A stretch of DNA of 64,000 nucleotides from an uncultured archaeon (GTDB lineage: Archaea; Nanobdellota; Nanobdellia; Pacearchaeales; GW2011-AR1): assembly GCA_902385655.1 (NCBI GenBank), contig CABMGO010000005.1, positions 99,584 to 163,583 on the forward strand, in the 5' to 3' direction. Position 1 is the first letter of the stretch, and every line of letters begins with the position of its first letter. Below the pieces are notes generated by a model. That model did no database searches and had not been told where the DNA came from. It worked only from the letters and a program-made list of their open reading frames with translations. Of this stretch, positions 1 through 64,000 are shown piece after piece. Position numbers and translations under genes: made by a program.

Positions 1-618
1 GCAATGAGAGAAGGAAAAATACCGCAAGTTCCAGTGTATATTGATGGTATGATTTGGGATATCAATGCAGTTCACACAGCATATCCAGACTTTTTATCAA
101 GAAATGTTCGTTCACAAGTTTTCCAAGACAAGAACCCATTCACATCTGAAATTTTCAAACAAGTTGGTTCAGCTCAAGAAAGAAAAGCCGTAATCGAAGG
201 AGGCCCATGTATAATTTTAGCAACATCAGGTATGCTTGTTGGAGGAGCATCTTTAGAGTATTTCAGAAATTTTGTAGACAACCCTAAAGATGGAATGTGC
301 TTATCTTGTTACCAGCCGCCAGGAGGATTAGGTAGACAATTGCAAGAAGGAACACTAAAAGAAGTTACTTTCCAAAATGAAGGGAAAGAAGAAACTTCGC
401 CGATTAAAATGCAGATCATAAGCATCGAAGGATTTTCAGGACACTCATCAAGAAGCGAACTTATTGCATTCGTAAACAATTTAAGCCCATCACCAAAAAG
501 AATTATTGTAAATCATGGAGAAGTTTCTCGTTCTTTAGATCTCGCATCTTCAATTTACAAAATGCACAAGGTTGAAACAGTTGTCCCAAGAAATCTTGAA
601 GCAATAAGGTTAAGATAA
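1..618 (+). CDS. beta-CASP/metallo-beta-lactamase ribonuclease, C-terminal part (aCPSF1/FttA-like); 5' end lies outside the window
   Basis: Motifs GFSGHSSRSEL and IIVNHGE are typical of CPSF73/beta-CASP motif C; the frame runs in from the window edge. Confidence 0.55.
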   Translation, partial: AMREGKIPQVPVYIDGMIWDINAVHTAYPDFLSRNVRSQVFQDKNPFTSEIFKQVGSAQERKAVIEGGPCIILATSGMLVGGASLEYFRNFVDNPKDGMCLSCYQPPGGLGRQLQEGTLKEVTFQNEGKEETSPIKMQIISIEGFSGHSSRSELIAFVNNLSPSPKRIIVNHGEVSRSLDLASSIYKMHKVETVVPRNLEAIRLR

Positions 619-626
619 CTTCCTGC

Positions 627-722
627 AAGGATGATCCCGAATTTTGGTTTTTCCATGCAGGCGAGGGGCGTTCTGCAAGAATGTCACCGAGGATTATCTT
701 GGTTACATGCAGGCGAGGGAAC
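627..722. repeat. Two tandem ~48-bp units of repeat family A (CTGCAAGA-TCAYCCGARAATT...ATGCAGGCGAGGG), also present at 15081-15181, 22430-22480 and 21265-21310
   Basis: Direct sequence comparison of the four loci; units begin CTGCA and end TGCAG (short inverted termini). Confidence 0.6.
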
Positions 723-819
723 TTTTTTTCTAGAAAAATAAAAAGGATAATTTCAAAAGATAACAATAATCATAAAGAAAAATTTGAAAATTAAAAAGTC
801 TAAAAAAACTAATAACCGC

Positions 820-890
820 GTGCTTTGCACGCAAGTTCAGAAACAAATTTTTTCTTCGAAAAAATTTGACAATTTCCCTTAAAATCCATT
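820..890. repeat. Repeat family E: GCGTGC-TTT-GCACGC hairpin plus a perfect A/T palindrome AAATTTTTTCTTCGAAAAAATTT; second copy at 57340-57410. Putative bidirectional terminator
   Basis: Near-identical ~70-bp segment at both loci; oligo-T on both strands; both downstream of converging or 3' gene ends. Confidence 0.45.
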
Positions 891-1103
891 TTATCCTTAA
901 AGCCAAAACCTAACCGCTCGCGTAAAAAATTTCGCTTTGAATGAACTAAAGTTTATTCGAAAATATTATGGCCTTCATGAAATGCAAAATTTTTTGGAAA
1001 ATTCTTTATTCATAACCCTTAAAAACACCATTTCACATTTAATGATATAAAAGGTGACGAAACTATCAAGCACAAACCATTAATAACAATAATAATTCTG
1101 ACA

Positions 1104-1976
1104 ATGTTCTTATTAACTCAGTTCATTGGGTTATTTGTAATTTCGTCTCACGTTGTTCCAAACTATCTTGACGCACAGGTTTCAGATCAGGAACAATTAA
1201 GTTATGGATATTATTTTTTTAATATTATAGTTTCTTTAGCGATGGCAGTTCTTATTTTTGTTTTGATAACAAAATACAAACTTGTTGCCTTCATGAGAAT
1301 CTGGTTTTTAGTCGTCTTAACAATTGCACTTTCCATTTCACTTTCAGCGATAATAAAGTTATTTGGATTAAATTCGTACTGGATAGCTTTGATAATCGCA
1401 ATTCCACTAGGAATACTTAAACTTGTCCGACCCTCGATAATAATTCACAACGGAACAGAACTTTTAATTTATCCCGGCCTAGCAGCGGTTTTCGCCCAAA
1501 TACTTTCTCCACTATATGCGATTTTATTTTTATTATTAATTTCGATTTATGACTTCTGGGCAGTTTGGCATTCAGGACTAATGCAAAGAATGGCAAAATT
1601 CCAAATGAATGAAATGAAAGTGTTTGGAGGATTTTATATTCCATATTTAACAAAAGAACTACGAGAAAAAATACAAAAAATGAAAATAAAATTCAGAGGT
1701 AAAAAGATAAACAAGAAAATAGGAATAAAAGTTCCAATCGCAATTTTAGGTGGAGGAGACATTGTTTTCCCGATAATAACTGCGGGCGTATTCATGAATG
1801 CATTCAACAGCATCGCACCAGCAATAGCAATAATTCTCGGAGCTTTCGCAGGATTAACTTATTTGCTTATGGTTTCACATAAAAAGAAATTCTATCCAGC
1901 AATGGTTTATATAACTCCTGGAATATTAATAGGATTAGCAATTTGGTTTTTATTAAGATACTTTAGTCTTGCTTAA
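1104..1976 (+). CDS. Presenilin/signal-peptide-peptidase-like GxGD intramembrane aspartyl protease (A22 family, PSH-like)
   Basis: ~9 predicted TM segments; YD motif (SIYDFW) in TM6, a lysine-rich loop, GxGD (LGGGDIVFP) in TM7 and a PAL-like YPAM motif in the last TM; size ~290 aa, like archaeal PSH. Confidence 0.5.
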   Translation: MFLLTQFIGLFVISSHVVPNYLDAQVSDQEQLSYGYYFFNIIVSLAMAVLIFVLITKYKLVAFMRIWFLVVLTIALSISLSAIIKLFGLNSYWIALIIAIPLGILKLVRPSIIIHNGTELLIYPGLAAVFAQILSPLYAILFLLLISIYDFWAVWHSGLMQRMAKFQMNEMKVFGGFYIPYLTKELREKIQKMKIKFRGKKINKKIGIKVPIAILGGGDIVFPIITAGVFMNAFNSIAPAIAIILGAFAGLTYLLMVSHKKKFYPAMVYITPGILIGLAIWFLLRYFSLA

Positions 1977-2286
1977 AACCCATGTGAGCCCCAGCTCTTT
2001 TATGTCTACTGTTGATATGCTCCACTTTCTTTTCTAGAAATCCATCTTTCTGAGGAGTAATTGAATAACGAACACCCAGAGTAAAAAGTGCCAAAGAAAG
2101 CCGAGTAGGAGATTCAGTTTCAAGCATAGCTAATTTACCTTCAGGACAAAAAACTATTGAAGGCAACAGATCGACATAACCTAAGTCATAATTTGGCTTA
2201 GCAACTCGGCCCATGTAATCTCCATTCTCAAATGTAATAAATACTTCTCGTCCAATAAACTCATCAATAGGAGATCTTTCTGCCAT
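1963..2286 (-). CDS. Hypothetical protein (possible Sm-like fold)
   Basis: ORF only; weak resemblance. Confidence 0.3.
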   Translation of the reverse strand: MAERSPIDEFIGREVFITFENGDYMGRVAKPNYDLGYVDLLPSIVFCPEGKLAMLETESPTRLSLALFTLGVRYSITPQKDGFLEKKVEHINSRHKRAGAHMGFKQD

Positions 2287-2448
2287 AACTAGTTCGAGCC
2301 TAAAGCCTATTTAAATATTATTATAGTGTCACTAAGCAATTACAACAAAATGGAAACATTTATAAAGGAGTTTTTTATTGAGTCTGAGTAGTAAAAATGG
2401 CAATAGAATCAAGTTTAACAAATAAATTGAAGAAAGGAAAGAAATAAA

Positions 2449-2679
2449 ATGAGTTTCGCACAAGATTATCCAGTACTTACAGGTCTTTTGGTTGCAGGAG
2501 CTATAGGACTCTCTATTCTTTCAAACAGAGTAAGCGATTTAGAACAAAAACTAACTCCTCAAACAGAAGTTGTTTCAGGAAGAACAAATACTTATTTTAA
2601 TATCTCCGGGCAAAAGGTTTATAATTTAGTTGATGGAAAACCAGCAACTAACTATTTTCCAAGAGGAGAAAAACAATGA
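2449..2679 (+). CDS. Small membrane protein; stop overlaps the TrmB start (ATGA)
   Basis: SD-like AGGAAAG upstream; one TM helix; translational coupling. Confidence 0.4.
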   Translation: MSFAQDYPVLTGLLVAGAIGLSILSNRVSDLEQKLTPQTEVVSGRTNTYFNISGQKVYNLVDGKPATNYFPRGEKQ

Positions 2680-3461
2680 TAGCAAAACCAGAACTAATAA
2701 AGAAAGTAAAAGACTATTTTGATTTAAATATTTACGAAACCAAAGTTTGGCTTGCTCTTTTAACAAGAGGAATCTCATCTGCAGGTGAAATCGCAGAAGT
2801 TTCCGGAGTTCCAAGATCAAGAACATATGATGTTTTAGAATCTCTTGAAAAAAGAGGATTCGCAATTGAAAAATTGGGAAAACCTGTAAAATATCTTGCA
2901 GTAAAACCTTCAGTAGTTATTGAAAAATTGAAAAATAACACAATGAAGTATGCTGAAGAAAAAGTAGAAGTCCTTTCAAAATTAAAAGATACCAAAGAAT
3001 ACGAGGAATTACAAACACTTCATACAACAGGTATCGAACCTATGAAAAACCATGAATTATCAAGTTCTATCAAAGGAAGATCAAACTTATATTCTCAATT
3101 AAGAGACACTATGGAATCAGCAGACACTTCTGTTTACCTTGCAACATCTGCATATGAATTAATGTCAAAACAAAAAATGTTTTCTGAAGTTTTCGCTAAA
3201 CTAAAGAAAAGAAATGTAGACATAAAAATTATAGTCTCTGATGATGAATCTGAAGTAAAAAAACTTGTAAAAAAATTCAATGTTCCAATCAAGTCTAAAC
3301 ATATCAATTCTAGATTCTTGATGGCAGACAGAAAAGAATTAATCTTTACATTAAAACCAACAAACGTTCATGAAGATTATGATTATGCCTTCTGGATAAA
3401 TTCTGAATATTTTACAAATTCCTTAGCTTATATGTTTGAATTAGCTTGGAATTCTAATTAA
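2676..3461 (+). CDS. TrmB-family transcriptional regulator
   Basis: N-terminal wHTH YETKVWLALL...GVPRSRTYDVLESLEKRGF is typical of TrmB; paralog at 56216-57019. Confidence 0.75.
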   Translation: MIAKPELIKKVKDYFDLNIYETKVWLALLTRGISSAGEIAEVSGVPRSRTYDVLESLEKRGFAIEKLGKPVKYLAVKPSVVIEKLKNNTMKYAEEKVEVLSKLKDTKEYEELQTLHTTGIEPMKNHELSSSIKGRSNLYSQLRDTMESADTSVYLATSAYELMSKQKMFSEVFAKLKKRNVDIKIIVSDDESEVKKLVKKFNVPIKSKHINSRFLMADRKELIFTLKPTNVHEDYDYAFWINSEYFTNSLAYMFELAWNSN

Positions 3462-3474
3462 TTTAGGAGAAAAA

Positions 3475-3678
3475 ATGAGAGAATATTATAATAATAGATA
3501 TGGAAATTATGATTCTTTAATGGGATATGTAGTTCTTATGGGATTGGTTATTTGTATGGGTGGAATTGGAAAATATTTCTCAAAAGAAAACCCAAGAAAA
3601 GATATGAAAGTTGCTCAAGTTCAGCAACATGCCGCAGAATCTAATCTAGTTCAAAAAGTAAGTGGAGGAAAACAGTAA
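3475..3678 (+). CDS. Small TM protein, first gene of a coupled six-gene unknown operon
   Basis: TAATG overlap with the next gene; hydrophobic core. Confidence 0.4.
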   Translation: MREYYNNRYGNYDSLMGYVVLMGLVICMGGIGKYFSKENPRKDMKVAQVQQHAAESNLVQKVSGGKQ

Positions 3679-3887
3679 TGGATAAAGATATGATTACATT
3701 TTTCGAAGTAAGAAATCCAACTGGAAAACCTGTAAAGAATTTAACGCTAGGACTAGAATCTGCAGCAAGTATAACTATCAATACATTTTATGAAAATCCT
3801 GCAAACAAATATAGAAAAGTTGAAGTTATGATAATGCCAGAAGACGTTGCAAACGAGGTTAGAAAATACTTGGAGGGAAAACAATAA
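3678..3887 (+). CDS. Hypothetical small protein
   Basis: TAATG start/stop overlaps on both sides. Confidence 0.4.
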   Translation: MDKDMITFFEVRNPTGKPVKNLTLGLESAASITINTFYENPANKYRKVEVMIMPEDVANEVRKYLEGKQ

Positions 3888-4378
3888 TGGTAGACGATTA
3901 TTCCTATGATTTGAAAGCTATGAAAGAAGACCAAGAAACATTAAGATTATCTCGGAAAAAAGATCCACTCGTAATCGCAGATGGAGTAGAAGAAAATGGC
4001 GATGCAGAAGGATACACGCCAGTACCTTATGATGAAGAAAGAGATGGACCAAGATGTTTACATAGCCTAAGTCCCGAAGAAGAAAAAGAATTAAAAAAAC
4101 GTTTAATTAGACAAGACATCTTAACCGAGAAAAAAAGATATGAAGAGCTGAACTTCATTGGAGGATTAACTGCCTCAGCAGGAGCATTTCTAGGAAGTAT
4201 AATAGACTACGAACTAAGAAAACATGGGGCATATGTTCCAGGTTGCGAAAATCTCGGGACAATTATCTGGACATTAGGAATGGCTTGTCCAGGAACAGGA
4301 TTGGTGATTGGGAATTATGTGCATTCAAGAAGAAACATAAGCGATCTTAGAAATAAATTATCCGAACTTGAAAAATAA
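3887..4378 (+). CDS. Hypothetical protein with acidic N-terminus and C-terminal glycine-zipper TM segments
   Basis: ORF; GxxxG-rich hydrophobic stretches. Confidence 0.45.
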   Translation: MVDDYSYDLKAMKEDQETLRLSRKKDPLVIADGVEENGDAEGYTPVPYDEERDGPRCLHSLSPEEEKELKKRLIRQDILTEKKRYEELNFIGGLTASAGAFLGSIIDYELRKHGAYVPGCENLGTIIWTLGMACPGTGLVIGNYVHSRRNISDLRNKLSELEK

Positions 4379-4379
4379 A

Positions 4380-4925
4380 ATGGCAAAAATAACAATAAAG
4401 AGAAGAGAACTAGACAATCCGCAAGATTCTTTAGATGCACTAGAAGCAGAACCAATAAGTTCAGAAAAATTTGCAAGATTATTTAGATTTGCCTTAGAAT
4501 ACGAAGTCACAAATGACACATTTCCAAAATCAGTAGTATACTCAATAACAAGAGAGATGACAGATGGAATGGGAGACCCTGCTATATATTTAGTAATGAA
4601 ACAAACTTGCTTCTTTGACAGAGACAAGGAAGGAACAATTGTCCCTACTTCTAGAAGATATATTGGAGGAAAAGGAGCAACATACGGATTAACATTTGAA
4701 AATGCAGAAGCAAAAGCATACAAACTTGCAAAAAATACTGCAGAATATTATGCAAAACAAAATAATTCGGGAGCACGTTTAGAAATTGAAGATTTAACTG
4801 GTAAGAAAGGGTCTAGACTAGAACTTCTTGCAGATAGTCTTAGACTAAACTCTGGAGAAACTCCAACAACTGAAGAAGACCGAGAACATCCTTCTGCAAT
4901 GTGGGAAATACAGCCAGGGGCTTAA
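4380..4925 (+). CDS. Hypothetical soluble protein (start reassigned to the ATG 2 nt after the upstream stop; the ORF-track start is TTG)
   Basis: ORF; coupling taaaATGg. Confidence 0.45.
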   Translation: MAKITIKRRELDNPQDSLDALEAEPISSEKFARLFRFALEYEVTNDTFPKSVVYSITREMTDGMGDPAIYLVMKQTCFFDRDKEGTIVPTSRRYIGGKGATYGLTFENAEAKAYKLAKNTAEYYAKQNNSGARLEIEDLTGKKGSRLELLADSLRLNSGETPTTEEDREHPSAMWEIQPGA

Positions 4926-5228
4926 ATGGTAAACGAAAAATACTTTTTATCAAAACTCTTTAAAATAAGAAGATCGGAAACAGCAATAAGACAAGAGTTC
5001 GATTGTGCGTTGGTTATGCTTGTACAAAATCATGCTCGAGGAAGACCTGTTTCAGAAATAGCAAATGAATTGAATGAACAAAGGAAGCTTAGAGTAGAAA
5101 TGTTAAAACACCCTTATAGGTTATATTTAGAACTAAAAGAAGAAGCAGAAACAGCTGCACCACAACTTGTAGATTCAATAACAGCACTAGCAGACCAAGT
5201 TGGAGATGAAATAGCAAGATACGCATAA
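4926..5228 (+). CDS. Hypothetical protein
   Basis: ATG immediately after the upstream TAA. Confidence 0.45.
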   Translation: MVNEKYFLSKLFKIRRSETAIRQEFDCALVMLVQNHARGRPVSEIANELNEQRKLRVEMLKHPYRLYLELKEEAETAAPQLVDSITALADQVGDEIARYA

Positions 5229-5665
5229 TGAAAAAGAAATCTCTTGTTTCTAAACTTACACAAGAAGCAGCAGACAGTCTTCTTTATGTAGCAGAAAAAT
5301 CTTGGAGAATTAGTCCAGATGAATTAAATCCTAATCAACAAAACTATTCTGATGGAGATTACAACAGACAAAAGAAGCTCAGAGGAGCATATGCTTTAAT
5401 GGGGCTTGGAATGGGTGGATTTGCAGTATGTTCTGGCATTGCAGGAGCAGCTAATATGATCTCAAGTGTAATTGACGGAGTAAAATATTTTTCAGAACCT
5501 TCTAATCAGTATCTAGCAGGCCAAACCTACCATTTCATTCAAAGTAATTGTTTTCTATTCTTAGCCTTAGCAGGAGTAAAAACTGTCTCTCCGATTGCAA
5601 ATAGGATCGAACTCTTAACAAAAAAAATAGAAAAATATAAATCTCAACACCCAACAATAGACTAA
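5228..5665 (+). CDS. Hypothetical membrane protein (glycine-zipper TM)
   Basis: TAATG overlap; GLGMGGFAVCSGIAGAA segment. Confidence 0.45.
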   Translation: MKKKSLVSKLTQEAADSLLYVAEKSWRISPDELNPNQQNYSDGDYNRQKKLRGAYALMGLGMGGFAVCSGIAGAANMISSVIDGVKYFSEPSNQYLAGQTYHFIQSNCFLFLALAGVKTVSPIANRIELLTKKIEKYKSQHPTID

Positions 5666-6504
5666 TCAATTTTTATTTTAACATTCCACCTAAACTTCTT
5701 TACACCAATATCACCTGCCTTTCTAAATTCAGTAATTTTATATTTCTTACCAAATTTTTTCAAATCTCTTTCAATCTCATTTCTTACCTTCTCTTCTTCA
5801 CCAAATCCATGATAATAAATCAGAGTTCCTTTCTTAGCAACTTTCAAAGCAGCATCTAAAAATGTATCTTCTAAATTTGGCCTTAACATTAAAATAAAAT
5901 CAAATTTATCTTTTTTTCTGCTCGCAGAATTAACACAAAACTTCCTAGAATCTCCACAAACTACTTGCACATAATCCTGGACTTTATTCATCTCAACATT
6001 TTTTTCAGCAAATTCACATGCTTTTTTATTTAACTCAGAAGAGATAATTTCAATAGACAGTTTATTTTTCTTAAACAGCTTAGCCAGTACAATGGCCTGA
6101 GGTGCAACTCCTCCAAACATAACAAGTACGCTAGGAGACCTTAACTTACTAGCAAAAATCTCCTCAGCAACAACCTTTCTTTCCTGACTCAAACGAGGAG
6201 AAAAGTAAGTCTCATCAACATTCAAATAAAAAGAACAATCATTTTCTTTGTGAATAGTATCTTTTCTTTTTTCTCCCGCAACCCATTTAGTCTCTTGAAC
6301 TCTTAGTTCTCCAGAAAAACCTGAAGTTTTTTCCAGAATAACTTTTATGTGCCGATTATTCTTCAGAAACCTCCGAGCATAGAATTTTTTAAGAATCCAA
6401 GGATGCCATCTAGCAAACTTCAGAATAGCAATATCTCCGACAACATCTAAAGGTATTCTCATAGAGTTATAACTAGAAGAAACCTTAAAAACCTTCTTAA
6501 GCAT
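5662..6504 (-). CDS. Class I SAM methyltransferase of the Met-10+/Trm5/Taw2 family (tRNA m1G37 methyltransferase-like)
   Basis: DVVGDIAIL motif and Rossmann segment, typical of archaeal Trm5/Taw2. Confidence 0.55.
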   Translation of the reverse strand: MLKKVFKVSSSYNSMRIPLDVVGDIAILKFARWHPWILKKFYARRFLKNNRHIKVILEKTSGFSGELRVQETKWVAGEKRKDTIHKENDCSFYLNVDETYFSPRLSQERKVVAEEIFASKLRSPSVLVMFGGVAPQAIVLAKLFKKNKLSIEIISSELNKKACEFAEKNVEMNKVQDYVQVVCGDSRKFCVNSASRKKDKFDFILMLRPNLEDTFLDAALKVAKKGTLIYYHGFGEEEKVRNEIERDLKKFGKKYKITEFRKAGDIGVKKFRWNVKIKID

Positions 6505-6512
6505 TTATAACT

Positions 6513-7241
6513 ATGAATACCTTAATCGAAATTTTAGTCAGCACAATCTTGGTAAGTCTAATTTCATTAATAGGGATAGCCACTTTCCTACTCAAAGAGA
6601 AAAACTTGAAAAAAATAATCGAATATCTTGTAGCATTTTCCATCGGAGGACTAATTGGCGGAGCATTCTTTGATTTAATACCTGAGTCACTAAACGAATT
6701 AAAGTCAGAAACTGTTTTTATTTACTTAATTATAGGAATTTTCATATTTTTTGCAATAGAGAAATACTTCCACTGGAGACATTGCCATGAACAACACTGC
6801 GAAGAACACTCATTTGCTTATTCCAATTTAGTCGGAGGTGCAGTACACAATTTCTTTGATGGTATTTCAATAGCTGCAGCATTCTTAATCAACTTCAACG
6901 TAGGTATCGCAACAACATTTGCAATAGTTTTACATGAAATCCCACACGAGCTTGGAGATTTCGGAGTCTTAATGTATGCAGGCTTCAAAAAAGAAAAAGC
7001 AATTTTCTTCAACTTATTAACAGCATTCTTTAGCATAATTGGAGGAATCATAGGATTCGTTCTTCTTAGTCAAATAAGCGCAATAATTCCATTCGTTATA
7101 GCCCTAACAGCGGGAGGATTTATTTACATATCAGTATCTGATTTGATCCCCGAAATAAGAAAAGAAGTAAGCATGAAAAAGTCACTAATACATATTGTTA
7201 TGATCTTCCTAGGAATATTACTTCTCTATCTTTTTAGATAA
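6513..7241 (+). CDS. zupT: ZIP-family metal transporter (ZupT-like)
   Basis: HEIPHELGDFGVL and HNFFDG motifs; multi-TM. Confidence 0.65.
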   Translation: MNTLIEILVSTILVSLISLIGIATFLLKEKNLKKIIEYLVAFSIGGLIGGAFFDLIPESLNELKSETVFIYLIIGIFIFFAIEKYFHWRHCHEQHCEEHSFAYSNLVGGAVHNFFDGISIAAAFLINFNVGIATTFAIVLHEIPHELGDFGVLMYAGFKKEKAIFFNLLTAFFSIIGGIIGFVLLSQISAIIPFVIALTAGGFIYISVSDLIPEIRKEVSMKKSLIHIVMIFLGILLLYLFR

Positions 7242-7278
7242 ACTGAAAGCTTATAAACAAGTTAGTCTTAAAATAAAA

Positions 7279-7701
7279 ATGGCAAAAGAGGAAGAAAAAA
7301 TTTCAGTTTTCATGTTAAAAGAACACGGACAAATTCTAGCACTTTTAAACAAATTTGATAAATCGAAAAACGCAGAAGACTTCAAAGCGCTAAGAAAGAA
7401 GCAAGAAGATCACATGTTTGCTGAAGAAAAAGCAATTTTTACATTCTACAAAGAAAAAAAGAAATTCCCAGTTTTAGTAACAATAATGGAACAACATGAA
7501 GAATTAGAAGATCAAATGAATATTATAGAGAAAAACCTAAAACAAAATGTTGAAGAATATAAAAAATTAATGAAGGAACATATTATGCTTGAAGATAAAG
7601 AATTCTATCCGAAATTGGACAAAGACTTGAACCCTGCAGAACAAAAAAATATGCTAGCAAAGACAAAAGACTATATTCTGGGCAACATCGGTTTTGCATA
7701 A
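7279..7701 (+). CDS. Hemerythrin HHE cation-binding domain protein
   Basis: Repeated H..xE spacing: EHGQI, HMFAEEKAIF, EQHEELEDQ, EHIMLEDKEFYP. Confidence 0.5.
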   Translation: MAKEEEKISVFMLKEHGQILALLNKFDKSKNAEDFKALRKKQEDHMFAEEKAIFTFYKEKKKFPVLVTIMEQHEELEDQMNIIEKNLKQNVEEYKKLMKEHIMLEDKEFYPKLDKDLNPAEQKNMLAKTKDYILGNIGFA

Positions 7702-7738
7702 TAATTAGCTTAATAAACAACTTCTAAGAAAGAATAAT

Positions 7739-8365
7739 ATGAAACTAGTCAATAAGATTGAAAATTTAAAGAAAGAACCTATCGAAAAAACTATTCGAAA
7801 TAGGGTTAAAGAATTCGAACAAATTTTAAAAGAAAAAGACAAAGAAAAAATTTTTTCAGAGCTATGTTTTTGTCTAATGACTGCAAATTGGCAAGCACAA
7901 AAAGCAATCGAACTTCAAAAAGAACTTGCACAAGACTTCATCAAAGCAAATAAAGAAACTTTAGCAAAAAAACTTAAAGAAAAAGGACACCGATTCTGGC
8001 CACAAAGAGCTGAAGCAATAATCAAAGCAAGAGAACACAAGAATACAATTCATGAACTTGTATTAAAAGAAAAAGATGAAAAGAAAATCAGAGAATGGAT
8101 CGCTGAAAATATCCGTGGACTTGGAATGAAAGAATCTTCTCACTTCCTAAGAAATATCGGTTACAAAAATCTTGCAATTATCGACTTTCACATAGTAGAT
8201 TTGTTAGTAGCTGAAAACATTATTGAACAACCAAAAACAATCACGAAAAAGAAATATCTAGAAATAGAAAATAAACTTGAAGAAATAAGTAAAAAAACAA
8301 AAATCCCACAAGGCGAACTAGACCTTTACTTATGGTACCTCGAAACCGGAAAAGTACTAAAATAA
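7739..8365 (+). CDS. HhH-GPD DNA glycosylase, archaeal Ogg2-like (8-oxoguanine glycosylase/lyase)
   Basis: GLGMKESSHFLRNIGY...AIIDFHI helix-hairpin-helix with catalytic K/D; ~208 aa. Confidence 0.55.
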   Translation: MKLVNKIENLKKEPIEKTIRNRVKEFEQILKEKDKEKIFSELCFCLMTANWQAQKAIELQKELAQDFIKANKETLAKKLKEKGHRFWPQRAEAIIKAREHKNTIHELVLKEKDEKKIREWIAENIRGLGMKESSHFLRNIGYKNLAIIDFHIVDLLVAENIIEQPKTITKKKYLEIENKLEEISKKTKIPQGELDLYLWYLETGKVLK

Positions 8366-8396
8366 CCCTTAAATACTTCAAAAAACAATAAATTAC

Positions 8397-8807
8397 ATGT
8401 ATAAATTCTTAGAACACACCGCAGATGTTAAATTTATAGCCGAAGGCAACTCTCTTGAAGAAGCATTCCTCGAAGCATCAAAAGCACTAAAAGAAGCAAT
8501 CTGCGGAGACATTAAAGTCTTAGAGCAACAAACAAAAGAAATAGAAATCGAAGGAGACAATCTTGAAAGCCTTTTGTATAACTTCCTCGAAGAGTTTATT
8601 GTCCTATTAGAGTCAGAAGATTTTCTAATTTCAAAAATAACAGAAATAAAAATTGATCAAAAAAATTTCATATTAAAAGCAAAAGTTTCGGGAGACAAGA
8701 TAGATAATTACAAATTTACAAATGATGTCAAAGCCGTTACATACAACGAAATGTTCGTAAAAAACGAAAAAGGAAAGTGGAGACTCCAAGTCGTTTTAGA
8801 TGTATAA
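8397..8807 (+). CDS. Archease (RtcB activator)
   Basis: N-terminal FLEHTADVKF signature; ~136 aa. Confidence 0.8.
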   Translation: MYKFLEHTADVKFIAEGNSLEEAFLEASKALKEAICGDIKVLEQQTKEIEIEGDNLESLLYNFLEEFIVLLESEDFLISKITEIKIDQKNFILKAKVSGDKIDNYKFTNDVKAVTYNEMFVKNEKGKWRLQVVLDV

Positions 8808-8808
8808 A

Positions 8809-10527
8809 ATGAAAAGAAATAAAAGAGGACAAGCATTAACGATCACACTAATAATCCTAATAATTGTTTTAATCAGTGGAGTTGTTTTACTATATATTAA
8901 TCCCAATAAACAAACAACAGAAAAATGTAATGTAGGTGGAAAAATAGATCCAAAAACGGGAAAATGTGCTTATCTAACTACAAAAGAAGACATAACACTT
9001 CCTCCAAAAACACCAATAAAGGAAAATAATACAAAAATTAATCCTAGAGTAAATATCACAAACCAAACAGCAATAAATTATACTAATTTTAATATTTCAG
9101 AATATGAAGACAATCCTTTTGGTTGGCATCCGGCTTATCCATATGCTAGCGCCTTTGATCTAGGCATTAGATGGCATAGAGATAATCTTATTTGGTCTTT
9201 AGTCCAGCCAGATATCAATAAGGAAGAGTATCAGTTTAAATTTGTGGACGGAGGTAAAAAGGGTAATTTTAACTATGATCAGAACTTTGGCGTTGAAACT
9301 GGAAATTTAAAAAAGATAATAACTATTTTCATTGAGAAAAATTCTCGGACCCCTACAAATTCTTGGGTACCAACTAACATAACAGCCTACCAAAAATATC
9401 TCCAAGTTTTAGTTGAAAGATATGACGGAGACGATAATTTAGGTTGCAAGATCGCTGCTCCAGATTGCTATTCGACTGGAGACAATATGTATCCAAGCCA
9501 AGAAGTTATTGATGGTCTGAAGAAAAACCCAATTAAATATTGGCAGGTAGAAAATGAACCAATTTCACTCAATAAAAAACTTGAAGGTTCAGACCCATCA
9601 AGTGATTTAACTTTTGCTCAGCTACAACGTTTGTCTTATGAAGCAATAAAAACTGCTGATCCTGCAGCTAAAGTCTTACTTGGTAGTACTTCAGGTGGAC
9701 CGGACGGATACATTTCTCAAACCTTAGACCCATGGCAACCAATATTGCAAACATTAGATGGAAAATACGCCGACATTTTTGATCTGCACTGGTATGGTTG
9801 TGCTAAAGGAGATTATCAAATATTAGATACAAGCAATGGACAAGATGTTTTGTCCTACCTAAGAGCAGAGCTTACCGAAACAGGTTTTCCTAATTTACCC
9901 ATTTGGATGACAGAAATGGGAACCAACTCCGGCCTAGCAACTGATGCTAATTGTGGATTACAAACAGAAGAACAACAAGCAAGTGATTATGTAAAGAGAT
10001 ACATTTATGGTTTATCTCACGGAATAAAAAAAATGTTTGGAATCTTAAGTCTTACAGAAGGAACATGGGACAACCCAGAAGATTACTTTAGCAAGACAGA
10101 ACTGATTTATGACGGAGAGGGTTCAAATGACCTCGGTGAAGGTGTTAAAAAACTATCTTATTATTCATACAAGTTAATGACTAATAAACTAGAAGGTTCT
10201 GATTGGAAAAATGTTTTAGAAATTTATAACTCGAGTAATGTTTACGCCTACAAATTCACAAATAAACAAACAGGAAACTTAACTTACATTGTTTGGTGGG
10301 ATTATTGGAATGAGCCAGAGTTAACAACTAAACAAGTAACTATCCCAATTTCTTTAAATGGCAACGTAAAAATAACTCAGGCTGTTCCCCATTTTGAAAA
10401 TGGGTTAATTCTTCAACAAAGCGGAGAAGACTATCCAAATTTTTTTGATACTGAGACTAAACAAGCGAGTAATGGGCAATTAAGTTTGAGTTTACTCAAA
10501 AATCCAGTTTATATAGAACAAGATTAA
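8809..10527 (+). CDS. Clan GH-A (TIM-barrel) glycoside hydrolase with a pilin-like class III N-terminal signal or anchor
   Basis: N-terminus MKRNKRGQ|ALTITLIILI; WQVENEP (acid/base NEP) and IWMTEMG (nucleophile E) motifs; an ORF-track start 9 nt upstream is also possible. Confidence 0.5.
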   Translation: MKRNKRGQALTITLIILIIVLISGVVLLYINPNKQTTEKCNVGGKIDPKTGKCAYLTTKEDITLPPKTPIKENNTKINPRVNITNQTAINYTNFNISEYEDNPFGWHPAYPYASAFDLGIRWHRDNLIWSLVQPDINKEEYQFKFVDGGKKGNFNYDQNFGVETGNLKKIITIFIEKNSRTPTNSWVPTNITAYQKYLQVLVERYDGDDNLGCKIAAPDCYSTGDNMYPSQEVIDGLKKNPIKYWQVENEPISLNKKLEGSDPSSDLTFAQLQRLSYEAIKTADPAAKVLLGSTSGGPDGYISQTLDPWQPILQTLDGKYADIFDLHWYGCAKGDYQILDTSNGQDVLSYLRAELTETGFPNLPIWMTEMGTNSGLATDANCGLQTEEQQASDYVKRYIYGLSHGIKKMFGILSLTEGTWDNPEDYFSKTELIYDGEGSNDLGEGVKKLSYYSYKLMTNKLEGSDWKNVLEIYNSSNVYAYKFTNKQTGNLTYIVWWDYWNEPELTTKQVTIPISLNGNVKITQAVPHFENGLILQQSGEDYPNFFDTETKQASNGQLSLSLLKNPVYIEQD

Positions 10528-10583
10528 AAAAGGCAAAGCAATCCTCTCGTTAAGTCTATAAACTATTTTTGAGTAAATTAATT

Positions 10584-11999
10584 ATGGCAGAAATAAAAAA
10601 AATATCAGAAGTTGAATGGGAGATCCCTAAAGAAAATGAAATGCTAGTACCTGGAAAAGTATTTGCATCAGAAAAACTATTTAAAAAAATAAAAGAAGAT
10701 AAAACTTTACAACAAGTAAAAAATGTAGCTATGCTTCCAGGAATCATCAAAGCAAGCTTTGCAATGCCAGATGCACACCAAGGTTATGGATTTCCAATAG
10801 GAGGGGTTGCAGCATTTGACATTGAAAAAGGAGTAATCTCGCCAGGAGGAGTAGGATATGACATAAACTGTTCAGTAAGATTATTAAGAACAAATCTAAC
10901 AAAAGACCAGATAAAAGGAAAAGAAAAAATTCTAACAAAAGCATTATTCAAAGCAGTTCCAGTCGGAGTTGGTGGAAAAGGAAAATTAAAAATAACTCCC
11001 AAAGAATTAAACGAAATTTTAGAAAAAGGAGCAGAATGGTGCAAAGAAAAAGGTTACGCAACAAAAGAAGACATTGAATTCATCGAAGAAAAGGGATGCA
11101 TAAAAGGAGCAAACTCGAGAAATGTTTCTGACAAGGCAAGAGGAAGAGGAATAAATCAGCTAGGAACTTTGGGAGCAGGAAATCATTTTGTTGAAATGCA
11201 AGTTGTAAATGAAATATTTGATAAGAAAACTGCAGAGATATTTGGATTAAAAAAAGATCAAATAACAATTATGGTTCACTGTGGTTCGAGAGGTTTGGGG
11301 CATCAAGTCGCATCAGATTATATTAAACTAATGGAAAAAGAATATGGCTTTCCAAAACAAGATAGAGAATTGGTTAACGCTCCAATCAAATCAGATCTAG
11401 GAAAAAAATATCTTTCAGCAATGGCAGCTGCAGCTAATTTTGCATTTGCAAATAAACAAATCTTAACACATCAAATCAGAGAAGAATTTAAAAAAATATT
11501 TCCAAAATTTGAAGCAGAACTAGTTTATGATATTTGTCACAACATTGCAAAATTCGAGAAACATGAAATCGATGGTAAAGAGAAAGAAGTTTTGATTATG
11601 AGAAAAGGAGCAACAAGATCATTTGGTCCTGGAAGAAAAGAGCTTCCAAAAGATTATCAGAAAACAGGTCAGCCAATAATTCTGCCAGGATCAATGGGAA
11701 CTTCAAGCTATGTTTTAGTTGGAACAGAACAAGCAGAAAAAGTTTCATTTGCTTCCACAGCACATGGAGCAGGCAGAGTCTCAAGCAGAAGTTTTGCAAC
11801 AAAGAATATAGACTCGAATCAAGTCTTAGAAAAATTAAAAGAAAGAGGAATAGAAGTAGAAGTAGGAAGTCAAAAAGGACTAGTTGAAGAAGCTCCAGAA
11901 GTTTACAAAGACATTGACGAAGTTGCAGAAGTTTCTCAAAAAGCAGGAATCGGAAATTTGGTTGTAAAACTAAGACCTATTGGAGTAGTGAAGGGATAA
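10584..11999 (+). CDS. rtcB: RNA-splicing ligase RtcB
   Basis: Conserved RtcB motifs (GYDINCSVR, GAGNHF, HCGSRG, STAHGAGR); start moved to the first ATG (ORF-track start is TTG). Confidence 0.9.
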   Translation: MAEIKKISEVEWEIPKENEMLVPGKVFASEKLFKKIKEDKTLQQVKNVAMLPGIIKASFAMPDAHQGYGFPIGGVAAFDIEKGVISPGGVGYDINCSVRLLRTNLTKDQIKGKEKILTKALFKAVPVGVGGKGKLKITPKELNEILEKGAEWCKEKGYATKEDIEFIEEKGCIKGANSRNVSDKARGRGINQLGTLGAGNHFVEMQVVNEIFDKKTAEIFGLKKDQITIMVHCGSRGLGHQVASDYIKLMEKEYGFPKQDRELVNAPIKSDLGKKYLSAMAAAANFAFANKQILTHQIREEFKKIFPKFEAELVYDICHNIAKFEKHEIDGKEKEVLIMRKGATRSFGPGRKELPKDYQKTGQPIILPGSMGTSSYVLVGTEQAEKVSFASTAHGAGRVSSRSFATKNIDSNQVLEKLKERGIEVEVGSQKGLVEEAPEVYKDIDEVAEVSQKAGIGNLVVKLRPIGVVKG

Positions 12000-12010
12000 T
12001 TTAAATAAAA

Positions 12011-12427
12011 TTAAGGATCATCTCTCAAAAGAGGATTACAATAAGCATACTGTTTAATAGATCCAGAATAATTATGTTCTCTGCAGGATTCCTCAAGAAT
12101 GTCAACCAATTGTCTAATTCTACTAGCACTTCCTTTATGAATAGTCCTAGATGCTGAAGGTGATTGATGTCCACGGTAAGAAGTAATACAAATCACCGTT
12201 CGAGTAGGATATTTTTCGACTAAATATTCTATAACTCTTTCTCCGCTCATGTCTGGCAAACCAACATCGACAACGGCAAGATCAAAGCAAGAAGATTCAC
12301 CGATACTAGAAATTGCATCTCGCCCATGAGTATAACGAACTGTCTGATGTCCTTTTTCTTTTTTGAGCATCTCTTCTAACAAAGGTCCAACTTTCGAATC
12401 ATCAACTATTACTATTTTTTTTGTCAT
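12011..12427 (-). CDS. CheY-like receiver domain protein with C-terminal extension
   Basis: IVIVDDS ... FDLAVVDVGLPDMSG ... ITSY. Confidence 0.6.
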   Translation of the reverse strand: MTKKIVIVDDSKVGPLLEEMLKKEKGHQTVRYTHGRDAISSIGESSCFDLAVVDVGLPDMSGERVIEYLVEKYPTRTVICITSYRGHQSPSASRTIHKGSASRIRQLVDILEESCREHNYSGSIKQYAYCNPLLRDDP

Positions 12428-12720
12428 TTTTCAAGTTCTCCCAAAATTTGTTCTATCAACGTTTTCTTGACACGAATATTTTCAATTGCTTCGGAAACAT
12501 TTTCCTCTGAAATTTTTATTCCTGAGTCAAGAAATAATCTCCGCAACCTAACTTGTTTAGCCAAATGTTCAGCATCTGAATGATAACTTATTTTAGGAAC
12601 ACCATCTAAAGAAACTTCTCCCAAAACCATTTTTCCACTATCCAAAATATGTCTACTCGAGCTAACCTCGTAATCATTTTTTTCCAGTAATTTTGTTAAT
12701 TTTTGATATTTTGCATCCAT
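12424..12720 (-). CDS. Hypothetical protein, ATGA-coupled to the downstream receiver
   Basis: ORF; 4-nt overlap. Confidence 0.35.
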   Translation of the reverse strand: MDAKYQKLTKLLEKNDYEVSSSRHILDSGKMVLGEVSLDGVPKISYHSDAEHLAKQVRLRRLFLDSGIKISEENVSEAIENIRVKKTLIEQILGELEK

Positions 12721-13033
12721 TTTGTGTTGATATCATTCTAGAACAGAAACCGAATTGTATAGTAAAGTTAATACAGATCCGGTTTTGTAGTCCGAATCTT
12801 ATTAGTTTGAATAAGAATAGAATGAGTTACCACTAAAATTATTCCATTCGGAAACAACCTTAGTGTTTATCATAATTATTTTAAGATTAAGCAGTTTATA
12901 AATTTTCCTTCCGCATGCAGAGAGGATGTCCGAACCAGGACAATAAAATAACCTCGATAAATTTAAAAAGTAGAAATTAATAACTAAATAGAGGTGTTGG
13001 TAACAGAATCGCCTAAGAATTCTATAGAATAAA

Positions 13034-13294
13034 ATGGAACAAAAAACGATAAGTCAAGAGTATGCGCAGAGTATAAGAAGATGGGTAAAAGGTTCAAGTG
13101 CAGTTTCATTAGGGACCTATACTTTAGAATTTATGGGGTTAATGTTAGCAATTGATGCCTACACCACTAGATCTGGAAAAGAGTTTCTTGTAGCATTTGG
13201 AACATATGCTCTAGGAAGAGCACTTTCAACTAAGATAAATAATATTCGACAAGAAAAAACAAGTGAGTTAGAGAATTCCGTAATCAAACCTTAA
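13034..13294 (+). CDS. Hypothetical protein
   Basis: ORF only. Confidence 0.3.
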   Translation: MEQKTISQEYAQSIRRWVKGSSAVSLGTYTLEFMGLMLAIDAYTTRSGKEFLVAFGTYALGRALSTKINNIRQEKTSELENSVIKP

Positions 13295-13295
13295 A

Positions 13296-13658
13296 ATGGA
13301 AAAAATAAAAAGATACTTAACAAAAACAGCTCCCCTAGTATTAGCAATTACATCTTTGACAATCGGATGCGGAGAGAATACTCAAGATAAAGTATTAACT
13401 CCAAAAGGATGGGTTCCATATTCTCCAACAAGTTATTCTTCTCCAATAAATCCCACATTTAGTAAACTTGAAAAGAGAGCAGAAGAAAGACCATTAATTA
13501 GGCAGATTACTCCTGGTCCGATCTATCTAAATACTGGTTTACATGGAAGAATAAAAATATCTGATGGACCCACAACAAATGAATATTATGGTCTGACTCC
13601 AAAAGAACAAGAAGAATTAGCTATACTGTCGTTAATTTTCAGCTCACCGACCTATTAA
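13296..13658 (+). CDS. Putative lipoprotein or secreted protein
   Basis: Signal peptide with LTIGC lipobox-like motif. Confidence 0.35.
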   Translation: MEKIKRYLTKTAPLVLAITSLTIGCGENTQDKVLTPKGWVPYSPTSYSSPINPTFSKLEKRAEERPLIRQITPGPIYLNTGLHGRIKISDGPTTNEYYGLTPKEQEELAILSLIFSSPTY

Positions 13659-13665
13659 AACAAGC

Positions 13666-14973
13666 TCACTCTTCTTTCCTTTCCACTTTAACCGCGGTCG
13701 GGGCCTCTCCACCATGCCAGGTAAATCTCGGACGAACCCTTATCGGATAAATTCTTTCAGAATTATCATCAAGCAAAATTGCAGAACCTTTTAACCTCGG
13801 AAGCTCATTCATCTTTTGTTTGATACCTTCGTAAACATAACTCTGCATAATTTCATTCAAAGCGCCAACATCTTGTTCAGCAGTAACTCTATGAGACAAA
13901 ACAATATCTGACTGAGTCATCGCATCAGTATGAATTTTTCCTGGCTGCTGAGTTGCAAGAACTAAAGAAATTCCGGGCTGTCTTCCTTCTCTTAAAAGTT
14001 GAATCAACGCATCTGTTGCAGGAGTCTTTCCTTCTTTTGGTAAAAACTCATGAGCCTCGTCGATAAAAATCCAAGTCAAAGGCATACTTCTTTTCATTTG
14101 AAATGCCAAATAATTATACCCATGCTGAACAGATTGAATTTCCTCCTCCCTTCTTGCAGACATTCTCTCGTTGAACAATCTTTTAGAAACTAAACCAATA
14201 ATCAAGCCCCTAACATTAAAACTTCCAGTAGAAGCATACATTGACAAATCGATCACAGTAGTTTTTCCAGGCTCAACCAAATCTCTTATCGGAGTTCCGC
14301 TAACTTCATCAAAAACTTTCCAAGTCTCCGCAGCATCAAAAAGTGCCGAAGTAGCATTCTTAACATCTTGAGAAATATTTTCAGCAGTCTTAATCATCTC
14401 CCGAATATCTTCAAAACTAAAAGAGCCTTTTTGTTTTAATGCTGAGACAACGCTTTCAATCAAAACAGCCTCCGGCTGTGTAAACTTAAGTTCAAAAAGA
14501 GAAACCCAATCATCTGCCTCCAAATCCGAAATCTTTATTGCAAACTCCAAGTCAACAGGAATACCCTTATCATGATACTCATCAAAATAACCAAATGGAA
14601 CAAAAACTTTTACATCAACATTTTTCGGTTCCAAACCCCAATCAGAAAGTAAATCTCGATCCTTATGATTCTTAAATTTCATCGTCCAGAAAATTCCCAT
14701 CGTGTCAAAAATCAAAGAAGAAATATTTTGTGCCTCCTCATAATTTAAAGTAGACAAAGCTTCAGCCATTCCCCCGATAGTATAAGACTTACCGCTTCCT
14801 CTTTTTCCAGCAACAAGAACAACATGACTTCGTGCAACATCCATATAAATCGGATTTGAAAGAGAAGTATATTCTCCCATCTTAACAAAACTCTTACCTA
14901 AAAAAATCAAACCTTTATTCCCGAATAACTTTTTATCACTCTCATTCCTCCCAATAATCACATCAAATGGCAT
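13666..14973 (-). CDS. HerA/FtsK-superfamily P-loop ATPase (DUF87-like)
   Basis: Walker A GKRGSGKSYT; IFIDEAHEF; LVLATQQPGKI, which is HerA-type; promoter module shared with pilin genes. Confidence 0.6.
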   Translation of the reverse strand: MPFDVIIGRNESDKKLFGNKGLIFLGKSFVKMGEYTSLSNPIYMDVARSHVVLVAGKRGSGKSYTIGGMAEALSTLNYEEAQNISSLIFDTMGIFWTMKFKNHKDRDLLSDWGLEPKNVDVKVFVPFGYFDEYHDKGIPVDLEFAIKISDLEADDWVSLFELKFTQPEAVLIESVVSALKQKGSFSFEDIREMIKTAENISQDVKNATSALFDAAETWKVFDEVSGTPIRDLVEPGKTTVIDLSMYASTGSFNVRGLIIGLVSKRLFNERMSARREEEIQSVQHGYNYLAFQMKRSMPLTWIFIDEAHEFLPKEGKTPATDALIQLLREGRQPGISLVLATQQPGKIHTDAMTQSDIVLSHRVTAEQDVGALNEIMQSYVYEGIKQKMNELPRLKGSAILLDDNSERIYPIRVRPRFTWHGGEAPTAVKVERKEE

Positions 14974-14984
14974 AAACTAACATA

Positions 14985-15185
14985 GAAACAAGATATTATA
15001 AACATTTTGAGGATTCTGTCAGCGTAGTTGACATAAACTGTATAATTTATAAAAATCAAACTCTGTTTGATTTAGTTAAGGCTCTGCAAGAGTCATCCCG
15101 AAGATAGGTTTATTTTCATGCAAATTAGGGGCGTTCTACAAGAATGTCATCGAGAATTGACTTGTTTAATGCTGACGAGGGATAA
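14985..15185 (-). promoter_or_regulatory. Conserved pilus-regulon upstream module, copy B: TATA/BRE-like GAAATGTTTATAA ~25 nt before the ATG, a second TTTATAAATTATAC, then two family-A units
   Basis: ~85% identical over ~130 bp to 22330-22480, upstream of a different gene. Confidence 0.55.
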
Positions 15186-15202
15186 ATATTGCGAGGACAA
15201 AA

Positions 15203-15667
15203 CTAAGAGGTCCAGAGATATAACCTAAGAATTTTCGGATTATAATTCTGCAGAGTACTACTAATAATTCTCTCTTCAACAAAAACACTGCTTGTAGTTG
15301 TTATTGAAGATTCGCTAAATGGAGCTGTCGGAGGGCATACAGAAACCTGAACATCGCAAATACCTAAACTATAATTAAATGAGTAACCTTTATTGAAGTC
15401 TGGATCCACTAAATTCGAAGAAACAAATTCTTCAAGAGCAGTATAATTTTCATTCAAGGTTGCATTTCTTAAAGAAGAACTTGAAGCAATGCTTTCAAGA
15501 ATAGTATTTTCTAAATCTGAAACCGTTTTCGCTAATTCCTCACTTTGAACATTGACTTGATTTTTAACAGTTACATAAATCAAAACACCAGACAAAAGAA
15601 GAATAGCAATAACTGCTTCCAAAATTCTTATCCAACCTCTTTTTGTACCAATAGTTAAACTTACCAT
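15203..15667 (-). CDS. Pilin-like protein with class III signal peptide
   Basis: TKRG|WIRILEAVIAILLLSGV N-terminus. Confidence 0.5.
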   Translation of the reverse strand: MVSLTIGTKRGWIRILEAVIAILLLSGVLIYVTVKNQVNVQSEELAKTVSDLENTILESIASSSSLRNATLNENYTALEEFVSSNLVDPDFNKGYSFNYSLGICDVQVSVCPPTAPFSESSITTTSSVFVEERIISSTLQNYNPKILRLYLWTS

Positions 15668-16329
15668 ACTCTAATTATAAAATCTTCATTTATTAATGTT
15701 CCATTCCCATACAAAACAAGTCTCCTATAAACTCCTGCAATTACACTAACCTGCTCGGGAGGTTCCTTTTCCATAGAATATCTACTAGATCTTATAGAAA
15801 AATCAGTATTCGGCAACAAACCTAGTTCTTCCTTGAGCAAAGAATAATTATTAGTATATTTATCGGTAAAATTCTGAAGCTCATAATCAGACAAGACAAC
15901 CAAGTTATTTATGTTTCCTAAAGGATAATCCCTATTCTTGTTACAAGCGGAAAGATTTTGTAATAAAATGTCAGGGGAGTCAGAATAATACAAGTAAGAG
16001 AATTCTGGCCGGGTAGTAGAAATATTTATTACGCCCATATTTTCTGTACCTGGAACTAAAGTTGAATTAAGTCTGCAGGGCTTATTCTTAGGAGCACCGT
16101 CACTAAAATTAACTAAAACACTTGTCAGATTAACCGAAACCGAATTAAAAACACTGTCTTTTAAAGAAATTAAGACGCTATCCTGTAAAGTTTGAGTTCT
16201 AAATGGCTGAATAAAATAAAGCAAGAAAAAAACAAAACCTACAAAGAGAATAAATGAAAAAATTATTTCAATATGAGAGGCAGCTTTTTTTTTACCAAAG
16301 TAGGTTAAATTATTTTTTAAAGAGCTCAA
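15661..16329 (-). CDS. Pilin-like or pilus-associated membrane-anchored protein (TTG start, TTGA-coupled to the upstream gene)
   Basis: N-terminal TM after a basic stretch; many N-x-S/T sequons. Confidence 0.4.
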   Translation of the reverse strand: MSSLKNNLTYFGKKKAASHIEIIFSFILFVGFVFFLLYFIQPFRTQTLQDSVLISLKDSVFNSVSVNLTSVLVNFSDGAPKNKPCRLNSTLVPGTENMGVINISTTRPEFSYLYYSDSPDILLQNLSACNKNRDYPLGNINNLVVLSDYELQNFTDKYTNNYSLLKEELGLLPNTDFSIRSSRYSMEKEPPEQVSVIAGVYRRLVLYGNGTLINEDFIIRVW

Positions 16330-17171
16330 GCACTAACACCTCCGAATATTAATGCAGCCAATGAAGAAATAACTAGCGTTAACCCAATAAGAATGAATGA
16401 ATGTTTTATACCATCTTTCAAGCTGCCTTCAGAAATCTTTCCGATAACCAAGCCAGCAAAAAAAGATTGAACAATCAAAAGCGAAAGTAAAGGAACTTCA
16501 AAATTAACATTGGCTCCAACTTTAATATTCGAGTTCAGATCTTTAAATCCTGCTCCACCAATATCTTTTGTCAAAGGTAAAATTAAGTATTGTAAAACTA
16601 GAACAATCAAAATAAAAATAACAAAAATAATATATCCTTGAACAACCAAATTAAAAACTGCAGATCTCTGTTCCTTTTTCAATTTTTCAGTCTGATCAAC
16701 AGAACCCGAAACCGAACTTAGTATAGAATCAATCTGTCCTCCAGATCTTTCAGCCTCGGAAATCAAACCAACAGCTCTTTTTATCACAGGACTTTTCGAA
16801 TCGCTGGCAAAATTAACCAATGCAGTAGTAAGGGGAATCCCCAAAGCAATTTGGTTACCTAACTTTCTTACATGAATCGTAAGTGCACCATAATCTCTTG
16901 ATTGAACATTCAAGATTGCTTTTGCAATTGGAGTACCAGATTTTACATTTTCGACCAAGTCCCTAACAAATTCCAGAAATTTAGAATCTTTTTCTTTCTG
17001 TTTTTTTGAAACTAACACATTTTCAGAAACAAATGGCAATAACATTAATACAAAAATAACTGAAACTAAGAAATATTTGAACCTAGCAAGAGAAGGAGTA
17101 TTAAAAAATATAAAAATAAAAACTATCAAAACAGTCCCGATTCCCGCATAGATAAAATTTCGAGTTTTCAT
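16326..17171 (-). CDS. Type II secretion system F-domain membrane protein (TadB/TadC / half-FlaJ-like)
   Basis: T2SSF-like segment GIPLTTALVNFASD...ISEAERSGG with flanking TM helices. Confidence 0.6.
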   Translation of the reverse strand: MKTRNFIYAGIGTVLIVFIFIFFNTPSLARFKYFLVSVIFVLMLLPFVSENVLVSKKQKEKDSKFLEFVRDLVENVKSGTPIAKAILNVQSRDYGALTIHVRKLGNQIALGIPLTTALVNFASDSKSPVIKRAVGLISEAERSGGQIDSILSSVSGSVDQTEKLKKEQRSAVFNLVVQGYIIFVIFILIVLVLQYLILPLTKDIGGAGFKDLNSNIKVGANVNFEVPLLSLLIVQSFFAGLVIGKISEGSLKDGIKHSFILIGLTLVISSLAALIFGGVSA

Positions 17172-17267
17172 TTTGCGAATCAGTTCATCTTCGCAAGGTA
17201 ACGAGCTAGTCGAGTTACCGCTAACTTCCTTGCGAACTTCAAGTTTATTTGATTAAATGTGAGCATG

Positions 17268-18509
17268 TTATTTAGGCTGTTTGATTTGTAAAAAAATCAA
17301 GAAAAATATATTTAATAATGCCACAACCACTATAGATGAAGTTAATAAAAAGTTTGGTGTAAGTCCAACATCGAATCCAGTAGCAGTCATGATTACAATA
17401 AGCATAACTAAAATTAGAGGAGCAGTAATAAGGACGCTGATATAGATATCCATGAAAGTCGCAGCGAGACTGTTATATTTCTCTCGTTCCAATTTAAAGT
17501 CAGTTAACAAATTCTCAGATTTTTTCTCAAGATAATTTTTAAGAGAACCACCGGAAACAATATTTGTCGCCATTCCCCCAAGAAGTTCAGAAAGTTTTTC
17601 GCTAGGAGTGGTCTTCGCAATATTCCTTAATGCAGTGACTAAGTCATAACCATAAACTTCGACCTGATTTACAACTTTTCTCATTTCTACTGCAACATTC
17701 TTATATTCTGGATTGTTAGAAATTATCTTAAAAATACTTGTCGGTTCTATATTAGATCCTGCGATTGCAGACATGTATATCGTCGCAAACGGAAGTTCGT
17801 TTCTAATTTTCTGATCTATCGATCCCTTTTCCAAAGAAGGATAAAAATAGTAAAAAGTGAAAGATAAAAAAGTAAGTAAAAAAGGAACCCATAAGTATAC
17901 GAAAGCAGAAGGAACAGCCAAGCCTAATAAAATAAAAAAGATCATACTCCCAAAGAAAACACTTAAGGAAACAAAGATAGCAATAGCAAGATAAGTGGAC
18001 AACATAAAACGAGAATTAGAATCCTTCAGATCTTTTTTTAATTCAGAAAAATTTTGAATCGCGAGCCTCTCAGTAAAACTCCCAAAGATAGAATTAGAAT
18101 ACTTGGCAAGTAAACTCGGTTTTTCTGAACCAGCAATTTCCCTCTTAGGAGAAATCTTCTTCATACTTTCTTCGCCCAAATTCAAATCCTTAAGAAATTT
18201 TTCTCTGTCTTCTTTATTCAAGGTGACCAAATTAGATTTCCCGTCTTGAGTATAACGATAACTTTCTGTCTTTATATTTTTAGTAGATCCAGTTTCTGGA
18301 TCTAATTTTTTAACAGCAGAAATCTCTCCAAGTATTGAAGGGATTGCCTTGCTTACTAACAAAAGTCTGGAAAAAAGAGAGTCAGCTGAAGAAAGATAAA
18401 CTTTCCTTTGTTTCGGATCAGAGTACTTCAAAGCCTGGTCTGCTTTTCTTAAGTCAGAAATAATTTTCCGCATCTCAAGAACATTATTTCTCAATTTCTC
18501 AACACTCAT
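17268..18509 (-). CDS. Type II secretion system F-domain membrane protein (TadC/FlaJ-like)
   Basis: ELPFATIYMSAIAGSNIEPTSIFKII T2SSF motif; multiple TM. Confidence 0.65.
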   Translation of the reverse strand: MSVEKLRNNVLEMRKIISDLRKADQALKYSDPKQRKVYLSSADSLFSRLLLVSKAIPSILGEISAVKKLDPETGSTKNIKTESYRYTQDGKSNLVTLNKEDREKFLKDLNLGEESMKKISPKREIAGSEKPSLLAKYSNSIFGSFTERLAIQNFSELKKDLKDSNSRFMLSTYLAIAIFVSLSVFFGSMIFFILLGLAVPSAFVYLWVPFLLTFLSFTFYYFYPSLEKGSIDQKIRNELPFATIYMSAIAGSNIEPTSIFKIISNNPEYKNVAVEMRKVVNQVEVYGYDLVTALRNIAKTTPSEKLSELLGGMATNIVSGGSLKNYLEKKSENLLTDFKLEREKYNSLAATFMDIYISVLITAPLILVMLIVIMTATGFDVGLTPNFLLTSSIVVVALLNIFFLIFLQIKQPK

Positions 18510-18667
18510 GCTGACTCCTCAATTATTTTTTTATTTATTTCAAAAATTGTCGCCTTAATTGAGTTTGCCTCATCGATTTTATTTTCATTTACGCTCTTCT
18601 CAAGCTTCCTAATTAATTCATCTAAAGAGCCAACTAAATGCGACAACACCTCAATATCCCTACTCAT
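18506..18667 (-). CDS. Small (~53 aa) coiled-coil ORF, ATGA-coupled to the platform gene; below the ORF-track cutoff
   Basis: Read manually on the minus strand; conserved pilus-type promoter CGAAACATTAATAAATG upstream. Confidence 0.3.
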   Translation of the reverse strand: MSRDIEVLSHLVGSLDELIRKLEKSVNENKIDEANSIKATIFEINKKIIEESA

Positions 18668-18817
18668 ACTCCACAGAACCAAAATTCATTTATTAATGTT
18701 TCGTCGAAGAATGAGACGAATGAACTGTTTCATGCAGTGCTTTCGTCGAGAGACAAGAAAATAACTAATCAACTCGAAACGAATGAAGTGAGGAACCACT
18801 ACTTTTGTCGAATATAA

Positions 18818-20341
18818 CTAAGCTATTCCGAACCTGCTCAAAACCTCTTTAGGATCTCTGTAATAGTCATTAATTAACCTCTGAAGAGAATCAAAATCGA
18901 CCTCTTTTCCACGCTTATATATTTCATAGATTAATTTAACCCTTAAGTCAAAATCCTCTTGTAATTTCTGAACAGCTATTCCGTTTTTCTGTTCAATTTT
19001 CTTAAAAACATGATTTTCTCTTTTATAAAAGAACTTATCTCTTGCAGGATCCCAAATAAAGGGAGTATTTGTCTGAAATGTTCCATCAGGATTTACATTG
19101 ATTACCTCGACAATTTCTCTCAACTTTCTTGTCTCCTTCCCATTTACAACAGCATGAGCCATAATTGCTACCGCGTCTAGCTCATTTACAAGTGTTGGTG
19201 ACAATTCAATAGGGGGAGTTTCAAGTCTTCGAATAACTGTCTCAACAGAATCTGCGTGTATAGTGCTAATAGAAGCGTGACCTGAAGCCATACCCTGAAA
19301 CAAAACGCTAGCTTCCTGACCTCTAACTTCCCCGACAATTACATAATCCGGCAACTGTCTGAAAGAAGCCCGAAGTAAACTGAACATATCAACCTCGCCA
19401 ACACCTCCAGCAGTAATTCCAGTTCTAACTACAGAAGGCAACCAATTTTCCCGAGATAAATTCAATTCACGAGTATCTTCAATCGAAACAACTCTTGCTT
19501 CTGGAGGAATAAAAAATGCAATCGCATTTAACAAAGTAGTTTTACCCGAACCAGTTCCACCTGCAATTAAAACATTTAATTTGTATTGCATCATCATCCA
19601 AAGATAAGCTAACATCTCTGGAGAAAGAGTTCCAAAACCAACAAGTTGAATCGGAGTCCAAGGTGTCTTAGTAAATTTTCTAATTGTAAAAGTAGGTCCT
19701 CTAGAGGTAATGTCTTTTGAATAAGTTGCATTTACTCTTGAACCATCAGGTAAAGTACCATCTAAAACTGGAGAAGCATAAGAAATATATCTTCCACATT
19801 TTTGAGCCAATTTCTCAACAAAACTCGCAAGTTTTTCCATATCATTAAACTGCAATTTTGTTTTAATATTCCTAAAAATTCTATGAACAATAAAGACTGG
19901 TTGACCAATTCCATTACATTGAATATCTTCTATAAAATAATCATGCATCAATCCTTCAATCTCATTCAAACCAAAAAAGTTACGATAAAGAAAATAAAAT
20001 ATTTTATCATAAGACTCTTCTGAAACTTCTAATGCAGACTCCGAAATAACTAATCTAAGTAGCTTGTCTAAATAAGTTTCAGAATCTTGGCCGTCCTGAC
20101 TCATTACGGTGCTTACATTAATCATTTCTCGAAGAGAAGATTCGAGTTTGTCTAACAGCTCTAGTTCAGATTGATCCAATATTGGCTCCTCTAAATCATA
20201 AACAACTTCTCCCTGTTTTTGATCCCAATAAATATGAGCATTTGCATAAGGAGCAATTAAAGGATAACGAATATCAATCAAAGTTCTATCAGGACTAAAT
20301 TGAATCGTAGGAACTCGCACATTATAGTTTAATCTAGACAT
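18818..20341 (-). CDS. Archaeal type IV pilus/archaellum-type assembly ATPase (FlaI/TadA/CpaF family)
   Basis: Walker A AGGTGSGKTT, VSIEDTRELNL, conserved His-box region. Confidence 0.85.
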   Translation of the reverse strand: MSRLNYNVRVPTIQFSPDRTLIDIRYPLIAPYANAHIYWDQKQGEVVYDLEEPILDQSELELLDKLESSLREMINVSTVMSQDGQDSETYLDKLLRLVISESALEVSEESYDKIFYFLYRNFFGLNEIEGLMHDYFIEDIQCNGIGQPVFIVHRIFRNIKTKLQFNDMEKLASFVEKLAQKCGRYISYASPVLDGTLPDGSRVNATYSKDITSRGPTFTIRKFTKTPWTPIQLVGFGTLSPEMLAYLWMMMQYKLNVLIAGGTGSGKTTLLNAIAFFIPPEARVVSIEDTRELNLSRENWLPSVVRTGITAGGVGEVDMFSLLRASFRQLPDYVIVGEVRGQEASVLFQGMASGHASISTIHADSVETVIRRLETPPIELSPTLVNELDAVAIMAHAVVNGKETRKLREIVEVINVNPDGTFQTNTPFIWDPARDKFFYKRENHVFKKIEQKNGIAVQKLQEDFDLRVKLIYEIYKRGKEVDFDSLQRLINDYYRDPKEVLSRFGIA

Positions 20342-20424
20342 CTTTTTTCACCTAATTACGAGAAAGAAAACTAGTTTAAATATTTAATCAAAGCGACTCG
20401 ACAGCAAAACTTTCTCATCTAAAA

Positions 20425-20590
20425 ATAGATAACTTTAGAAGATAAAAATAGTTAAAGAAAACTTTGCGATTCCAAAAAGATGGCTAACACAAAATAATTC
20501 ACGGGTGGGTCTTGCCGAAGGCAAATGAGTGGGAAATTTAGAATCGCAAAGTTTTCGACCAAAACCAGACCACTCGCATTCACTCAAAAA
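20425..20590. repeat. Conserved structured element family S, copy 1 (candidate ncRNA or cis-regulatory RNA)
   Basis: Shares GATAACTTTAGAA...GGGYGGG-[hairpin]-AGTGGGARATTAGA-[stem]-AGTTTTCGACCAAAAC with 36085-36258 and 49938-50025; hairpins covary. Confidence 0.5.
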
Positions 20591-20591
20591 A

Positions 20592-21131
20592 TTACTTAAA
20601 ACTCAGATCAACATTGAGTAAACCGCCAACATTCTTGCTAGTAACTGTTACTGTATAGGGAGTAGGAGCAGATTCAAAGGCGTAGTTACTTTTAGCACCA
20701 TCCAAAGTCAGATTAAATCCATAATTTGAAGAAACAGACACATTATAAGGCCCATTTCCTCTCGTCAAAATGTAAATACTCCCAAGTTTTACAGGACGGT
20801 CAATCTCGCTATATTTGTACACAGAATTAAGAGCCCACGATATAGAATTATTAGTACTATCCACATTTATCTCCCCTTGATTAATTTTAACAGAAAGTAC
20901 TCTTCTATTCCCCGGAGCTAACTGAACCTCAGCTATTTGGTCATTTATCTTGTTCATAGAATCAATGGTTTGTTCAATCAACATTCTATCTCGAACACTA
21001 TCTATTTTAGGCTTTGCAAAAGCAAGAACTAAACCAATTAGAGCAAGAGCAATCAAAGTGTAAATTACAGTTTCAATCCAAATTTGCGCCCTTCGTGAAT
21101 TTCCTAAACTAACTCTCTTTTTCTCGAACAT
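20592..21131 (-). CDS. Pilin-like protein (N-terminal TM, RRAQIWIETVIYTLIAL)
   Basis: Type IV pilin-like N-terminus with Glu at +5-like position. Confidence 0.5.
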   Translation of the reverse strand: MFEKKRVSLGNSRRAQIWIETVIYTLIALALIGLVLAFAKPKIDSVRDRMLIEQTIDSMNKINDQIAEVQLAPGNRRVLSVKINQGEINVDSTNNSISWALNSVYKYSEIDRPVKLGSIYILTRGNGPYNVSVSSNYGFNLTLDGAKSNYAFESAPTPYTVTVTSKNVGGLLNVDLSFK

Positions 21132-21264
21132 AGAATCAAATATATTCCAATCTTTTAAAACCTATCTAAAGGAGAGGCCGTGTAGAGGAAAATTTTTCAC
21201 TCTTCTTTGAAAAGTAAATGGTTCCTATTTATGACTAAAATAGACTCGAAGAATAAAAAATTTT

Positions 21265-21310
21265 AAATCCCGAATTTTAGAAGTCTTTACGCAGTTGAGG
21301 GAAAGACCAC
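21265..21310. repeat. Family A repeat unit, copy D, ~135-180 bp upstream of pilin gene 20592-21131
   Basis: CCCGAATTTTAGAAGTCTTTACGCAGTTGAGGGAAAGAC matches copy C. Confidence 0.5.
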
Positions 21311-21368
21311 CCATTTCAAAGTGTCCTTCCATGCGGAAGGAAAATAAAAAAATAAAATTAAATTATAT

Positions 21369-21848
21369 TTAGCACTTTACTAGTGCAACCTTTGGCCCAA
21401 CTGTACAAGTTGTATTTGTCTTTCCAGTTGTTACTATAGAAGCTACAGCAACACTTACTGCTTTAGTATCTGCATATTTTAGATCATTAAGTAATGTTGT
21501 TTGCTCAGTATTAGCAGCCATATTTCTAACATCTAAAATAGTCGAAGCAGACCCTCCATCAGAAGTATAAACAATAACTTGAGCGTAACTTACATTTGCC
21601 TCAGAAGAAGCCTTAGCTACCTTAACAGAAACGCTACCAGTAGCATTTTGATAAGAACAAGTGTATTGATCATCAACAACAGATAAAGCACTACTTGCTT
21701 TGAAACAAACCGCCCCAGAAGTAGTATTGTCCCTTATCATTGGAATAACTACAGTCCAAAGTACAGCAATAGCCGCAACAGTTATCATAATAATTAAAAC
21801 AACTGAAACAACTTCACTGACTCCTTTCTTTTTTTGCATTATTTTCAT
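21369..21848 (-). CDS. Class III signal-peptide pilin
   Basis: MKIMQKKKG|VSEVVSVVLIIMITVAAIAV; strong SD AGGAGG 7 nt upstream of this ATG (ORF-track start is an upstream TTG). Confidence 0.6.
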   Translation of the reverse strand: MKIMQKKKGVSEVVSVVLIIMITVAAIAVLWTVVIPMIRDNTTSGAVCFKASSALSVVDDQYTCSYQNATGSVSVKVAKASSEANVSYAQVIVYTSDGGSASTILDVRNMAANTEQTTLLNDLKYADTKAVSVAVASIVTTGKTNTTCTVGPKVALVKC

Positions 21849-21872
21849 TTCATAACCTCCTTTCAAACTTAG

Positions 21873-22319
21873 TTAAAGATTTACTACCCTGCCATTTTCA
21901 AGACAAGTATAAGCTTTATTATTTCCTGAAACCGTTCCTAAAATAATCGGATAGATTACCAAAGTTTTAGTTCCAGATTGAATAGGTATATCTTGAGTAG
22001 CTGAACTGCCAACATCTACAGGAATGTTAAAAGCATTTTGAGTTGAACTAGCTCCACTTGAAGATTTAATTTCAAAACCATAAATAGGAATACTTCCTCG
22101 GTTAACAACTTGCAAATTAAGAACTCCAGACGGTGAAGGGCTTGCGGAGATATCTAAACTTACCGATTTACAAACATTATTTGCAGATACGCCATTTTTT
22201 TGAACAGATTCAGAAATAAAAGCTCGAGACCACATAAAGATTATAATCGCAAGAACAATAACAAGTCCAATTAAAAGAACTGTTGCAATAATCGGTGAAA
22301 CCCCTTTGTTATTAGTCAT
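21873..22319 (-). CDS. Class III signal-peptide pilin
   Basis: MTNNKG|VSPIIATVLLIGLVIVLAIIIF. Confidence 0.65.
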   Translation of the reverse strand: MTNNKGVSPIIATVLLIGLVIVLAIIIFMWSRAFISESVQKNGVSANNVCKSVSLDISASPSPSGVLNLQVVNRGSIPIYGFEIKSSSGASSTQNAFNIPVDVGSSATQDIPIQSGTKTLVIYPIILGTVSGNNKAYTCLENGRVVNL

Positions 22320-22329
22320 AAAAATCCTA

Positions 22330-22480
22330 AATGAAACATGTTTATAAACATTTCGCGAAACTATCGACGTAGTTGATATAATTGTATAATTTATAAAAAT
22401 TAAACGGAGTTTGATTTAGTTATGGCTCTGCAAGAGTCATCCCGAATTTTGGTTTGTCTTTATGCAGTTGAGGGGTAAAG
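22330..22480 (-). promoter_or_regulatory. Conserved pilus-regulon upstream module, copy C (TATA/BRE-like element ~25 nt from the ATG plus a family-A unit)
   Basis: Alignment with 14985-15185. Confidence 0.55.
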
Positions 22481-22488
22481 ATTGTCTT

Positions 22489-22983
22489 CTAGCAAGATAA
22501 AGACTGTTTAGAAATGTAATTACTACAATATACATTTTTTCCATTTTTTTTCAAAAATGGTTGAACATCAACAAAAGTTAGATAACCAGAAATATTTTTG
22601 TGAGGAATTTCATCTGTCTGATTAACTAAAGAATAATAATCTGAATAAACTTCACCAGCAGCCAAAGGTTTTCCAGTCCTATTTAAGGTATAAAGCCCGA
22701 GCTTTGCCAAAGTCAAGTTGTTTACACGAATTATGTATCCATCAACATCAAAAAGCCCTTTATTCTCAATAGTCAAATTGAGAGATTTTGTAGCACAAGA
22801 ATAATTATAGTCCCTAATAACTAATCCCACATTTTCTTCACACTCAGCAAGACCATTTTCAGAAGGAACGTAATCCTTCAACCAAACATAAACCATACCT
22901 GCCAAAGAAAGCGAAATAGAAATAAGCAAAACATAGGCAACAATTTCGCTAACTGCTCGTTTACCGGCGACTTGAACTACCAT
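22489..22983 (-). CDS. Class III signal-peptide pilin
   Basis: MVVQVAGKRA|VSEIVAYVLLISISL; TGATG overlap with the upstream gene. Confidence 0.6.
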   Translation of the reverse strand: MVVQVAGKRAVSEIVAYVLLISISLSLAGMVYVWLKDYVPSENGLAECEENVGLVIRDYNYSCATKSLNLTIENKGLFDVDGYIIRVNNLTLAKLGLYTLNRTGKPLAAGEVYSDYYSLVNQTDEIPHKNISGYLTFVDVQPFLKKNGKNVYCSNYISKQSLSC

Positions 22984-23624
22984 CAACCACCTTCCTGAGC
23001 AGACAACAAATTTCCTGCAGTAGTATTAGCTCTAAAAACAAAGTAATACTGATTGCTGGATGCCTGTGCTTTAGTCAAATCAATACTGTAATTTATTCCT
23101 CCAGACTCAACAGTTAAATTCTGATATGAGTTGATGTTTACCTTACTACTTTTTGGAGAATGATGAACACTACTCGTAGATGCGCCACCACTAATTCCAG
23201 TTTCAACAGTCGTTGTTCCTGGCCCGATGCTAACTGGCAACTGAGAAGGCAAATAAAGAATAATATCATAATTACCATAATTGTCACAAGTTAATTCATT
23301 CGAAGAAGTAGTATAACACGTAAAAATATCCAATTCTGGATAAGAATTCAAAACCGCAGCAACACTATCATTTACAAAATTAGCTACTTGAGAATTTCCG
23401 CTATAAAGACTGTAGTCTACCACTGCACCAGTCTCCTGATTTAATTGAGAACTATAGCTATAAAATTTTTTAGAAGATTCAGGAACATTAACAACATTGT
23501 AAACAACGCCCAAACCGATAATAATCACAGCAAGAATAACTGCCGCCAAAATAAAAAACTGACCTTTCCTATTTAGAATTTGAAATTTGAAATGATCCCT
23601 CTGGGAACCCCTTTTACTTTTCAT
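22983..23624 (-). CDS. Pilin-like protein (start reassigned to the first ATG)
   Basis: NRKGQ|FFILAAVILAVIIIG; conserved promoter CGAAACATTAATAAATG ~25 nt upstream. Confidence 0.5.
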   Translation of the reverse strand: MKSKRGSQRDHFKFQILNRKGQFFILAAVILAVIIIGLGVVYNVVNVPESSKKFYSYSSQLNQETGAVVDYSLYSGNSQVANFVNDSVAAVLNSYPELDIFTCYTTSSNELTCDNYGNYDIILYLPSQLPVSIGPGTTTVETGISGGASTSSVHHSPKSSKVNINSYQNLTVESGGINYSIDLTKAQASSNQYYFVFRANTTAGNLLSAQEGG

Positions 23625-23643
23625 AGATAACAAACATAATAAG

Positions 23644-23664
23644 CATTTATTAATGTTTCGCGAG
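23644..23664 (-). promoter_or_regulatory. Pilus-type promoter motif CTCGCGAAACATTAATAAATG (BRE/TATA) ~25 nt upstream of the pilin ATG; near-identical motifs at 18684-18704 and 15676-15700
   Basis: Three-way conservation at equivalent distance from start codons. Confidence 0.5.
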
Positions 23665-23756
23665 GGATAATAGAATAGTATTTATATTTCCGAAACGAAT
23701 GAATCAACTTGCCCGATACTTTTGAAAAATAAAAAACCTTCTCAGAAAAAAATAAG

Positions 23757-24014
23757 TGCAAACCCCGGGGTTCGCGCAACATCACAAAAAAGAGGTCACA
23801 AATCGTCCTCAGTCTTGCTACCCTTTAAGCATCTAAACTATAACTTAGGGTTGCTCCGATCAAGGCCTCACCCGATTCACCATAGAGAGATCGAAAAGGA
23901 CAAAACCTCAACGTCAGATAAATGACATTTTGTGGTCAGTCTTACTCTCCCCATCGGCCCGCCATGAAGTCCGTTTGCGGAATGCACGGGACTAGCGTGC
24001 TGCCAGGTTTGCAA
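23757..24014. ncRNA. GC-rich (~50% vs ~30% background) candidate structured RNA of ~260 nt closed by a terminal helix TGCAAACC/GGTTTGCA; identity undetermined (SRP RNA or RNase P RNA are candidates)
   Basis: Compositional island in an intergenic gap; internal hairpins (ACCCUUUAAG...CUUAGGGU; GUCC...GGAC); TATA-like and T-rich flanks on either strand. Confidence 0.4.
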
Positions 24015-24087
24015 ATATAAGAGTTTTCGAAGAGTTTTAAGTGTTTCGGTTAGGTAAATATTTAAACAAACTTCCCTAACAAAACCC

Positions 24088-25023
24088 ATGAATAAAATAA
24101 TAAATTTTATACTCACAATAATCTTACTAGGTGCACTCGCTTACGTCGGATATACAATATATCAGTATCTTCCAGCAGAAAAACAAATTCTTAACATTCA
24201 AACAGAAGCTAAACTTCCAGAAGTAAATGCGTCTTCAACAGTTACTCAATTTGTTCCAAACATGAGATTTGCAAAAAGCGACTTGAGTTATTTTTTCTAT
24301 CCTGGCTGCAGTCAAGACAAAGAAACAAGAATGAAGGAAGCATTTAGCACTATTTCATCACAGACAGGAATAATAACTTTCACAGAAAAAACAACTTTAC
24401 AAGAAGCAGACATAAAAATATTCTGCTCAGAAGTTCAAAAGGAAGTAAAACCAAATCAGTTCATTGCAGGAGAGGGCGGGCCAGATGAATTCCTTAACCT
24501 AAGTTTATATCCATTAATAGTTTCTGGAGAAATTTATCTTTACGATACTCTCTACAGGGACAAGTGCGACTATCCCCTCGTAGAATTACATGAACTCTTA
24601 CATGTATTTGGATTTGACCACGTAAATAAAAAAAGTTCAGTTCTTTATCCTTACTATTCATGTGGACAACAACTAGATTCTTCAATTGTAAACGAGTTAA
24701 TAAGAATTTATTCAATAACGCCAAAAGCAGAATTACATTTTGTAAACGCTAGCGCATCCAAACATGGCATTTATCTAGATTTCAAAACGCCAGTAGAAAA
24801 TCGAGGTTTAATAGAAGCAGAAAATGTAACAATTGTTTTATACTCGCAAGGAAAAGAAATAGCTAATTTTGACATGGGAAATATCTCTCCGGGAACGACA
24901 AAGAGCATAACTATTCAAAACCAAATTCTTCCTTCAAGATCAACTTCCGAGATAGAGTTCAGTACAATTTCAAATACTCAAGAATATTTTTCAGAAGACA
25001 ACCAAATTAGCGCAAAATTGTAA
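24088..25023 (+). CDS. Membrane-anchored metzincin-type zinc metallopeptidase
   Basis: HELLHVFGFDH (HExxHxxGxxH) motif; N-terminal TM anchor. Confidence 0.55.
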   Translation: MNKIINFILTIILLGALAYVGYTIYQYLPAEKQILNIQTEAKLPEVNASSTVTQFVPNMRFAKSDLSYFFYPGCSQDKETRMKEAFSTISSQTGIITFTEKTTLQEADIKIFCSEVQKEVKPNQFIAGEGGPDEFLNLSLYPLIVSGEIYLYDTLYRDKCDYPLVELHELLHVFGFDHVNKKSSVLYPYYSCGQQLDSSIVNELIRIYSITPKAELHFVNASASKHGIYLDFKTPVENRGLIEAENVTIVLYSQGKEIANFDMGNISPGTTKSITIQNQILPSRSTSEIEFSTISNTQEYFSEDNQISAKL

Positions 25024-25066
25024 AATAACAATCTTTTTAATACATCAAATCAACCTAATTTCATAA

Positions 25067-25149
25067 GCCGACATCGCATAGTGGTATTGCATCAGGTTGC
25101 TAACCTGAGCCCTTTACTGGGCCCCAGGGTTCGATTCCCTGTGTCGGCG
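25067..25149 (+). tRNA. tRNA-Ser (anticodon GCU), long variable arm, no encoded CCA
   Basis: Manual fold: acceptor GCCGACA/TGTCGGC, anticodon stem TCAGG/CCTGA with loop TTGCTAA, variable hairpin GCCC..GGGC, T-arm CAGGG-TTCGATT-CCCTG. Confidence 0.85.
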
Positions 25150-25560
25150 TTGAATAGATTGAGCAAAGTGAAATCTATTGAAATCTGATTCTGGAATCGA
25201 ACCTAGGTTCGTATTCCCTGAAAAAATTTCGCTCTTGAGAAATATTTGCGTTAGCAACTAAAGTTGAGAAAAGTACAAGAGCAAAATTTTTTGTGTCGGC
25301 GTTTATGCTATCGAAGAATGAGATAGCAATTATTCTACATGGAATTGAACCCTGGGTTCGACGAATAAAACGCTCCGAGAAAATATTTCTGTCAACTAAA
25401 TTTATTTTCGAGGTACATTTTGTGAGCCTCCCTGTGTCGGCGTTTTTTCTGGCTTCACAAACGTTTCTAAAAATGAAGAGCAGAAAAAACGAAGTCGAGA
25501 TGTGTTTTTTGAAAAAGGTTGCTAACCTGAGCCCTTTACTGGGAATGAAGCGCCTTGATT
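25150..25560 (+). repeat. Tandem degenerate ~145-155-bp repeats; two units end in a 12-15-nt copy of the tRNA-Ser 3' end, and one carries a 28-nt exact copy of the anticodon-stem/variable-arm segment
   Basis: CCCTGTGTCGGCGTT at 25137 and 25434; TGTGTCGGCGTT at 25294; AGGTTGCTAACCTGAGCCCTTTACTGGG at 25095 and 25517; unit-internal hairpin GGAATYGAACC..GGTTCG. Confidence 0.6.
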
Positions 25561-25616
25561 TCGATTACAAAAAACTTTCTGAAAAAGCTTATAAATAACA
25601 AAAACAAATAGTTACT

Positions 25617-26171
25617 ATGGAAGAAAAAGAGGATCTAAAAGAAGAGGATATTGAAAAATTAAAGCAAGCAAATATTAGTCTAATAATTGATACTTACGAT
25701 GATATTTTCTCAGACTTCGATCCAAGAGACTTTAACCAGCGAGCTCTTTCCGACGACTTTTTGATAGAATGTAAAAAAGCAGCAAGAGATAAACTAAGCG
25801 GAATAGAGTTAAGAATAATGGTTCCAAAATCAATAAGAAATTTTAAAGATGAGTCCAAAATAAAAAAAAGACTTTTAGATCATTTCAAACATCATTATTC
25901 TTTGGAAGAAAAACAAATAAGAAAAATAGTTTGGGAAGGAATTTCTTGGTTCGGACTTGGAACAATATTTATTTTAAGTGACTCATGGCTAAAAACATTA
26001 AGCATTAACAATTTTGGTTTAACAATTTTGTCAACAATATTAGAACCAGCAGGATGGTTTTCATTCTGGGAAGGATTAGGAAAAGTTTTCATAACAGCAA
26101 AGGAAAAATCAGAAAATTATGAATTCTACAAAAAGATGTCTGATGTAGAAATAAACTTTTTAGAATATTAA
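25617..26171 (+). CDS. Hypothetical protein with C-terminal TM segments
   Basis: ORF; hydrophobic segments. Confidence 0.4.
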   Translation: MEEKEDLKEEDIEKLKQANISLIIDTYDDIFSDFDPRDFNQRALSDDFLIECKKAARDKLSGIELRIMVPKSIRNFKDESKIKKRLLDHFKHHYSLEEKQIRKIVWEGISWFGLGTIFILSDSWLKTLSINNFGLTILSTILEPAGWFSFWEGLGKVFITAKEKSENYEFYKKMSDVEINFLEY

Positions 26172-27040
26172 ACTTTTGAAAGTTTCTTTAGTCTATTTTC
26201 TAAAACAGGCAAACTAGAATTAATTTTTTGAAGCCTCTCATGATACGAACTTGTTCTAACGTTATAAGTTAAAGCAGATATCTTATTCTCTTTAAATCGA
26301 TCAGTTTGTGCCTTTTTAATAAGTTCAGAAAGTGTGCTTTTCTCAGAATGTAATTTTCTAACTGTCATCCTCAAAAATCTAATTCTTAATTTAACATAAA
26401 CAAAATAAGTAAAGAAAATTAATATAACAATAAAAATAGTTATCTGTATCCAGTATCGATAAAAAAAGTTTCTCGCCTGTAATGCCAAACTTTTGAAAAT
26501 AGAATTATTTCCATATTCAGAATCATAAGAAGTTCTAAAACTCTCTAAATAGGTTTGAGACTCATTTAGCCTACCATTATAAAAAGAATCTCGCGCCAAT
26601 AAAAAGTAGTTAGAAGTTTCATTAGAAATAGGATCAGATAATTTTTTTTGCTCAAGATTTAACAGATCATACAAATCCAAAGTTTGCGAGCGAATATCTG
26701 AAACTCGGTTTGTCAAAGCAACGACATCTGAATACTGCAAATTCTTCCAATTTATAAACTGAAGTGCACTTCTTGCATCAATTCTTTCTTGCAAACTAGA
26801 ATTAACTTCTCCACGCAAAATTTGAGCATAAAGAACTTGTATGTAAACATTCTTCGCCTCGACAATTGTATCATTGATATCTGAGTAAGGCAAACTAAGA
26901 TTGATAAACTCATTCAAAATTTTTTCACTATTATTTATTGCGATCAATGCATCTTGAGCAGAATATGTCTGATTTGCTTCCGCCGCTAAAACAAAACTTC
27001 CAAAAAATAAAAATAGCGATAATAAAATTAACTTTTTCAC
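26168..27040 (-). CDS. Secreted or anchored coiled-coil protein (signal peptide, C-terminal TM anchor preceded by FFYRYW, short cytoplasmic tail); GTG start, GTGA-coupled to the giant gene
   Basis: N-terminal signal MKKLILLSLFLFFGSFVLAAEA; C-terminal TM; overlap aaGTGAaa. Confidence 0.5.
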   Translation of the reverse strand: MKKLILLSLFLFFGSFVLAAEANQTYSAQDALIAINNSEKILNEFINLSLPYSDINDTIVEAKNVYIQVLYAQILRGEVNSSLQERIDARSALQFINWKNLQYSDVVALTNRVSDIRSQTLDLYDLLNLEQKKLSDPISNETSNYFLLARDSFYNGRLNESQTYLESFRTSYDSEYGNNSIFKSLALQARNFFYRYWIQITIFIVILIFFTYFVYVKLRIRFLRMTVRKLHSEKSTLSELIKKAQTDRFKENKISALTYNVRTSSYHERLQKINSSLPVLENRLKKLSKV

Positions 27041-30000
27041 TTTGTAGCCACCTGCAAATATTTGCCTTCATATTTATCTTGGTTATTAACCAAATGCAAG
27101 GTGGTTTTCTCATTTTCTATTTCAGCGAGTCTCTCAGTGTACATCTCAAACTCAATGTCATACTCTGCCTTAGAAATTAATTTCTTTTTGAAATAATTTT
27201 CCTGCAATCTCACTATTTCAGATTCAACTTGCTTCGCTTCCAATTCTAAGTCCTTAGAAACTTGTTGAGCACTTAAAAGTTTTATCCGATTATTCCTTAA
27301 ATTAACTCTAGACTTCTTAATATTTGCAATTCTCTTCTGATATCTGTTCATCTCATCATGATAATCATGTGCAGACTTTCTTCCAGAAAGATACAATTTC
27401 TGAGAATGCTTTCTCAATTCTCCAATAGTCTTCTCTTCCTTATTTAGATCCTCTATTTTTTGAGAAATAGAATTTTTCTTATAAGCTCTAAAGCCTACAA
27501 TAGACACAAAACTCAACAAAATCAAAGCAACTAAAACGTATTGCCAGTACAGATAAAAGAACAACCCAACATTACCCTTTCTCTCTAAGACAAGAAGTAC
27601 TTGCGCCTGTCTCGCTCTCTCGAGTGCAAGTTCATAGTCTCCCCTCTCAAATGCTGCAGAAGCCAGATCAATAATCTCTTGAACATCTTGACTTGCAAAA
27701 ACTGCCTTACCTGTCACGTAATCAAAACTAGAAACACTTTGATTGTTGATATTAACTTCCCGAGCAACATTTCCGACAATTAAATTTGTCTTTGCAGGAT
27801 CATTCAAAGCAGTGACCAACCTGGCTATTAAATCATTCACAGTAAACGCCATCTTGCTAATGTCTATGACTTGTGAAGATAAATCGAAAGACTCCTTATT
27901 TCTTCTTATATCCAATTTAGATTTTGCTTGGTCAAACAAACTCTGAACATTAACCACATTAAATAAGTGCTCAGTCATATTCTTAAGTGCCTTCTCAGCA
28001 TCAAATAACTTATTACTAGCAACCTCATAACTTACTTCTTGAATGATTAATTTAATATATTGTGTTTCAGTATAATCACCGACAGTTTGATTATAAACAA
28101 TCTGTCCTCTAATATGTGCAGTAACATTATATTCTTCGTAAGCTTCCTTGTATGAAGGAACCTTCAAGGTAACAGTAAAAGATCCATTGGAGTTTGGACC
28201 AAGATATTTAATAATTGAAGGATAAAAGTCCATGTATTGAGACAAATATCCTGTTAAGTTAAGAGACAGATTTTGAAGGCTTGCCCCAGAACGATTATTT
28301 TGAACAACAAGATCGAGCTTGCCCCCCTCACCTCGAACAACATCAATTATTTTCGAATAAACTATTTCAGCTCCCCCGCCACCGCCGGCCTGGCTACTAA
28401 TTGTTCCGCCACCGCCGGCCTGAACAACAGTTTGAGTAATAGTTAGTGGATTTGTAATTCTTATATTCCTTAAATCAGAGGCGCTATCAGCATTAGATGA
28501 ATTAGCAAGAGCAGAAACATTAACAATTGAACCCGATATTGAAGAAGAAACATTTATCTTAATTGAATTTGTTCCAGAAACACCTACCGGAACAGTACCT
28601 AGATATCTAGACAGTATTCCAGAAGTTAAATCAAAACCTGAAGGCAAACTCCAGCTAAGATAAACGTCGTGAGCGTCAGCAGTTCCAAGATTAGTAACTG
28701 AAACAACAAAGTCTAGATCTCCTTGCCCTCGAGTAACTGAAGATGAGTATGTGTCAATAGAAACCGATAAATAAGGACCAGAAGCAGTTTGAACATTTAA
28801 GTTTCTTTCAATCACAACAGTTCCAGCTTCAGATCTAACAGTTATGTTATAAGGATAAAGAGCAGAAGTTAAACCAGTTAAGTTAACATACAGGGGAAGA
28901 TACAAAACATCTCCAGAAGATGCAGAATAATTTTCAGTTTGATTTAAAGTGTTATTCAAATTAAATCTGCCAACAATATCAGCACTCGCACTAATTGAAA
29001 CATTATAATTCAAAGAAGTATCCGAAGTTGTATTTAAAATAATGTAACCTAACTCATTGGAAGAACTTCTTTCGGTATAAGTAAAAGATTTCACAACAGT
29101 TATATTTGTACTGATAGCCTGAGAAACATCAGGATAGACACCAAGAGTATAGTTCGAAGAAATATTAGTATTGCCTTGCGCATCACTAGCATTAACATAA
29201 AATGTCCAGTTACCTTCGGCAAAAACAATGGAAGTATTATAATTCGTTAAGCTATTATTTGTCATCAGAGAAGTTGACCAAGAAGAATCTGAAATATTTT
29301 TATAATAAACTATTGCGCTACCCATCAAGTAATTATCACTAACTGTTGCATTTATTGTAACATCTACCCCCGGATCAAGTTCGTCACTAGTATTTGGAGA
29401 ATAAATTATTTCGCTAACTGATGGAGCCCGGTCATCCAAAACTGTCACAGTTCGACTTACACTATCATTAACTCTTCCAGCCAAATCAAACAAATAAACT
29501 TGAATAGAATAGACTCCAGGAGTATAATTTCCTTGAGTAAACAAGTAATTAATTGAATCAGCTGTTCCGCTCAAATCAATCTGAGAACCATTTACAAAAC
29601 TTCCGGAGAAATTATTACTTAATATTGCATAATCTAATCCAACAGCATCGGAAAAAGAGGCATTACATGTCAAATTTTTAGAATCATTAACTGTATTGTC
29701 ACAATTAAAAGAGTTTACAGAAGGGTTATTCAAATCCACACTCACAACCACAGTTCTATTTCCTTGATTTTTATTTGAAGAAGTATCATTCGCATAAAAA
29801 ATAATATTGTGTACTCCTTCAGCTAAACTAATAGTTGCATTCCAATTTCTCAAACTAGTATTACCCAAGTTAAATATACCAGAACCATTATTATATCCAG
29901 CCCAAGAAAGATCTTCGTTAGTACTTATATTCAATAATACGGAACCATCTAAGTCATATGAATTATTTAATGGAGATAAAACAGTAATAACTGGTGCAAC

Positions 30001-33000
30001 CAAATCGTTTACAGTCGTATCTACAACAATACTAACATTTGCAATTCCTAAATTGCCAGAACTATCAATTGCATAAAATATAACAGTATAACTTCCATCA
30101 GCAAGAGTCGAAGTTTTACTCCAGCTTACACCACTTCCAGTTAAAGAAACATTTGTTGTGCCTCCATCTAAACTATAATTTACTGAAACTACTTCCTCGT
30201 TTGTCGTTAGACTAAATAAGATAGAACTAGTCGAATAATTCTGAGCAATGGGAGAATTAATTGTTAAGACTGGAGCAGTCACATCATTTACATCGAAGGT
30301 AGTCGAAGTTGAATCCGTATTTCCTGCAGCATCAGTTGCATAAAATCTACAAGTGTAATCACTTCCTTTTTGAACATTTATAATAGTATAATTAGCATAA
30401 CCTGTAGAACTTAAATCGATTGTATGATTCATAAAAACCATCGGAGTAGTAGCGTCTTCACTAATTTTAACACTTGATAATGCGAAACTATCATTAATAT
30501 AGGCTGTACAATTCGCATTCTGAGTTTCATTTACAGATGTAGCCGAAACAGAACTGAATCTTGGAGCAAGAGTGTCCGCATAAAAAATAATTGAAGAACT
30601 ACCAATATTCCCAGAACTATCATTAGCATAAACCACTAAACTATTTGTAGATTCTTGAGCCAAGTCCGGAAGAGTTGCATTCCAGTTCAAAAGAGTAGTA
30701 TTGGTCAAAGAAATATTTGCACTTCCATTAAGAGAATATTTAACCCAGCTAACATTTTCATTAACACTTACATTTAATGCAACCCCGCTCAAAGATTTAT
30801 AAGAAGCATTTGCAATAGAATTTATCGTAACAACAGGAGAAATAAGATCTCCAGCACCAGTATTTATACTGAATACTACCGCACTAGAAACTCCTAAATT
30901 TCCAGAAGAATCATTTCCATAAAAGACAATAGAATATGCTTGGCCACTTACACCAGTAAAAGTTGCATTCCAATTCGTAGGTGAAGTATTTCCCATAGAA
31001 TAATTGAATCCAGTAGAATTGAGATGATACCAACCAGCAGACAAATTCTCATTTGAAATAAAACTGAATAATATATCTACCTGATTATAAACTCCACCAT
31101 TAGTTGGACTTGTTACAGTAATAGAAGGAGCAGTCACATCACTTACACTAAATGATGCAGAAGTAAAATTAGTATTCCCAGCTACATCAGCTGCGTAAAA
31201 TCTACAGACATAATTTCCAGCGTTAGCCAATTTACTTCCAACAATTACATAACTAGCTAATCCAGAATTTCCAGAAAATGAAATTGTGTGATTTTCAAAA
31301 CTACCTAAAGAATTTTCAGAAATAATTACTGAATTTATATTATAAGTGTCATTCCAGTAAATAGAACAATTTACAGGCAAAGACTGATTTGTCGAAGGTG
31401 CAGAAACAGAAGAATACCTTGGAGCCAAAGAATCAGCATAAAAAACAATTGTCCTGTTACCTTGATTTGCAGAACTGTCATTGCCGTACACAGTAATAGT
31501 ATAATTTGTTTCTTGACTCAGAGAAGTTAAATTAACATACCAAACTCTTGCAGTAGCACTCGTCAAATTCAATAAACTTCCACCGTTCAATCTATATCCT
31601 GCCCAAACCAAATCTTCGTCAGAACTAACATTAACATATGTTCCAGAAGGATTAGTATAGCTAGCATTAGATGGAGAAACAAAAGTCAAAGAAGGAGCAG
31701 TGATGTCTACTGGAGTTTGAATAGTAAAATATCTCAAAACACTAGATCCAAAGTTTCCAAAACTATCATTCGCATAAAAAGTTATGTTATGCAAACCATA
31801 AGCTAAGTTATTCAGACTTGCAATAAAAGAAGTTGATGAAAGATTAGTCATCGAAACATTTGCCGTGCCGTCTAAAGAATATCTTGCTGAAGCAGAAGCC
31901 TCTGAAGTTGCAATTTCAGCACTAATATTTACAGAAGAAAAACTAGTATTAGTCGGAGAAATAATTGTTATAGTTGGACCTGTTGAATCAGTTGTATAAC
32001 TTCCAGTCAAAGGATTTGCAGTAGCAGATTCATTCAAAGCATCTAAAATGTATGCATACCAATTATGTGTTGCAGAATCACTTTCAGAAGCAAACCCACA
32101 ACTAAGATTCGCAATAGCAGTTGCAAAGCAGTAAGTTCCATAGGTACATCCCGAGTTCGATATTCCAGATTGATTACAAACATACAACTTAATCGTCTGC
32201 CCAGAATCTGAATCAGAAGAAACTGTTGAAATGCTAACTGTCGTCCCGCCCAAAATTGTAGCAGCATTATCCGTTGCAGAACTAAAAACCGGAAGTTGAT
32301 TTATTTTTATTGTTTTACTAACTAGTGTTTGATTGTTACCTGAATAATCCGAAGAAAAATATCTCAAGTAATTTGTGCCTCTAACTAAAAAATTTATCTG
32401 ACCAAGATTATCTATCGCACCAGAAGGAGTACAAGTATTTGTTGAATCAGTACAATAATATGTTTTAGGATCAGAGTCAACATTATCTGCCTCGCTAATA
32501 GTTACTGCATACCCAGGTAATTGAACACTAGAAACCGAATTATCCGAAGTTGTTGGCGCAGTATAATCTAAAGTAAAATCTACATTCAAATTATCAGAAG
32601 CAGTCTGCTCATTTCCGTAAGAATCTTTACAAGAAACGTATCTCGTTGTTGCACCCTGAGAAACCACATCACTAACATTACAAGCAGCATATATTCCAGA
32701 AATGCTGCATTGATGACCTGAAGACATAGAAGAATAAGAACTATCTGAACTACTCCATCTGCAACTCATTCCAGATTGACCTGAGATATTTATCAGAGTA
32801 AATAAATCATTAACATTATCATAGTAGGGCGCAATAGTTCTCCCAGCAACACTTACAACAGAAGTAGACATTGAACTTCCGAGAACTGTGTAAGTATAAT
32901 TTACTTTATTAGAGTAAGAAACTCCATCGTACATCCTACAATAAATAGTATAATTTCCTGCGACTTTATTAGGAGTATAAGTACAATAAGGAGAGTAAGG

Positions 33001-34083
33001 ACTTAATAAATTAGAAACATTTCCTGAAGAACACATAGAGTTGTCTACTGGAAAAAGTGGAAAACTATCTGAACAATAAAATTGAAGAGTATCAAGATTA
33101 CTATCATTAACACTGTTGGCAGTAATATTCAAACTAGTAGAAATTCCGGAAGGATTTGGAGAAACAGTAATATTAGAAATAGTTGGAGGTAGATTAACAA
33201 AAAAAGTTAACGAGCTAGATGCATTATTTCCATAACTATCGTTTGCATAAACATACCATGTGTGGCTTCCAACAGAATCTGTCAAACCCGAAGTGATGTT
33301 TACCTGAACTCCAGAAGTGCAACTAAAACTTATATTTGTCCCATTACCATTATACCAACAAGACGCCAAATTATTATCACTAACAGTTACATTAAGACTT
33401 GTAACATTCGAAGTATAAGTAGTGTTCAGGGGATAAACAACATTTATTGAGGGAGGAATAGCATCAGGAGTATAAGTAACATTAAAATAAAGATCATCTA
33501 CGCTAAGTGTCTTCGCACCACCGGTTGTTGAAGCAACCTGTAAATATGCAATCGCTCTTGATCCCGAAGCCGTAAAAAAACTATCACAAGACCAATTTTC
33601 AATAGAAGTTACATCAGTACAAATTTCTCCAGGATTTGCAGTTGTTCCCGGACAAACACTAGAAGCAGTTTGATAAGAACCACCGGCATGTGCATCAACA
33701 CTGACACTACAAGTACCAATAGAAGAAGAGCTAGACCACCATTCATAACAAACTTTTACATTAGTAATCCCTCCGCAATTAGAAACACTAGAGTTATAAT
33801 TAGAAGTTCGAATACCCATAAACTGATTATTCCCATTGACAGAAGCACTCTGAATAACTGCATTATTAGTATCAATACTTGTTGTAGAACTACAAACTCC
33901 ACCGAACCCTTCACTAATCCCACTATTATTTTCTACAGCACAAGCCTGCGAAACCAAAACACTATTGGGAGAAGTTGCTCCAGGAAAAGCAAAAGCAGCT
34001 AATACACCAGCCAAACTCAAGAGAACAATAAATAAGAAAAAAACAGAAGAAATTCTTAAATTAGCTAATTTTCCAATAATCAT
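27037..34083 (-). CDS. Giant (2348 aa) cell-surface protein: N-terminal signal/TM, >20 Ig-like ~90-aa repeats extremely rich in N-x-S/T sequons, Gly runs, C-terminal TM anchor (FFYLYW...) and ~220-aa cytoplasmic coiled-coil tail
   Basis: SD GGGAGGAG 9 nt upstream; repeated motif AP..T..SP.N.SY...NE...Y.L.G...N.T...W...FYANDSSGN; hydrophobic helix near aa 2095-2120. Confidence 0.85.
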   Translation of the reverse strand: MIIGKLANLRISSVFFLFIVLLSLAGVLAAFAFPGATSPNSVLVSQACAVENNSGISEGFGGVCSSTTSIDTNNAVIQSASVNGNNQFMGIRTSNYNSSVSNCGGITNVKVCYEWWSSSSSIGTCSVSVDAHAGGSYQTASSVCPGTTANPGEICTDVTSIENWSCDSFFTASGSRAIAYLQVASTTGGAKTLSVDDLYFNVTYTPDAIPPSINVVYPLNTTYTSNVTSLNVTVSDNNLASCWYNGNGTNISFSCTSGVQVNITSGLTDSVGSHTWYVYANDSYGNNASSSLTFFVNLPPTISNITVSPNPSGISTSLNITANSVNDSNLDTLQFYCSDSFPLFPVDNSMCSSGNVSNLLSPYSPYCTYTPNKVAGNYTIYCRMYDGVSYSNKVNYTYTVLGSSMSTSVVSVAGRTIAPYYDNVNDLFTLINISGQSGMSCRWSSSDSSYSSMSSGHQCSISGIYAACNVSDVVSQGATTRYVSCKDSYGNEQTASDNLNVDFTLDYTAPTTSDNSVSSVQLPGYAVTISEADNVDSDPKTYYCTDSTNTCTPSGAIDNLGQINFLVRGTNYLRYFSSDYSGNNQTLVSKTIKINQLPVFSSATDNAATILGGTTVSISTVSSDSDSGQTIKLYVCNQSGISNSGCTYGTYCFATAIANLSCGFASESDSATHNWYAYILDALNESATANPLTGSYTTDSTGPTITIISPTNTSFSSVNISAEIATSEASASARYSLDGTANVSMTNLSSTSFIASLNNLAYGLHNITFYANDSFGNFGSSVLRYFTIQTPVDITAPSLTFVSPSNASYTNPSGTYVNVSSDEDLVWAGYRLNGGSLLNLTSATARVWYVNLTSLSQETNYTITVYGNDSSANQGNRTIVFYADSLAPRYSSVSAPSTNQSLPVNCSIYWNDTYNINSVIISENSLGSFENHTISFSGNSGLASYVIVGSKLANAGNYVCRFYAADVAGNTNFTSASFSVSDVTAPSITVTSPTNGGVYNQVDILFSFISNENLSAGWYHLNSTGFNYSMGNTSPTNWNATFTGVSGQAYSIVFYGNDSSGNLGVSSAVVFSINTGAGDLISPVVTINSIANASYKSLSGVALNVSVNENVSWVKYSLNGSANISLTNTTLLNWNATLPDLAQESTNSLVVYANDSSGNIGSSSIIFYADTLAPRFSSVSATSVNETQNANCTAYINDSFALSSVKISEDATTPMVFMNHTIDLSSTGYANYTIINVQKGSDYTCRFYATDAAGNTDSTSTTFDVNDVTAPVLTINSPIAQNYSTSSILFSLTTNEEVVSVNYSLDGGTTNVSLTGSGVSWSKTSTLADGSYTVIFYAIDSSGNLGIANVSIVVDTTVNDLVAPVITVLSPLNNSYDLDGSVLLNISTNEDLSWAGYNNGSGIFNLGNTSLRNWNATISLAEGVHNIIFYANDTSSNKNQGNRTVVVSVDLNNPSVNSFNCDNTVNDSKNLTCNASFSDAVGLDYAILSNNFSGSFVNGSQIDLSGTADSINYLFTQGNYTPGVYSIQVYLFDLAGRVNDSVSRTVTVLDDRAPSVSEIIYSPNTSDELDPGVDVTINATVSDNYLMGSAIVYYKNISDSSWSTSLMTNNSLTNYNTSIVFAEGNWTFYVNASDAQGNTNISSNYTLGVYPDVSQAISTNITVVKSFTYTERSSSNELGYIILNTTSDTSLNYNVSISASADIVGRFNLNNTLNQTENYSASSGDVLYLPLYVNLTGLTSALYPYNITVRSEAGTVVIERNLNVQTASGPYLSVSIDTYSSSVTRGQGDLDFVVSVTNLGTADAHDVYLSWSLPSGFDLTSGILSRYLGTVPVGVSGTNSIKINVSSSISGSIVNVSALANSSNADSASDLRNIRITNPLTITQTVVQAGGGGTISSQAGGGGGAEIVYSKIIDVVRGEGGKLDLVVQNNRSGASLQNLSLNLTGYLSQYMDFYPSIIKYLGPNSNGSFTVTLKVPSYKEAYEEYNVTAHIRGQIVYNQTVGDYTETQYIKLIIQEVSYEVASNKLFDAEKALKNMTEHLFNVVNVQSLFDQAKSKLDIRRNKESFDLSSQVIDISKMAFTVNDLIARLVTALNDPAKTNLIVGNVAREVNINNQSVSSFDYVTGKAVFASQDVQEIIDLASAAFERGDYELALERARQAQVLLVLERKGNVGLFFYLYWQYVLVALILLSFVSIVGFRAYKKNSISQKIEDLNKEEKTIGELRKHSQKLYLSGRKSAHDYHDEMNRYQKRIANIKKSRVNLRNNRIKLLSAQQVSKDLELEAKQVESEIVRLQENYFKKKLISKAEYDIEFEMYTERLAEIENEKTTLHLVNNQDKYEGKYLQVATK

Positions 34084-34254
34084 TTTCTTAACTCCTCCCT
34101 CAAAGTCTTTTCAACAAAATCAGAAATCTCAAAACCTTCGTTGATACAATGGATTTTTACTTTTTTCCACAAGTCTTCATCAATCTTTAAACTAGTAGTC
34201 TTTCTCACCATTTTACCAAACTCTCCGAGTATTAAAATTTAGTTTGAGAGTTGG

Positions 34255-34450
34255 TAAGGCTGAACAAAAACGCTTCGAACAAAATTGACTCTGTTCATTA
34301 TATTTTTTGTGAAATGCATTTTTGTGAATTAAAAATGCGGAGCATTGACTGCCGCTAACGGTGAACAAAACGCTTTGAGTAAAACAAATTTCTTTTTCAT
34401 TGGTACGAAATGCATTTTGTGAGTTCTTTTTCGATCGAGCCAACAGCTCG
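34255..34450. repeat. Imperfect ~65-bp direct repeat (GAACAAAA(A)CGCTTYGA...TGTGAAATGCATTTT...) in the upstream region of the giant gene
   Basis: Two copies aligned by eye. Confidence 0.45.
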
Positions 34451-34596
34451 AAATCATTCGAAAAACGCCCTAGACAATTTTCAGTAGTTTTCATCATCCT
34501 CTTTTTATAATTATATACTGTAAAACAACTATTTAAAGCTTTCTTTACAGTATTATAGTATTATGAAATATTTTAATACCATAAATCTAAGAATAA

Positions 34597-35805
34597 TTAA
34601 CCCGTATCGCTAAACACTTCCTGTTCAGGATAAACAACAATTCCTTCAGCAGTTATTTGGGCGGCAACTATTTTCTTTTGATGAGAAACCCCTCGAAGTT
34701 TTAATAACTCGATGGCATTTTCTCTAACATTTCCGTGCTTCAATGCATACAAAACAATTACCCCATCAGCCAAGAACTCCTCTACACCTGTTTGTGAAAA
34801 TATTTTAGGAACTTGTTCTGTTTCAGTAACTAAAAATGAAGTAGCACCAGTTTTTTCCAAGAATCTAAATAATTGTTCAATATAAATACGATAACTATCT
34901 TCTTTCCCAGTAAATGCAGAAGCTATCGCAGTCAAAGAATCAATGACTACAAAATCAGGATGCGCAAAATCCTCAGGCATAATTACTGGATCAACATCAA
35001 TCAATAACTCTCCTTTCTGTTGTGCAAGTAACGCATCAACATTTCTCGTAATATCGAATGGATTCATTCTCTGCAATCTTAATTTTCCTTTTTTAATTAA
35101 TTCCCTAGGATTCCAACCAAAACCTTCCATATGCTCAATCAACCTTTCCTCATTCTCTTCAAAGCTCATATAGAAACATTTTTTTCCTTCTCTTGCCTTG
35201 TTAATTAAAGTCTGTAAACAAAAAATAGTTTTACCACTTCCAGCACCACCAGCAACTAGTACAGAAGAACCAGAGGGAATTCCTTGTTCAAGTAAATCAT
35301 CAAAACCTTTAATTCCAGTTTTCACATAATCTTTCCCTAGCTTTCCAGTTTTTTCCTTAGAACCCTCAAGAACATGAACTAACGGTGCTCTTTTTTCAAA
35401 AATTTCAGCCTCAGATTTTTTTATTTTTCCGCCGCGTAATTTTTCTTCAACTTCTTGTTTAACTTTAGTAGCATCAAATTCTTTTTGTTTAGAAACTTCA
35501 ACTTTCTTATCAGATTTTTTCTTAATATGCTTTTCCTCTAACGAAACTATCTTTGCTTTATCCCCTTGCTCGACAACTTCCTCTTCACCCGCTTTCCAAC
35601 TGTGAAGTTTGGCCATATTAACTTTTCTAACACCAACATGATTTGCTCCAATTAGTCCGTGAAGTCTAGCAAGAACAGTATGTCTCGCTAAACCAGTCAT
35701 TTTCATAATATCGACGATAGAAAGTCCTTCAGGATGACTTTTAAGTAAATCAGAAATCGTAGTCTTCACCTTATCTTTTTCAACTATTACCATAACCTCT
35801 CCCAT
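34597..35805 (-). CDS. Winged-HTH + KaiC/RecA-superfamily ATPase
   Basis: Walker A GGAGSGKT, Walker B FVVIDS, KaiC-like core; N-terminal HTH; start set at MGEV with TATA TTTATAAATAAA 16-27 nt upstream (leaderless). Confidence 0.7.
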   Translation of the reverse strand: MGEVMVIVEKDKVKTTISDLLKSHPEGLSIVDIMKMTGLARHTVLARLHGLIGANHVGVRKVNMAKLHSWKAGEEEVVEQGDKAKIVSLEEKHIKKKSDKKVEVSKQKEFDATKVKQEVEEKLRGGKIKKSEAEIFEKRAPLVHVLEGSKEKTGKLGKDYVKTGIKGFDDLLEQGIPSGSSVLVAGGAGSGKTIFCLQTLINKAREGKKCFYMSFEENEERLIEHMEGFGWNPRELIKKGKLRLQRMNPFDITRNVDALLAQQKGELLIDVDPVIMPEDFAHPDFVVIDSLTAIASAFTGKEDSYRIYIEQLFRFLEKTGATSFLVTETEQVPKIFSQTGVEEFLADGVIVLYALKHGNVRENAIELLKLRGVSHQKKIVAAQITAEGIVVYPEQEVFSDTG

Positions 35806-35820
35806 CAATTTTAAAACACA

Positions 35821-35832
35821 TTTATTTATAAA
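35821..35832 (-). promoter_or_regulatory. TATA box of the leaderless wHTH-KaiC-like gene
   Basis: TTTATAAATAAA ~20 nt upstream of the ATG. Confidence 0.45.
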
Positions 35833-35894
35833 TGTTGCGATATATGACAGTTGTATATGCCTAATAAATAAAACATATGAATTTGACAAGTATA

Positions 35895-36065
35895 TATAAT
35901 AGATATATGTGACATATTAAAAAGATACAAATTTCATTATTTTTACGTGTAAAAAGATATGTGTGACAGATATATATGATATACATATATAATAGATTAA
36001 AAGAACTAGAAGAGGCATATCATATACGAATATGATAGATATATATGATAGATTAAAAGAATGAA
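35895..36065. repeat. AT-rich low-complexity direct repeats (GATATATGTGACA x2; ATAGATTAAAAGAA x2)
   Basis: Visible direct repeats. Confidence 0.45.
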
Positions 36066-36084
36066 AAGTTCATTGATAAATTAA

Positions 36085-36258
36085 AAGGATAATTTTAAAA
36101 GATGATGATGCTGAAGAAATTTTTCAGCTTTCCAAAAGAGTTGGGAAACATAAAACAATTCGAGGGCGGGTTTCGAAGCGTAGCTTCGATAAAGTGGGAG
36201 ATTAGAGAGCTGAAAAGTTTCGACCAAAACAGAGCCATACATGCTCGCGTAAAAAAAT
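36085..36258. repeat. Structured element family S, copy 2
   Basis: Same conserved flanks as copy 1, with different but self-complementary stems (TTTCAGCT/AGCTGAAA; TTCGAAGC-GTA-GCTTCGA). Confidence 0.5.
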
Positions 36259-36273
36259 AAACTCACCTAAGAA

Positions 36274-38613
36274 TCACTCTAGCAACTTCTTCAACTTTTT
36301 CTGCTCTTCAAGAATATTCTTTTCTACAGAATTGACCTTCTTCTTCAAATCTTTTTTAGCTTCTAAAAGCATTTTCTTTCTAACCTCATCATTTTCAGAT
36401 TCCAATCTGTGTTTCTCATGCATCTCAAAAGCACGTTCTTGTTTTTCAGTCTGACTTTGCAATTCCTTTTGTTTTCTAGCTAATTCATCATCAAATTTTT
36501 TCTCCATTACAAGTTTTTCATTTTTTATTTGTTTCTCAAAATCACTCTTCTGAGATTCCATCGTAGCAACAAACATATTTTTTTGTTTTTCAAGCTCAGC
36601 AGATTCCTCTTTCTTAAGATCTTCAACCTGTCGATTAAATTCTACTTTCTCTTCTATAAACTCTTTACCCAATTTGCTCTTTTCAACTTCCAAATTTTTC
36701 TTCTCAATAATTTTATCATGTAAACTCTCTTTAAGCTCCTTCAGTTGAGCCATTTGAGCAGCACTAATTTCCTTATTATTCTTAAGTTCAGAAATTTTTT
36801 TCTTTAGCTCTTCATTCAGTTTATTCAAAGACTCAGCCTGAGTAAGTACCTCTTTTCTAAACTGTTCTTCTTCTCTCGAAAGTTGCTTTTTTTCATCAGC
36901 TACCTGCAAATTCAAATTTTTTATCTGAGAATTATATTTATTTTGTAAATTAATCTCAAAAGATTTCTCGTGTTCTTCAAATTTCTGCTTAAACTTGTTC
37001 TCTAATTCAACTCGTCTAGATTTGTATCTTTCAGCCAATTCGACACGTTCTTTTTTCAAAGACTGCAAAAGATCTTGATTAACTTTCTTCTGACTTTGTT
37101 CAGCCGAGAATAATTTATTATATTTTTCTTCCAAATTGCGTTCTTCTTTTCTATTTTTTTCCACAAGCTCTTTTTCTTCTCTGCCAAACTGTTCTTCTAG
37201 CTTAAGCTCTTCAGATTCCAATGTTTTTCTAGATTCCTCCCTAAGAGAATTAAGAAGATTTTTTCTTACAGATTCATTTTCAAATTCCAACTTTTTTCTT
37301 TCTTGAGCTTCAAACTTTCTCTCTTCCTGTTTTTCTTGTCTCACTAATTCTTCCTCTCTTCTTTTAAAACGATTTTGCAAAGCAAGTTCTTCAGATTTTA
37401 ATTTCTGATTTAATTTTAATTCAATCTCTCGTCTTATTTTATTTTTTAATGCCTCGCTAATTTGTTCACGCTTTTTCCTTTCCTGCTCCTTTTCTTCTTT
37501 CTTAATTAAATTTTCTAATTTCTTATCTAAATCAGATTCTCTTTTCTGTAAAGAATTGCTATATGCTTCTCTTTCTAATCTGAGCTGATTTTCCTTAATT
37601 TTCAAATCCCCAATTCTTGATTTAAGATTTTTTAGAAGAGAAACTTGAGTTCCACTAACTCCTTTCGCACTAAGTTCTGCAGCCTGACCATTCAAGCCGT
37701 TCTTCAATTTTCTTAAAGATTCAGATTTGTTCGCAAGATCATTTTTCAACTTTTGCTCTTGAGATTTCAGTTTTTGTTTTTCCTTATCAACACTTTCTTT
37801 AATACGTTTGACTCTCAAATCGCTTTTTTTCTGAAATTCTAATTCTAAACTCTTTTTCTGATTATCCAAAGCTTTTTTCAACTGTTCCTTGAGTTCTGCA
37901 GAATATTTTTTCTGAAGTTTAGACTTCTCCCTTTTCAGATTTTTCTCCTCTTCCTTACTCAACTCTTCTTCAATTTCCTTTTCAGCCTCTGACTCATCTA
38001 CTTCTTCCTCTTTCTTCCCTTTCTTCTTGCCTCCCTTAAAGAAAAACAACTCTTCGGACTTGGAAGGAATTTCTTTAGAAACGCCTAATGCAACCTTGCC
38101 GGATTTCCCAATCAAAAGATGTTGTCGAGCATATGCATGATAGTCCTGATCATCACCAAGAATATGGTTTCTCAGCCAATTAGCCATAAAAGTCCTCGCT
38201 TCAGCGATTAAATTCAAAAGACTAAAAGAAGTAATAGTGCTCTTATCCGAACGATATAACTGAGTATATAGTTTATCTTTAAAATTTAAAAAATACTCCA
38301 CAAAAGCCAAATGAATTTTTCGGTGCATCTCCAATTTAGGGTACTCAATTCTTTTCATATAACCTTCTTCATAAGAAAAATGTTCTCGAGCATATTTATC
38401 AGTCAAATCAATAATCTCTCGGATCCTTGCAACTTCTTCCCCCTCCTTAGTTTCAACAAGCAATCGATTGAGTATTCCAAGTAATCCTTGATGTTGATGA
38501 TCGATGTTAGCCTCTTCTACGCTCATCTTGGGAATCCAAACGACTGGCTTGCCTTTAGCAATAACTAACCTCCCCTGCTTAATTTTGCCTATAACCTCTT
38601 TTTTATTTTTCAT
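36274..38613 (-). CDS. Hemerythrin-domain protein with ~600-aa K/E-rich coiled-coil extension
   Basis: N-terminus IDHQHQGLL...HFSYEEGYM...HRKIHLAF...WLRNHILGDD (bacteriohemerythrin pattern); the rest is heptad-like KE repeats. Confidence 0.55.
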   Translation of the reverse strand: MKNKKEVIGKIKQGRLVIAKGKPVVWIPKMSVEEANIDHQHQGLLGILNRLLVETKEGEEVARIREIIDLTDKYAREHFSYEEGYMKRIEYPKLEMHRKIHLAFVEYFLNFKDKLYTQLYRSDKSTITSFSLLNLIAEARTFMANWLRNHILGDDQDYHAYARQHLLIGKSGKVALGVSKEIPSKSEELFFFKGGKKKGKKEEEVDESEAEKEIEEELSKEEEKNLKREKSKLQKKYSAELKEQLKKALDNQKKSLELEFQKKSDLRVKRIKESVDKEKQKLKSQEQKLKNDLANKSESLRKLKNGLNGQAAELSAKGVSGTQVSLLKNLKSRIGDLKIKENQLRLEREAYSNSLQKRESDLDKKLENLIKKEEKEQERKKREQISEALKNKIRREIELKLNQKLKSEELALQNRFKRREEELVRQEKQEERKFEAQERKKLEFENESVRKNLLNSLREESRKTLESEELKLEEQFGREEKELVEKNRKEERNLEEKYNKLFSAEQSQKKVNQDLLQSLKKERVELAERYKSRRVELENKFKQKFEEHEKSFEINLQNKYNSQIKNLNLQVADEKKQLSREEEQFRKEVLTQAESLNKLNEELKKKISELKNNKEISAAQMAQLKELKESLHDKIIEKKNLEVEKSKLGKEFIEEKVEFNRQVEDLKKEESAELEKQKNMFVATMESQKSDFEKQIKNEKLVMEKKFDDELARKQKELQSQTEKQERAFEMHEKHRLESENDEVRKKMLLEAKKDLKKKVNSVEKNILEEQKKLKKLLE

Positions 38614-39083
38614 CTAACTTCAATTTTATCTGCAGATTGTTTAATTAGAGCCACCAACTTCTCGTCAGTACTTCCTTTCGGAAGAACAAAAACTAAGTCT
38701 ACATCCCATTCATGAGATCTATACAGAATAAATGAAAAGAACTTTACCAAGACATCCAAATTATTTCTTATAGCAAGATTAGTTATAGAATCAAATAAAA
38801 TAGTTACTTTTCCAGTAAAAGACTGTTGCGATTGATTTATAGCAATACTGAGAGAAGTTAGATTTTCACCAGACAAATAAATAACACCATTTTCAGAAGG
38901 CTTGTCAATTGTATCAATAAATAGAAAATGTCTGCCCTTAGAAACTTTCACTAGATCATCCTTAAGTAAATCATATGGTTTTGAAGATAAGACTAAAACA
39001 GTATTGTCCGCAGACTTTTTTAGAGATTCAATAAAGTTTTTTTCTAATTTTTCCGGCCTACTCAAAACGAGTTTAATCATCAT
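38610..39083 (-). CDS. Degenerate KaiC/RecA-like (DUF835-like) protein, paralog of 40381-40911 and 41286-41819
   Basis: Shared FID(T/C)..., (I/V)(L/I)FD(S/N), ADK(I/V)EV pattern; no Walker A. Confidence 0.45.
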   Translation of the reverse strand: MMIKLVLSRPEKLEKNFIESLKKSADNTVLVLSSKPYDLLKDDLVKVSKGRHFLFIDTIDKPSENGVIYLSGENLTSLSIAINQSQQSFTGKVTILFDSITNLAIRNNLDVLVKFFSFILYRSHEWDVDLVFVLPKGSTDEKLVALIKQSADKIEVR

Positions 39084-39888
39084 CGCCCCTCACGAAATCT
39101 TTAGACTTTATATAAAAAGCAAGTGCAACAGACACATAAAAAAAAGTATATAGTAAGTCGATAGGATGCCCAGCATAATAAGTGTTATTCTGGCTCATAT
39201 TAGCGAATATCTGGTCATAAACCAGTCGAGTTAACATTCCTCCGCCGAGAATAACCCAATGCCAACCATATTGACTACCTTCGAATAAAATTGGCCAAAC
39301 AAGATAAATAATTAGTAGCAAAACAATAACATCATACAGAATATATGAATCTTGTATAAAATGACTAAAACCAACATTTCCTTCTCGGATATCCTCAGAA
39401 ACATCATTAAAAAGTATAACTCCTCCAATAACAAGGCCAGTAACAACAAGAAGATAAATTAATCTACTGGATGGTCTAAACCCTACTGAAATAAAATAGA
39501 CTAAAGAAATAATCAAAGCGACATACGCCAAACTCCAAGCCAGATCCGGATAGCTCCCCAAAGGAGTAACTTTGTCAAACACGGCCTCAGCAATTAACCA
39601 AAGAAGATCGCCTAAAAAGAATAAAAAAATAGAAATTATTAGAAAAAGCTTACCTTCTTTTTCTCTAGGAAAATTTTGAGAAATTTTTCGATAAATAAAA
39701 ATTGTAGAAAACAACGCTAAAAGAGCAAGAATAACGATAAAGATATTTGCAATAGCATGACGATAATATTGAAAACTAGTCCCAAAAATAAAAATTGCTT
39801 GGAAGACATAAACAACAACTGCAGCAATCAAAATCCAAAAAAATAATCTGCTACTATAAGAACTACTGACTTTGACACCTTTTTTCAT
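39073..39888 (-). CDS. Polytopic membrane protein (7-8 TM), function unknown
   Basis: Hydrophobicity pattern; overlaps neighbours within the operon. Confidence 0.5.
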   Translation of the reverse strand: MKKGVKVSSSYSSRLFFWILIAAVVVYVFQAIFIFGTSFQYYRHAIANIFIVILALLALFSTIFIYRKISQNFPREKEGKLFLIISIFLFFLGDLLWLIAEAVFDKVTPLGSYPDLAWSLAYVALIISLVYFISVGFRPSSRLIYLLVVTGLVIGGVILFNDVSEDIREGNVGFSHFIQDSYILYDVIVLLLIIYLVWPILFEGSQYGWHWVILGGGMLTRLVYDQIFANMSQNNTYYAGHPIDLLYTFFYVSVALAFYIKSKDFVRGDDD

Positions 39889-39952
39889 GATAATCTCAAA
39901 GAAAATATATATTTAAATGTTACATTCTCGGCAAAAATAGATTCAGCAACCC

Positions 39953-40330
39953 CTAACCCTTTATCTCGAATTCTTTCCGAACCAACTCCAAAATCTCGTC
40001 ATTCGAAATTGGTTTTTTCACAATACCAACTAATTTTCTTACTCCCTTCAAATCAGACTCAGTCAATTCAGAACCAGTCAAAAAGATTACTTTTAATTTC
40101 GGAAATTTCTTAGCAAGATCAACTCCGCTCTCACCATCTAACATAAATTCTATAATTGCCAAATCAGGATTTTCTGACTTAATTTTCTGGATAGCCTCTT
40201 CGATATTATATGCTTGAAAAGTTCTGAACCCATTAAATTCTAAAATCTGAGAAATGGCAACAGCAGTCTGTACGTGATCATCTACGATAGCAACAAGCAC
40301 CTTTTTAGAACCAACACTGCTCTCTTTCAT
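39953..40330 (-). CDS. CheY-like receiver protein (REC3)
   Basis: VLVAIVDDH ... IIEFMLDGESG ... FLTGSE. Confidence 0.7.
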   Translation of the reverse strand: MKESSVGSKKVLVAIVDDHVQTAVAISQILEFNGFRTFQAYNIEEAIQKIKSENPDLAIIEFMLDGESGVDLAKKFPKLKVIFLTGSELTESDLKGVRKLVGIVKKPISNDEILELVRKEFEIKG

Positions 40331-40380
40331 AAAATAAGTATACAAAAGAGATTTTTAAATTTTATGAAAATTAAAATAAA

Positions 40381-40911
40381 TCATTTAACTAACACGGTGC
40401 TGTCAACAAAGAGAGAAATATCGGAAACAATCTTCTTTTTACCTTCGAGCATGATCCAATAGAGTGCTTTTATTTTTTTCTGCTGAACTCTGGACATAAT
40501 ACTATTCAAAAATCTTAACACAAATACCTCTGAATTGTATAGAAGCAAACTATCCAAATTATCAAATATCACCAGATCATACTTGCCAATAATAGAAGAA
40601 AATTTCAAAGAAAGTTCAGTTAAAGCGTGCGGAGATGGAAGATAGTACACTTTGTCATTTGAAACAGCTTTCATCAGTTTAGAAGAGACACAGTCAATAA
40701 AAAAACAGTTAGAATAGTCTATTCTATTATCGTCAAAAGTAGTCATCAAAGTTGAAGATAAACGATTTGTAGTTATTACACAAACTTTCTTATATTTTTT
40801 TAAAAGCAATTTGTAAGTCTCAAGAATATTTTTCTCAGGATTGAGATTATCACAAATAGCTAAAACATTGTAGTTCTTATTCAAGTTTGAAACTATTTCT
40901 TTACTCGCCAT
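40381..40911 (-). CDS. Degenerate KaiC/RecA-like (DUF835-like) protein X2
   Basis: Paralog of 41286-41819; KaiC-like Walker B region (VIFDNLDSLLLYN) but the P-loop is replaced. Confidence 0.5.
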   Translation of the reverse strand: MASKEIVSNLNKNYNVLAICDNLNPEKNILETYKLLLKKYKKVCVITTNRLSSTLMTTFDDNRIDYSNCFFIDCVSSKLMKAVSNDKVYYLPSPHALTELSLKFSSIIGKYDLVIFDNLDSLLLYNSEVFVLRFLNSIMSRVQQKKIKALYWIMLEGKKKIVSDISLFVDSTVLVK

Positions 40912-41285
40912 TATTCTTTTAATATTTCTCCTATTCTTTTTTTAAATGCATCCAAATCCAATAAAGGTTTATGAAAATATTCTATAGGTTTCAAAGTTTT
41001 AACCAGATCTCTACCTGCCTGACCCAATTCAACAACAGTAAGAAAAGCTACTTTTTGATTTTTTAATTTAGGATCCTTTCTAATAATCTGAAGAACTTCT
41101 CGGCCAGACATTTCAGGCATCAAAATATCTAGAAGAACCAAGTCAAATTTTTGTTTTTTCAAAATATTTAGAGCATCTTTTCCAGTGTTAACTGCCTTAA
41201 CAACATAACCCATCTTAGTTAAAAGAAGTTTAACAGAATCAGCAATATCTGGCTCGTCATCAACAACTAAAATTTGTTCCTCCAT
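40911..41285 (-). CDS. CheY-like receiver protein (REC2)
   Basis: ILVVDDEPDIAD...FDLVLLDILMPEMSG...FLTVV...K. Confidence 0.8.
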   Translation of the reverse strand: MEEQILVVDDEPDIADSVKLLLTKMGYVVKAVNTGKDALNILKKQKFDLVLLDILMPEMSGREVLQIIRKDPKLKNQKVAFLTVVELGQAGRDLVKTLKPIEYFHKPLLDLDAFKKRIGEILKE

Positions 41286-41819
41286 TTAAATAACCTCCAC
41301 CTTATCTGCAAACAAAGACAGATCTTCCATTACTTCTTTACCAGTATCATGAGAAAGTAAAAAAACTCCTCGAAGCTTAGAGAAATTTATTTGGTGCATT
41401 AAATTATTTAAAAACTGTAAAACTGGAACAGTATCATTATACAAAAGTAAAGAGGAAACGTTATCAAAAATTATACAATCTGATTTATGAATTTCCTCGC
41501 CTAACAAAAGAGCCAAATTTTGCAAAGCACGAGGAGAGTCTAAATATTTACACTGTTTGGACACAACTTGTTGCAAGGTAAGAGAAGAGATACAATCAAT
41601 AAAACTGAACTTAGAGTAATCAATTTCCTCTTTTCTAAATCTTTCGGTTAGAACAGTAAATGGTTTATCAACACTTACAAAACAAATCCGCCTATATCTC
41701 GGAGAAACAAGTTTAACAATTTCTAGCATAGACTCAACGGGATCTGAATTTCGAGAAATAACGACCAAATTTTTTATTTTGGGCAATTCACCAACGATAT
41801 TAGCAATCTTTAGACTCAT
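41286..41819 (-). CDS. Degenerate KaiC/RecA-like (DUF835-like) protein X1
   Basis: Paralog alignment with X2. Confidence 0.5.
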   Translation of the reverse strand: MSLKIANIVGELPKIKNLVVISRNSDPVESMLEIVKLVSPRYRRICFVSVDKPFTVLTERFRKEEIDYSKFSFIDCISSLTLQQVVSKQCKYLDSPRALQNLALLLGEEIHKSDCIIFDNVSSLLLYNDTVPVLQFLNNLMHQINFSKLRGVFLLSHDTGKEVMEDLSLFADKVEVI

Positions 41820-42193
41820 TAGTCCTCCAAAACCTTCTTCAATCGCTTTCTAAAATCAGCAATATCTAAAATAGGTTTTTGAAAGTACTCTACAGGTTTC
41901 AAGGCCTTAATAATTTCTTTTCCAGCTTGACCAAGTTGAACAACAGTGAGGAAAGCTACTTTTTGATTTTTTAATTTAGGATCCTTTCTAATAATCTGAA
42001 GAACTTCTCGGCCAGACATTCCAGGCATCATAATATCGAGGAGAACTAAATCAAATTTTTGTTTTTTCAACAAATTTAAAGCAGACTTACCATCGACAGC
42101 AACAACAGATTCGAGTCCTTCGCCGTCGCAAAGCATTTTAATAGAAGTAGCTATATCAGACTCATCATCAACTATCAACACCCTTTTAGCCAT
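41819..42193 (-). CDS. CheY-like receiver protein (REC1); start moved to ATG (ORF-track start is TTG)
   Basis: VLIVDDESDIATS...FDLVLLDIMMPGMSG; C-terminal half encoded by DNA nearly identical to REC2. Confidence 0.8.
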   Translation of the reverse strand: MAKRVLIVDDESDIATSIKMLCDGEGLESVVAVDGKSALNLLKKQKFDLVLLDIMMPGMSGREVLQIIRKDPKLKNQKVAFLTVVQLGQAGKEIIKALKPVEYFQKPILDIADFRKRLKKVLED

Positions 42194-42209
42194 ATCACGA
42201 TAAAACAAT

Positions 42210-45200
42210 TTAAGTATTTAAACTCTCCGAATTTTTCGTCAGAGGAGATTTAAATGGCAACGTAAAAATAAACTTACTTCCTTTTCCTTTTTCACTTTCA
42301 ACCCAAATTTTTCCACCATGAGTCTCGACAATTCCCTTACAGATAGTAAGCCCTAATCCGACACCCTTATGTTTAAGTTTGTAAGAGGGACTAATTTGAG
42401 AAAATGGCTTAAATATTTCCGATTGCTTTTCTTTTGATATACCGATACCCTCATCTTTTACACTTACAACAACCTGATTATCTCTTTTCGAAATTTCTAC
42501 ATGAATATGGCTATTTTCAGGACTAAATTTTATAGCATTACTTAACAAATTAGTAAAAACCTGTTTTATTCTAAATGGATCCACAAATAATATTGGCGTC
42601 TTTACACTATTAAAGCTAATTTTTATGTGACTTTGTTCAGCAAGTGCAGAAACAGTAGAAATTGCATCTTTTGCAATAATATCCATTTCTGAATCTTCCG
42701 GAATAACTTTCAAACTTTTATTTTGTATTGTCGCAACATCCAAAACATCTCCAATCAATTGATTTAAGGTTTTCATGTTTCTAGTAATAAGGTCTACACT
42801 GTTTTTTTGTTGTTCTGATAAATTACCCATATATCCCTCTTGTAACATTTGTGCCTGAATTAAAATTGGAGTCAGTGGTGTTTTCAATTCATGCGAGGTA
42901 AATGCTAAGAACTGATTTTTCATTTGATCAAGTTCTTTTAACTTTTCATACGCATCCTCCAATTTCCTTTTAGCCTCTACATCAGAACTAATGTCTCTTA
43001 CAGTTGCCTGCAGAAATTTTTTCCCATCCTTCTCGACTAAACTTAATAGGACTGTTGCAGGAAAATCTCCATCCCCTATTCGTTTATGAGTCCACTCAAA
43101 ATAATTCGACCCATTTTTAACAGCCAAATTAATCATTTTCTTAGCTTTAACAGAAGACAATTCCCCGTCAGACTGATATTTAGGAGAAACATCTATTGGG
43201 CCAAGAGAAATAAATTCTTTTTCATCCTTACAATTAAACATTTTCAGAGTCATGGGATTTCCAGAAGTAAACTTAAAAGAAACAGTATCTAAAGTCATGA
43301 TAGCATCAGCCGAACCTTCATACAAAATCCGATATTTTTTTTCGCTTTCAAGAATTTTTCTTTCCGATGCCTTCAAGTCAGTAATATCTTCAGAAATACC
43401 TAAAAGATATTTAGGACTCTTCTTTTCATCGAGAATGGGAATTTTCTTAGTATGTAAAAGTCTTTCTCCCCTCGGAGTCTTAATTGGTTCTTCAGGAATA
43501 TCTAAAAGTTTTTTCTTATCTAGCACATCTCTATCTTTTTTAGTAAAAAAATTTGCCTGTTTTTTAGGAAAAAAGTCATAATCATTCTTGCCGTAAAAGT
43601 TCTCTCTTTTTTGACCGAGTAATTCTTCTCCAGCTTTATTGAACAGTTCAAATCTCAAATCTTTAGCATCTTTTACAAAGATCATGTCTGGAACATTCTC
43701 AACAACCGAATTCAAGAAAGCAGTCTGCTTTTGAAGTTCAGAAGTTCTGTCTATAACAATTTTGTCCACATTCTCTTTCTCTCGTATAAGTTCATCTTCT
43801 GCTTTTTTTATTTCATCGATATTAATAATTACACTAACAATTTCCTTTAATTTACCTCTTTCATATATGGGGTTCCAAGAGTGAGAAACCCAATAGACTC
43901 TTTTGTTTTTCCCAATAATTCTATATCTTAAATTCTTTCCAGGCATTCCCTTAACAGCCTCAGAAAGAAATTTTTTAACAAGCGGTATGTCCTCTGGATA
44001 AAAAATATCCGGAACAGTGCCTACAAGATCTTTAGCCGGCCAGCCAAAAACTTCCAAAGAGGTCGGACTTAAATAAGAAACAACTTTATTTGACAAAGTA
44101 AGCATCATTACAGCATTTGAACTTTCAGAAATAAGCTTGTACTTTTCCTCACTTTCTTGTAGCTTTTCCTCTGTTTTTTTTCTTTCAGTAATGTCTTGAG
44201 CCGTTCCGTAAAGGCAAACAATTTTTCCATGCACATCACGTTTTACAGCACCTCTAGCGAGAATCCACTTTCCATAAATATCTGGCTTTCGATACATTAG
44301 TTCAAGCTCGTATGGCTTTCCAGTTTCCATAGCCGTTTTCACAGCCGCATCCAGCAACTTCGCATACTTTGGTGCATAAGCTTTTAGATGATTAACATAA
44401 TTAGGAGTGGGATCATTTAGTCCGATATTATAAATTCTACGATATTCTGCAGACCAGACAATACTATCTGTAGGAATATCCCAATTCCAGCTCCCGATAT
44501 GGGCAATCTGTTGTGCTTCTTCAAGATCTTTCTCAGTCTTTCTCCACTGAGTTACATCTCTGAAGATACCTATCTGAAAAATTTCATCACCCAATTTTAA
44601 AGAAGTAGCAGAAATATCTGCATAAAAAATAGATCCATCTTTTCTGACCACAGGCAAATTTGAAACTATTTTAATTTTTCCTTCAGCTTGTAATTTAAAT
44701 TGTTTAAGAGCATATGAAAGATCTTTTTTTGGATGAATATCATTTACACCAAGTCTAAGAACTTCCTCGCGAGTATACCCTAAAAGATTACAGAAGGCAT
44801 CATTAGCCATAATGAATTTCTTAGAGTTTAAGGTAGCCAAAACAACTCCATCAACAGCGTTATTAAAAATAGCTTTAAACTTCTCCTCGCTCTCCTGTAG
44901 TTTTTCTAAAAAAATTTCTTTTTCAGTAATATCTCGATTAGTTCCTCGGTAACCTCTAAAATTTCCAAAGTCATCAATAATTGGATTGCCACTTGCTTCC
45001 AAGAGAACCAAAGATCCATTTTTATGCAAAGTCCAATTACCCAAATCTTTCATTGGAGCTCTTTTCTTAACAAGAGAATCATAGATAGCTTTGACCCTCT
45101 TAGCTTCGCCAGGAGGCATAAAATCAAAATGAGTCTTTCCTATCATTTCTTCAGGACGATAACCCAAAATATCCTTAACAGAAGAACTCAAATAAGTATA

Positions 45201-45662
45201 CTTTGCATCCTTATCAACTTCCCAAATAATATCGCTAGTTGACTCAACAATATCCCTAAACCTTTTTTCACTCCGTTTTAACAAATCTTCAGACATCTTA
45301 GTTTTAGTTATATCTTGAGAAAAAATTAAAACACCTTCAGAAACAGGATTTATCGAAAGAAGAAATGTCCCCTTAGAACCATCGGGATAGACAAAAACAT
45401 TTTCCATACTCACAGATTTTCTAGTCTTCAAAACCTGTTTAATTTTAGAAAAAAGTTCGGTCTTTTCTATTCCAGGATAACACTCCGCCATAGTATTCCC
45501 TATTAATTCACTACGCTTTTTTCTTGCATGCTTTTCTAAAGAATTATTTGCATAAATATACCTGTATTCGCCATCAATAATCTGCGCACCCTCGATAACA
45601 TTATCCAGGGGTGCATACTTTTCAGCAACAAGATGCAAAAAAGCCTCAAAATCCTCTTCCAT
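42210..45662 (-). CDS. Multi-PAS sensor histidine kinase (1150 aa; >=6 PAS/PAC, HisKA, HATPase_c)
   Basis: H-box FLAFTSHELKTPL; N/G boxes NLLSNAIKFS...VKDEGIGIS...GVGLGLTICK; repeated PAS cores. Confidence 0.9.
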   Translation of the reverse strand: MEEDFEAFLHLVAEKYAPLDNVIEGAQIIDGEYRYIYANNSLEKHARKKRSELIGNTMAECYPGIEKTELFSKIKQVLKTRKSVSMENVFVYPDGSKGTFLLSINPVSEGVLIFSQDITKTKMSEDLLKRSEKRFRDIVESTSDIIWEVDKDAKYTYLSSSVKDILGYRPEEMIGKTHFDFMPPGEAKRVKAIYDSLVKKRAPMKDLGNWTLHKNGSLVLLEASGNPIIDDFGNFRGYRGTNRDITEKEIFLEKLQESEEKFKAIFNNAVDGVVLATLNSKKFIMANDAFCNLLGYTREEVLRLGVNDIHPKKDLSYALKQFKLQAEGKIKIVSNLPVVRKDGSIFYADISATSLKLGDEIFQIGIFRDVTQWRKTEKDLEEAQQIAHIGSWNWDIPTDSIVWSAEYRRIYNIGLNDPTPNYVNHLKAYAPKYAKLLDAAVKTAMETGKPYELELMYRKPDIYGKWILARGAVKRDVHGKIVCLYGTAQDITERKKTEEKLQESEEKYKLISESSNAVMMLTLSNKVVSYLSPTSLEVFGWPAKDLVGTVPDIFYPEDIPLVKKFLSEAVKGMPGKNLRYRIIGKNKRVYWVSHSWNPIYERGKLKEIVSVIINIDEIKKAEDELIREKENVDKIVIDRTSELQKQTAFLNSVVENVPDMIFVKDAKDLRFELFNKAGEELLGQKRENFYGKNDYDFFPKKQANFFTKKDRDVLDKKKLLDIPEEPIKTPRGERLLHTKKIPILDEKKSPKYLLGISEDITDLKASERKILESEKKYRILYEGSADAIMTLDTVSFKFTSGNPMTLKMFNCKDEKEFISLGPIDVSPKYQSDGELSSVKAKKMINLAVKNGSNYFEWTHKRIGDGDFPATVLLSLVEKDGKKFLQATVRDISSDVEAKRKLEDAYEKLKELDQMKNQFLAFTSHELKTPLTPILIQAQMLQEGYMGNLSEQQKNSVDLITRNMKTLNQLIGDVLDVATIQNKSLKVIPEDSEMDIIAKDAISTVSALAEQSHIKISFNSVKTPILFVDPFRIKQVFTNLLSNAIKFSPENSHIHVEISKRDNQVVVSVKDEGIGISKEKQSEIFKPFSQISPSYKLKHKGVGLGLTICKGIVETHGGKIWVESEKGKGSKFIFTLPFKSPLTKNSESLNT

Positions 45663-45715
45663 TTATCACCCTTTTGATATATGAAAGCCGGCTCATATAT
45701 AAATCTATTTGAAAA

Positions 45716-46132
45716 TCACTTAATATAATGATGCTCTAAAAAATAAAGATAATAATTATGGTCCCAAACTTTAAGATGAACTTCCCACCATCCTTTAAGA
45801 AAAGTAAGTAACCCGTCAAGAACATCTTCTCCATCAGTCATCCTATCTTTAAATTTTAGAACTTCGATCAACAAGCCCGCATGCTGAAGTATATGCTCTC
45901 TTGCACCCTGATAATTCCACTTCTTAAAATAACCCTCCTCAGTATCAAAGTGTGCCTTAGATAAGTCAACAAGCTCATTAATAATCCTCAATACATCTAA
46001 ACTGTCTCTCCCCCTAGAATTTGCAACCTTGTAAGTCTCGTTAATAAGTTGAAAAAGATGCTTATGCTGTTCATCAATCAAATCGATGTGAACACTTACT
46101 TTCTTAGTCCATTTAATAAGTTTCTTTTCCAT
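45716..46132 (-). CDS. Hemerythrin (bacteriohemerythrin-like)
   Basis: IDEQHKHLF, HFDTEEGYF, HILQHAGL, WWEVHLKVWDH; start set at MEKK with a GAGGTG SD. Confidence 0.7.
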   Translation of the reverse strand: MEKKLIKWTKKVSVHIDLIDEQHKHLFQLINETYKVANSRGRDSLDVLRIINELVDLSKAHFDTEEGYFKKWNYQGAREHILQHAGLLIEVLKFKDRMTDGEDVLDGLLTFLKGWWEVHLKVWDHNYYLYFLEHHYIK

Positions 46133-46218
46133 AAACACCTCTAAAATCAAAATATAATAAATATATAAATTATTCTGCCACAACAATATTTATAAACAAA
46201 CCAAATTAAAAACAAAAT

Positions 46219-46569
46219 ATGGAAAAAGATGTTGGAAAAATAAAAAAGAATGATAACACAGACATAATTATTAGAGTGGATGATTTTGGTGGAAAAATTG
46301 GAGTTACAATAAGAGAATTCACAAATGACCAAAGAACAGGATACAAAGGTTTCACAAAAGCTGGAACAAGAATTACTGCAGACCAATTTCAAGAATTCAA
46401 AAATATGATTAATTCAATTTCTTTAGAAGGATTGCAACCAAGTCCAGAAGCAATCGCAAAAGCACAAGCATTCAAAGACAGCAAAAGAACACAATCAACA
46501 CTCGGTGGACAAAAATCTTTCCAGAAAAAACCATCTTTCTCTGATATTTCTGAAGAAGATTTGATGTAA
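46219..46569 (+). CDS. PC4/YdbC-like ssDNA-binding protein (tentative)
   Basis: IIRVDDFGGKIGVTIREF...GYKGFTKAGTRI resembles the PC4 fold. Confidence 0.35.
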   Translation: MEKDVGKIKKNDNTDIIIRVDDFGGKIGVTIREFTNDQRTGYKGFTKAGTRITADQFQEFKNMINSISLEGLQPSPEAIAKAQAFKDSKRTQSTLGGQKSFQKKPSFSDISEEDLM

Positions 46570-46573
46570 TCAA

Positions 46574-47005
46574 ATGAAACTCTTCGTAAAAAAACTTCAC
46601 CCAAACGCAATTCTACCAAGTTATGCTCATGCAGGTGATGCAGGTTTAGATATTTATTCTGTAGAAGATAAAATCATTCAGCCAGGAGAAAGAGCACTAA
46701 TTTCAACAGGACTTTCCATGGAATTTCCAGCAGGCTACGTTTGTTTAATTTGGGATAAATCAGGTATCGCTGCAAAAAATGGAATAAAAACGATGGGAGG
46801 AGTTATAGAACATACCTATCGTGGAGAATATAAAATAGTCATGTTAAACACTTCAAAAGAAGATTTCAAAATATCCAAGGGTCAAAAAATAGCTCAAGCA
46901 TTAATTCAACCAATAGTAACTGCAGAAGTGGAAGAAGTACAAGAACTTACAGAAACAAAACGAGGAGAGGGTGGTTTTGGATCAACAGGATTATCTAAAA
47001 GGTAA
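46574..47005 (+). CDS. dut: dUTP diphosphatase
   Basis: AGDAGLDIYS and GxxxR/G-rich C-terminal motifs of trimeric dUTPase. Confidence 0.85.
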   Translation: MKLFVKKLHPNAILPSYAHAGDAGLDIYSVEDKIIQPGERALISTGLSMEFPAGYVCLIWDKSGIAAKNGIKTMGGVIEHTYRGEYKIVMLNTSKEDFKISKGQKIAQALIQPIVTAEVEEVQELTETKRGEGGFGSTGLSKR

Positions 47006-47073
47006 TATTACAATTTTCCACATAAAAGTTTTTAAATAACAACTTCCAGAAAAGAGCAAGGAGGAAATTAAAA

Positions 47074-47196
47074 TGGGGATGCCTGAATTTAAAGATGCAG
47101 ATTATGATAGAAAACTTGAGGAATATAAAAAACTCAAATTAAAAATATTACAAGAAAGAGCTGCACAAGGAAATAATTCTAACAGAATTAACTAAC
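47074..47196 (+). CDS. Small 40-aa ORF with strong SD (AGGAGG 7 nt upstream)
   Basis: Manual read: MGMPEFKDADYDRKLEEYKKLKLKILQERAAQGNNSNRIN. Confidence 0.3.
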
Positions 47197-47242
47197 TCTA
47201 AAGTATACAAGAAATTATAAAGTTAAAATAGCTGCAAAACAA

Positions 47243-47821
47243 ATGAAGAGTTTAACAAAAGTATCTTTAGCAAAACTAGTGAAAGAAACACAAAAACAAG
47301 TTCTAAATGGAAAACCATATTGCTTATTTGGAGTAACAAGAGGAATAGTTCTCCCTAGACAAAAAGAATTTGGGCATTACTCCTATTCAAGAAGTCCAGA
47401 ATTAGAAGAAAGATTTGACTTACTTTTAACAGACAACCAATTTGTAGAAACAAGATATACAGACTATATTGGTGGCCCAGTTAAACCAGTTAACTCTTGT
47501 GGATTTTCTTCATGGGAAGCAGAAATAACTCATGCACTAAGAACGAAAGAACCTCAGAATTTAGTTTATTATGTAAGACAGGACGAAGGCGTCACAGCAT
47601 CAAGAATATTAATCCCAATCTCAGATTTTTACGGAGGTCTTACTGATGAAGAAGCAATCACAAAATACGGAAAAAAACTTTTTAAGGAAATGTGCAAAGA
47701 ATTGGGGCCCACAACTATTTCCATAGATGCTGACGGAAAAGTTAGAACTCCCTTCGGAGATTTAGACTATGCTTATAAAAAAGTCATAGGAATAAGAACT
47801 CATCCAGAAGAATGGGATTAA
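47243..47821 (+). CDS. Hypothetical protein
   Basis: ORF. Confidence 0.4.
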   Translation: MKSLTKVSLAKLVKETQKQVLNGKPYCLFGVTRGIVLPRQKEFGHYSYSRSPELEERFDLLLTDNQFVETRYTDYIGGPVKPVNSCGFSSWEAEITHALRTKEPQNLVYYVRQDEGVTASRILIPISDFYGGLTDEEAITKYGKKLFKEMCKELGPTTISIDADGKVRTPFGDLDYAYKKVIGIRTHPEEWD

Positions 47822-48696
47822 TCACTTAAAATTTTTCGCTGAAGTATACTGGACAAATAAGTTACAAAAATAGAGACTCCTACAAATATTAGAATTGAAT
47901 AAACCTTTGAAAAATAAAAAATCTGCCATTTGTCAAAAATTAAATTCATCAAAGCCTCATGAAAAAGAAAGATAGCTACAGAATATTTTGAGATAATTCT
48001 AAGTAAGTTGAAATCTGAAACATGATCTGTAAAAGATAAGATATAGAATAAAACAAACGGAAGAACCATGACTGGCCTAATAAAAATAATCAACAGCGAA
48101 ACTAATACAAGTAAAAGACTTCTTCTATATGCAAAAGCAATTCCAAAACAAAACTCTGCTAAGAAAAATAAAAAGTTGGTTGAAGTAAAAAAAGGATTAT
48201 AAAACCTAAACAAAAAAGTTATCACAAAAGCAGGCAAAATAAAAAACCAATTCTTTTTTATTATCTTGTTTATATAAGGAAAAAACAAATAAAGAACAAC
48301 AAGCGGAGCAAAAAACCAAGCAGGGCTAATCAAACCATAAGAATACTCTGGAAAAAAAGAATCAGTGAAGCTAAAATGTGCAAGTAAATTAAAAAATAAA
48401 TTTCCCGAATATGCTTGTCTTCCAAATAACAACGCAACTAAAACTAAAGCAAGATAATAAATCAAAGCTATCTTCAAAATTCTCCTAAAAAACCATTTAA
48501 AAGAAAAAGAAACATGATTAGAATAATGCTTAGTTAGAGTATAACCGCTAGCAATAAAAAAAAGAGAAACACCAACAAAACCAATTGTCCTTAAAGATTC
48601 ATCAAAAGTTATCTGATACCAAAAATGAAATAAAACAATAAGAAAAATCGCAATGACTCGAACAAGATCGACAAAGGCAAATCTTTCTTTTGCCAT
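47818..48696 (-). CDS. Acyltransferase-3 family membrane protein
   Basis: N-terminal FVDLVRVIAIFLIVLFH motif; ~9 TM. Confidence 0.5.
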   Translation of the reverse strand: MAKERFAFVDLVRVIAIFLIVLFHFWYQITFDESLRTIGFVGVSLFFIASGYTLTKHYSNHVSFSFKWFFRRILKIALIYYLALVLVALLFGRQAYSGNLFFNLLAHFSFTDSFFPEYSYGLISPAWFFAPLVVLYLFFPYINKIIKKNWFFILPAFVITFLFRFYNPFFTSTNFLFFLAEFCFGIAFAYRRSLLLVLVSLLIIFIRPVMVLPFVLFYILSFTDHVSDFNLLRIISKYSVAIFLFHEALMNLIFDKWQIFYFSKVYSILIFVGVSIFVTYLSSILQRKILSD

Positions 48697-48698
48697 AA

Positions 48699-49826
48699 TT
48701 ACTTAATTAAAAACTTATCAACAATCTTTTTAGCTTCTTCTCGTTTTTTCTGATGTTCTTTCAAGAAAGCATTAATCTTTTCAATTAAAATTGCCTTCAA
48801 TTCTCCAGATAATAATTTTCCAGAACGATAATCTTTCTCGATTTGTGCAAGTTTCTTATCATCTTCCTCGAACATAAATTTCAAAAATTGAAAAGAAACA
48901 TCAACATCTGGATTCCCACCTAACTTTCTATGCTCTTCAACAGTATCTCTTCCGCCAGAAAAAGCATACTTATTTATCTTTTTCTTAACTTGTTCAGGAG
49001 TATCTGTTAAAAAAATAGAAGCCTCAGCTGAAGAAGACATTTTTCCGCCAACACCTGTCAAAGGAGGCATAAAAACACACTGAATAGACGCAGGTTTATC
49101 AAAACCTAGTTTCGGAATTACATCTCGAGAAATCCTAAAATGCGGATCCTGATCAACAGCATGAGGAATTAAACAAGGAATCTTTTTTCCCTTGATAATG
49201 CTCGGCAAAAATGCGGGAACTGCTTGCATGCTAGTATAAAAAATAGAACCAATATTTGCGCTATCGTCCAAACCAAAACCTGCCTTAACTGTGTTAAATG
49301 TTATTCTCTTTGCAATCTCACAGGCAGGACGATACATCAAATCGGCATTTTTTGAGTCGACTAAAAACTTAGTTTTCTTAGGATCAAAGCCAAGAGCAAT
49401 TATATCTAACATGTTTTCATACATATAACCGTCTATTTGCTTGAAGTCCAAATCCTTCTTAAATAAAAATTTCTCTTCATCTGGGAACTGGAACCATAAT
49501 TCAACACCAAATTTATCTTGCAACCATTTTGTAAATTGCCAAACCATAATGTGACCAATATGGATAGGCCCTGAGGGAGCTCTACCTGTATATAAAAAGA
49601 ATTTGTTTCCTTTTTCATATTCATCTAAAACCCAATTTAAATCCCTGTGCGCAAAAAATATTCTCCTTCTTAAAAGAAAATGCAAATCTCCTGTATGTTT
49701 CTTTATTCTTTCCAAAATCTTGTCATCTAGTTTAGAAACACCAAACTCCTTCAGAAGCTTATCATAATCGATGTCCCCTTTAACTTCCCAAGGATTTACT
49801 GTAAATTCACTTTTCTTTTCTACCAT
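48699..49826 (-). CDS. trpS: Tryptophanyl-tRNA synthetase (archaeal/eukaryal type; TyrRS not excluded)
   Basis: HIGH (PSGPIHIGH) and KMSSS motifs; class I c-subclass architecture. Confidence 0.65.
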   Translation of the reverse strand: MVEKKSEFTVNPWEVKGDIDYDKLLKEFGVSKLDDKILERIKKHTGDLHFLLRRRIFFAHRDLNWVLDEYEKGNKFFLYTGRAPSGPIHIGHIMVWQFTKWLQDKFGVELWFQFPDEEKFLFKKDLDFKQIDGYMYENMLDIIALGFDPKKTKFLVDSKNADLMYRPACEIAKRITFNTVKAGFGLDDSANIGSIFYTSMQAVPAFLPSIIKGKKIPCLIPHAVDQDPHFRISRDVIPKLGFDKPASIQCVFMPPLTGVGGKMSSSAEASIFLTDTPEQVKKKINKYAFSGGRDTVEEHRKLGGNPDVDVSFQFLKFMFEEDDKKLAQIEKDYRSGKLLSGELKAILIEKINAFLKEHQKKREEAKKIVDKFLIK

Positions 49827-49937
49827 TAACCATTAAACAAAATAACAAATATAAACCTTTCTCCCAAAAATTAAAGATAAAAATATAAAGTAAAATTCCT
49901 AAATTGTGTCAAGAAGAAAAAGTTTATTGACAAACTA

Positions 49938-50025
49938 AACGGATAACTTTAGAAAATAGGGGCGGGCTTTTCTGCGTAGCAGAAAAATTGGGGAGATACT
50001 CAATAAACTTTTTCGACCAAATAAG
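49938..50025. repeat. Structured element family S, copy 3 (compact)
   Basis: GGATAACTTTAGAAAATAGGGGCGGGC-[TTTTCTGC-GTA-GCAGAAAA]-ATTGGGGAGATA...TTTTTCGACCAAA. Confidence 0.5.
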
Positions 50026-50088
50026 ATAATTTGAATAGGTTACTCAAACCTTCATAAATTTTATAAACTAACTACTCCAAAATATATT

Positions 50089-50673
50089 ATGAAACAGAAT
50101 GATCAAGCAAAGGAACTTGAAGAATGTTTAATCAAAATAGGATTGAAAATAGCTAAACGAAATGAGGGTGCCTTGTTCGTAGTTGGGAAAACAAAATATT
50201 CTCCACTTGTCGAGCAAGCTGTTCCCAAGTTTAAAGCTCAAAAAAATCCAAAATTGTTAGAATCTCTTGCACTTATGGATGGTGCAGTGATTTTAGATAA
50301 AGATGGGACTGTAAAAGCTTATGGAGCAAGAATTAAGTCGAGTACAACTTTCAAGAACCACGGAACAAGACATGCCGCAGCACTTGGAGCCTCAAAAGAA
50401 AAAGGAAACATTTGTATTTTAGTTTCGGAAGAAGACAAAAAAATAAGAATTTTCAAAAATGGAAAAATGATAATGCAAATTGATCCAAAAGAAAAAAATG
50501 TTGAAAGTTCAATTTCTCCCGCAGCAGATATTTTAGAAACAATTGGTGCCGGAACACTGGGAACCATAGGAGCAAGTATCCTTGCGCCAGGTCTGGGAAT
50601 TACACTTCTACCTGGAGTTGTTGTTTTTGGAGCAGTACACTATTTCGGCAAGAAATTATTGAGTAAAAACTAA
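50089..50673 (+). CDS. Diadenylate cyclase (DAC domain, DacZ-like) with C-terminal TM
   Basis: GALFVV, DGAVIL, GTRHAAAL, VSEE motifs of the DisA_N/DAC domain. Confidence 0.65.
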   Translation: MKQNDQAKELEECLIKIGLKIAKRNEGALFVVGKTKYSPLVEQAVPKFKAQKNPKLLESLALMDGAVILDKDGTVKAYGARIKSSTTFKNHGTRHAAALGASKEKGNICILVSEEDKKIRIFKNGKMIMQIDPKEKNVESSISPAADILETIGAGTLGTIGASILAPGLGITLLPGVVVFGAVHYFGKKLLSKN

Positions 50674-51485
50674 ATCTTTCCAAATAAACCTTCGGCATTT
50701 TTCCAAATTTGATCAGCAACTTCTTCAACTTCCATATTTTTAATTTTTGCAATTTCTTTAACAGTAACAGCAACATCCTTGGGTTCTGACCTCTCACCAG
50801 CAACAGGTGCAAGATATGGCGCGTCTGTTTCCGTCAATAATTGTTCAATCGGAACAATGTCAACAAGAGTTTGAAAATGTTGAAGTCGAGTAATAACTGC
50901 AGGAACAGAAAAAAACCAACCATTATCTGCAGCTCTTTTTATTAAGCTTTTTTTACCCCCGAAACAGTGGAGAACAACTTTACTCATTTTATGTTTCTCT
51001 AAAATTTCAATGCACTCTAATTCTGCTCCTCTTGTATGGACAATAACTGGCTTATCCAATTTTTTTGCCAAGACCAAAACCTCCTCGAAAACTTTTTTCT
51101 GCTCCTCCTTAACTTCTTCAAAATTTTTCAAATCCTTAATCATCTTAAAATCCAGACCAACTTCTCCAATCGCAACACACAAATGAAAGTTTTTGTCAAT
51201 CCAGTTTAATTCTTCTTTGTAGTCAAAAGATTCAATTTTTCTAAAGTCATCATCTTGAATCTCAGGAAATTTAGAAACAATAGCATCAAGCGGGTACAAA
51301 CCAAAACAAGCTTTTATCAAAGAATGCTCTTTTGCCAAATTCATAACCTTACGATTGGTCTCGGGATTAACACCAGAACAAAAAGCAGCCTTTACACCAA
51401 CCTTGTGTGCATTTTGTAGAACTTCGTCTAGATCCTTAGCAAATCTTTCACCTTCCAAATGACAATGAACATCGATTAAACGCAT
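50670..51485 (-). CDS. TatD-family metal-dependent hydrolase
   Basis: IDVHCHL start; conserved TIM-barrel histidines and acidic residues. Confidence 0.8.
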   Translation of the reverse strand: MRLIDVHCHLEGERFAKDLDEVLQNAHKVGVKAAFCSGVNPETNRKVMNLAKEHSLIKACFGLYPLDAIVSKFPEIQDDDFRKIESFDYKEELNWIDKNFHLCVAIGEVGLDFKMIKDLKNFEEVKEEQKKVFEEVLVLAKKLDKPVIVHTRGAELECIEILEKHKMSKVVLHCFGGKKSLIKRAADNGWFFSVPAVITRLQHFQTLVDIVPIEQLLTETDAPYLAPVAGERSEPKDVAVTVKEIAKIKNMEVEEVADQIWKNAEGLFGKI

Positions 51486-51518
51486 AACCCTTAAATACCA
51501 TACTTACTTATAAAGATA

Positions 51519-51758
51519 ATGATAACCGAAATCCTACTTTTACTTCTTGCAATTCCCTGTGGACTTTTAGGTGCATACTTAACAAACTACGAGAGAAAAA
51601 TATACAATTTATACTTCCAACCACTCATCTGGACTCTTGCAGTTATCTCTGCAGTATACTATTCATTAAACATAAAAATTGCACTAACCACAACATTTAT
51701 GATAATCATGCTACTAACATGGAAGTATTCAACTAAATTTTTCAAAGAAGAAAAATGA
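51519..51758 (+). CDS. Small membrane protein
   Basis: Two TM helices. Confidence 0.35.
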   Translation: MITEILLLLLAIPCGLLGAYLTNYERKIYNLYFQPLIWTLAVISAVYYSLNIKIALTTTFMIIMLLTWKYSTKFFKEEK

Positions 51759-52543
51759 CTCTCAACTTAATCGGCACAGGACTTAATGAAAAATCGATTA
51801 CCTTAGAAGCTCTTGAAGCAATAAAGAAATCCAAAAAAGTTTATCTTGAAAATTATACCGTTGATTTTCCTTATCCGAAGACAAAACTTGAAAAAGTTAT
51901 CAAGAGAAAAATAACAGAATTAACTCGAGAACAAGTAGAGTCATTAGAATTTTTAAAGGAAGCTACGAGCGTTTCGCTTTTGAAAAATAAACGTGCAAAC
52001 GACAAAAATAAAAAAAGTACAAATGCAAAACGCGAGCCAAAACAAGACATTTCACTTTTAGTCTATGGTGATTCGCTTTCTGCAACAACTCACTCAGAAA
52101 TAATTTTGACTTGTAAAAATAATGAGATCCCATTTAAAATTTTTCATAATGCTTCAGTTATGACTGCAATTGCAGAAACAGGTTTGCAACTTTACAAATT
52201 CGGAAAAACAGCGTCAATGCCAACCTGGAAAAATAATTGGAAGCCAGACTCATTCATGGAAATTGTTAAACAAAACCAATCAATCCAAGCCCACACACTT
52301 CTTTTAGTAGACATCGCGCTTGATTTAGAAAAAGCAAAACAACAACTAAAAGAAGCGATGAAAAATCATAATTTAGAAATAGAACAAATAGTTTTATGTT
52401 CAAATCTCGGAAATGAAGCAACAATAATTTATGATAAAATAGAAAATCTACCAAAAGAAATAACAAAACCTTACTGTTTCATAATTCCTAGCAGACTACA
52501 CTTCCACGAGCAAGAATTTTTAGATAAATGTCACCCTCAATGA
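51755..52543 (+). CDS. Diphthine synthase (Dph5)
   Basis: Tetrapyrrole-methylase fold with N-terminal LIGTGL; archaea/eukaryote-specific. Confidence 0.7.
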   Translation: MTLNLIGTGLNEKSITLEALEAIKKSKKVYLENYTVDFPYPKTKLEKVIKRKITELTREQVESLEFLKEATSVSLLKNKRANDKNKKSTNAKREPKQDISLLVYGDSLSATTHSEIILTCKNNEIPFKIFHNASVMTAIAETGLQLYKFGKTASMPTWKNNWKPDSFMEIVKQNQSIQAHTLLLVDIALDLEKAKQQLKEAMKNHNLEIEQIVLCSNLGNEATIIYDKIENLPKEITKPYCFIIPSRLHFHEQEFLDKCHPQ

Positions 52544-53175
52544 TAAACCCTATAACAAATATCCGAACCTCTAACTGCTAAATTCTCCAAACATCTTCCA
52601 ATCCGTCCACTTCGACCAACATAATCGAGAACGTTTAAAGAAGCAGGATCAATAAATTTTTCACTAAAACTTCCTCCGAGAGAATTAGCGGTTTTTCTTG
52701 GTCCTTCAGTCATCCGATTAAATAACATTACTTTATAAGTCGGTGCCACAATCTGCGCATCAGCAAAACCTCCGGCCAATTTTTTAACTGTCTTTCTAGG
52801 ACTTTCTAAAAAAGAATCTTTAAGATCTCGCAACTCATTTGTCCGAGAATAAAAAACAGAAGATAAAAATCCTCCGAGGAACATAAAACTCAAACCGGCA
52901 ATCTGTAATCCAGATTCAAGCTCATCACATCCTGGCCTTCCTAAAATTTTTGGCAAAAAAGAACTTCCAATAAGCGAAGCACCAGTATACCAAGAAGCAT
53001 GCCCCAATAAGAAATACTTATGATTTTTCCAAATCTCCCTAGAGTCTAAATGCTGCCCTGTAACCGAGTCTCGATTATAATGATCATACAATCTTTTCGA
53101 CCTATCAACATAAGCGCTTCCAACTTTACCAGCACCTTTCGCAACGCCCTTCGCTACATTTTTCACGTTTTCCAT
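52537..53175 (-). CDS. Hypothetical protein (locally elevated GC)
   Basis: ORF. Confidence 0.35.
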   Translation of the reverse strand: MENVKNVAKGVAKGAGKVGSAYVDRSKRLYDHYNRDSVTGQHLDSREIWKNHKYFLLGHASWYTGASLIGSSFLPKILGRPGCDELESGLQIAGLSFMFLGGFLSSVFYSRTNELRDLKDSFLESPRKTVKKLAGGFADAQIVAPTYKVMLFNRMTEGPRKTANSLGGSFSEKFIDPASLNVLDYVGRSGRIGRCLENLAVRGSDICYRVYH

Positions 53176-53225
53176 TAGAATAATAGAATGTAATTCTTTA
53201 AAAACCTACCAACTATAATAGAAAC

Positions 53226-56147
53226 ATGGGATACGAACAATTCGCTTTGAAGAACAAAACAAAAAAAACAGAGAAATCTGAAATGCAAATTGCGAGCCAA
53301 AAACCGAAAACAATAACTGAATTAGAAGAAGAAATAGTTGAATTCTGGGAAAAAGACAAAACCTTTGAGAAATCTCTAAAGCAAAATGAGAAATCCGAAC
53401 CGTTTGTATTCTATGATGGACCTCCATTTGCAACAGGCTTACCTCATTATGGTCATTTACTAGCATCAATCGAGAAAGACGTAATTCCAAGGTTCTGGAC
53501 AATGCGAGGAAAATATATTAGACGAGTTTGGGGCTGGGATTGCCACGGACTCCCTATAGAAAATATCGCAGAAAGAGAACTTGGAATAAACTCAAAAGAC
53601 GAAATAGAAAAAATGGGCGTTGAAAAATTCAACAAATTCTGCAGAAGCAAAGTTATGTCCTATGCATCAGACTGGGAAAAAGTAATCAAAAGAATAGGCA
53701 GATGGGTCGACATGAAAAATGCGTATAAAACAATGGACAATGAATATATCGAAACAGTCTGGTGGATCTTTAAACAAATGTGGGAAAAAGGTTTAATCTA
53801 TGAGGGAGAAAAAATCTTAATGTATTGTCCAAGATGCTCCACTCCATTAGCGAAATCTGAAATTGCAATGGAAGACTCGTATAAAAAAGTAAAAGATGAA
53901 ACTCTAACAATAAAATTCAAATTAAAAAATGAAAATGCATATGCTCTTGCATGGACAACAACTCCCTGGACATTGCCTGCAAATTTAGCGCTAACAGTAA
54001 ACCCCAACCTAGATTACTCCTACTTAAAAGACAAATCCGACGGAACAGTTTATATCTTAGCAACAGCACTTATCGGAAAATTTTTCAAATCTGAAGACCA
54101 ATATGAATTAATAAAAACAATAAAGGGAGAAGAACTCGAAGGCAAAAAATACGAACCGCTCTTCCCTTATTTCTCAAATTTCTCAAATTCATTCAGAATA
54201 GTATTAGGAGATTTTGTAACAGCAGAAGATGGAACAGGAATTGTTCATACTGCTCCGGCATTTGGTGAAGACGACTATTATGTATGCAAAGCAAATGGAA
54301 TCGATTTTGTTAGCCCAGTAAACGAAATAGGAAGATTTGACAAAACAGTAACAGATTTTGCAGGCCAATATATCTTCGATGCAAATAAAGAAATAATAAT
54401 TTTCCTAAAGAAACAAGGAAAAGTTGTAAAAATAGAAAAGAAAGAACATGACTACCCATTCTGCCACAGATGCGATACCCCTCTATTCTACAAATCTCTT
54501 CCAGCAGTATTCGTTAACATACAAAAGATAAAACAAAATCTTCTGGCATCAAATAAAACAGTTAACTGGAATCCAGAGTTCTTAAAAGAAGGCAGAGTTA
54601 AGTACACATTTGAAACAGCACCAGACTGGAATCTTTCACGAAATAGATACTGGGCAGCATCAATACCAATTTGGAAATCAAAAAGTGGAAAAACAAAAGT
54701 TATTGGAAGCATAGAAGAATTGAAAAAGTATGCAACCAAGTTACCTAAAGAAAAAATTGATCTCCACAAAGATTTCGTCGACAAAATAAAATTAAAAGAT
54801 GAATCTGGAGAAGAGATGACAAGAATACCGGACGTATTTGACTGCTGGTTCGAATCTGGAAGCATGCCATACGCACAATTCCATTATCCATTTGAAAATA
54901 AAGAATTATTTGAAAAAAATTATCCAGCAGATTTTATTGCAGAAGGATTAGACCAAACTCGAGGATGGTTCTATACTCTCCAAGTTATCGGCACAGCGTT
55001 ATTCAATAAATCTCCTTTCAAAAATGTATTAGTTAATGGATTAATTTTAGCAGAAGACGGAAAAAAGATGTCAAAAAAACTAAAGAATTATCCAGACCCA
55101 AGTTATTTAATTGATAAATATGGAGTTGATGCACTGAGATGCTACTTGTTAGGATCAAGTGTAATGAACGCAGACAACTTCAACTTTTCAGAAAAAGGAG
55201 TAGAGGAAGTCTACAAGAAAGTTCTAATGCTTCTTTATAACGTAAATAATTTTTACAAACTTTATGCTGGAAAAGAAAAAAGTAATCCAAATTCAAAAAA
55301 TGTCATCGACAAATGGATAATTTCAAGAGTGCACAGTTTGATACATATAGTTCAAGATTCATTAGAAAAATATGACACAATAACTACTGCAAATGAAATC
55401 AAGATATTTGTAGAAGATCTTTCTACATGGTACGTCAGAAGATGTAGAGAAAGATTTAATGAAAATGATCTACAAGCAAAAGAAACATTAAAGTATATTT
55501 TAGAAAATTTTGTCAAAGTCTCCGCACCATTAATGCCTTTTTCTTCTGAAATAATTTGGAAAGAATTAGGAAATAAAAAATCAGTACATCTAGAGAGTTG
55601 GCCAAAATACGAATATAAATTATTCAATAAAGAATTAGAAGAGGATATGAAAAAAGTAAGAGAAATTGTTTCCATTGCATTAAGAGAAAGAGACATCCAA
55701 AAAATGCCATTGAAACAGCCATTATTGAAATTAACTATTTCGGGTTATGAAATCCCTACAGAATATCACATGATAATCGAAGAAGAACTCAACGTAAAAG
55801 AGTTAGAATTCAAAAAATCTGAAGAAAAGAAACTAGAATTGGACTTAACCATCACTCCAGAACTTGAAGCAGAGGGATTCGCAAGAGAATTAACAAGACT
55901 AGTACAAGCTGCAAGAAAAAAAGCAGGCCTGGTAAAAGAAGATTTGATTGAGTTAGTTCTAGAATTTGAACATAAAAATAAGAAATTAGTAGAAAAATAT
56001 GTTACTGAAGAGCAAAAAAGAATTGGTGCAAAAAATATACAATTTGAACATAAAAATAAGTCTCAAAAATTTGACTACTCCGAGGAGGCTAAAATAAAAG
56101 AGATTTCCTACAAGCTCCTTTTTAGCAAAACCTCGTCGAGAAAATAA
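53226..56147 (+). CDS. ileS: Isoleucyl-tRNA synthetase
   Basis: PPFATGLPHYGHLL (HIGH), WDCHGLPIE, KMSKKLKN (KMSKS), editing and anticodon-binding regions. Confidence 0.95.
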   Translation: MGYEQFALKNKTKKTEKSEMQIASQKPKTITELEEEIVEFWEKDKTFEKSLKQNEKSEPFVFYDGPPFATGLPHYGHLLASIEKDVIPRFWTMRGKYIRRVWGWDCHGLPIENIAERELGINSKDEIEKMGVEKFNKFCRSKVMSYASDWEKVIKRIGRWVDMKNAYKTMDNEYIETVWWIFKQMWEKGLIYEGEKILMYCPRCSTPLAKSEIAMEDSYKKVKDETLTIKFKLKNENAYALAWTTTPWTLPANLALTVNPNLDYSYLKDKSDGTVYILATALIGKFFKSEDQYELIKTIKGEELEGKKYEPLFPYFSNFSNSFRIVLGDFVTAEDGTGIVHTAPAFGEDDYYVCKANGIDFVSPVNEIGRFDKTVTDFAGQYIFDANKEIIIFLKKQGKVVKIEKKEHDYPFCHRCDTPLFYKSLPAVFVNIQKIKQNLLASNKTVNWNPEFLKEGRVKYTFETAPDWNLSRNRYWAASIPIWKSKSGKTKVIGSIEELKKYATKLPKEKIDLHKDFVDKIKLKDESGEEMTRIPDVFDCWFESGSMPYAQFHYPFENKELFEKNYPADFIAEGLDQTRGWFYTLQVIGTALFNKSPFKNVLVNGLILAEDGKKMSKKLKNYPDPSYLIDKYGVDALRCYLLGSSVMNADNFNFSEKGVEEVYKKVLMLLYNVNNFYKLYAGKEKSNPNSKNVIDKWIISRVHSLIHIVQDSLEKYDTITTANEIKIFVEDLSTWYVRRCRERFNENDLQAKETLKYILENFVKVSAPLMPFSSEIIWKELGNKKSVHLESWPKYEYKLFNKELEEDMKKVREIVSIALRERDIQKMPLKQPLLKLTISGYEIPTEYHMIIEEELNVKELEFKKSEEKKLELDLTITPELEAEGFARELTRLVQAARKKAGLVKEDLIELVLEFEHKNKKLVEKYVTEEQKRIGAKNIQFEHKNKSQKFDYSEEAKIKEISYKLLFSKTSSRK

Positions 56148-56215
56148 TTTTTTCACCCCTAAACCTGAGTAAATTTCTGAGAAAGATTTAAATACTCCTC
56201 CACCTTGAATAGTTC

Positions 56216-57019
56216 ATGATTGTCAAAGAAGAGTTCCTAAGTAGATTAAGAAAGATATTCGATCTTAACTTATATGAGGTAAAAGTTTGGACAGCCTTAC
56301 TTTCTAGAAGACAATCAACAGCTGGAGAATTATCTTCCATTAGTGATGTACCTCGCTCTAGAACATATGATATCTTAGAATCTTTAGAAAAGAAAGGTTT
56401 CATCGTAATGAAACTTGGAAAACCAATCAAATTCGTTGCATTAAAACCTGAAGAAGTAGTTGAGAGAGTAAAAAAGAACTTAGTAGTTGAAGCAAAAGAA
56501 AAATCTAAGAGATTAGAGACTTTGAAAGGTGATGAAGTTTTAGATGAACTTAATTCTTTATTCAGTGATGGTGTAAAATTCGTTGAACCAACCGATTTAT
56601 CAGGAGCATTAAGAGGAAGACAAAATCTTTACAACCATTTAGACATGTTAGTAAGAGAAGCAGAAGAAACAATCACAATCGTAACAAGCGCAGATGGATT
56701 AAGCAGAAAAATGGAAGTCTTAATGCCTAGCTTGGACAAAGCAAAGAAAAGGGGAGTAAAAATTAGAATTGTTGCACCGATAACTCAAGCAAATATAAAA
56801 GTAGCTAAAGAACTTTCAAAGGTTGCAGAAGTTAGAGACTGCCAAAACTTAAAAGGAAGATTCTGTATAATTGACTCCGAACAAATATTATTCATGCTTC
56901 TTAATGATGAAACAGTACATCCAAATTATGATTTAGGTGTCTGGATTAATACTGAATTTTTTGCTCAAGCATTAGAACAATTGTTCGAAATCGCTTGGAA
57001 TCAATTCAAAAAAGTTTAA
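56216..57019 (+). CDS. TrmB-family transcriptional regulator (paralog of 2676-3461)
   Basis: LYEVKVWTALL...DVPRSRTYDILESLEKKGF; conserved C-terminal ...FE(L/I)AWN. Confidence 0.75.
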   Translation: MIVKEEFLSRLRKIFDLNLYEVKVWTALLSRRQSTAGELSSISDVPRSRTYDILESLEKKGFIVMKLGKPIKFVALKPEEVVERVKKNLVVEAKEKSKRLETLKGDEVLDELNSLFSDGVKFVEPTDLSGALRGRQNLYNHLDMLVREAEETITIVTSADGLSRKMEVLMPSLDKAKKRGVKIRIVAPITQANIKVAKELSKVAEVRDCQNLKGRFCIIDSEQILFMLLNDETVHPNYDLGVWINTEFFAQALEQLFEIAWNQFKKV

Positions 57020-57053
57020 GGAGATAAATATGGCAGAAGAAGAAGGATAAAAA

Positions 57054-57254
57054 ATGATAACAAGTTTGGATATAAGTTGGAAATTAGTAAGTATAATAGT
57101 TTGGGAATTAGTCTGGAAAGGCCTAGCACTTTATAGAGCTGGAAAGAAACAACAACCTTGGTGGTTCTTCTTTTTATTAATAATTAATAGCATAGGAATT
57201 TTACCAATTATTTATTTGATAATTTCTAGAGACAAAAAGAAAAAGAGAAAATAA
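57054..57254 (+). CDS. Small membrane protein with lysine-rich tail
   Basis: Two TM helices. Confidence 0.35.
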   Translation: MITSLDISWKLVSIIVWELVWKGLALYRAGKKQQPWWFFFLLIINSIGILPIIYLIISRDKKKKRK

Positions 57255-57339
57255 TTTATTAAGATTTAAAATAAGTTTTGATTAACAAAAATTCTAAAAA
57301 AAGATAAAATTATTACAAGATCTTCCGCAACTACCAACC

Positions 57340-57410
57340 ACGTGCAAAGCACGCAAAATAAGAAACAAATTTTTTCGAAGAAAAAATTTGACAATTTCCT
57401 TAAAAATTTT
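57340..57410. repeat. Repeat family E, copy 2 (the hairpin is the reverse complement of copy 1's; A/T palindrome centre inverted)
   Basis: CGTGCAAAGCACG...GAAACAAATTTTTTCGAAGAAAAAATTTGACAATTTCC. Confidence 0.45.
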
Positions 57411-57464
57411 GGTTGCCTAAATAATCAATCACTTCTTTTCCAACCACTTTTCTTTAACTGCAAG

Positions 57465-58682
57465 TTAATGAAGCATCCTATCAAGGTATGCTGCTTTCTT
57501 ACTCTTTCTAATTCTTCTTGGCTTATCAACTCTCACAGTAGCATCAGCTTTATCATAAATTTTTTTCAATTTTTTCTTGAAATCCAAGAAAGTTCCTTTC
57601 TTAATTTCCTTTCTTGCTTGTTCCATTAACTTTGTTAAATAATACAAATTATGAAATGTCGCCAAACGATATCCTACTGCTTCTTCCTGATTCAGATGGT
57701 ATCGAATATAAGATCTAGTATAATTCTTACAAACAAAACAGTCACAATTTTCGTCCAAAGGCTTATCATCAAACTCATGTTCCCTTCGAGTAATTCTTAA
57801 TTTTCCATTGCTAGTAAAAATAGTTCCTCTTCTTGCATTTTGCGTCGGAAAACGAGAATCAAACATATCAACACCATGAGAAATCGCTTCAAGAATTTCC
57901 ATAGGATTTCCAGCACCCATTAAATAACAAGGTTTATTTTCCGGAATAATTGATTTATGAATCTTAATCATTTTCATTTCCTCTTCAATTGTTTCTCCCA
58001 AAGCCAAACCCCCAACAGAGTATCCATCAAAATCAATTTCCCTTAATTCCTTGCAAGATTTTTTTCTCAAATCAGGATGAATTCCTCCCTGTGTAATTCC
58101 CCATAATAATTGTTTTTTATTTTTAGGAAGTTTTTCCTGAAGATGATCGTGCTCGATTTTACATCTCTTTGCCCACATCGTCGTTCTCTCAACAGCAAGT
58201 TCGATTTCTTTTTTAGAGTGTTCAATCAAAGGCATTGTATCTAAACACATTGCAATATCGCTTCCCAAATCAAGTTGGATTTGCATATCTTTTTCAGGAG
58301 TGATAAATACTTTCCTGTTATCAAATGGATTTCTAAACCAAACTCCTTCGTCGTTACTTCCCAAATAAAGTGCCCTAGAATACATCTGAAATCCACCAGA
58401 ATCAGTAACATTAATTCCCTTAAAATTCATAAACTTCCCAATTCCGCCCATTTTTTTTATTAAATGTTCTCCCGGTCTCAAATGTAAGATTAAAGTATTC
58501 GAAATAACTGCCGGACACTTCATTTCATGCAAATCCAAAGAGCTAATATGCTTCACAGAAGTTTTCGTAGCTACTGGCATAAAAAAAGGAGTCTCAATCT
58601 TTCCTTTCTTAGTTGAAATTACACCAACACGTGCATCAGTTTTCTTATCCTTGTATTTTATTTTAAAAATTTGGCCAGCCAT
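57465..58682 (-). CDS. tRNA-guanine transglycosylase (TGT family; probably archaeosine-type, lacking a PUA extension)
   Basis: TIM-barrel TGT motifs; Zn site CDCFVC...H. Confidence 0.75.
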   Translation of the reverse strand: MAGQIFKIKYKDKKTDARVGVISTKKGKIETPFFMPVATKTSVKHISSLDLHEMKCPAVISNTLILHLRPGEHLIKKMGGIGKFMNFKGINVTDSGGFQMYSRALYLGSNDEGVWFRNPFDNRKVFITPEKDMQIQLDLGSDIAMCLDTMPLIEHSKKEIELAVERTTMWAKRCKIEHDHLQEKLPKNKKQLLWGITQGGIHPDLRKKSCKELREIDFDGYSVGGLALGETIEEEMKMIKIHKSIIPENKPCYLMGAGNPMEILEAISHGVDMFDSRFPTQNARRGTIFTSNGKLRITRREHEFDDKPLDENCDCFVCKNYTRSYIRYHLNQEEAVGYRLATFHNLYYLTKLMEQARKEIKKGTFLDFKKKLKKIYDKADATVRVDKPRRIRKSKKAAYLDRMLH

Positions 58683-58720
58683 AAAATATCAATTGAAAAG
58701 AGATTTAAAAATTAATCGAA

Positions 58721-60505
58721 TTATCTTGCTAACTCAGGACTAACAAGAGACTTAAGTAATCTTTCTTTATTCTTAAACTCAGGCTTACCAACAACTCTTA
58801 CAACCTCGTCTATAGAAATTTGTCCTCGAAGAAGCTTGTCCAAAGCAGCCATCGCCAATGGACGCATTCCTTCCGACATTGCTTGTTCAAGATATTTAGT
58901 CCCAGACCTTACTCCTTGTCCAATCATATCTTTAGTAGTATCAGAAATTTGCCATACCTCAGTTATAGCCGATCTACCAGCAATCCCCGAATGATTACAC
59001 TGATCACACCCTTCTCGAGAAGGCCTGTAAAGAACAATATCTTCCCTAAATAAAGGTTGTTTAAATAAGGAGTTAACATTGGCATTAGAATCGATTACCT
59101 TGCAGTGAGGACAAGAATCTCTTACAAGTCTTTGAGCAAATACTGCCTTAAGAGTATCTTGTAGTTCATAATCTTCAACCCCCATTTTTTGTAAACGTAA
59201 AAGAGCACCATTAGCATCATTTGTGTGAAGAGTCGCATAAGCTAAATGTCCTGTCAACGCTAAATTAATAGCAACATTAGCAGTTGTTTTGTCTCGAATT
59301 TCTCCAAGCATAGTTGTGTCAGGATCATGACGTAAAATCTCCCTAAGAATCTCTTCAAATGAGTTTACTCTGCTAACCTGACATTGATGCACACCATGTA
59401 TTGTGTACTCAACCGGATTTTCAATTGTAATTATTTTCTGATCCGGAGTATTGCTATGAGAAATAAGTGCATTCAGGGTTGTCGTTTTTCCAGAACCTGT
59501 TGGGCCTGTGGCAATAACAATCCCATGTGGTTCAGTAGAAATGTCCTCAAACTGCCTAACAACTTCAGGAGAATAACCTAACTGCCCAAGAGTCAAAAGT
59601 TTTCCTTTCTTAAGTAATCTAATATTAACATTCTCGCCATAAATACTTGGGAGAACAGAAACTCTCGCAGTGTAACCTTTTGGCAAATCTTCTCTTTCAG
59701 AAATGCCTATCCAACTTATCTTATCAAAATCAAAAGCACCACTCTGAGTTTTTCTATGTTCATGAACGATAATTCCATTGTCAGCAGAATCAACTTTAAT
59801 CGCACCAATCACTCGAGTGAACAAATCATTTCCAACCGGCCGTTCCTTTCTTTCTGAAAATGGACTTACAACCGGATCATCTTGTAGGAGGTCATTAACT
59901 CTATATCTTACTCTAGGACCTCTCTCAGTCCATTCAAAATGAATATCGCTTGCAGAAAGAGAAAAAGCCCTTCTATAAACCTGACGAAGAACATTTCTCG
60001 CTGCCAGATCAGTACCTATTTCAAAGCGAGATTCATCTTCAACATGTGCTTTATCTTTTAGAAATTTTTCTCTAGCCTCGGGAGAACCAACCATCTTAAA
60101 TAAAAATTTATAGTCACTATCATCAAACTGAATTGGAACTACACTATGTGAACCAATTTTTTTTGCAGCATAACTCGCTGGAAGAAGCTGTTCAAATGGC
60201 CAATCAAAATCTACAAGTCTGATTGAATCTCCAGCCTCACTAATTTGGCTACTATTAACATGAACCCCAACTATTAATTCCTTATGAGTATAAGAAACAA
60301 TCATGGGAAGTATTCCTCGTTTGACAGCAAGCTCAGTATACGCATTATGAGAAAAATAATCTGGCCTTGTCGGAGGAAAACCCTTAGCGTCAATAGGTCT
60401 TTGAGATTCAACAAGAACTGGAGATTCTTCTATTGCATCGACAATTGAATCTAAACTGTCAAAACCTCGCGATTCACGACTTACAAACTGTCTCTCAAGA
60501 GTCAT
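58721..60505 (-). CDS. Bacterial-type GspE/PilB secretion/pilus ATPase
   Basis: Walker A GPTGSGKTTT, Asp/His boxes, tetracysteine motif CPHC...CDQC; GC visibly higher than surroundings. Confidence 0.8.
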   Translation of the reverse strand: MTLERQFVSRESRGFDSLDSIVDAIEESPVLVESQRPIDAKGFPPTRPDYFSHNAYTELAVKRGILPMIVSYTHKELIVGVHVNSSQISEAGDSIRLVDFDWPFEQLLPASYAAKKIGSHSVVPIQFDDSDYKFLFKMVGSPEAREKFLKDKAHVEDESRFEIGTDLAARNVLRQVYRRAFSLSASDIHFEWTERGPRVRYRVNDLLQDDPVVSPFSERKERPVGNDLFTRVIGAIKVDSADNGIIVHEHRKTQSGAFDFDKISWIGISEREDLPKGYTARVSVLPSIYGENVNIRLLKKGKLLTLGQLGYSPEVVRQFEDISTEPHGIVIATGPTGSGKTTTLNALISHSNTPDQKIITIENPVEYTIHGVHQCQVSRVNSFEEILREILRHDPDTTMLGEIRDKTTANVAINLALTGHLAYATLHTNDANGALLRLQKMGVEDYELQDTLKAVFAQRLVRDSCPHCKVIDSNANVNSLFKQPLFREDIVLYRPSREGCDQCNHSGIAGRSAITEVWQISDTTKDMIGQGVRSGTKYLEQAMSEGMRPLAMAALDKLLRGQISIDEVVRVVGKPEFKNKERLLKSLVSPELAR

Positions 60506-60558
60506 TTAAAGTCTGATAAAAAGAACTATTTAAGCATTATCAAAAAACAAAATATATA

Positions 60559-61293
60559 TCAAAATCTCCTACTCTGCAAAGAAAGATAGATCTTCCTTTC
60601 CTTCTGATCACCGTCTGCACCAGTTTCATACTTATATCCGCCACGCAAACTAACTACGCCAATTTTTTTTTCTACATAAGTTTCAAATTCATTCTGACAA
60701 ACAGTAAAGACAGTATTGAAATAATGATTCTTTATTTTTAAAAAAACACCAACAGCACCAAGGTCTGACTCGCCAATAAACAAACCCGCACGATATTTAA
60801 CTCCCGCACTTGACTCTGCACTAATCGTAGTTGCATCCCTTAATTTCCGTATACCCCGATCAATGTCTCTTGCGAATTTATACTTCTCAATTAAGGTTTT
60901 ACCAAAAGCAGAGTAAGCCTCTCTTTCAAAAGGAAACGACCGTAAATCATCTGGATTGTCATAATCATTATTATTTACAAATCTGAATGAATTCACATCT
61001 TGTAGTTCGTCCTCGAGATTGTGAGCATACCTCTCTAAAAAACTCTGGGTTCTAGCCTGGGAAACAGAAGCATCCGAGTAGCCCTCGTATAAGAAAATAC
61101 TATTAGCTATCCTTGCACGTCTCTCAGTTTTATCCATCTCCGTTAAAGAAACACCTTGCCCGCCATGATCGTTGACCAAAGTTTCCATAGTAGAGGGTAT
61201 ATAGTTGATAGATTCATCTTCCTGAGAGAATGCAGCAAACGGAGCTAAAACTAGTCCTGCTGCAAGAACCAATTTTTTTATGATCTTTTTCAT
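60559..61293 (-). CDS. Secreted protein with bacterial-type signal peptide (AFS|QE), C-terminal Phe; unknown function
   Basis: Signal peptide; elevated GC; adjacent to the GspE-like gene. Confidence 0.4.
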   Translation of the reverse strand: MKKIIKKLVLAAGLVLAPFAAFSQEDESINYIPSTMETLVNDHGGQGVSLTEMDKTERRARIANSIFLYEGYSDASVSQARTQSFLERYAHNLEDELQDVNSFRFVNNNDYDNPDDLRSFPFEREAYSAFGKTLIEKYKFARDIDRGIRKLRDATTISAESSAGVKYRAGLFIGESDLGAVGVFLKIKNHYFNTVFTVCQNEFETYVEKKIGVVSLRGGYKYETGADGDQKERKIYLSLQSRRF

Positions 61294-61305
61294 GTTTATC
61301 TGAAA

Positions 61306-62982
61306 TCACATCTCTTCAAGAACATCGATACCAAGTAAACCTAAGCCTGTCTTCAAAACATTTCTGAAAGCATCAATTAACTTTAACCTAAAAGCTTCTT
61401 CTTTACTTCCAATCACAGGATGAGCATGATAGAATTCGTTAAAAATTTGTGCAAGCTCATAAGAATAATTTGCAATTAAATTTGGAGCTAATTGGTCATA
61501 AGCACTTTTCACAACATTTGGAAAATTCTGCAACTTAGTCAATAGAGCAGTTTCTTGAGGAGACAAGTCAAAAATCTCTACTTTTTGCTTCTTACTTTTT
61601 ACTTTTCTCAAAATAGAAGATGCACGAGCATAAGCATAAAGCAAGTATGGTCCCGTATTTCCTTCGAATTCTAAAAATTTATCAATATCAAAAACAACAT
61701 CGTTCTCTCGATAATTCTTCAAGTCACCATAAATAATTGCGGAAAGAGCAATCGAATGTGCTCGATGATCCAAATCCAAGTCAGATAACTTCGCTTCTCT
61801 CGAAAGTAAATTCTTCTTAGCAATTTCATAGGTCTCTTTAATTACTTCTTTCATCATAACAGTCTTCCCTTTTCTTGTCGCAAATTTTTTTCCATCTTCA
61901 CCAAGATACAAACCGTGAGCGACGTGCACACAATCGTCTGAAAAATCATAGCCCAATAATTTCAAAACTCTAAAAACTTGTTTGAAATGAAGTTTCTGTT
62001 CTTGTCCAACTTCATAAATCATCCTATTGAATTTGTATTTTTCAAAACGATCAATAGCAGCAGTCAAATCTCTAGTTGCATATAAACTAGTTCCGTCATT
62101 TTTCTTTATCAAAACAACCCCCAAACCTTCCTTGTCCAAATCAACAACCATTGCACCCTCGCTCTCTTTCAACAAACCCTTCTTTTCCAATTTATTAACA
62201 ACGGGCCCCATCTTATCATTATATAAACTTTCTCCAGAAATTACATCAAACTTCACACCCAAAAATTCATAAATTTCATTAAAGTCTTTCAAACTTAAAT
62301 CTCTAAATTTTTTCCACAAAGCGAGATTCTTTTTATCCCCTTCTTCCAACTTTCGAAACTCATCTCTAGCTGCTTGTTCATACTGCTCATCATTTGCCCG
62401 AACATATAATTCTAACAAATGCGCAATAGGGTTATCTTTCAGTTTTTTTTCATCTCCCCAATTATTATACCCAACAATTAACTTACCAAACTGAGTTCCC
62501 CAGTCACCTAAATAATTTATCTTTACCGTTTTATATCCTAAATAACTAGCAATATTTGAAATCGAACCACCAATAATTGTAGAACGCAAATGACCAATAC
62601 CGAATGGTTTCGCAATATTCGGAGAAGATAAATCAATAACAATCTTCTTTCCATTACCTTCCTTACTTGAACCATATCCTTTTTTTGTCGCTTCCTTCAA
62701 AACCTTCTCAGCCAAAAATTTCTTGTCAATGAAGAAATTAACATAAGCAGATTTTACTTCAACACCTGAAATTTCCTTAGGTAAATTTTTTCTAATTTTT
62801 TCAGACAAATCTGTCGCAATGGCCAAAGGATTCTTTTTCTCAATTTTAGCCAAAGCAAAACAAGGAAAAGCAAAGTCTCCCATTTCTTGTTGGGGAGGAA
62901 CCTCTAAAAACTTCTCAATTTCTCCCTTTTTCAACTTTCCAGACAGAACTTTCTCAAGCACATTGACAACTATATCTTTCAT
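61306..62982 (-). CDS. argS: Arginyl-tRNA synthetase (start moved to ATG MKDIV; ORF-track start is TTG)
   Basis: SPNIAKPFGIGHLRS (HIGH-like), DALR anticodon-binding region. Confidence 0.9.
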   Translation of the reverse strand: MKDIVVNVLEKVLSGKLKKGEIEKFLEVPPQQEMGDFAFPCFALAKIEKKNPLAIATDLSEKIRKNLPKEISGVEVKSAYVNFFIDKKFLAEKVLKEATKKGYGSSKEGNGKKIVIDLSSPNIAKPFGIGHLRSTIIGGSISNIASYLGYKTVKINYLGDWGTQFGKLIVGYNNWGDEKKLKDNPIAHLLELYVRANDEQYEQAARDEFRKLEEGDKKNLALWKKFRDLSLKDFNEIYEFLGVKFDVISGESLYNDKMGPVVNKLEKKGLLKESEGAMVVDLDKEGLGVVLIKKNDGTSLYATRDLTAAIDRFEKYKFNRMIYEVGQEQKLHFKQVFRVLKLLGYDFSDDCVHVAHGLYLGEDGKKFATRKGKTVMMKEVIKETYEIAKKNLLSREAKLSDLDLDHRAHSIALSAIIYGDLKNYRENDVVFDIDKFLEFEGNTGPYLLYAYARASSILRKVKSKKQKVEIFDLSPQETALLTKLQNFPNVVKSAYDQLAPNLIANYSYELAQIFNEFYHAHPVIGSKEEAFRLKLIDAFRNVLKTGLGLLGIDVLEEM

Positions 62983-63032
62983 AAAAAGTACATACAAATA
63001 ATGTTTAAAAACTCACCCATACAGGGAGTTTT

Positions 63033-63755
63033 ATGAAAATAGGTGTAAAGACATATTGTGATAAGGAGTATATAGAACATTTTACAAACAAAACAGATTT
63101 TATAGAAGTAATAGGAATATCAAAAGAAGACTTTCTTAAAAATAAAAAGATAATTGTGCACTGTAAACATGAAAGATTCAAGATAAATTTAGCAAATAAA
63201 TTAAAGGAAAAAGAGAATATTGAAGCAATTCAAACTGCAATAGAAATAGCCGACTTCTGCAATTCGGATAGAATAATAGTTCACCCAGGATTCATAGAAA
63301 ACGAGAGTTGTTCTCTAAAAAATTCAATAAATCTTATGAAAAAATTCAAAGACAAAAGAATAATTACGGAAACAATGCCGGGAAATTATAAAAACAAAAA
63401 TTTCTTATGTTCAACACCAGAAGAACTAAAAGAATACATTCAAAAAACAAATATCTCAGGATTTTGTTTGGATATAAATCACACAATTTCGTCAGCAACA
63501 TCACAAAATAAAAACCCATATGAATATCTCAAAGAGTTCATAAAATTAAACCCAAAACAAATTCATCTCGGCGGACAAAAGCTTCCAGAAGATATAACAC
63601 ATATACCATTCTCAAGATCTAATATCGATTTAAAAAAAGCATTAGAATTTCTCCATGAAGATTCAGAGATAATATTGGAAGTTACTCAAGATATAACTGA
63701 AACAGAAAAAGATTTAGAGATAGTTAGAAAAACTTGGGCAAATAGGATCAATTAA
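63033..63755 (+). CDS. Xylose-isomerase-like TIM-barrel protein (AP endonuclease family 2 / Nfo-like)
   Basis: IIVHPGF, ETMPG, GFCLDINH resemble endonuclease IV metal-site motifs. Confidence 0.4.
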   Translation: MKIGVKTYCDKEYIEHFTNKTDFIEVIGISKEDFLKNKKIIVHCKHERFKINLANKLKEKENIEAIQTAIEIADFCNSDRIIVHPGFIENESCSLKNSINLMKKFKDKRIITETMPGNYKNKNFLCSTPEELKEYIQKTNISGFCLDINHTISSATSQNKNPYEYLKEFIKLNPKQIHLGGQKLPEDITHIPFSRSNIDLKKALEFLHEDSEIILEVTQDITETEKDLEIVRKTWANRIN

Positions 63756-63795
63756 GCACAACAATATTTATAATCTAGATATATTTAACATTAGA

Positions 63796-64000
63796 ATGCC
63801 ATATATAAAAAAAGAAGATAGAAAAAAGTGGGAAAAAATAATAGCAGAAGTTACCGAGATTTTGAAAAATGTCCCAAAGGAAAGTGTAGACGGAGATTTG
63901 AACTATTTTTTTACATCAATAATATTAAACAACTATGAAAAAAAGTATTTTAATTATAACCGAGCAATAGGCATGCTAGAATGTTGCAAACAAGAGTTAT
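63796..64000 (+). CDS. 5' part of a hypothetical ORF running off the window
   Basis: ATG at 63796, open to the window end. Confidence 0.25.
   Translation, partial: MPYIKKEDRKKWEKIIAEVTEILKNVPKESVDGDLNYFFTSIILNNYEKKYFNYNRAIGMLECCKQEL

Follow-up and report, generated by a model that had tools for sequence, protein, structure and literature searches.

We refer to the whole stretch of DNA analysed here, 64 kb of a 317-kb contig, as ‘the window’. Database sources list it under ‘uncultured archaeon’, and it carries several archaeal markers: aCPSF1, the diphthine synthase Dph5, TrmB regulators and a FlaI-type ATPase. Scans with Rfam and for tRNAs had nothing to add on the domain to which the host belongs. 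Our subject is a different ATPase, encoded at 58721..60505 (-) by an open reading frame (ORF) of 594 amino acids (aa) and predicted to be an assembly motor of the GspE/PilB type, with a clade-specific N-terminus followed by an N2 domain and a C-terminal domain (CTD) that includes a Zn-finger-like tetracysteine subdomain. The adjoining ORF, 60559..61293 (-), encodes a secreted protein, 244 aa in length, that belongs to an orphan family. Its predicted Sec signal peptide (aa 1–23; nt 61225-61293 (-)) consists of KKIIKK, a hydrophobic core, and AFS at its end, ahead of QE. This gene starts 12 nt past the stop codon of the gene for arginyl-tRNA synthetase (ArgRS; 61306..62997 (-)), a conserved upstream neighbour. 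Directly downstream of the ATPase gene lies a tRNA-guanine transglycosylase (TGT) of the queuine, or bacterial/eukaryal, type (57465..58682 (-)). Some 40 kb away is the core of an archaeal type-IV-pilus locus (16326..20341 (-)), recognized by Pfam T2SSE and T2SSF. It comprises the FlaI-type ATPase (18818-20341 (-)), which scores 378 bits with the FlaI model and bears out the statement of the initial annotation that the window already holds an archaeal pilus motor, together with a T2SSF platform split in two (17268-18509 and 16326-17171, both (-)). The window shows no other platform.

The ATPase matches Pfam T2SSE (PF00437; cutoff 24.9) with 294 bits. Among the NCBIfam models, that for GspE/EpsE (TIGR02533) scores best (318.5 bits), followed by PilB/PilF (TIGR02538; 289.2 bits) and, far behind, by archaeal FlaI (NF058587; 49.7 bits, cutoff 550). 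The first two scores also lie below their equivalog cutoffs: that for GspE is half of the 630.25 bits required, and that for PilB compares with 675.65. Judged by these scores, the protein is a divergent member of the GspE/PilB family, and the equivalog of neither. Searches of the PDB with phmmer agree. Reference structures of the families are 4pht, 4ksr and 1p9r for GspE/EpsE, 5tsh, 5zfr and 5oiu for PilB/PilF, and 4ii7 and 2oap for FlaI and archaeal pilus ATPases. GspE (4pht) scores 232 bits, PilF 229 and FlaI 44; as a group, GspE and PilB structures fall in the range 200–230 bits, whereas the solved archaeal GspE2 and FlaI structures reach 44–50 bits, in the P-loop core only. With the FlaI-type ATPase of the window, the protein shares a superfamily, a host domain and 28% identity over 169 aa. 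Its sequence thus places it with GspE/PilB, and not with the archaeal FlaI type. A PilT/PilU retraction motor was considered and ruled out by the score with TIGR01420 (141.9 bits; cutoff 319.1) and by the 170-aa N-terminus ahead of N2; PilT structures score ~100 bits.

GspE/PilB enzymes are recognized by a Walker A motif, GPTGSGK(T/S), an Asp box, a Walker B motif with the catalytic glutamate, and a His box, and the ATPase has them all. The P-loop, GPTGSGKTTT (59477..59506 (-); aa 334–343), is identical at all ten positions across four orthologues. In an alignment of 42 homologues, G334–K340 are invariant and T341–T343 are conserved in at least 90%; likewise invariant there are the Asp box (E362, P364 and E366), Walker B (D394, P395, G401, E402 and R404) and the His box (T418–H420 and H427). 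The tetracysteine motif, CPHC...CDQC (58997..59113 (-)), comprises C465, C468, C500 and C503, which do not vary among the four orthologues or the 42 aligned GspE/PilB homologues, and forms a putative Zn-binding subdomain of the CTD. With its catalytic residues intact and under purifying selection, the protein is most likely an active hexameric enzyme. An AlphaFold model (pLDDT 86) aligns with PilB cores in Foldseek at TM-scores (target) of 0.87–0.90, rmsd 2.7–3.3 Å and 33–36% identity (e.g. 5tsh_F, TM-score 0.90, rmsd 2.7 Å), and with GspE 4pht at E = 5e-39. In this predicted model, the N2+CTD fold is indistinguishable from those of PilB and GspE. The profile scores, the PDB scores and the fold all agree, then, with the original proposal that this second secretion ATPase resembles the bacterial GspE/PilB enzymes.

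The same proposal counted three hallmarks of the family: the P-loop, the tetracysteine motif and the N-terminal domain. The first two are present and invariant; the third fails every sequence test. The N-terminal 170 aa (59996..60505 (-)) are specific to the clade by sequence. A phmmer search of 1.84 billion representative proteins returned only two orthologues, P0003 and P0004, and one weak match to a repeat; in the four orthologues neither PF05157 (T2SSE_N/N1) nor any other Pfam family matched the region even at E = 10; and hhalign gave a probability of 0.8% for its relationship to bacterial N-termini. Structure hints at more. In Foldseek, the whole ATPase aligns over ~500–520 columns with full-length GspE 4pht, compared with ~410 columns for core-only chains, and the additional ~90–110 columns, obtained with the whole chain as query, suggest that this region possibly has a GspE N1-like fold. 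In length and in its three-part layout (N1-like, N2 and CTD) the protein is similar to GspE/EpsE, although its N-terminus is unrecognizable as T2SSE_N/N1 by sequence. Unlike PilB/PilF, with which it shares the tetracysteine, it lacks a long N-terminus containing MshEN and T2SSE_N.

The ATPase has few close relatives. Its clade comprises four clusters, at 100, 64, 55 and 44% identity, all on Pacearchaeota-like contigs (the orthologue P0003 is named Candidatus Pacearchaeota archaeon in the database). Beyond these, every further match is bacterial and no more than 42% identical, the best bacterial identity being ~40–42% in searches that covered 5.8 billion proteins as well as two collections of contigs. 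A search of metagenome contigs yielded, among the matches listed, only relatives of 41% identity or less. When a profile of the four orthologues was compared with 185,579 species-representative genomes, the best 80 loci were all bacterial and included neither an archaeal genome nor a new member of the clade.

In a neighbour-joining (NJ) tree, the archaeal ATPases are monophyletic in 99 of 100 bootstraps; they are nested among bacteria in 98 and sister to all bacteria in two. The tree was built from distances with a single, remote outgroup, and its deep branches are saturated; a long-branch effect might in principle account for the nested position. The initial annotation had treated membership of an archaeal clade as evidence against transfer; such a clade, of four members, does exist, yet it lies inside the bacterial radiation. 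Because the clade is nested there, and because the protein is of the GspE/PilB type, a bacterial, inter-domain origin of the ATPase is supported as the best reading of the sequences. We do not name a donor because the sister group is unstable; the best candidate, a Rhodobacteraceae-type sequence, appears in 34 of 100 bootstraps. As a clue to function this sister was set aside, its locus resembling an ordinary secretion/pilus operon in ORF layout. Patescibacteria were rejected as donors: their high-scoring matches of ~1000 aa are tandem GspE–GspE fusions, of which either half reaches only 35–38% identity.

The main alternative for the gene’s ancestry, that it is an ancient, vertically inherited archaeal GspE/PilB paralogue kept only in this lineage, would account for its long-standing synteny and complete compositional adaptation (both described below) and for the failure of any donor to emerge. 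The restriction of the clade to four clusters, the lack of any archaeon among the best 80 loci, the nesting among bacteria, and the shared tetracysteine together with the gap between GspE/PilB and archaeal structures in PDB scores all weigh against it, and we consider it extremely unlikely.

When did the gene arrive? The initial annotation envisaged an acquisition of both genes, for example from a bacterial host or neighbour, and pointed to their high G+C content. The 2.6-kb patch is indeed the most GC-rich stretch of the window (37.7% versus 33.4%; z = 3.0; top 0.14% of sliding windows), although by about 4 points and not the ~8–10 that had been estimated by eye. Taken per gene, z is 1.8, and two other genes of the window are equally GC-rich. 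In the ATPase, the excess is due to amino-acid composition: this conserved protein has an abundance of Arg, Asp, Pro, His and Val but little Lys, and such a composition predicts a GC content of 0.377, where 0.382 is observed. Its synonymous choices carry no foreign signature, third-position GC (0.221; z = -0.37) and codon likelihood (z = -0.01) being typical of the host. The same GC bump with low third-position GC recurs in the related contigs L001, L003 and L005.

Gene order tells the same story. In all relatives whose contigs extend far enough, as distant as 44% identity, the ATPase gene stands beside that for ArgRS; ArgRS precedes it in L001, L002, L004, L005 and L006, and the three closer lineages have TGT as a flanking gene too. 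TGT keeps its position in L001 and L005/L006, while L002 has a truncated, unannotated ORF there. The orders seen are ArgRS–[SP]–ATPase–TGT (SP, signal-peptide gene), ArgRS–x–TrmB–ATPase–TGT and ArgRS–ATPase–radical SAM. The clade inherited this arrangement from its ancestor, and the position of the patch ‘wedged’ between TGT and ArgRS, although correctly described, is not a sign of insertion. TGT is itself bacterial in type. It scores 405 bits with TIGR00430 (cutoff 307) as opposed to 150 bits with the archaeosine TGT model (cutoff 350), and 326 bits with the Thermotoga maritima structure 2ash as opposed to 79.5 with the archaeosine TGT 1iq8. By these scores it is a second bacterial-type gene at the locus.

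Two bacterial-type genes side by side in a metagenome assembly might raise the suspicion of an artefact of assembly or binning, in which a bacterial fragment was joined chimerically into an archaeal contig. We give this almost no credence. Assemblies from NCBI, JGI and Logan, which are independent of one another, show the same order among archaeal neighbours (TrmB regulators, and ABCE1/RLI in L001, L002, L005 and L006), the ATPase uses the host’s codons, the intergenic gaps are 12–53 nt, and composition is unbroken at the gene ends.

The transfer is old, and not recent, because synteny is conserved, codon use is host-like, and no bacterial protein exceeds ~42% identity. Mobile-element marks are absent as well: repeats flanking the locus are only short, AT-rich chance repeats, no integrase is present at the locus, and the sole tRNA of the window lies at 25 kb. 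We rejected a recently transferred genomic island in view of the host-like codons, the lack of mobile marks and the occupation of the same site in relatives. A mobile element or virus as the source was rejected too: there are no flanking repeats, and phage-labelled matches are at most 37% identical and lie on bacterial-looking contigs. IMG/VR holds no relatives of either the ATPase or the 244-aa protein, and searches with PHROGs and PADLOC returned nothing meaningful.

The 244-aa protein, supposed partner of the ATPase in transfer, has a different history. Its family comprises nine sequence clusters, by single-sequence and profile searches alike, and neither kind of search found a bacterial homologue. 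Nothing matches it in Pfam, NCBIfam, PHROG, PADLOC or the PDB sequences. The signal peptide and terminal Phe described in the initial annotation are both present, but the Phe is not conserved: the last residue is Phe in four of the nine clusters, Leu in one, and Arg or Lys in four. Sec signal peptides of the AXA type are not specific to bacteria, and with no bacterial homologue either, the bacterial character once ascribed to the protein falls away. The predicted structure (pLDDT 48) has a long helix (aa 121–155) and a C-terminal, seven-strand β meander (aa 157–241); this low-confidence model has no Foldseek match below E = 0.09, and the barrel-like matches at E ≥ 0.09 are non-significant. A bacterial outer-membrane β-barrel was rejected on these grounds: terminal Phe in four of nine, no family match, and non-significant folds. 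The gene is absent beside the ATPase in L001, L003 and L004, and the family occurs without the ATPase, among variable neighbours, in L007–L010. Joint transfer of the two genes is contradicted by this linkage in one sublineage only, as well as by the missing bacterial homologue; the 244-aa protein, secreted and fast-evolving, is specific to its lineage and no part of a transferred cassette.

Recent gain of a two-gene cassette, comprising the ATPase and the signal-peptide protein, is therefore very unlikely. It would explain the GC-rich patch, the bacterial type of the ATPase, and the mildly atypical codon use of the signal-peptide gene (third-position GC, z = 1.8; codon likelihood, z = -2.2). 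It conflicts with the low bacterial identities, the host-typical third positions and codons of the ATPase, the single chromosomal position common to four divergent lineages, the separate distribution of the 244-aa family and the absence of mobile marks. Of the inter-domain transfer first proposed, the bacterial origin of the ATPase is upheld; the transfer of both genes is not, and neither is a recent date.

We think it likely that a small Pacearchaeota-like (DPANN) lineage gained, in an ancestor, a single bacterial GspE/PilB motor gene, which was then inherited vertically and probably serves as a second type-IV-filament motor. On this reading, one gene would have entered the ancestor and been passed on at the ArgRS locus, while its synonymous sites drifted fully to the AT-rich usage of the host. 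It would have lost its bacterial partners; its N-terminal domain is particular to the clade; its docking site is probably a membrane platform of the T2SSF family; and it may power attachment, uptake or secretion. The archaeal platform at 16.3–18.5 kb is the candidate docking partner because it is the only one visible in the window. That the archaeal pilus locus comes with a FlaI-type ATPase of its own counts against a role as second motor. The link to type-IV filaments is drawn by family analogy only, because no partner gene lies within 10 kb: neither platform, pilin, peptidase, GspL nor PilM genes were found within that distance in the window, L001 or L005/L006. The GspE/EpsE and PilB/PilF systems differ in this respect, and no gspF, gspL, pseudopilin, secretin, pilC, pilM or pilD genes are near the ATPase, whose host is, moreover, a single-membrane archaeon.

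The ATPase also evolves unusually fast. Compared with L005, dS is 1.5, like that of its neighbours, dN is 0.30 and ω is ~0.2. dN is 4–6 times that of the neighbours, the catalytic domain included, which is 72% identical where ArgRS is 90%; the N-terminal 170 aa are the fastest-evolving part, at 45% identity. This raised rate could mean a changed function. Allelic replacement is not supported as the cause of the low identity to L005, given the neighbour-like dS, though synonymous sites are near saturation.

The rate bears on a further alternative, that the orphan ATPase has acquired a new function outside type-IV-filament machines, as a cytoplasmic or membrane-associated motor or regulator that uses the new N-terminus. 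We regard this as unlikely. Besides the high dN, it would fit the unique N-terminal sequence, the motor that the archaeal pilus already has, and the absence of partner genes from its surroundings; the genes of bacterial relatives belong to canonical operons (e.g. L049, with an operon-like layout). On the other hand, the catalytic and putative Zn-site residues are all invariant, the predicted N2+CTD fold is that of PilB/GspE, and Foldseek suggests a GspE-like N1 arrangement. Members of the GspE/PilB family with demonstrated functions work on T2SSF platforms. In archaea, the pilins that serve a module of ATPase and platform are often the products of genes at other sites in the genome (PMC4858521).

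Within the filament-motor reading, a more specific version is doubtful: a hybrid machine in which the bacterial motor, through its new N-terminal adaptor, is wired onto the archaeal-type pilus platform of a DPANN episymbiont. The ATPase would then be a second motor, for example for alternative extension or for retraction/uptake, and the fast evolution of both proteins would reflect host-interaction pressure. Archaea are not known to have a retraction/uptake motor.

Type-IV-filament motors are usually described as split between the domains, with GspE, PilB and PilT in Bacteria and FlaI-like enzymes in Archaea, and the only exchange of motors that we know of, that of the Tad pilus, went from Archaea to Bacteria. 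An orphan GspE/PilB-type motor kept intact for long in DPANN would have travelled the other way. The literature searches turned up no account of GspE-type ATPases in these archaea. Should the ATPase work with archaeal partners, it would show how far the motor–platform interface is interchangeable, and could bear on the means by which such tiny symbionts fasten themselves to hosts or acquire material from them. As it stands, the ATPase is a well-documented curiosity with a putative function, and no new kind of system. Bacterial families described in DPANN include the queuosine pathway with TGT, DnaK–DnaJ–GrpE and murein transglycosylases (Castelle et al. 2021, PMC8204110). The main text of that paper mentions secretion, pili, PilB and GspE zero times each, and T2SSE/PF00437 does not occur in two of its supplementary files. 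To the bacterial families fixed in Pacearchaeota, the ATPase adds a cell-surface/interaction gene; it resembles the cases of Castelle et al. in being a single bacterial-type gene fixed in genomes of Pacearchaeota/Woesearchaeota, and the TGT beside it belongs to the class that they describe.

The 594-residue ATPase (58721-60505, minus strand) and the 244-residue secreted protein (60559-61293, minus) are encoded by co-directional ORFs. As the initial annotation stated, these lie between the genes for ArgRS upstream (61306-62997, minus) and TGT downstream (57465-58682, minus). The gaps are 12 nt (ArgRS/secreted protein), 53 nt (secreted protein/ATPase) and 38 nt (ATPase/TGT). The window is archaeal: among its genes are those for aCPSF1, diphthine synthase and TrmB regulators, together with a FlaI-type ATPase that is accompanied by pilin-like genes and a T2SSF platform in two parts. 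NCBI files the identical GspE/PilB-type ATPase as 'uncultured archaeon', on a 317-kb contig. The FlaI-type ATPase (18818-20341, minus), also recognized initially, belongs to a complete archaeal-type pilus locus (15203-23633, minus) with two T2SSF genes (17268-18509 and 16326-17171, both minus) and six or more small ORFs whose N-termini resemble those of pilins. A 66-residue hydrophobic ORF (57054-57254, plus) lies between TrmB and TGT; its counterpart is a called gene of equal length and relative position in the closest relative, L005 (14652-14852), and in L006, a locus of the same arrangement.

As first proposed, the ATPase belongs to the bacterial GspE/PilB type. It scores 294 bits against Pfam T2SSE; the best NCBIfam models are GspE (318 bits) and PilB (289), each at about half its equivalog cutoff, with PilT (142) and FlaI (49.7) far behind. 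Solved structures rank similarly: GspE 232 bits, PilF 229, PilB ∼205, PilT ∼100, archaeal GspE2 49.6 and FlaI 44. With the FlaI-type ATPase of the same window it shares 28% identity over 169 residues. The GPTGSGKTTT P-loop and the tetracysteine motif (C465, C468, C500, C503), both noticed at the outset, are invariant across 42 aligned sequences, as are the Asp, Walker B and His boxes. The AlphaFold model (pLDDT 86) superimposes on PilB cores with TM-scores (target) of 0.87–0.90. Motifs and fold place the protein in the subgroup, and it would resemble GspE/PilB in mode of working; it differs from them in its equivalog scores, N-domain sequence and operon context. The N-terminal domain had been counted among its bacterial hallmarks. 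By sequence, this could not be confirmed: PF05157 is not found in any of four orthologues, even at E = 10; profile–profile comparison with bacterial N-termini gives a probability of 0.8%; and phmmer with residues 1–170 against 1.84 billion representatives returned no matches beyond the clade's own members. Foldseek, in contrast, aligns ∼500–520 columns to full-length GspE (4pht) versus ∼410 to core-only chains, and so an N1-like fold is plausible, though unproven, from the model.

Close relatives of the ATPase form three clusters only, at 64% (a Logan assembly), 55% (Candidatus Pacearchaeota MAG GCA_017999545.1) and 44% identity (JGI metagenomes); all further matches are bacterial, at 42% or less. 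In a scan of one genome per species across 185,579 species, the best 80 loci were all bacterial (Omnitrophota, Planctomycetales, Sumerlaeota, Verrucomicrobia, Neisseria and others). We built a neighbor-joining tree (53 sequences, 368 core columns, FlaI root, 100 bootstraps), a simple method with weak deep nodes. The four archaeal sequences group together in 99/100 bootstraps and fall as sister to all bacteria in only 2/100; their sister group is unstable (best 34/100). Because the clade is monophyletic and so seldom basal, the best reading of these sequences is a bacterial origin without an identifiable donor. Patescibacteria were considered as closer relatives and rejected: their high-scoring proteins of ∼1000 residues are tandem GspE–GspE fusions, each half 35–38% identical to the ATPase, no nearer than a Firmicute GspE at 40%. 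These Patescibacteria/Parcubacteria fusions (P0005-P0026; L047, 8002-11169; L074, 5916-8732) carry two complete GspE/PilB modules, the second with a variant P-loop, GPTSAGKT.

That bacterial gene families, queuine-type TGT included, have become fixed in Pacearchaeota and Woesearchaeota is well documented (PMC8204110). In the literature searched, we met no account of a GspE/PilB-type ATPase from DPANN. The adjacent TGT is itself of the bacterial/eukaryal queuine type, not archaeosine (TIGR00430 405 bits, above cutoff; Thermotoga maritima 2ash 326 bits versus 79.5 for archaeosine TGT), and agrees with a published report of bacterial queuosine genes in DPANN (PMC8204110). Neither QueA nor QueH was seen near it.

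The transfer is not recent, because adjacency to ArgRS has been kept across relatives and third-position GC and codon use are host-like. The ATPase adjoins ArgRS in every relative with enough contig: the order is ArgRS–secreted protein–ATPase–TGT in L002, L005 and L006, ArgRS–164aa–TrmB–ATPase–TGT in L001 (the Pacearchaeota MAG), and, for the 44% orthologue, ArgRS (C-terminal fragment at the contig end)–ATPase in L004 and ATPase–radical SAM in L003. The GC-raised patch seen by eye is real—the window's most GC-rich 2.6 kb, 37.7% versus 33.4% (z = 3.0)—but the amino-acid composition of the ATPase, encoded with the host's codon use, already predicts a GC of 0.377, against 0.382 observed. Arg, Asp, Pro, His and Val are up, and Lys, Asn and Tyr down; third-position GC is 0.221 (z = -0.37) and synonymous codon likelihood average (z = -0.01). 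Orthologues share the bump, with third-position GC of 0.22–0.25. Around the two genes no meaningful flanking repeats, integrase or nearby tRNA were found, nor viral relatives of either protein. The initial reading of the patch as horizontally acquired is thus only partly supported: inter-domain transfer is the best account for the ATPase, a recent island is not. Phage-collection records named 'Acinetobacter phage MD-2021a' (CAKLQH020000014.1 and others; 92–305 kb) carry gspE/epsE genes, and look like bacterial contigs filed as phage.

In a gene-by-gene comparison with L005, ArgRS is 90% identical (dN 0.066, dS 1.73), TGT 92% (0.052, 0.78), TrmB 93% (0.048, 0.96) and IleRS 79% (0.148, 1.40). 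The ATPase is 64% identical (0.301, 1.53) and the secreted protein 47% (dN 0.440, dS saturated). Within the ATPase, identity is 45% in the N-terminal region, 70% in N2 and 72% in the CTD. With omega ∼0.2 and this dN, it is under purifying selection yet evolves 4–6 times faster than its neighbors, which is unexpected and unusual for its family. Replacement of the allele finds no support in the dS, which is similar to that of the neighbors, but synonymous sites are near saturation.

The secreted protein has, as first described, a credible Sec signal peptide (predicted cleavage AFS|QE). Its C-terminal Phe, also remarked on, is present but shared by only 4/9 family members. It matches nothing in Pfam, NCBIfam, PHROGs, PADLOC or PDB sequences, and searches of 5.8 billion proteins, whether by single sequence or by profile, returned the same nine clusters. 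A low-confidence AlphaFold model (pLDDT 48) hints at a seven-strand beta meander preceded by a long helix; Foldseek found no significant match to it. Codon use is mildly atypical (z ∼2), within expectation for 59 genes. The gene is absent beside the ATPase in L001, L003 and L004, and homologues occur with no ATPase nearby in L007-L010. We see no sign that the protein came from bacteria or works together with the ATPase, and the proposed joint transfer is not supported. In L007 (9792-11398), L008 (1231-3294), L009 and L010, a conserved two-TM protein of 65–66 residues always precedes the distant homologue, and a KamA-like (lysine-2,3-aminomutase-like) radical SAM gene follows it.

Overall, we consider an ancient bacterial origin, domestication, and an unrelated neighbor gene the probable account. 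Four lineages keep an unbroken ATPase reading frame with every catalytic and putative Zn-site residue in place, and the product would be an active hexameric motor. Within 10 kb of the gene, no relative carries a platform, peptidase, pilin, GspL or PilM gene, whereas the bacterial relatives have canonical operon-like layouts; we therefore favor, at somewhat less than even odds, an orphan motor docking on a T2SSF-family platform whose genes lie at another locus. Archaeal ATPase/platform modules are known to work with components from other parts of the genome (PMC4858521), and the archaeal T2SSF genes at 16.3–18.5 kb, the only ones visible in the window, would be the candidate. The main rival is a new function outside filament assembly, which the same lack of nearby partners would fit.

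Elsewhere, a region at 27037-45662 (minus) carries signal-peptide, KaiC-like and kinase genes: a 2348-residue signal-peptide protein (27037-34083, minus), a KaiC-like ATPase (34597-35889, minus), an unannotated 779-residue protein and a multi-PAS histidine kinase (42210-45662, minus). Between 39953 and 42208 lie several small ORFs, possibly for receiver-type regulators. A short diadenylate-cyclase-like protein (194 residues; 50089-50673, plus) falls far short of the curated cutoff in every model that it matches. Finally, ArgRS is a mosaic when compared with that of L001 (6914-8602): residues 40–120 and 440–560 are 70–87% identical and the catalytic core (120–440) only 20–42%, which suggests an intragenic replacement of the core in one lineage.
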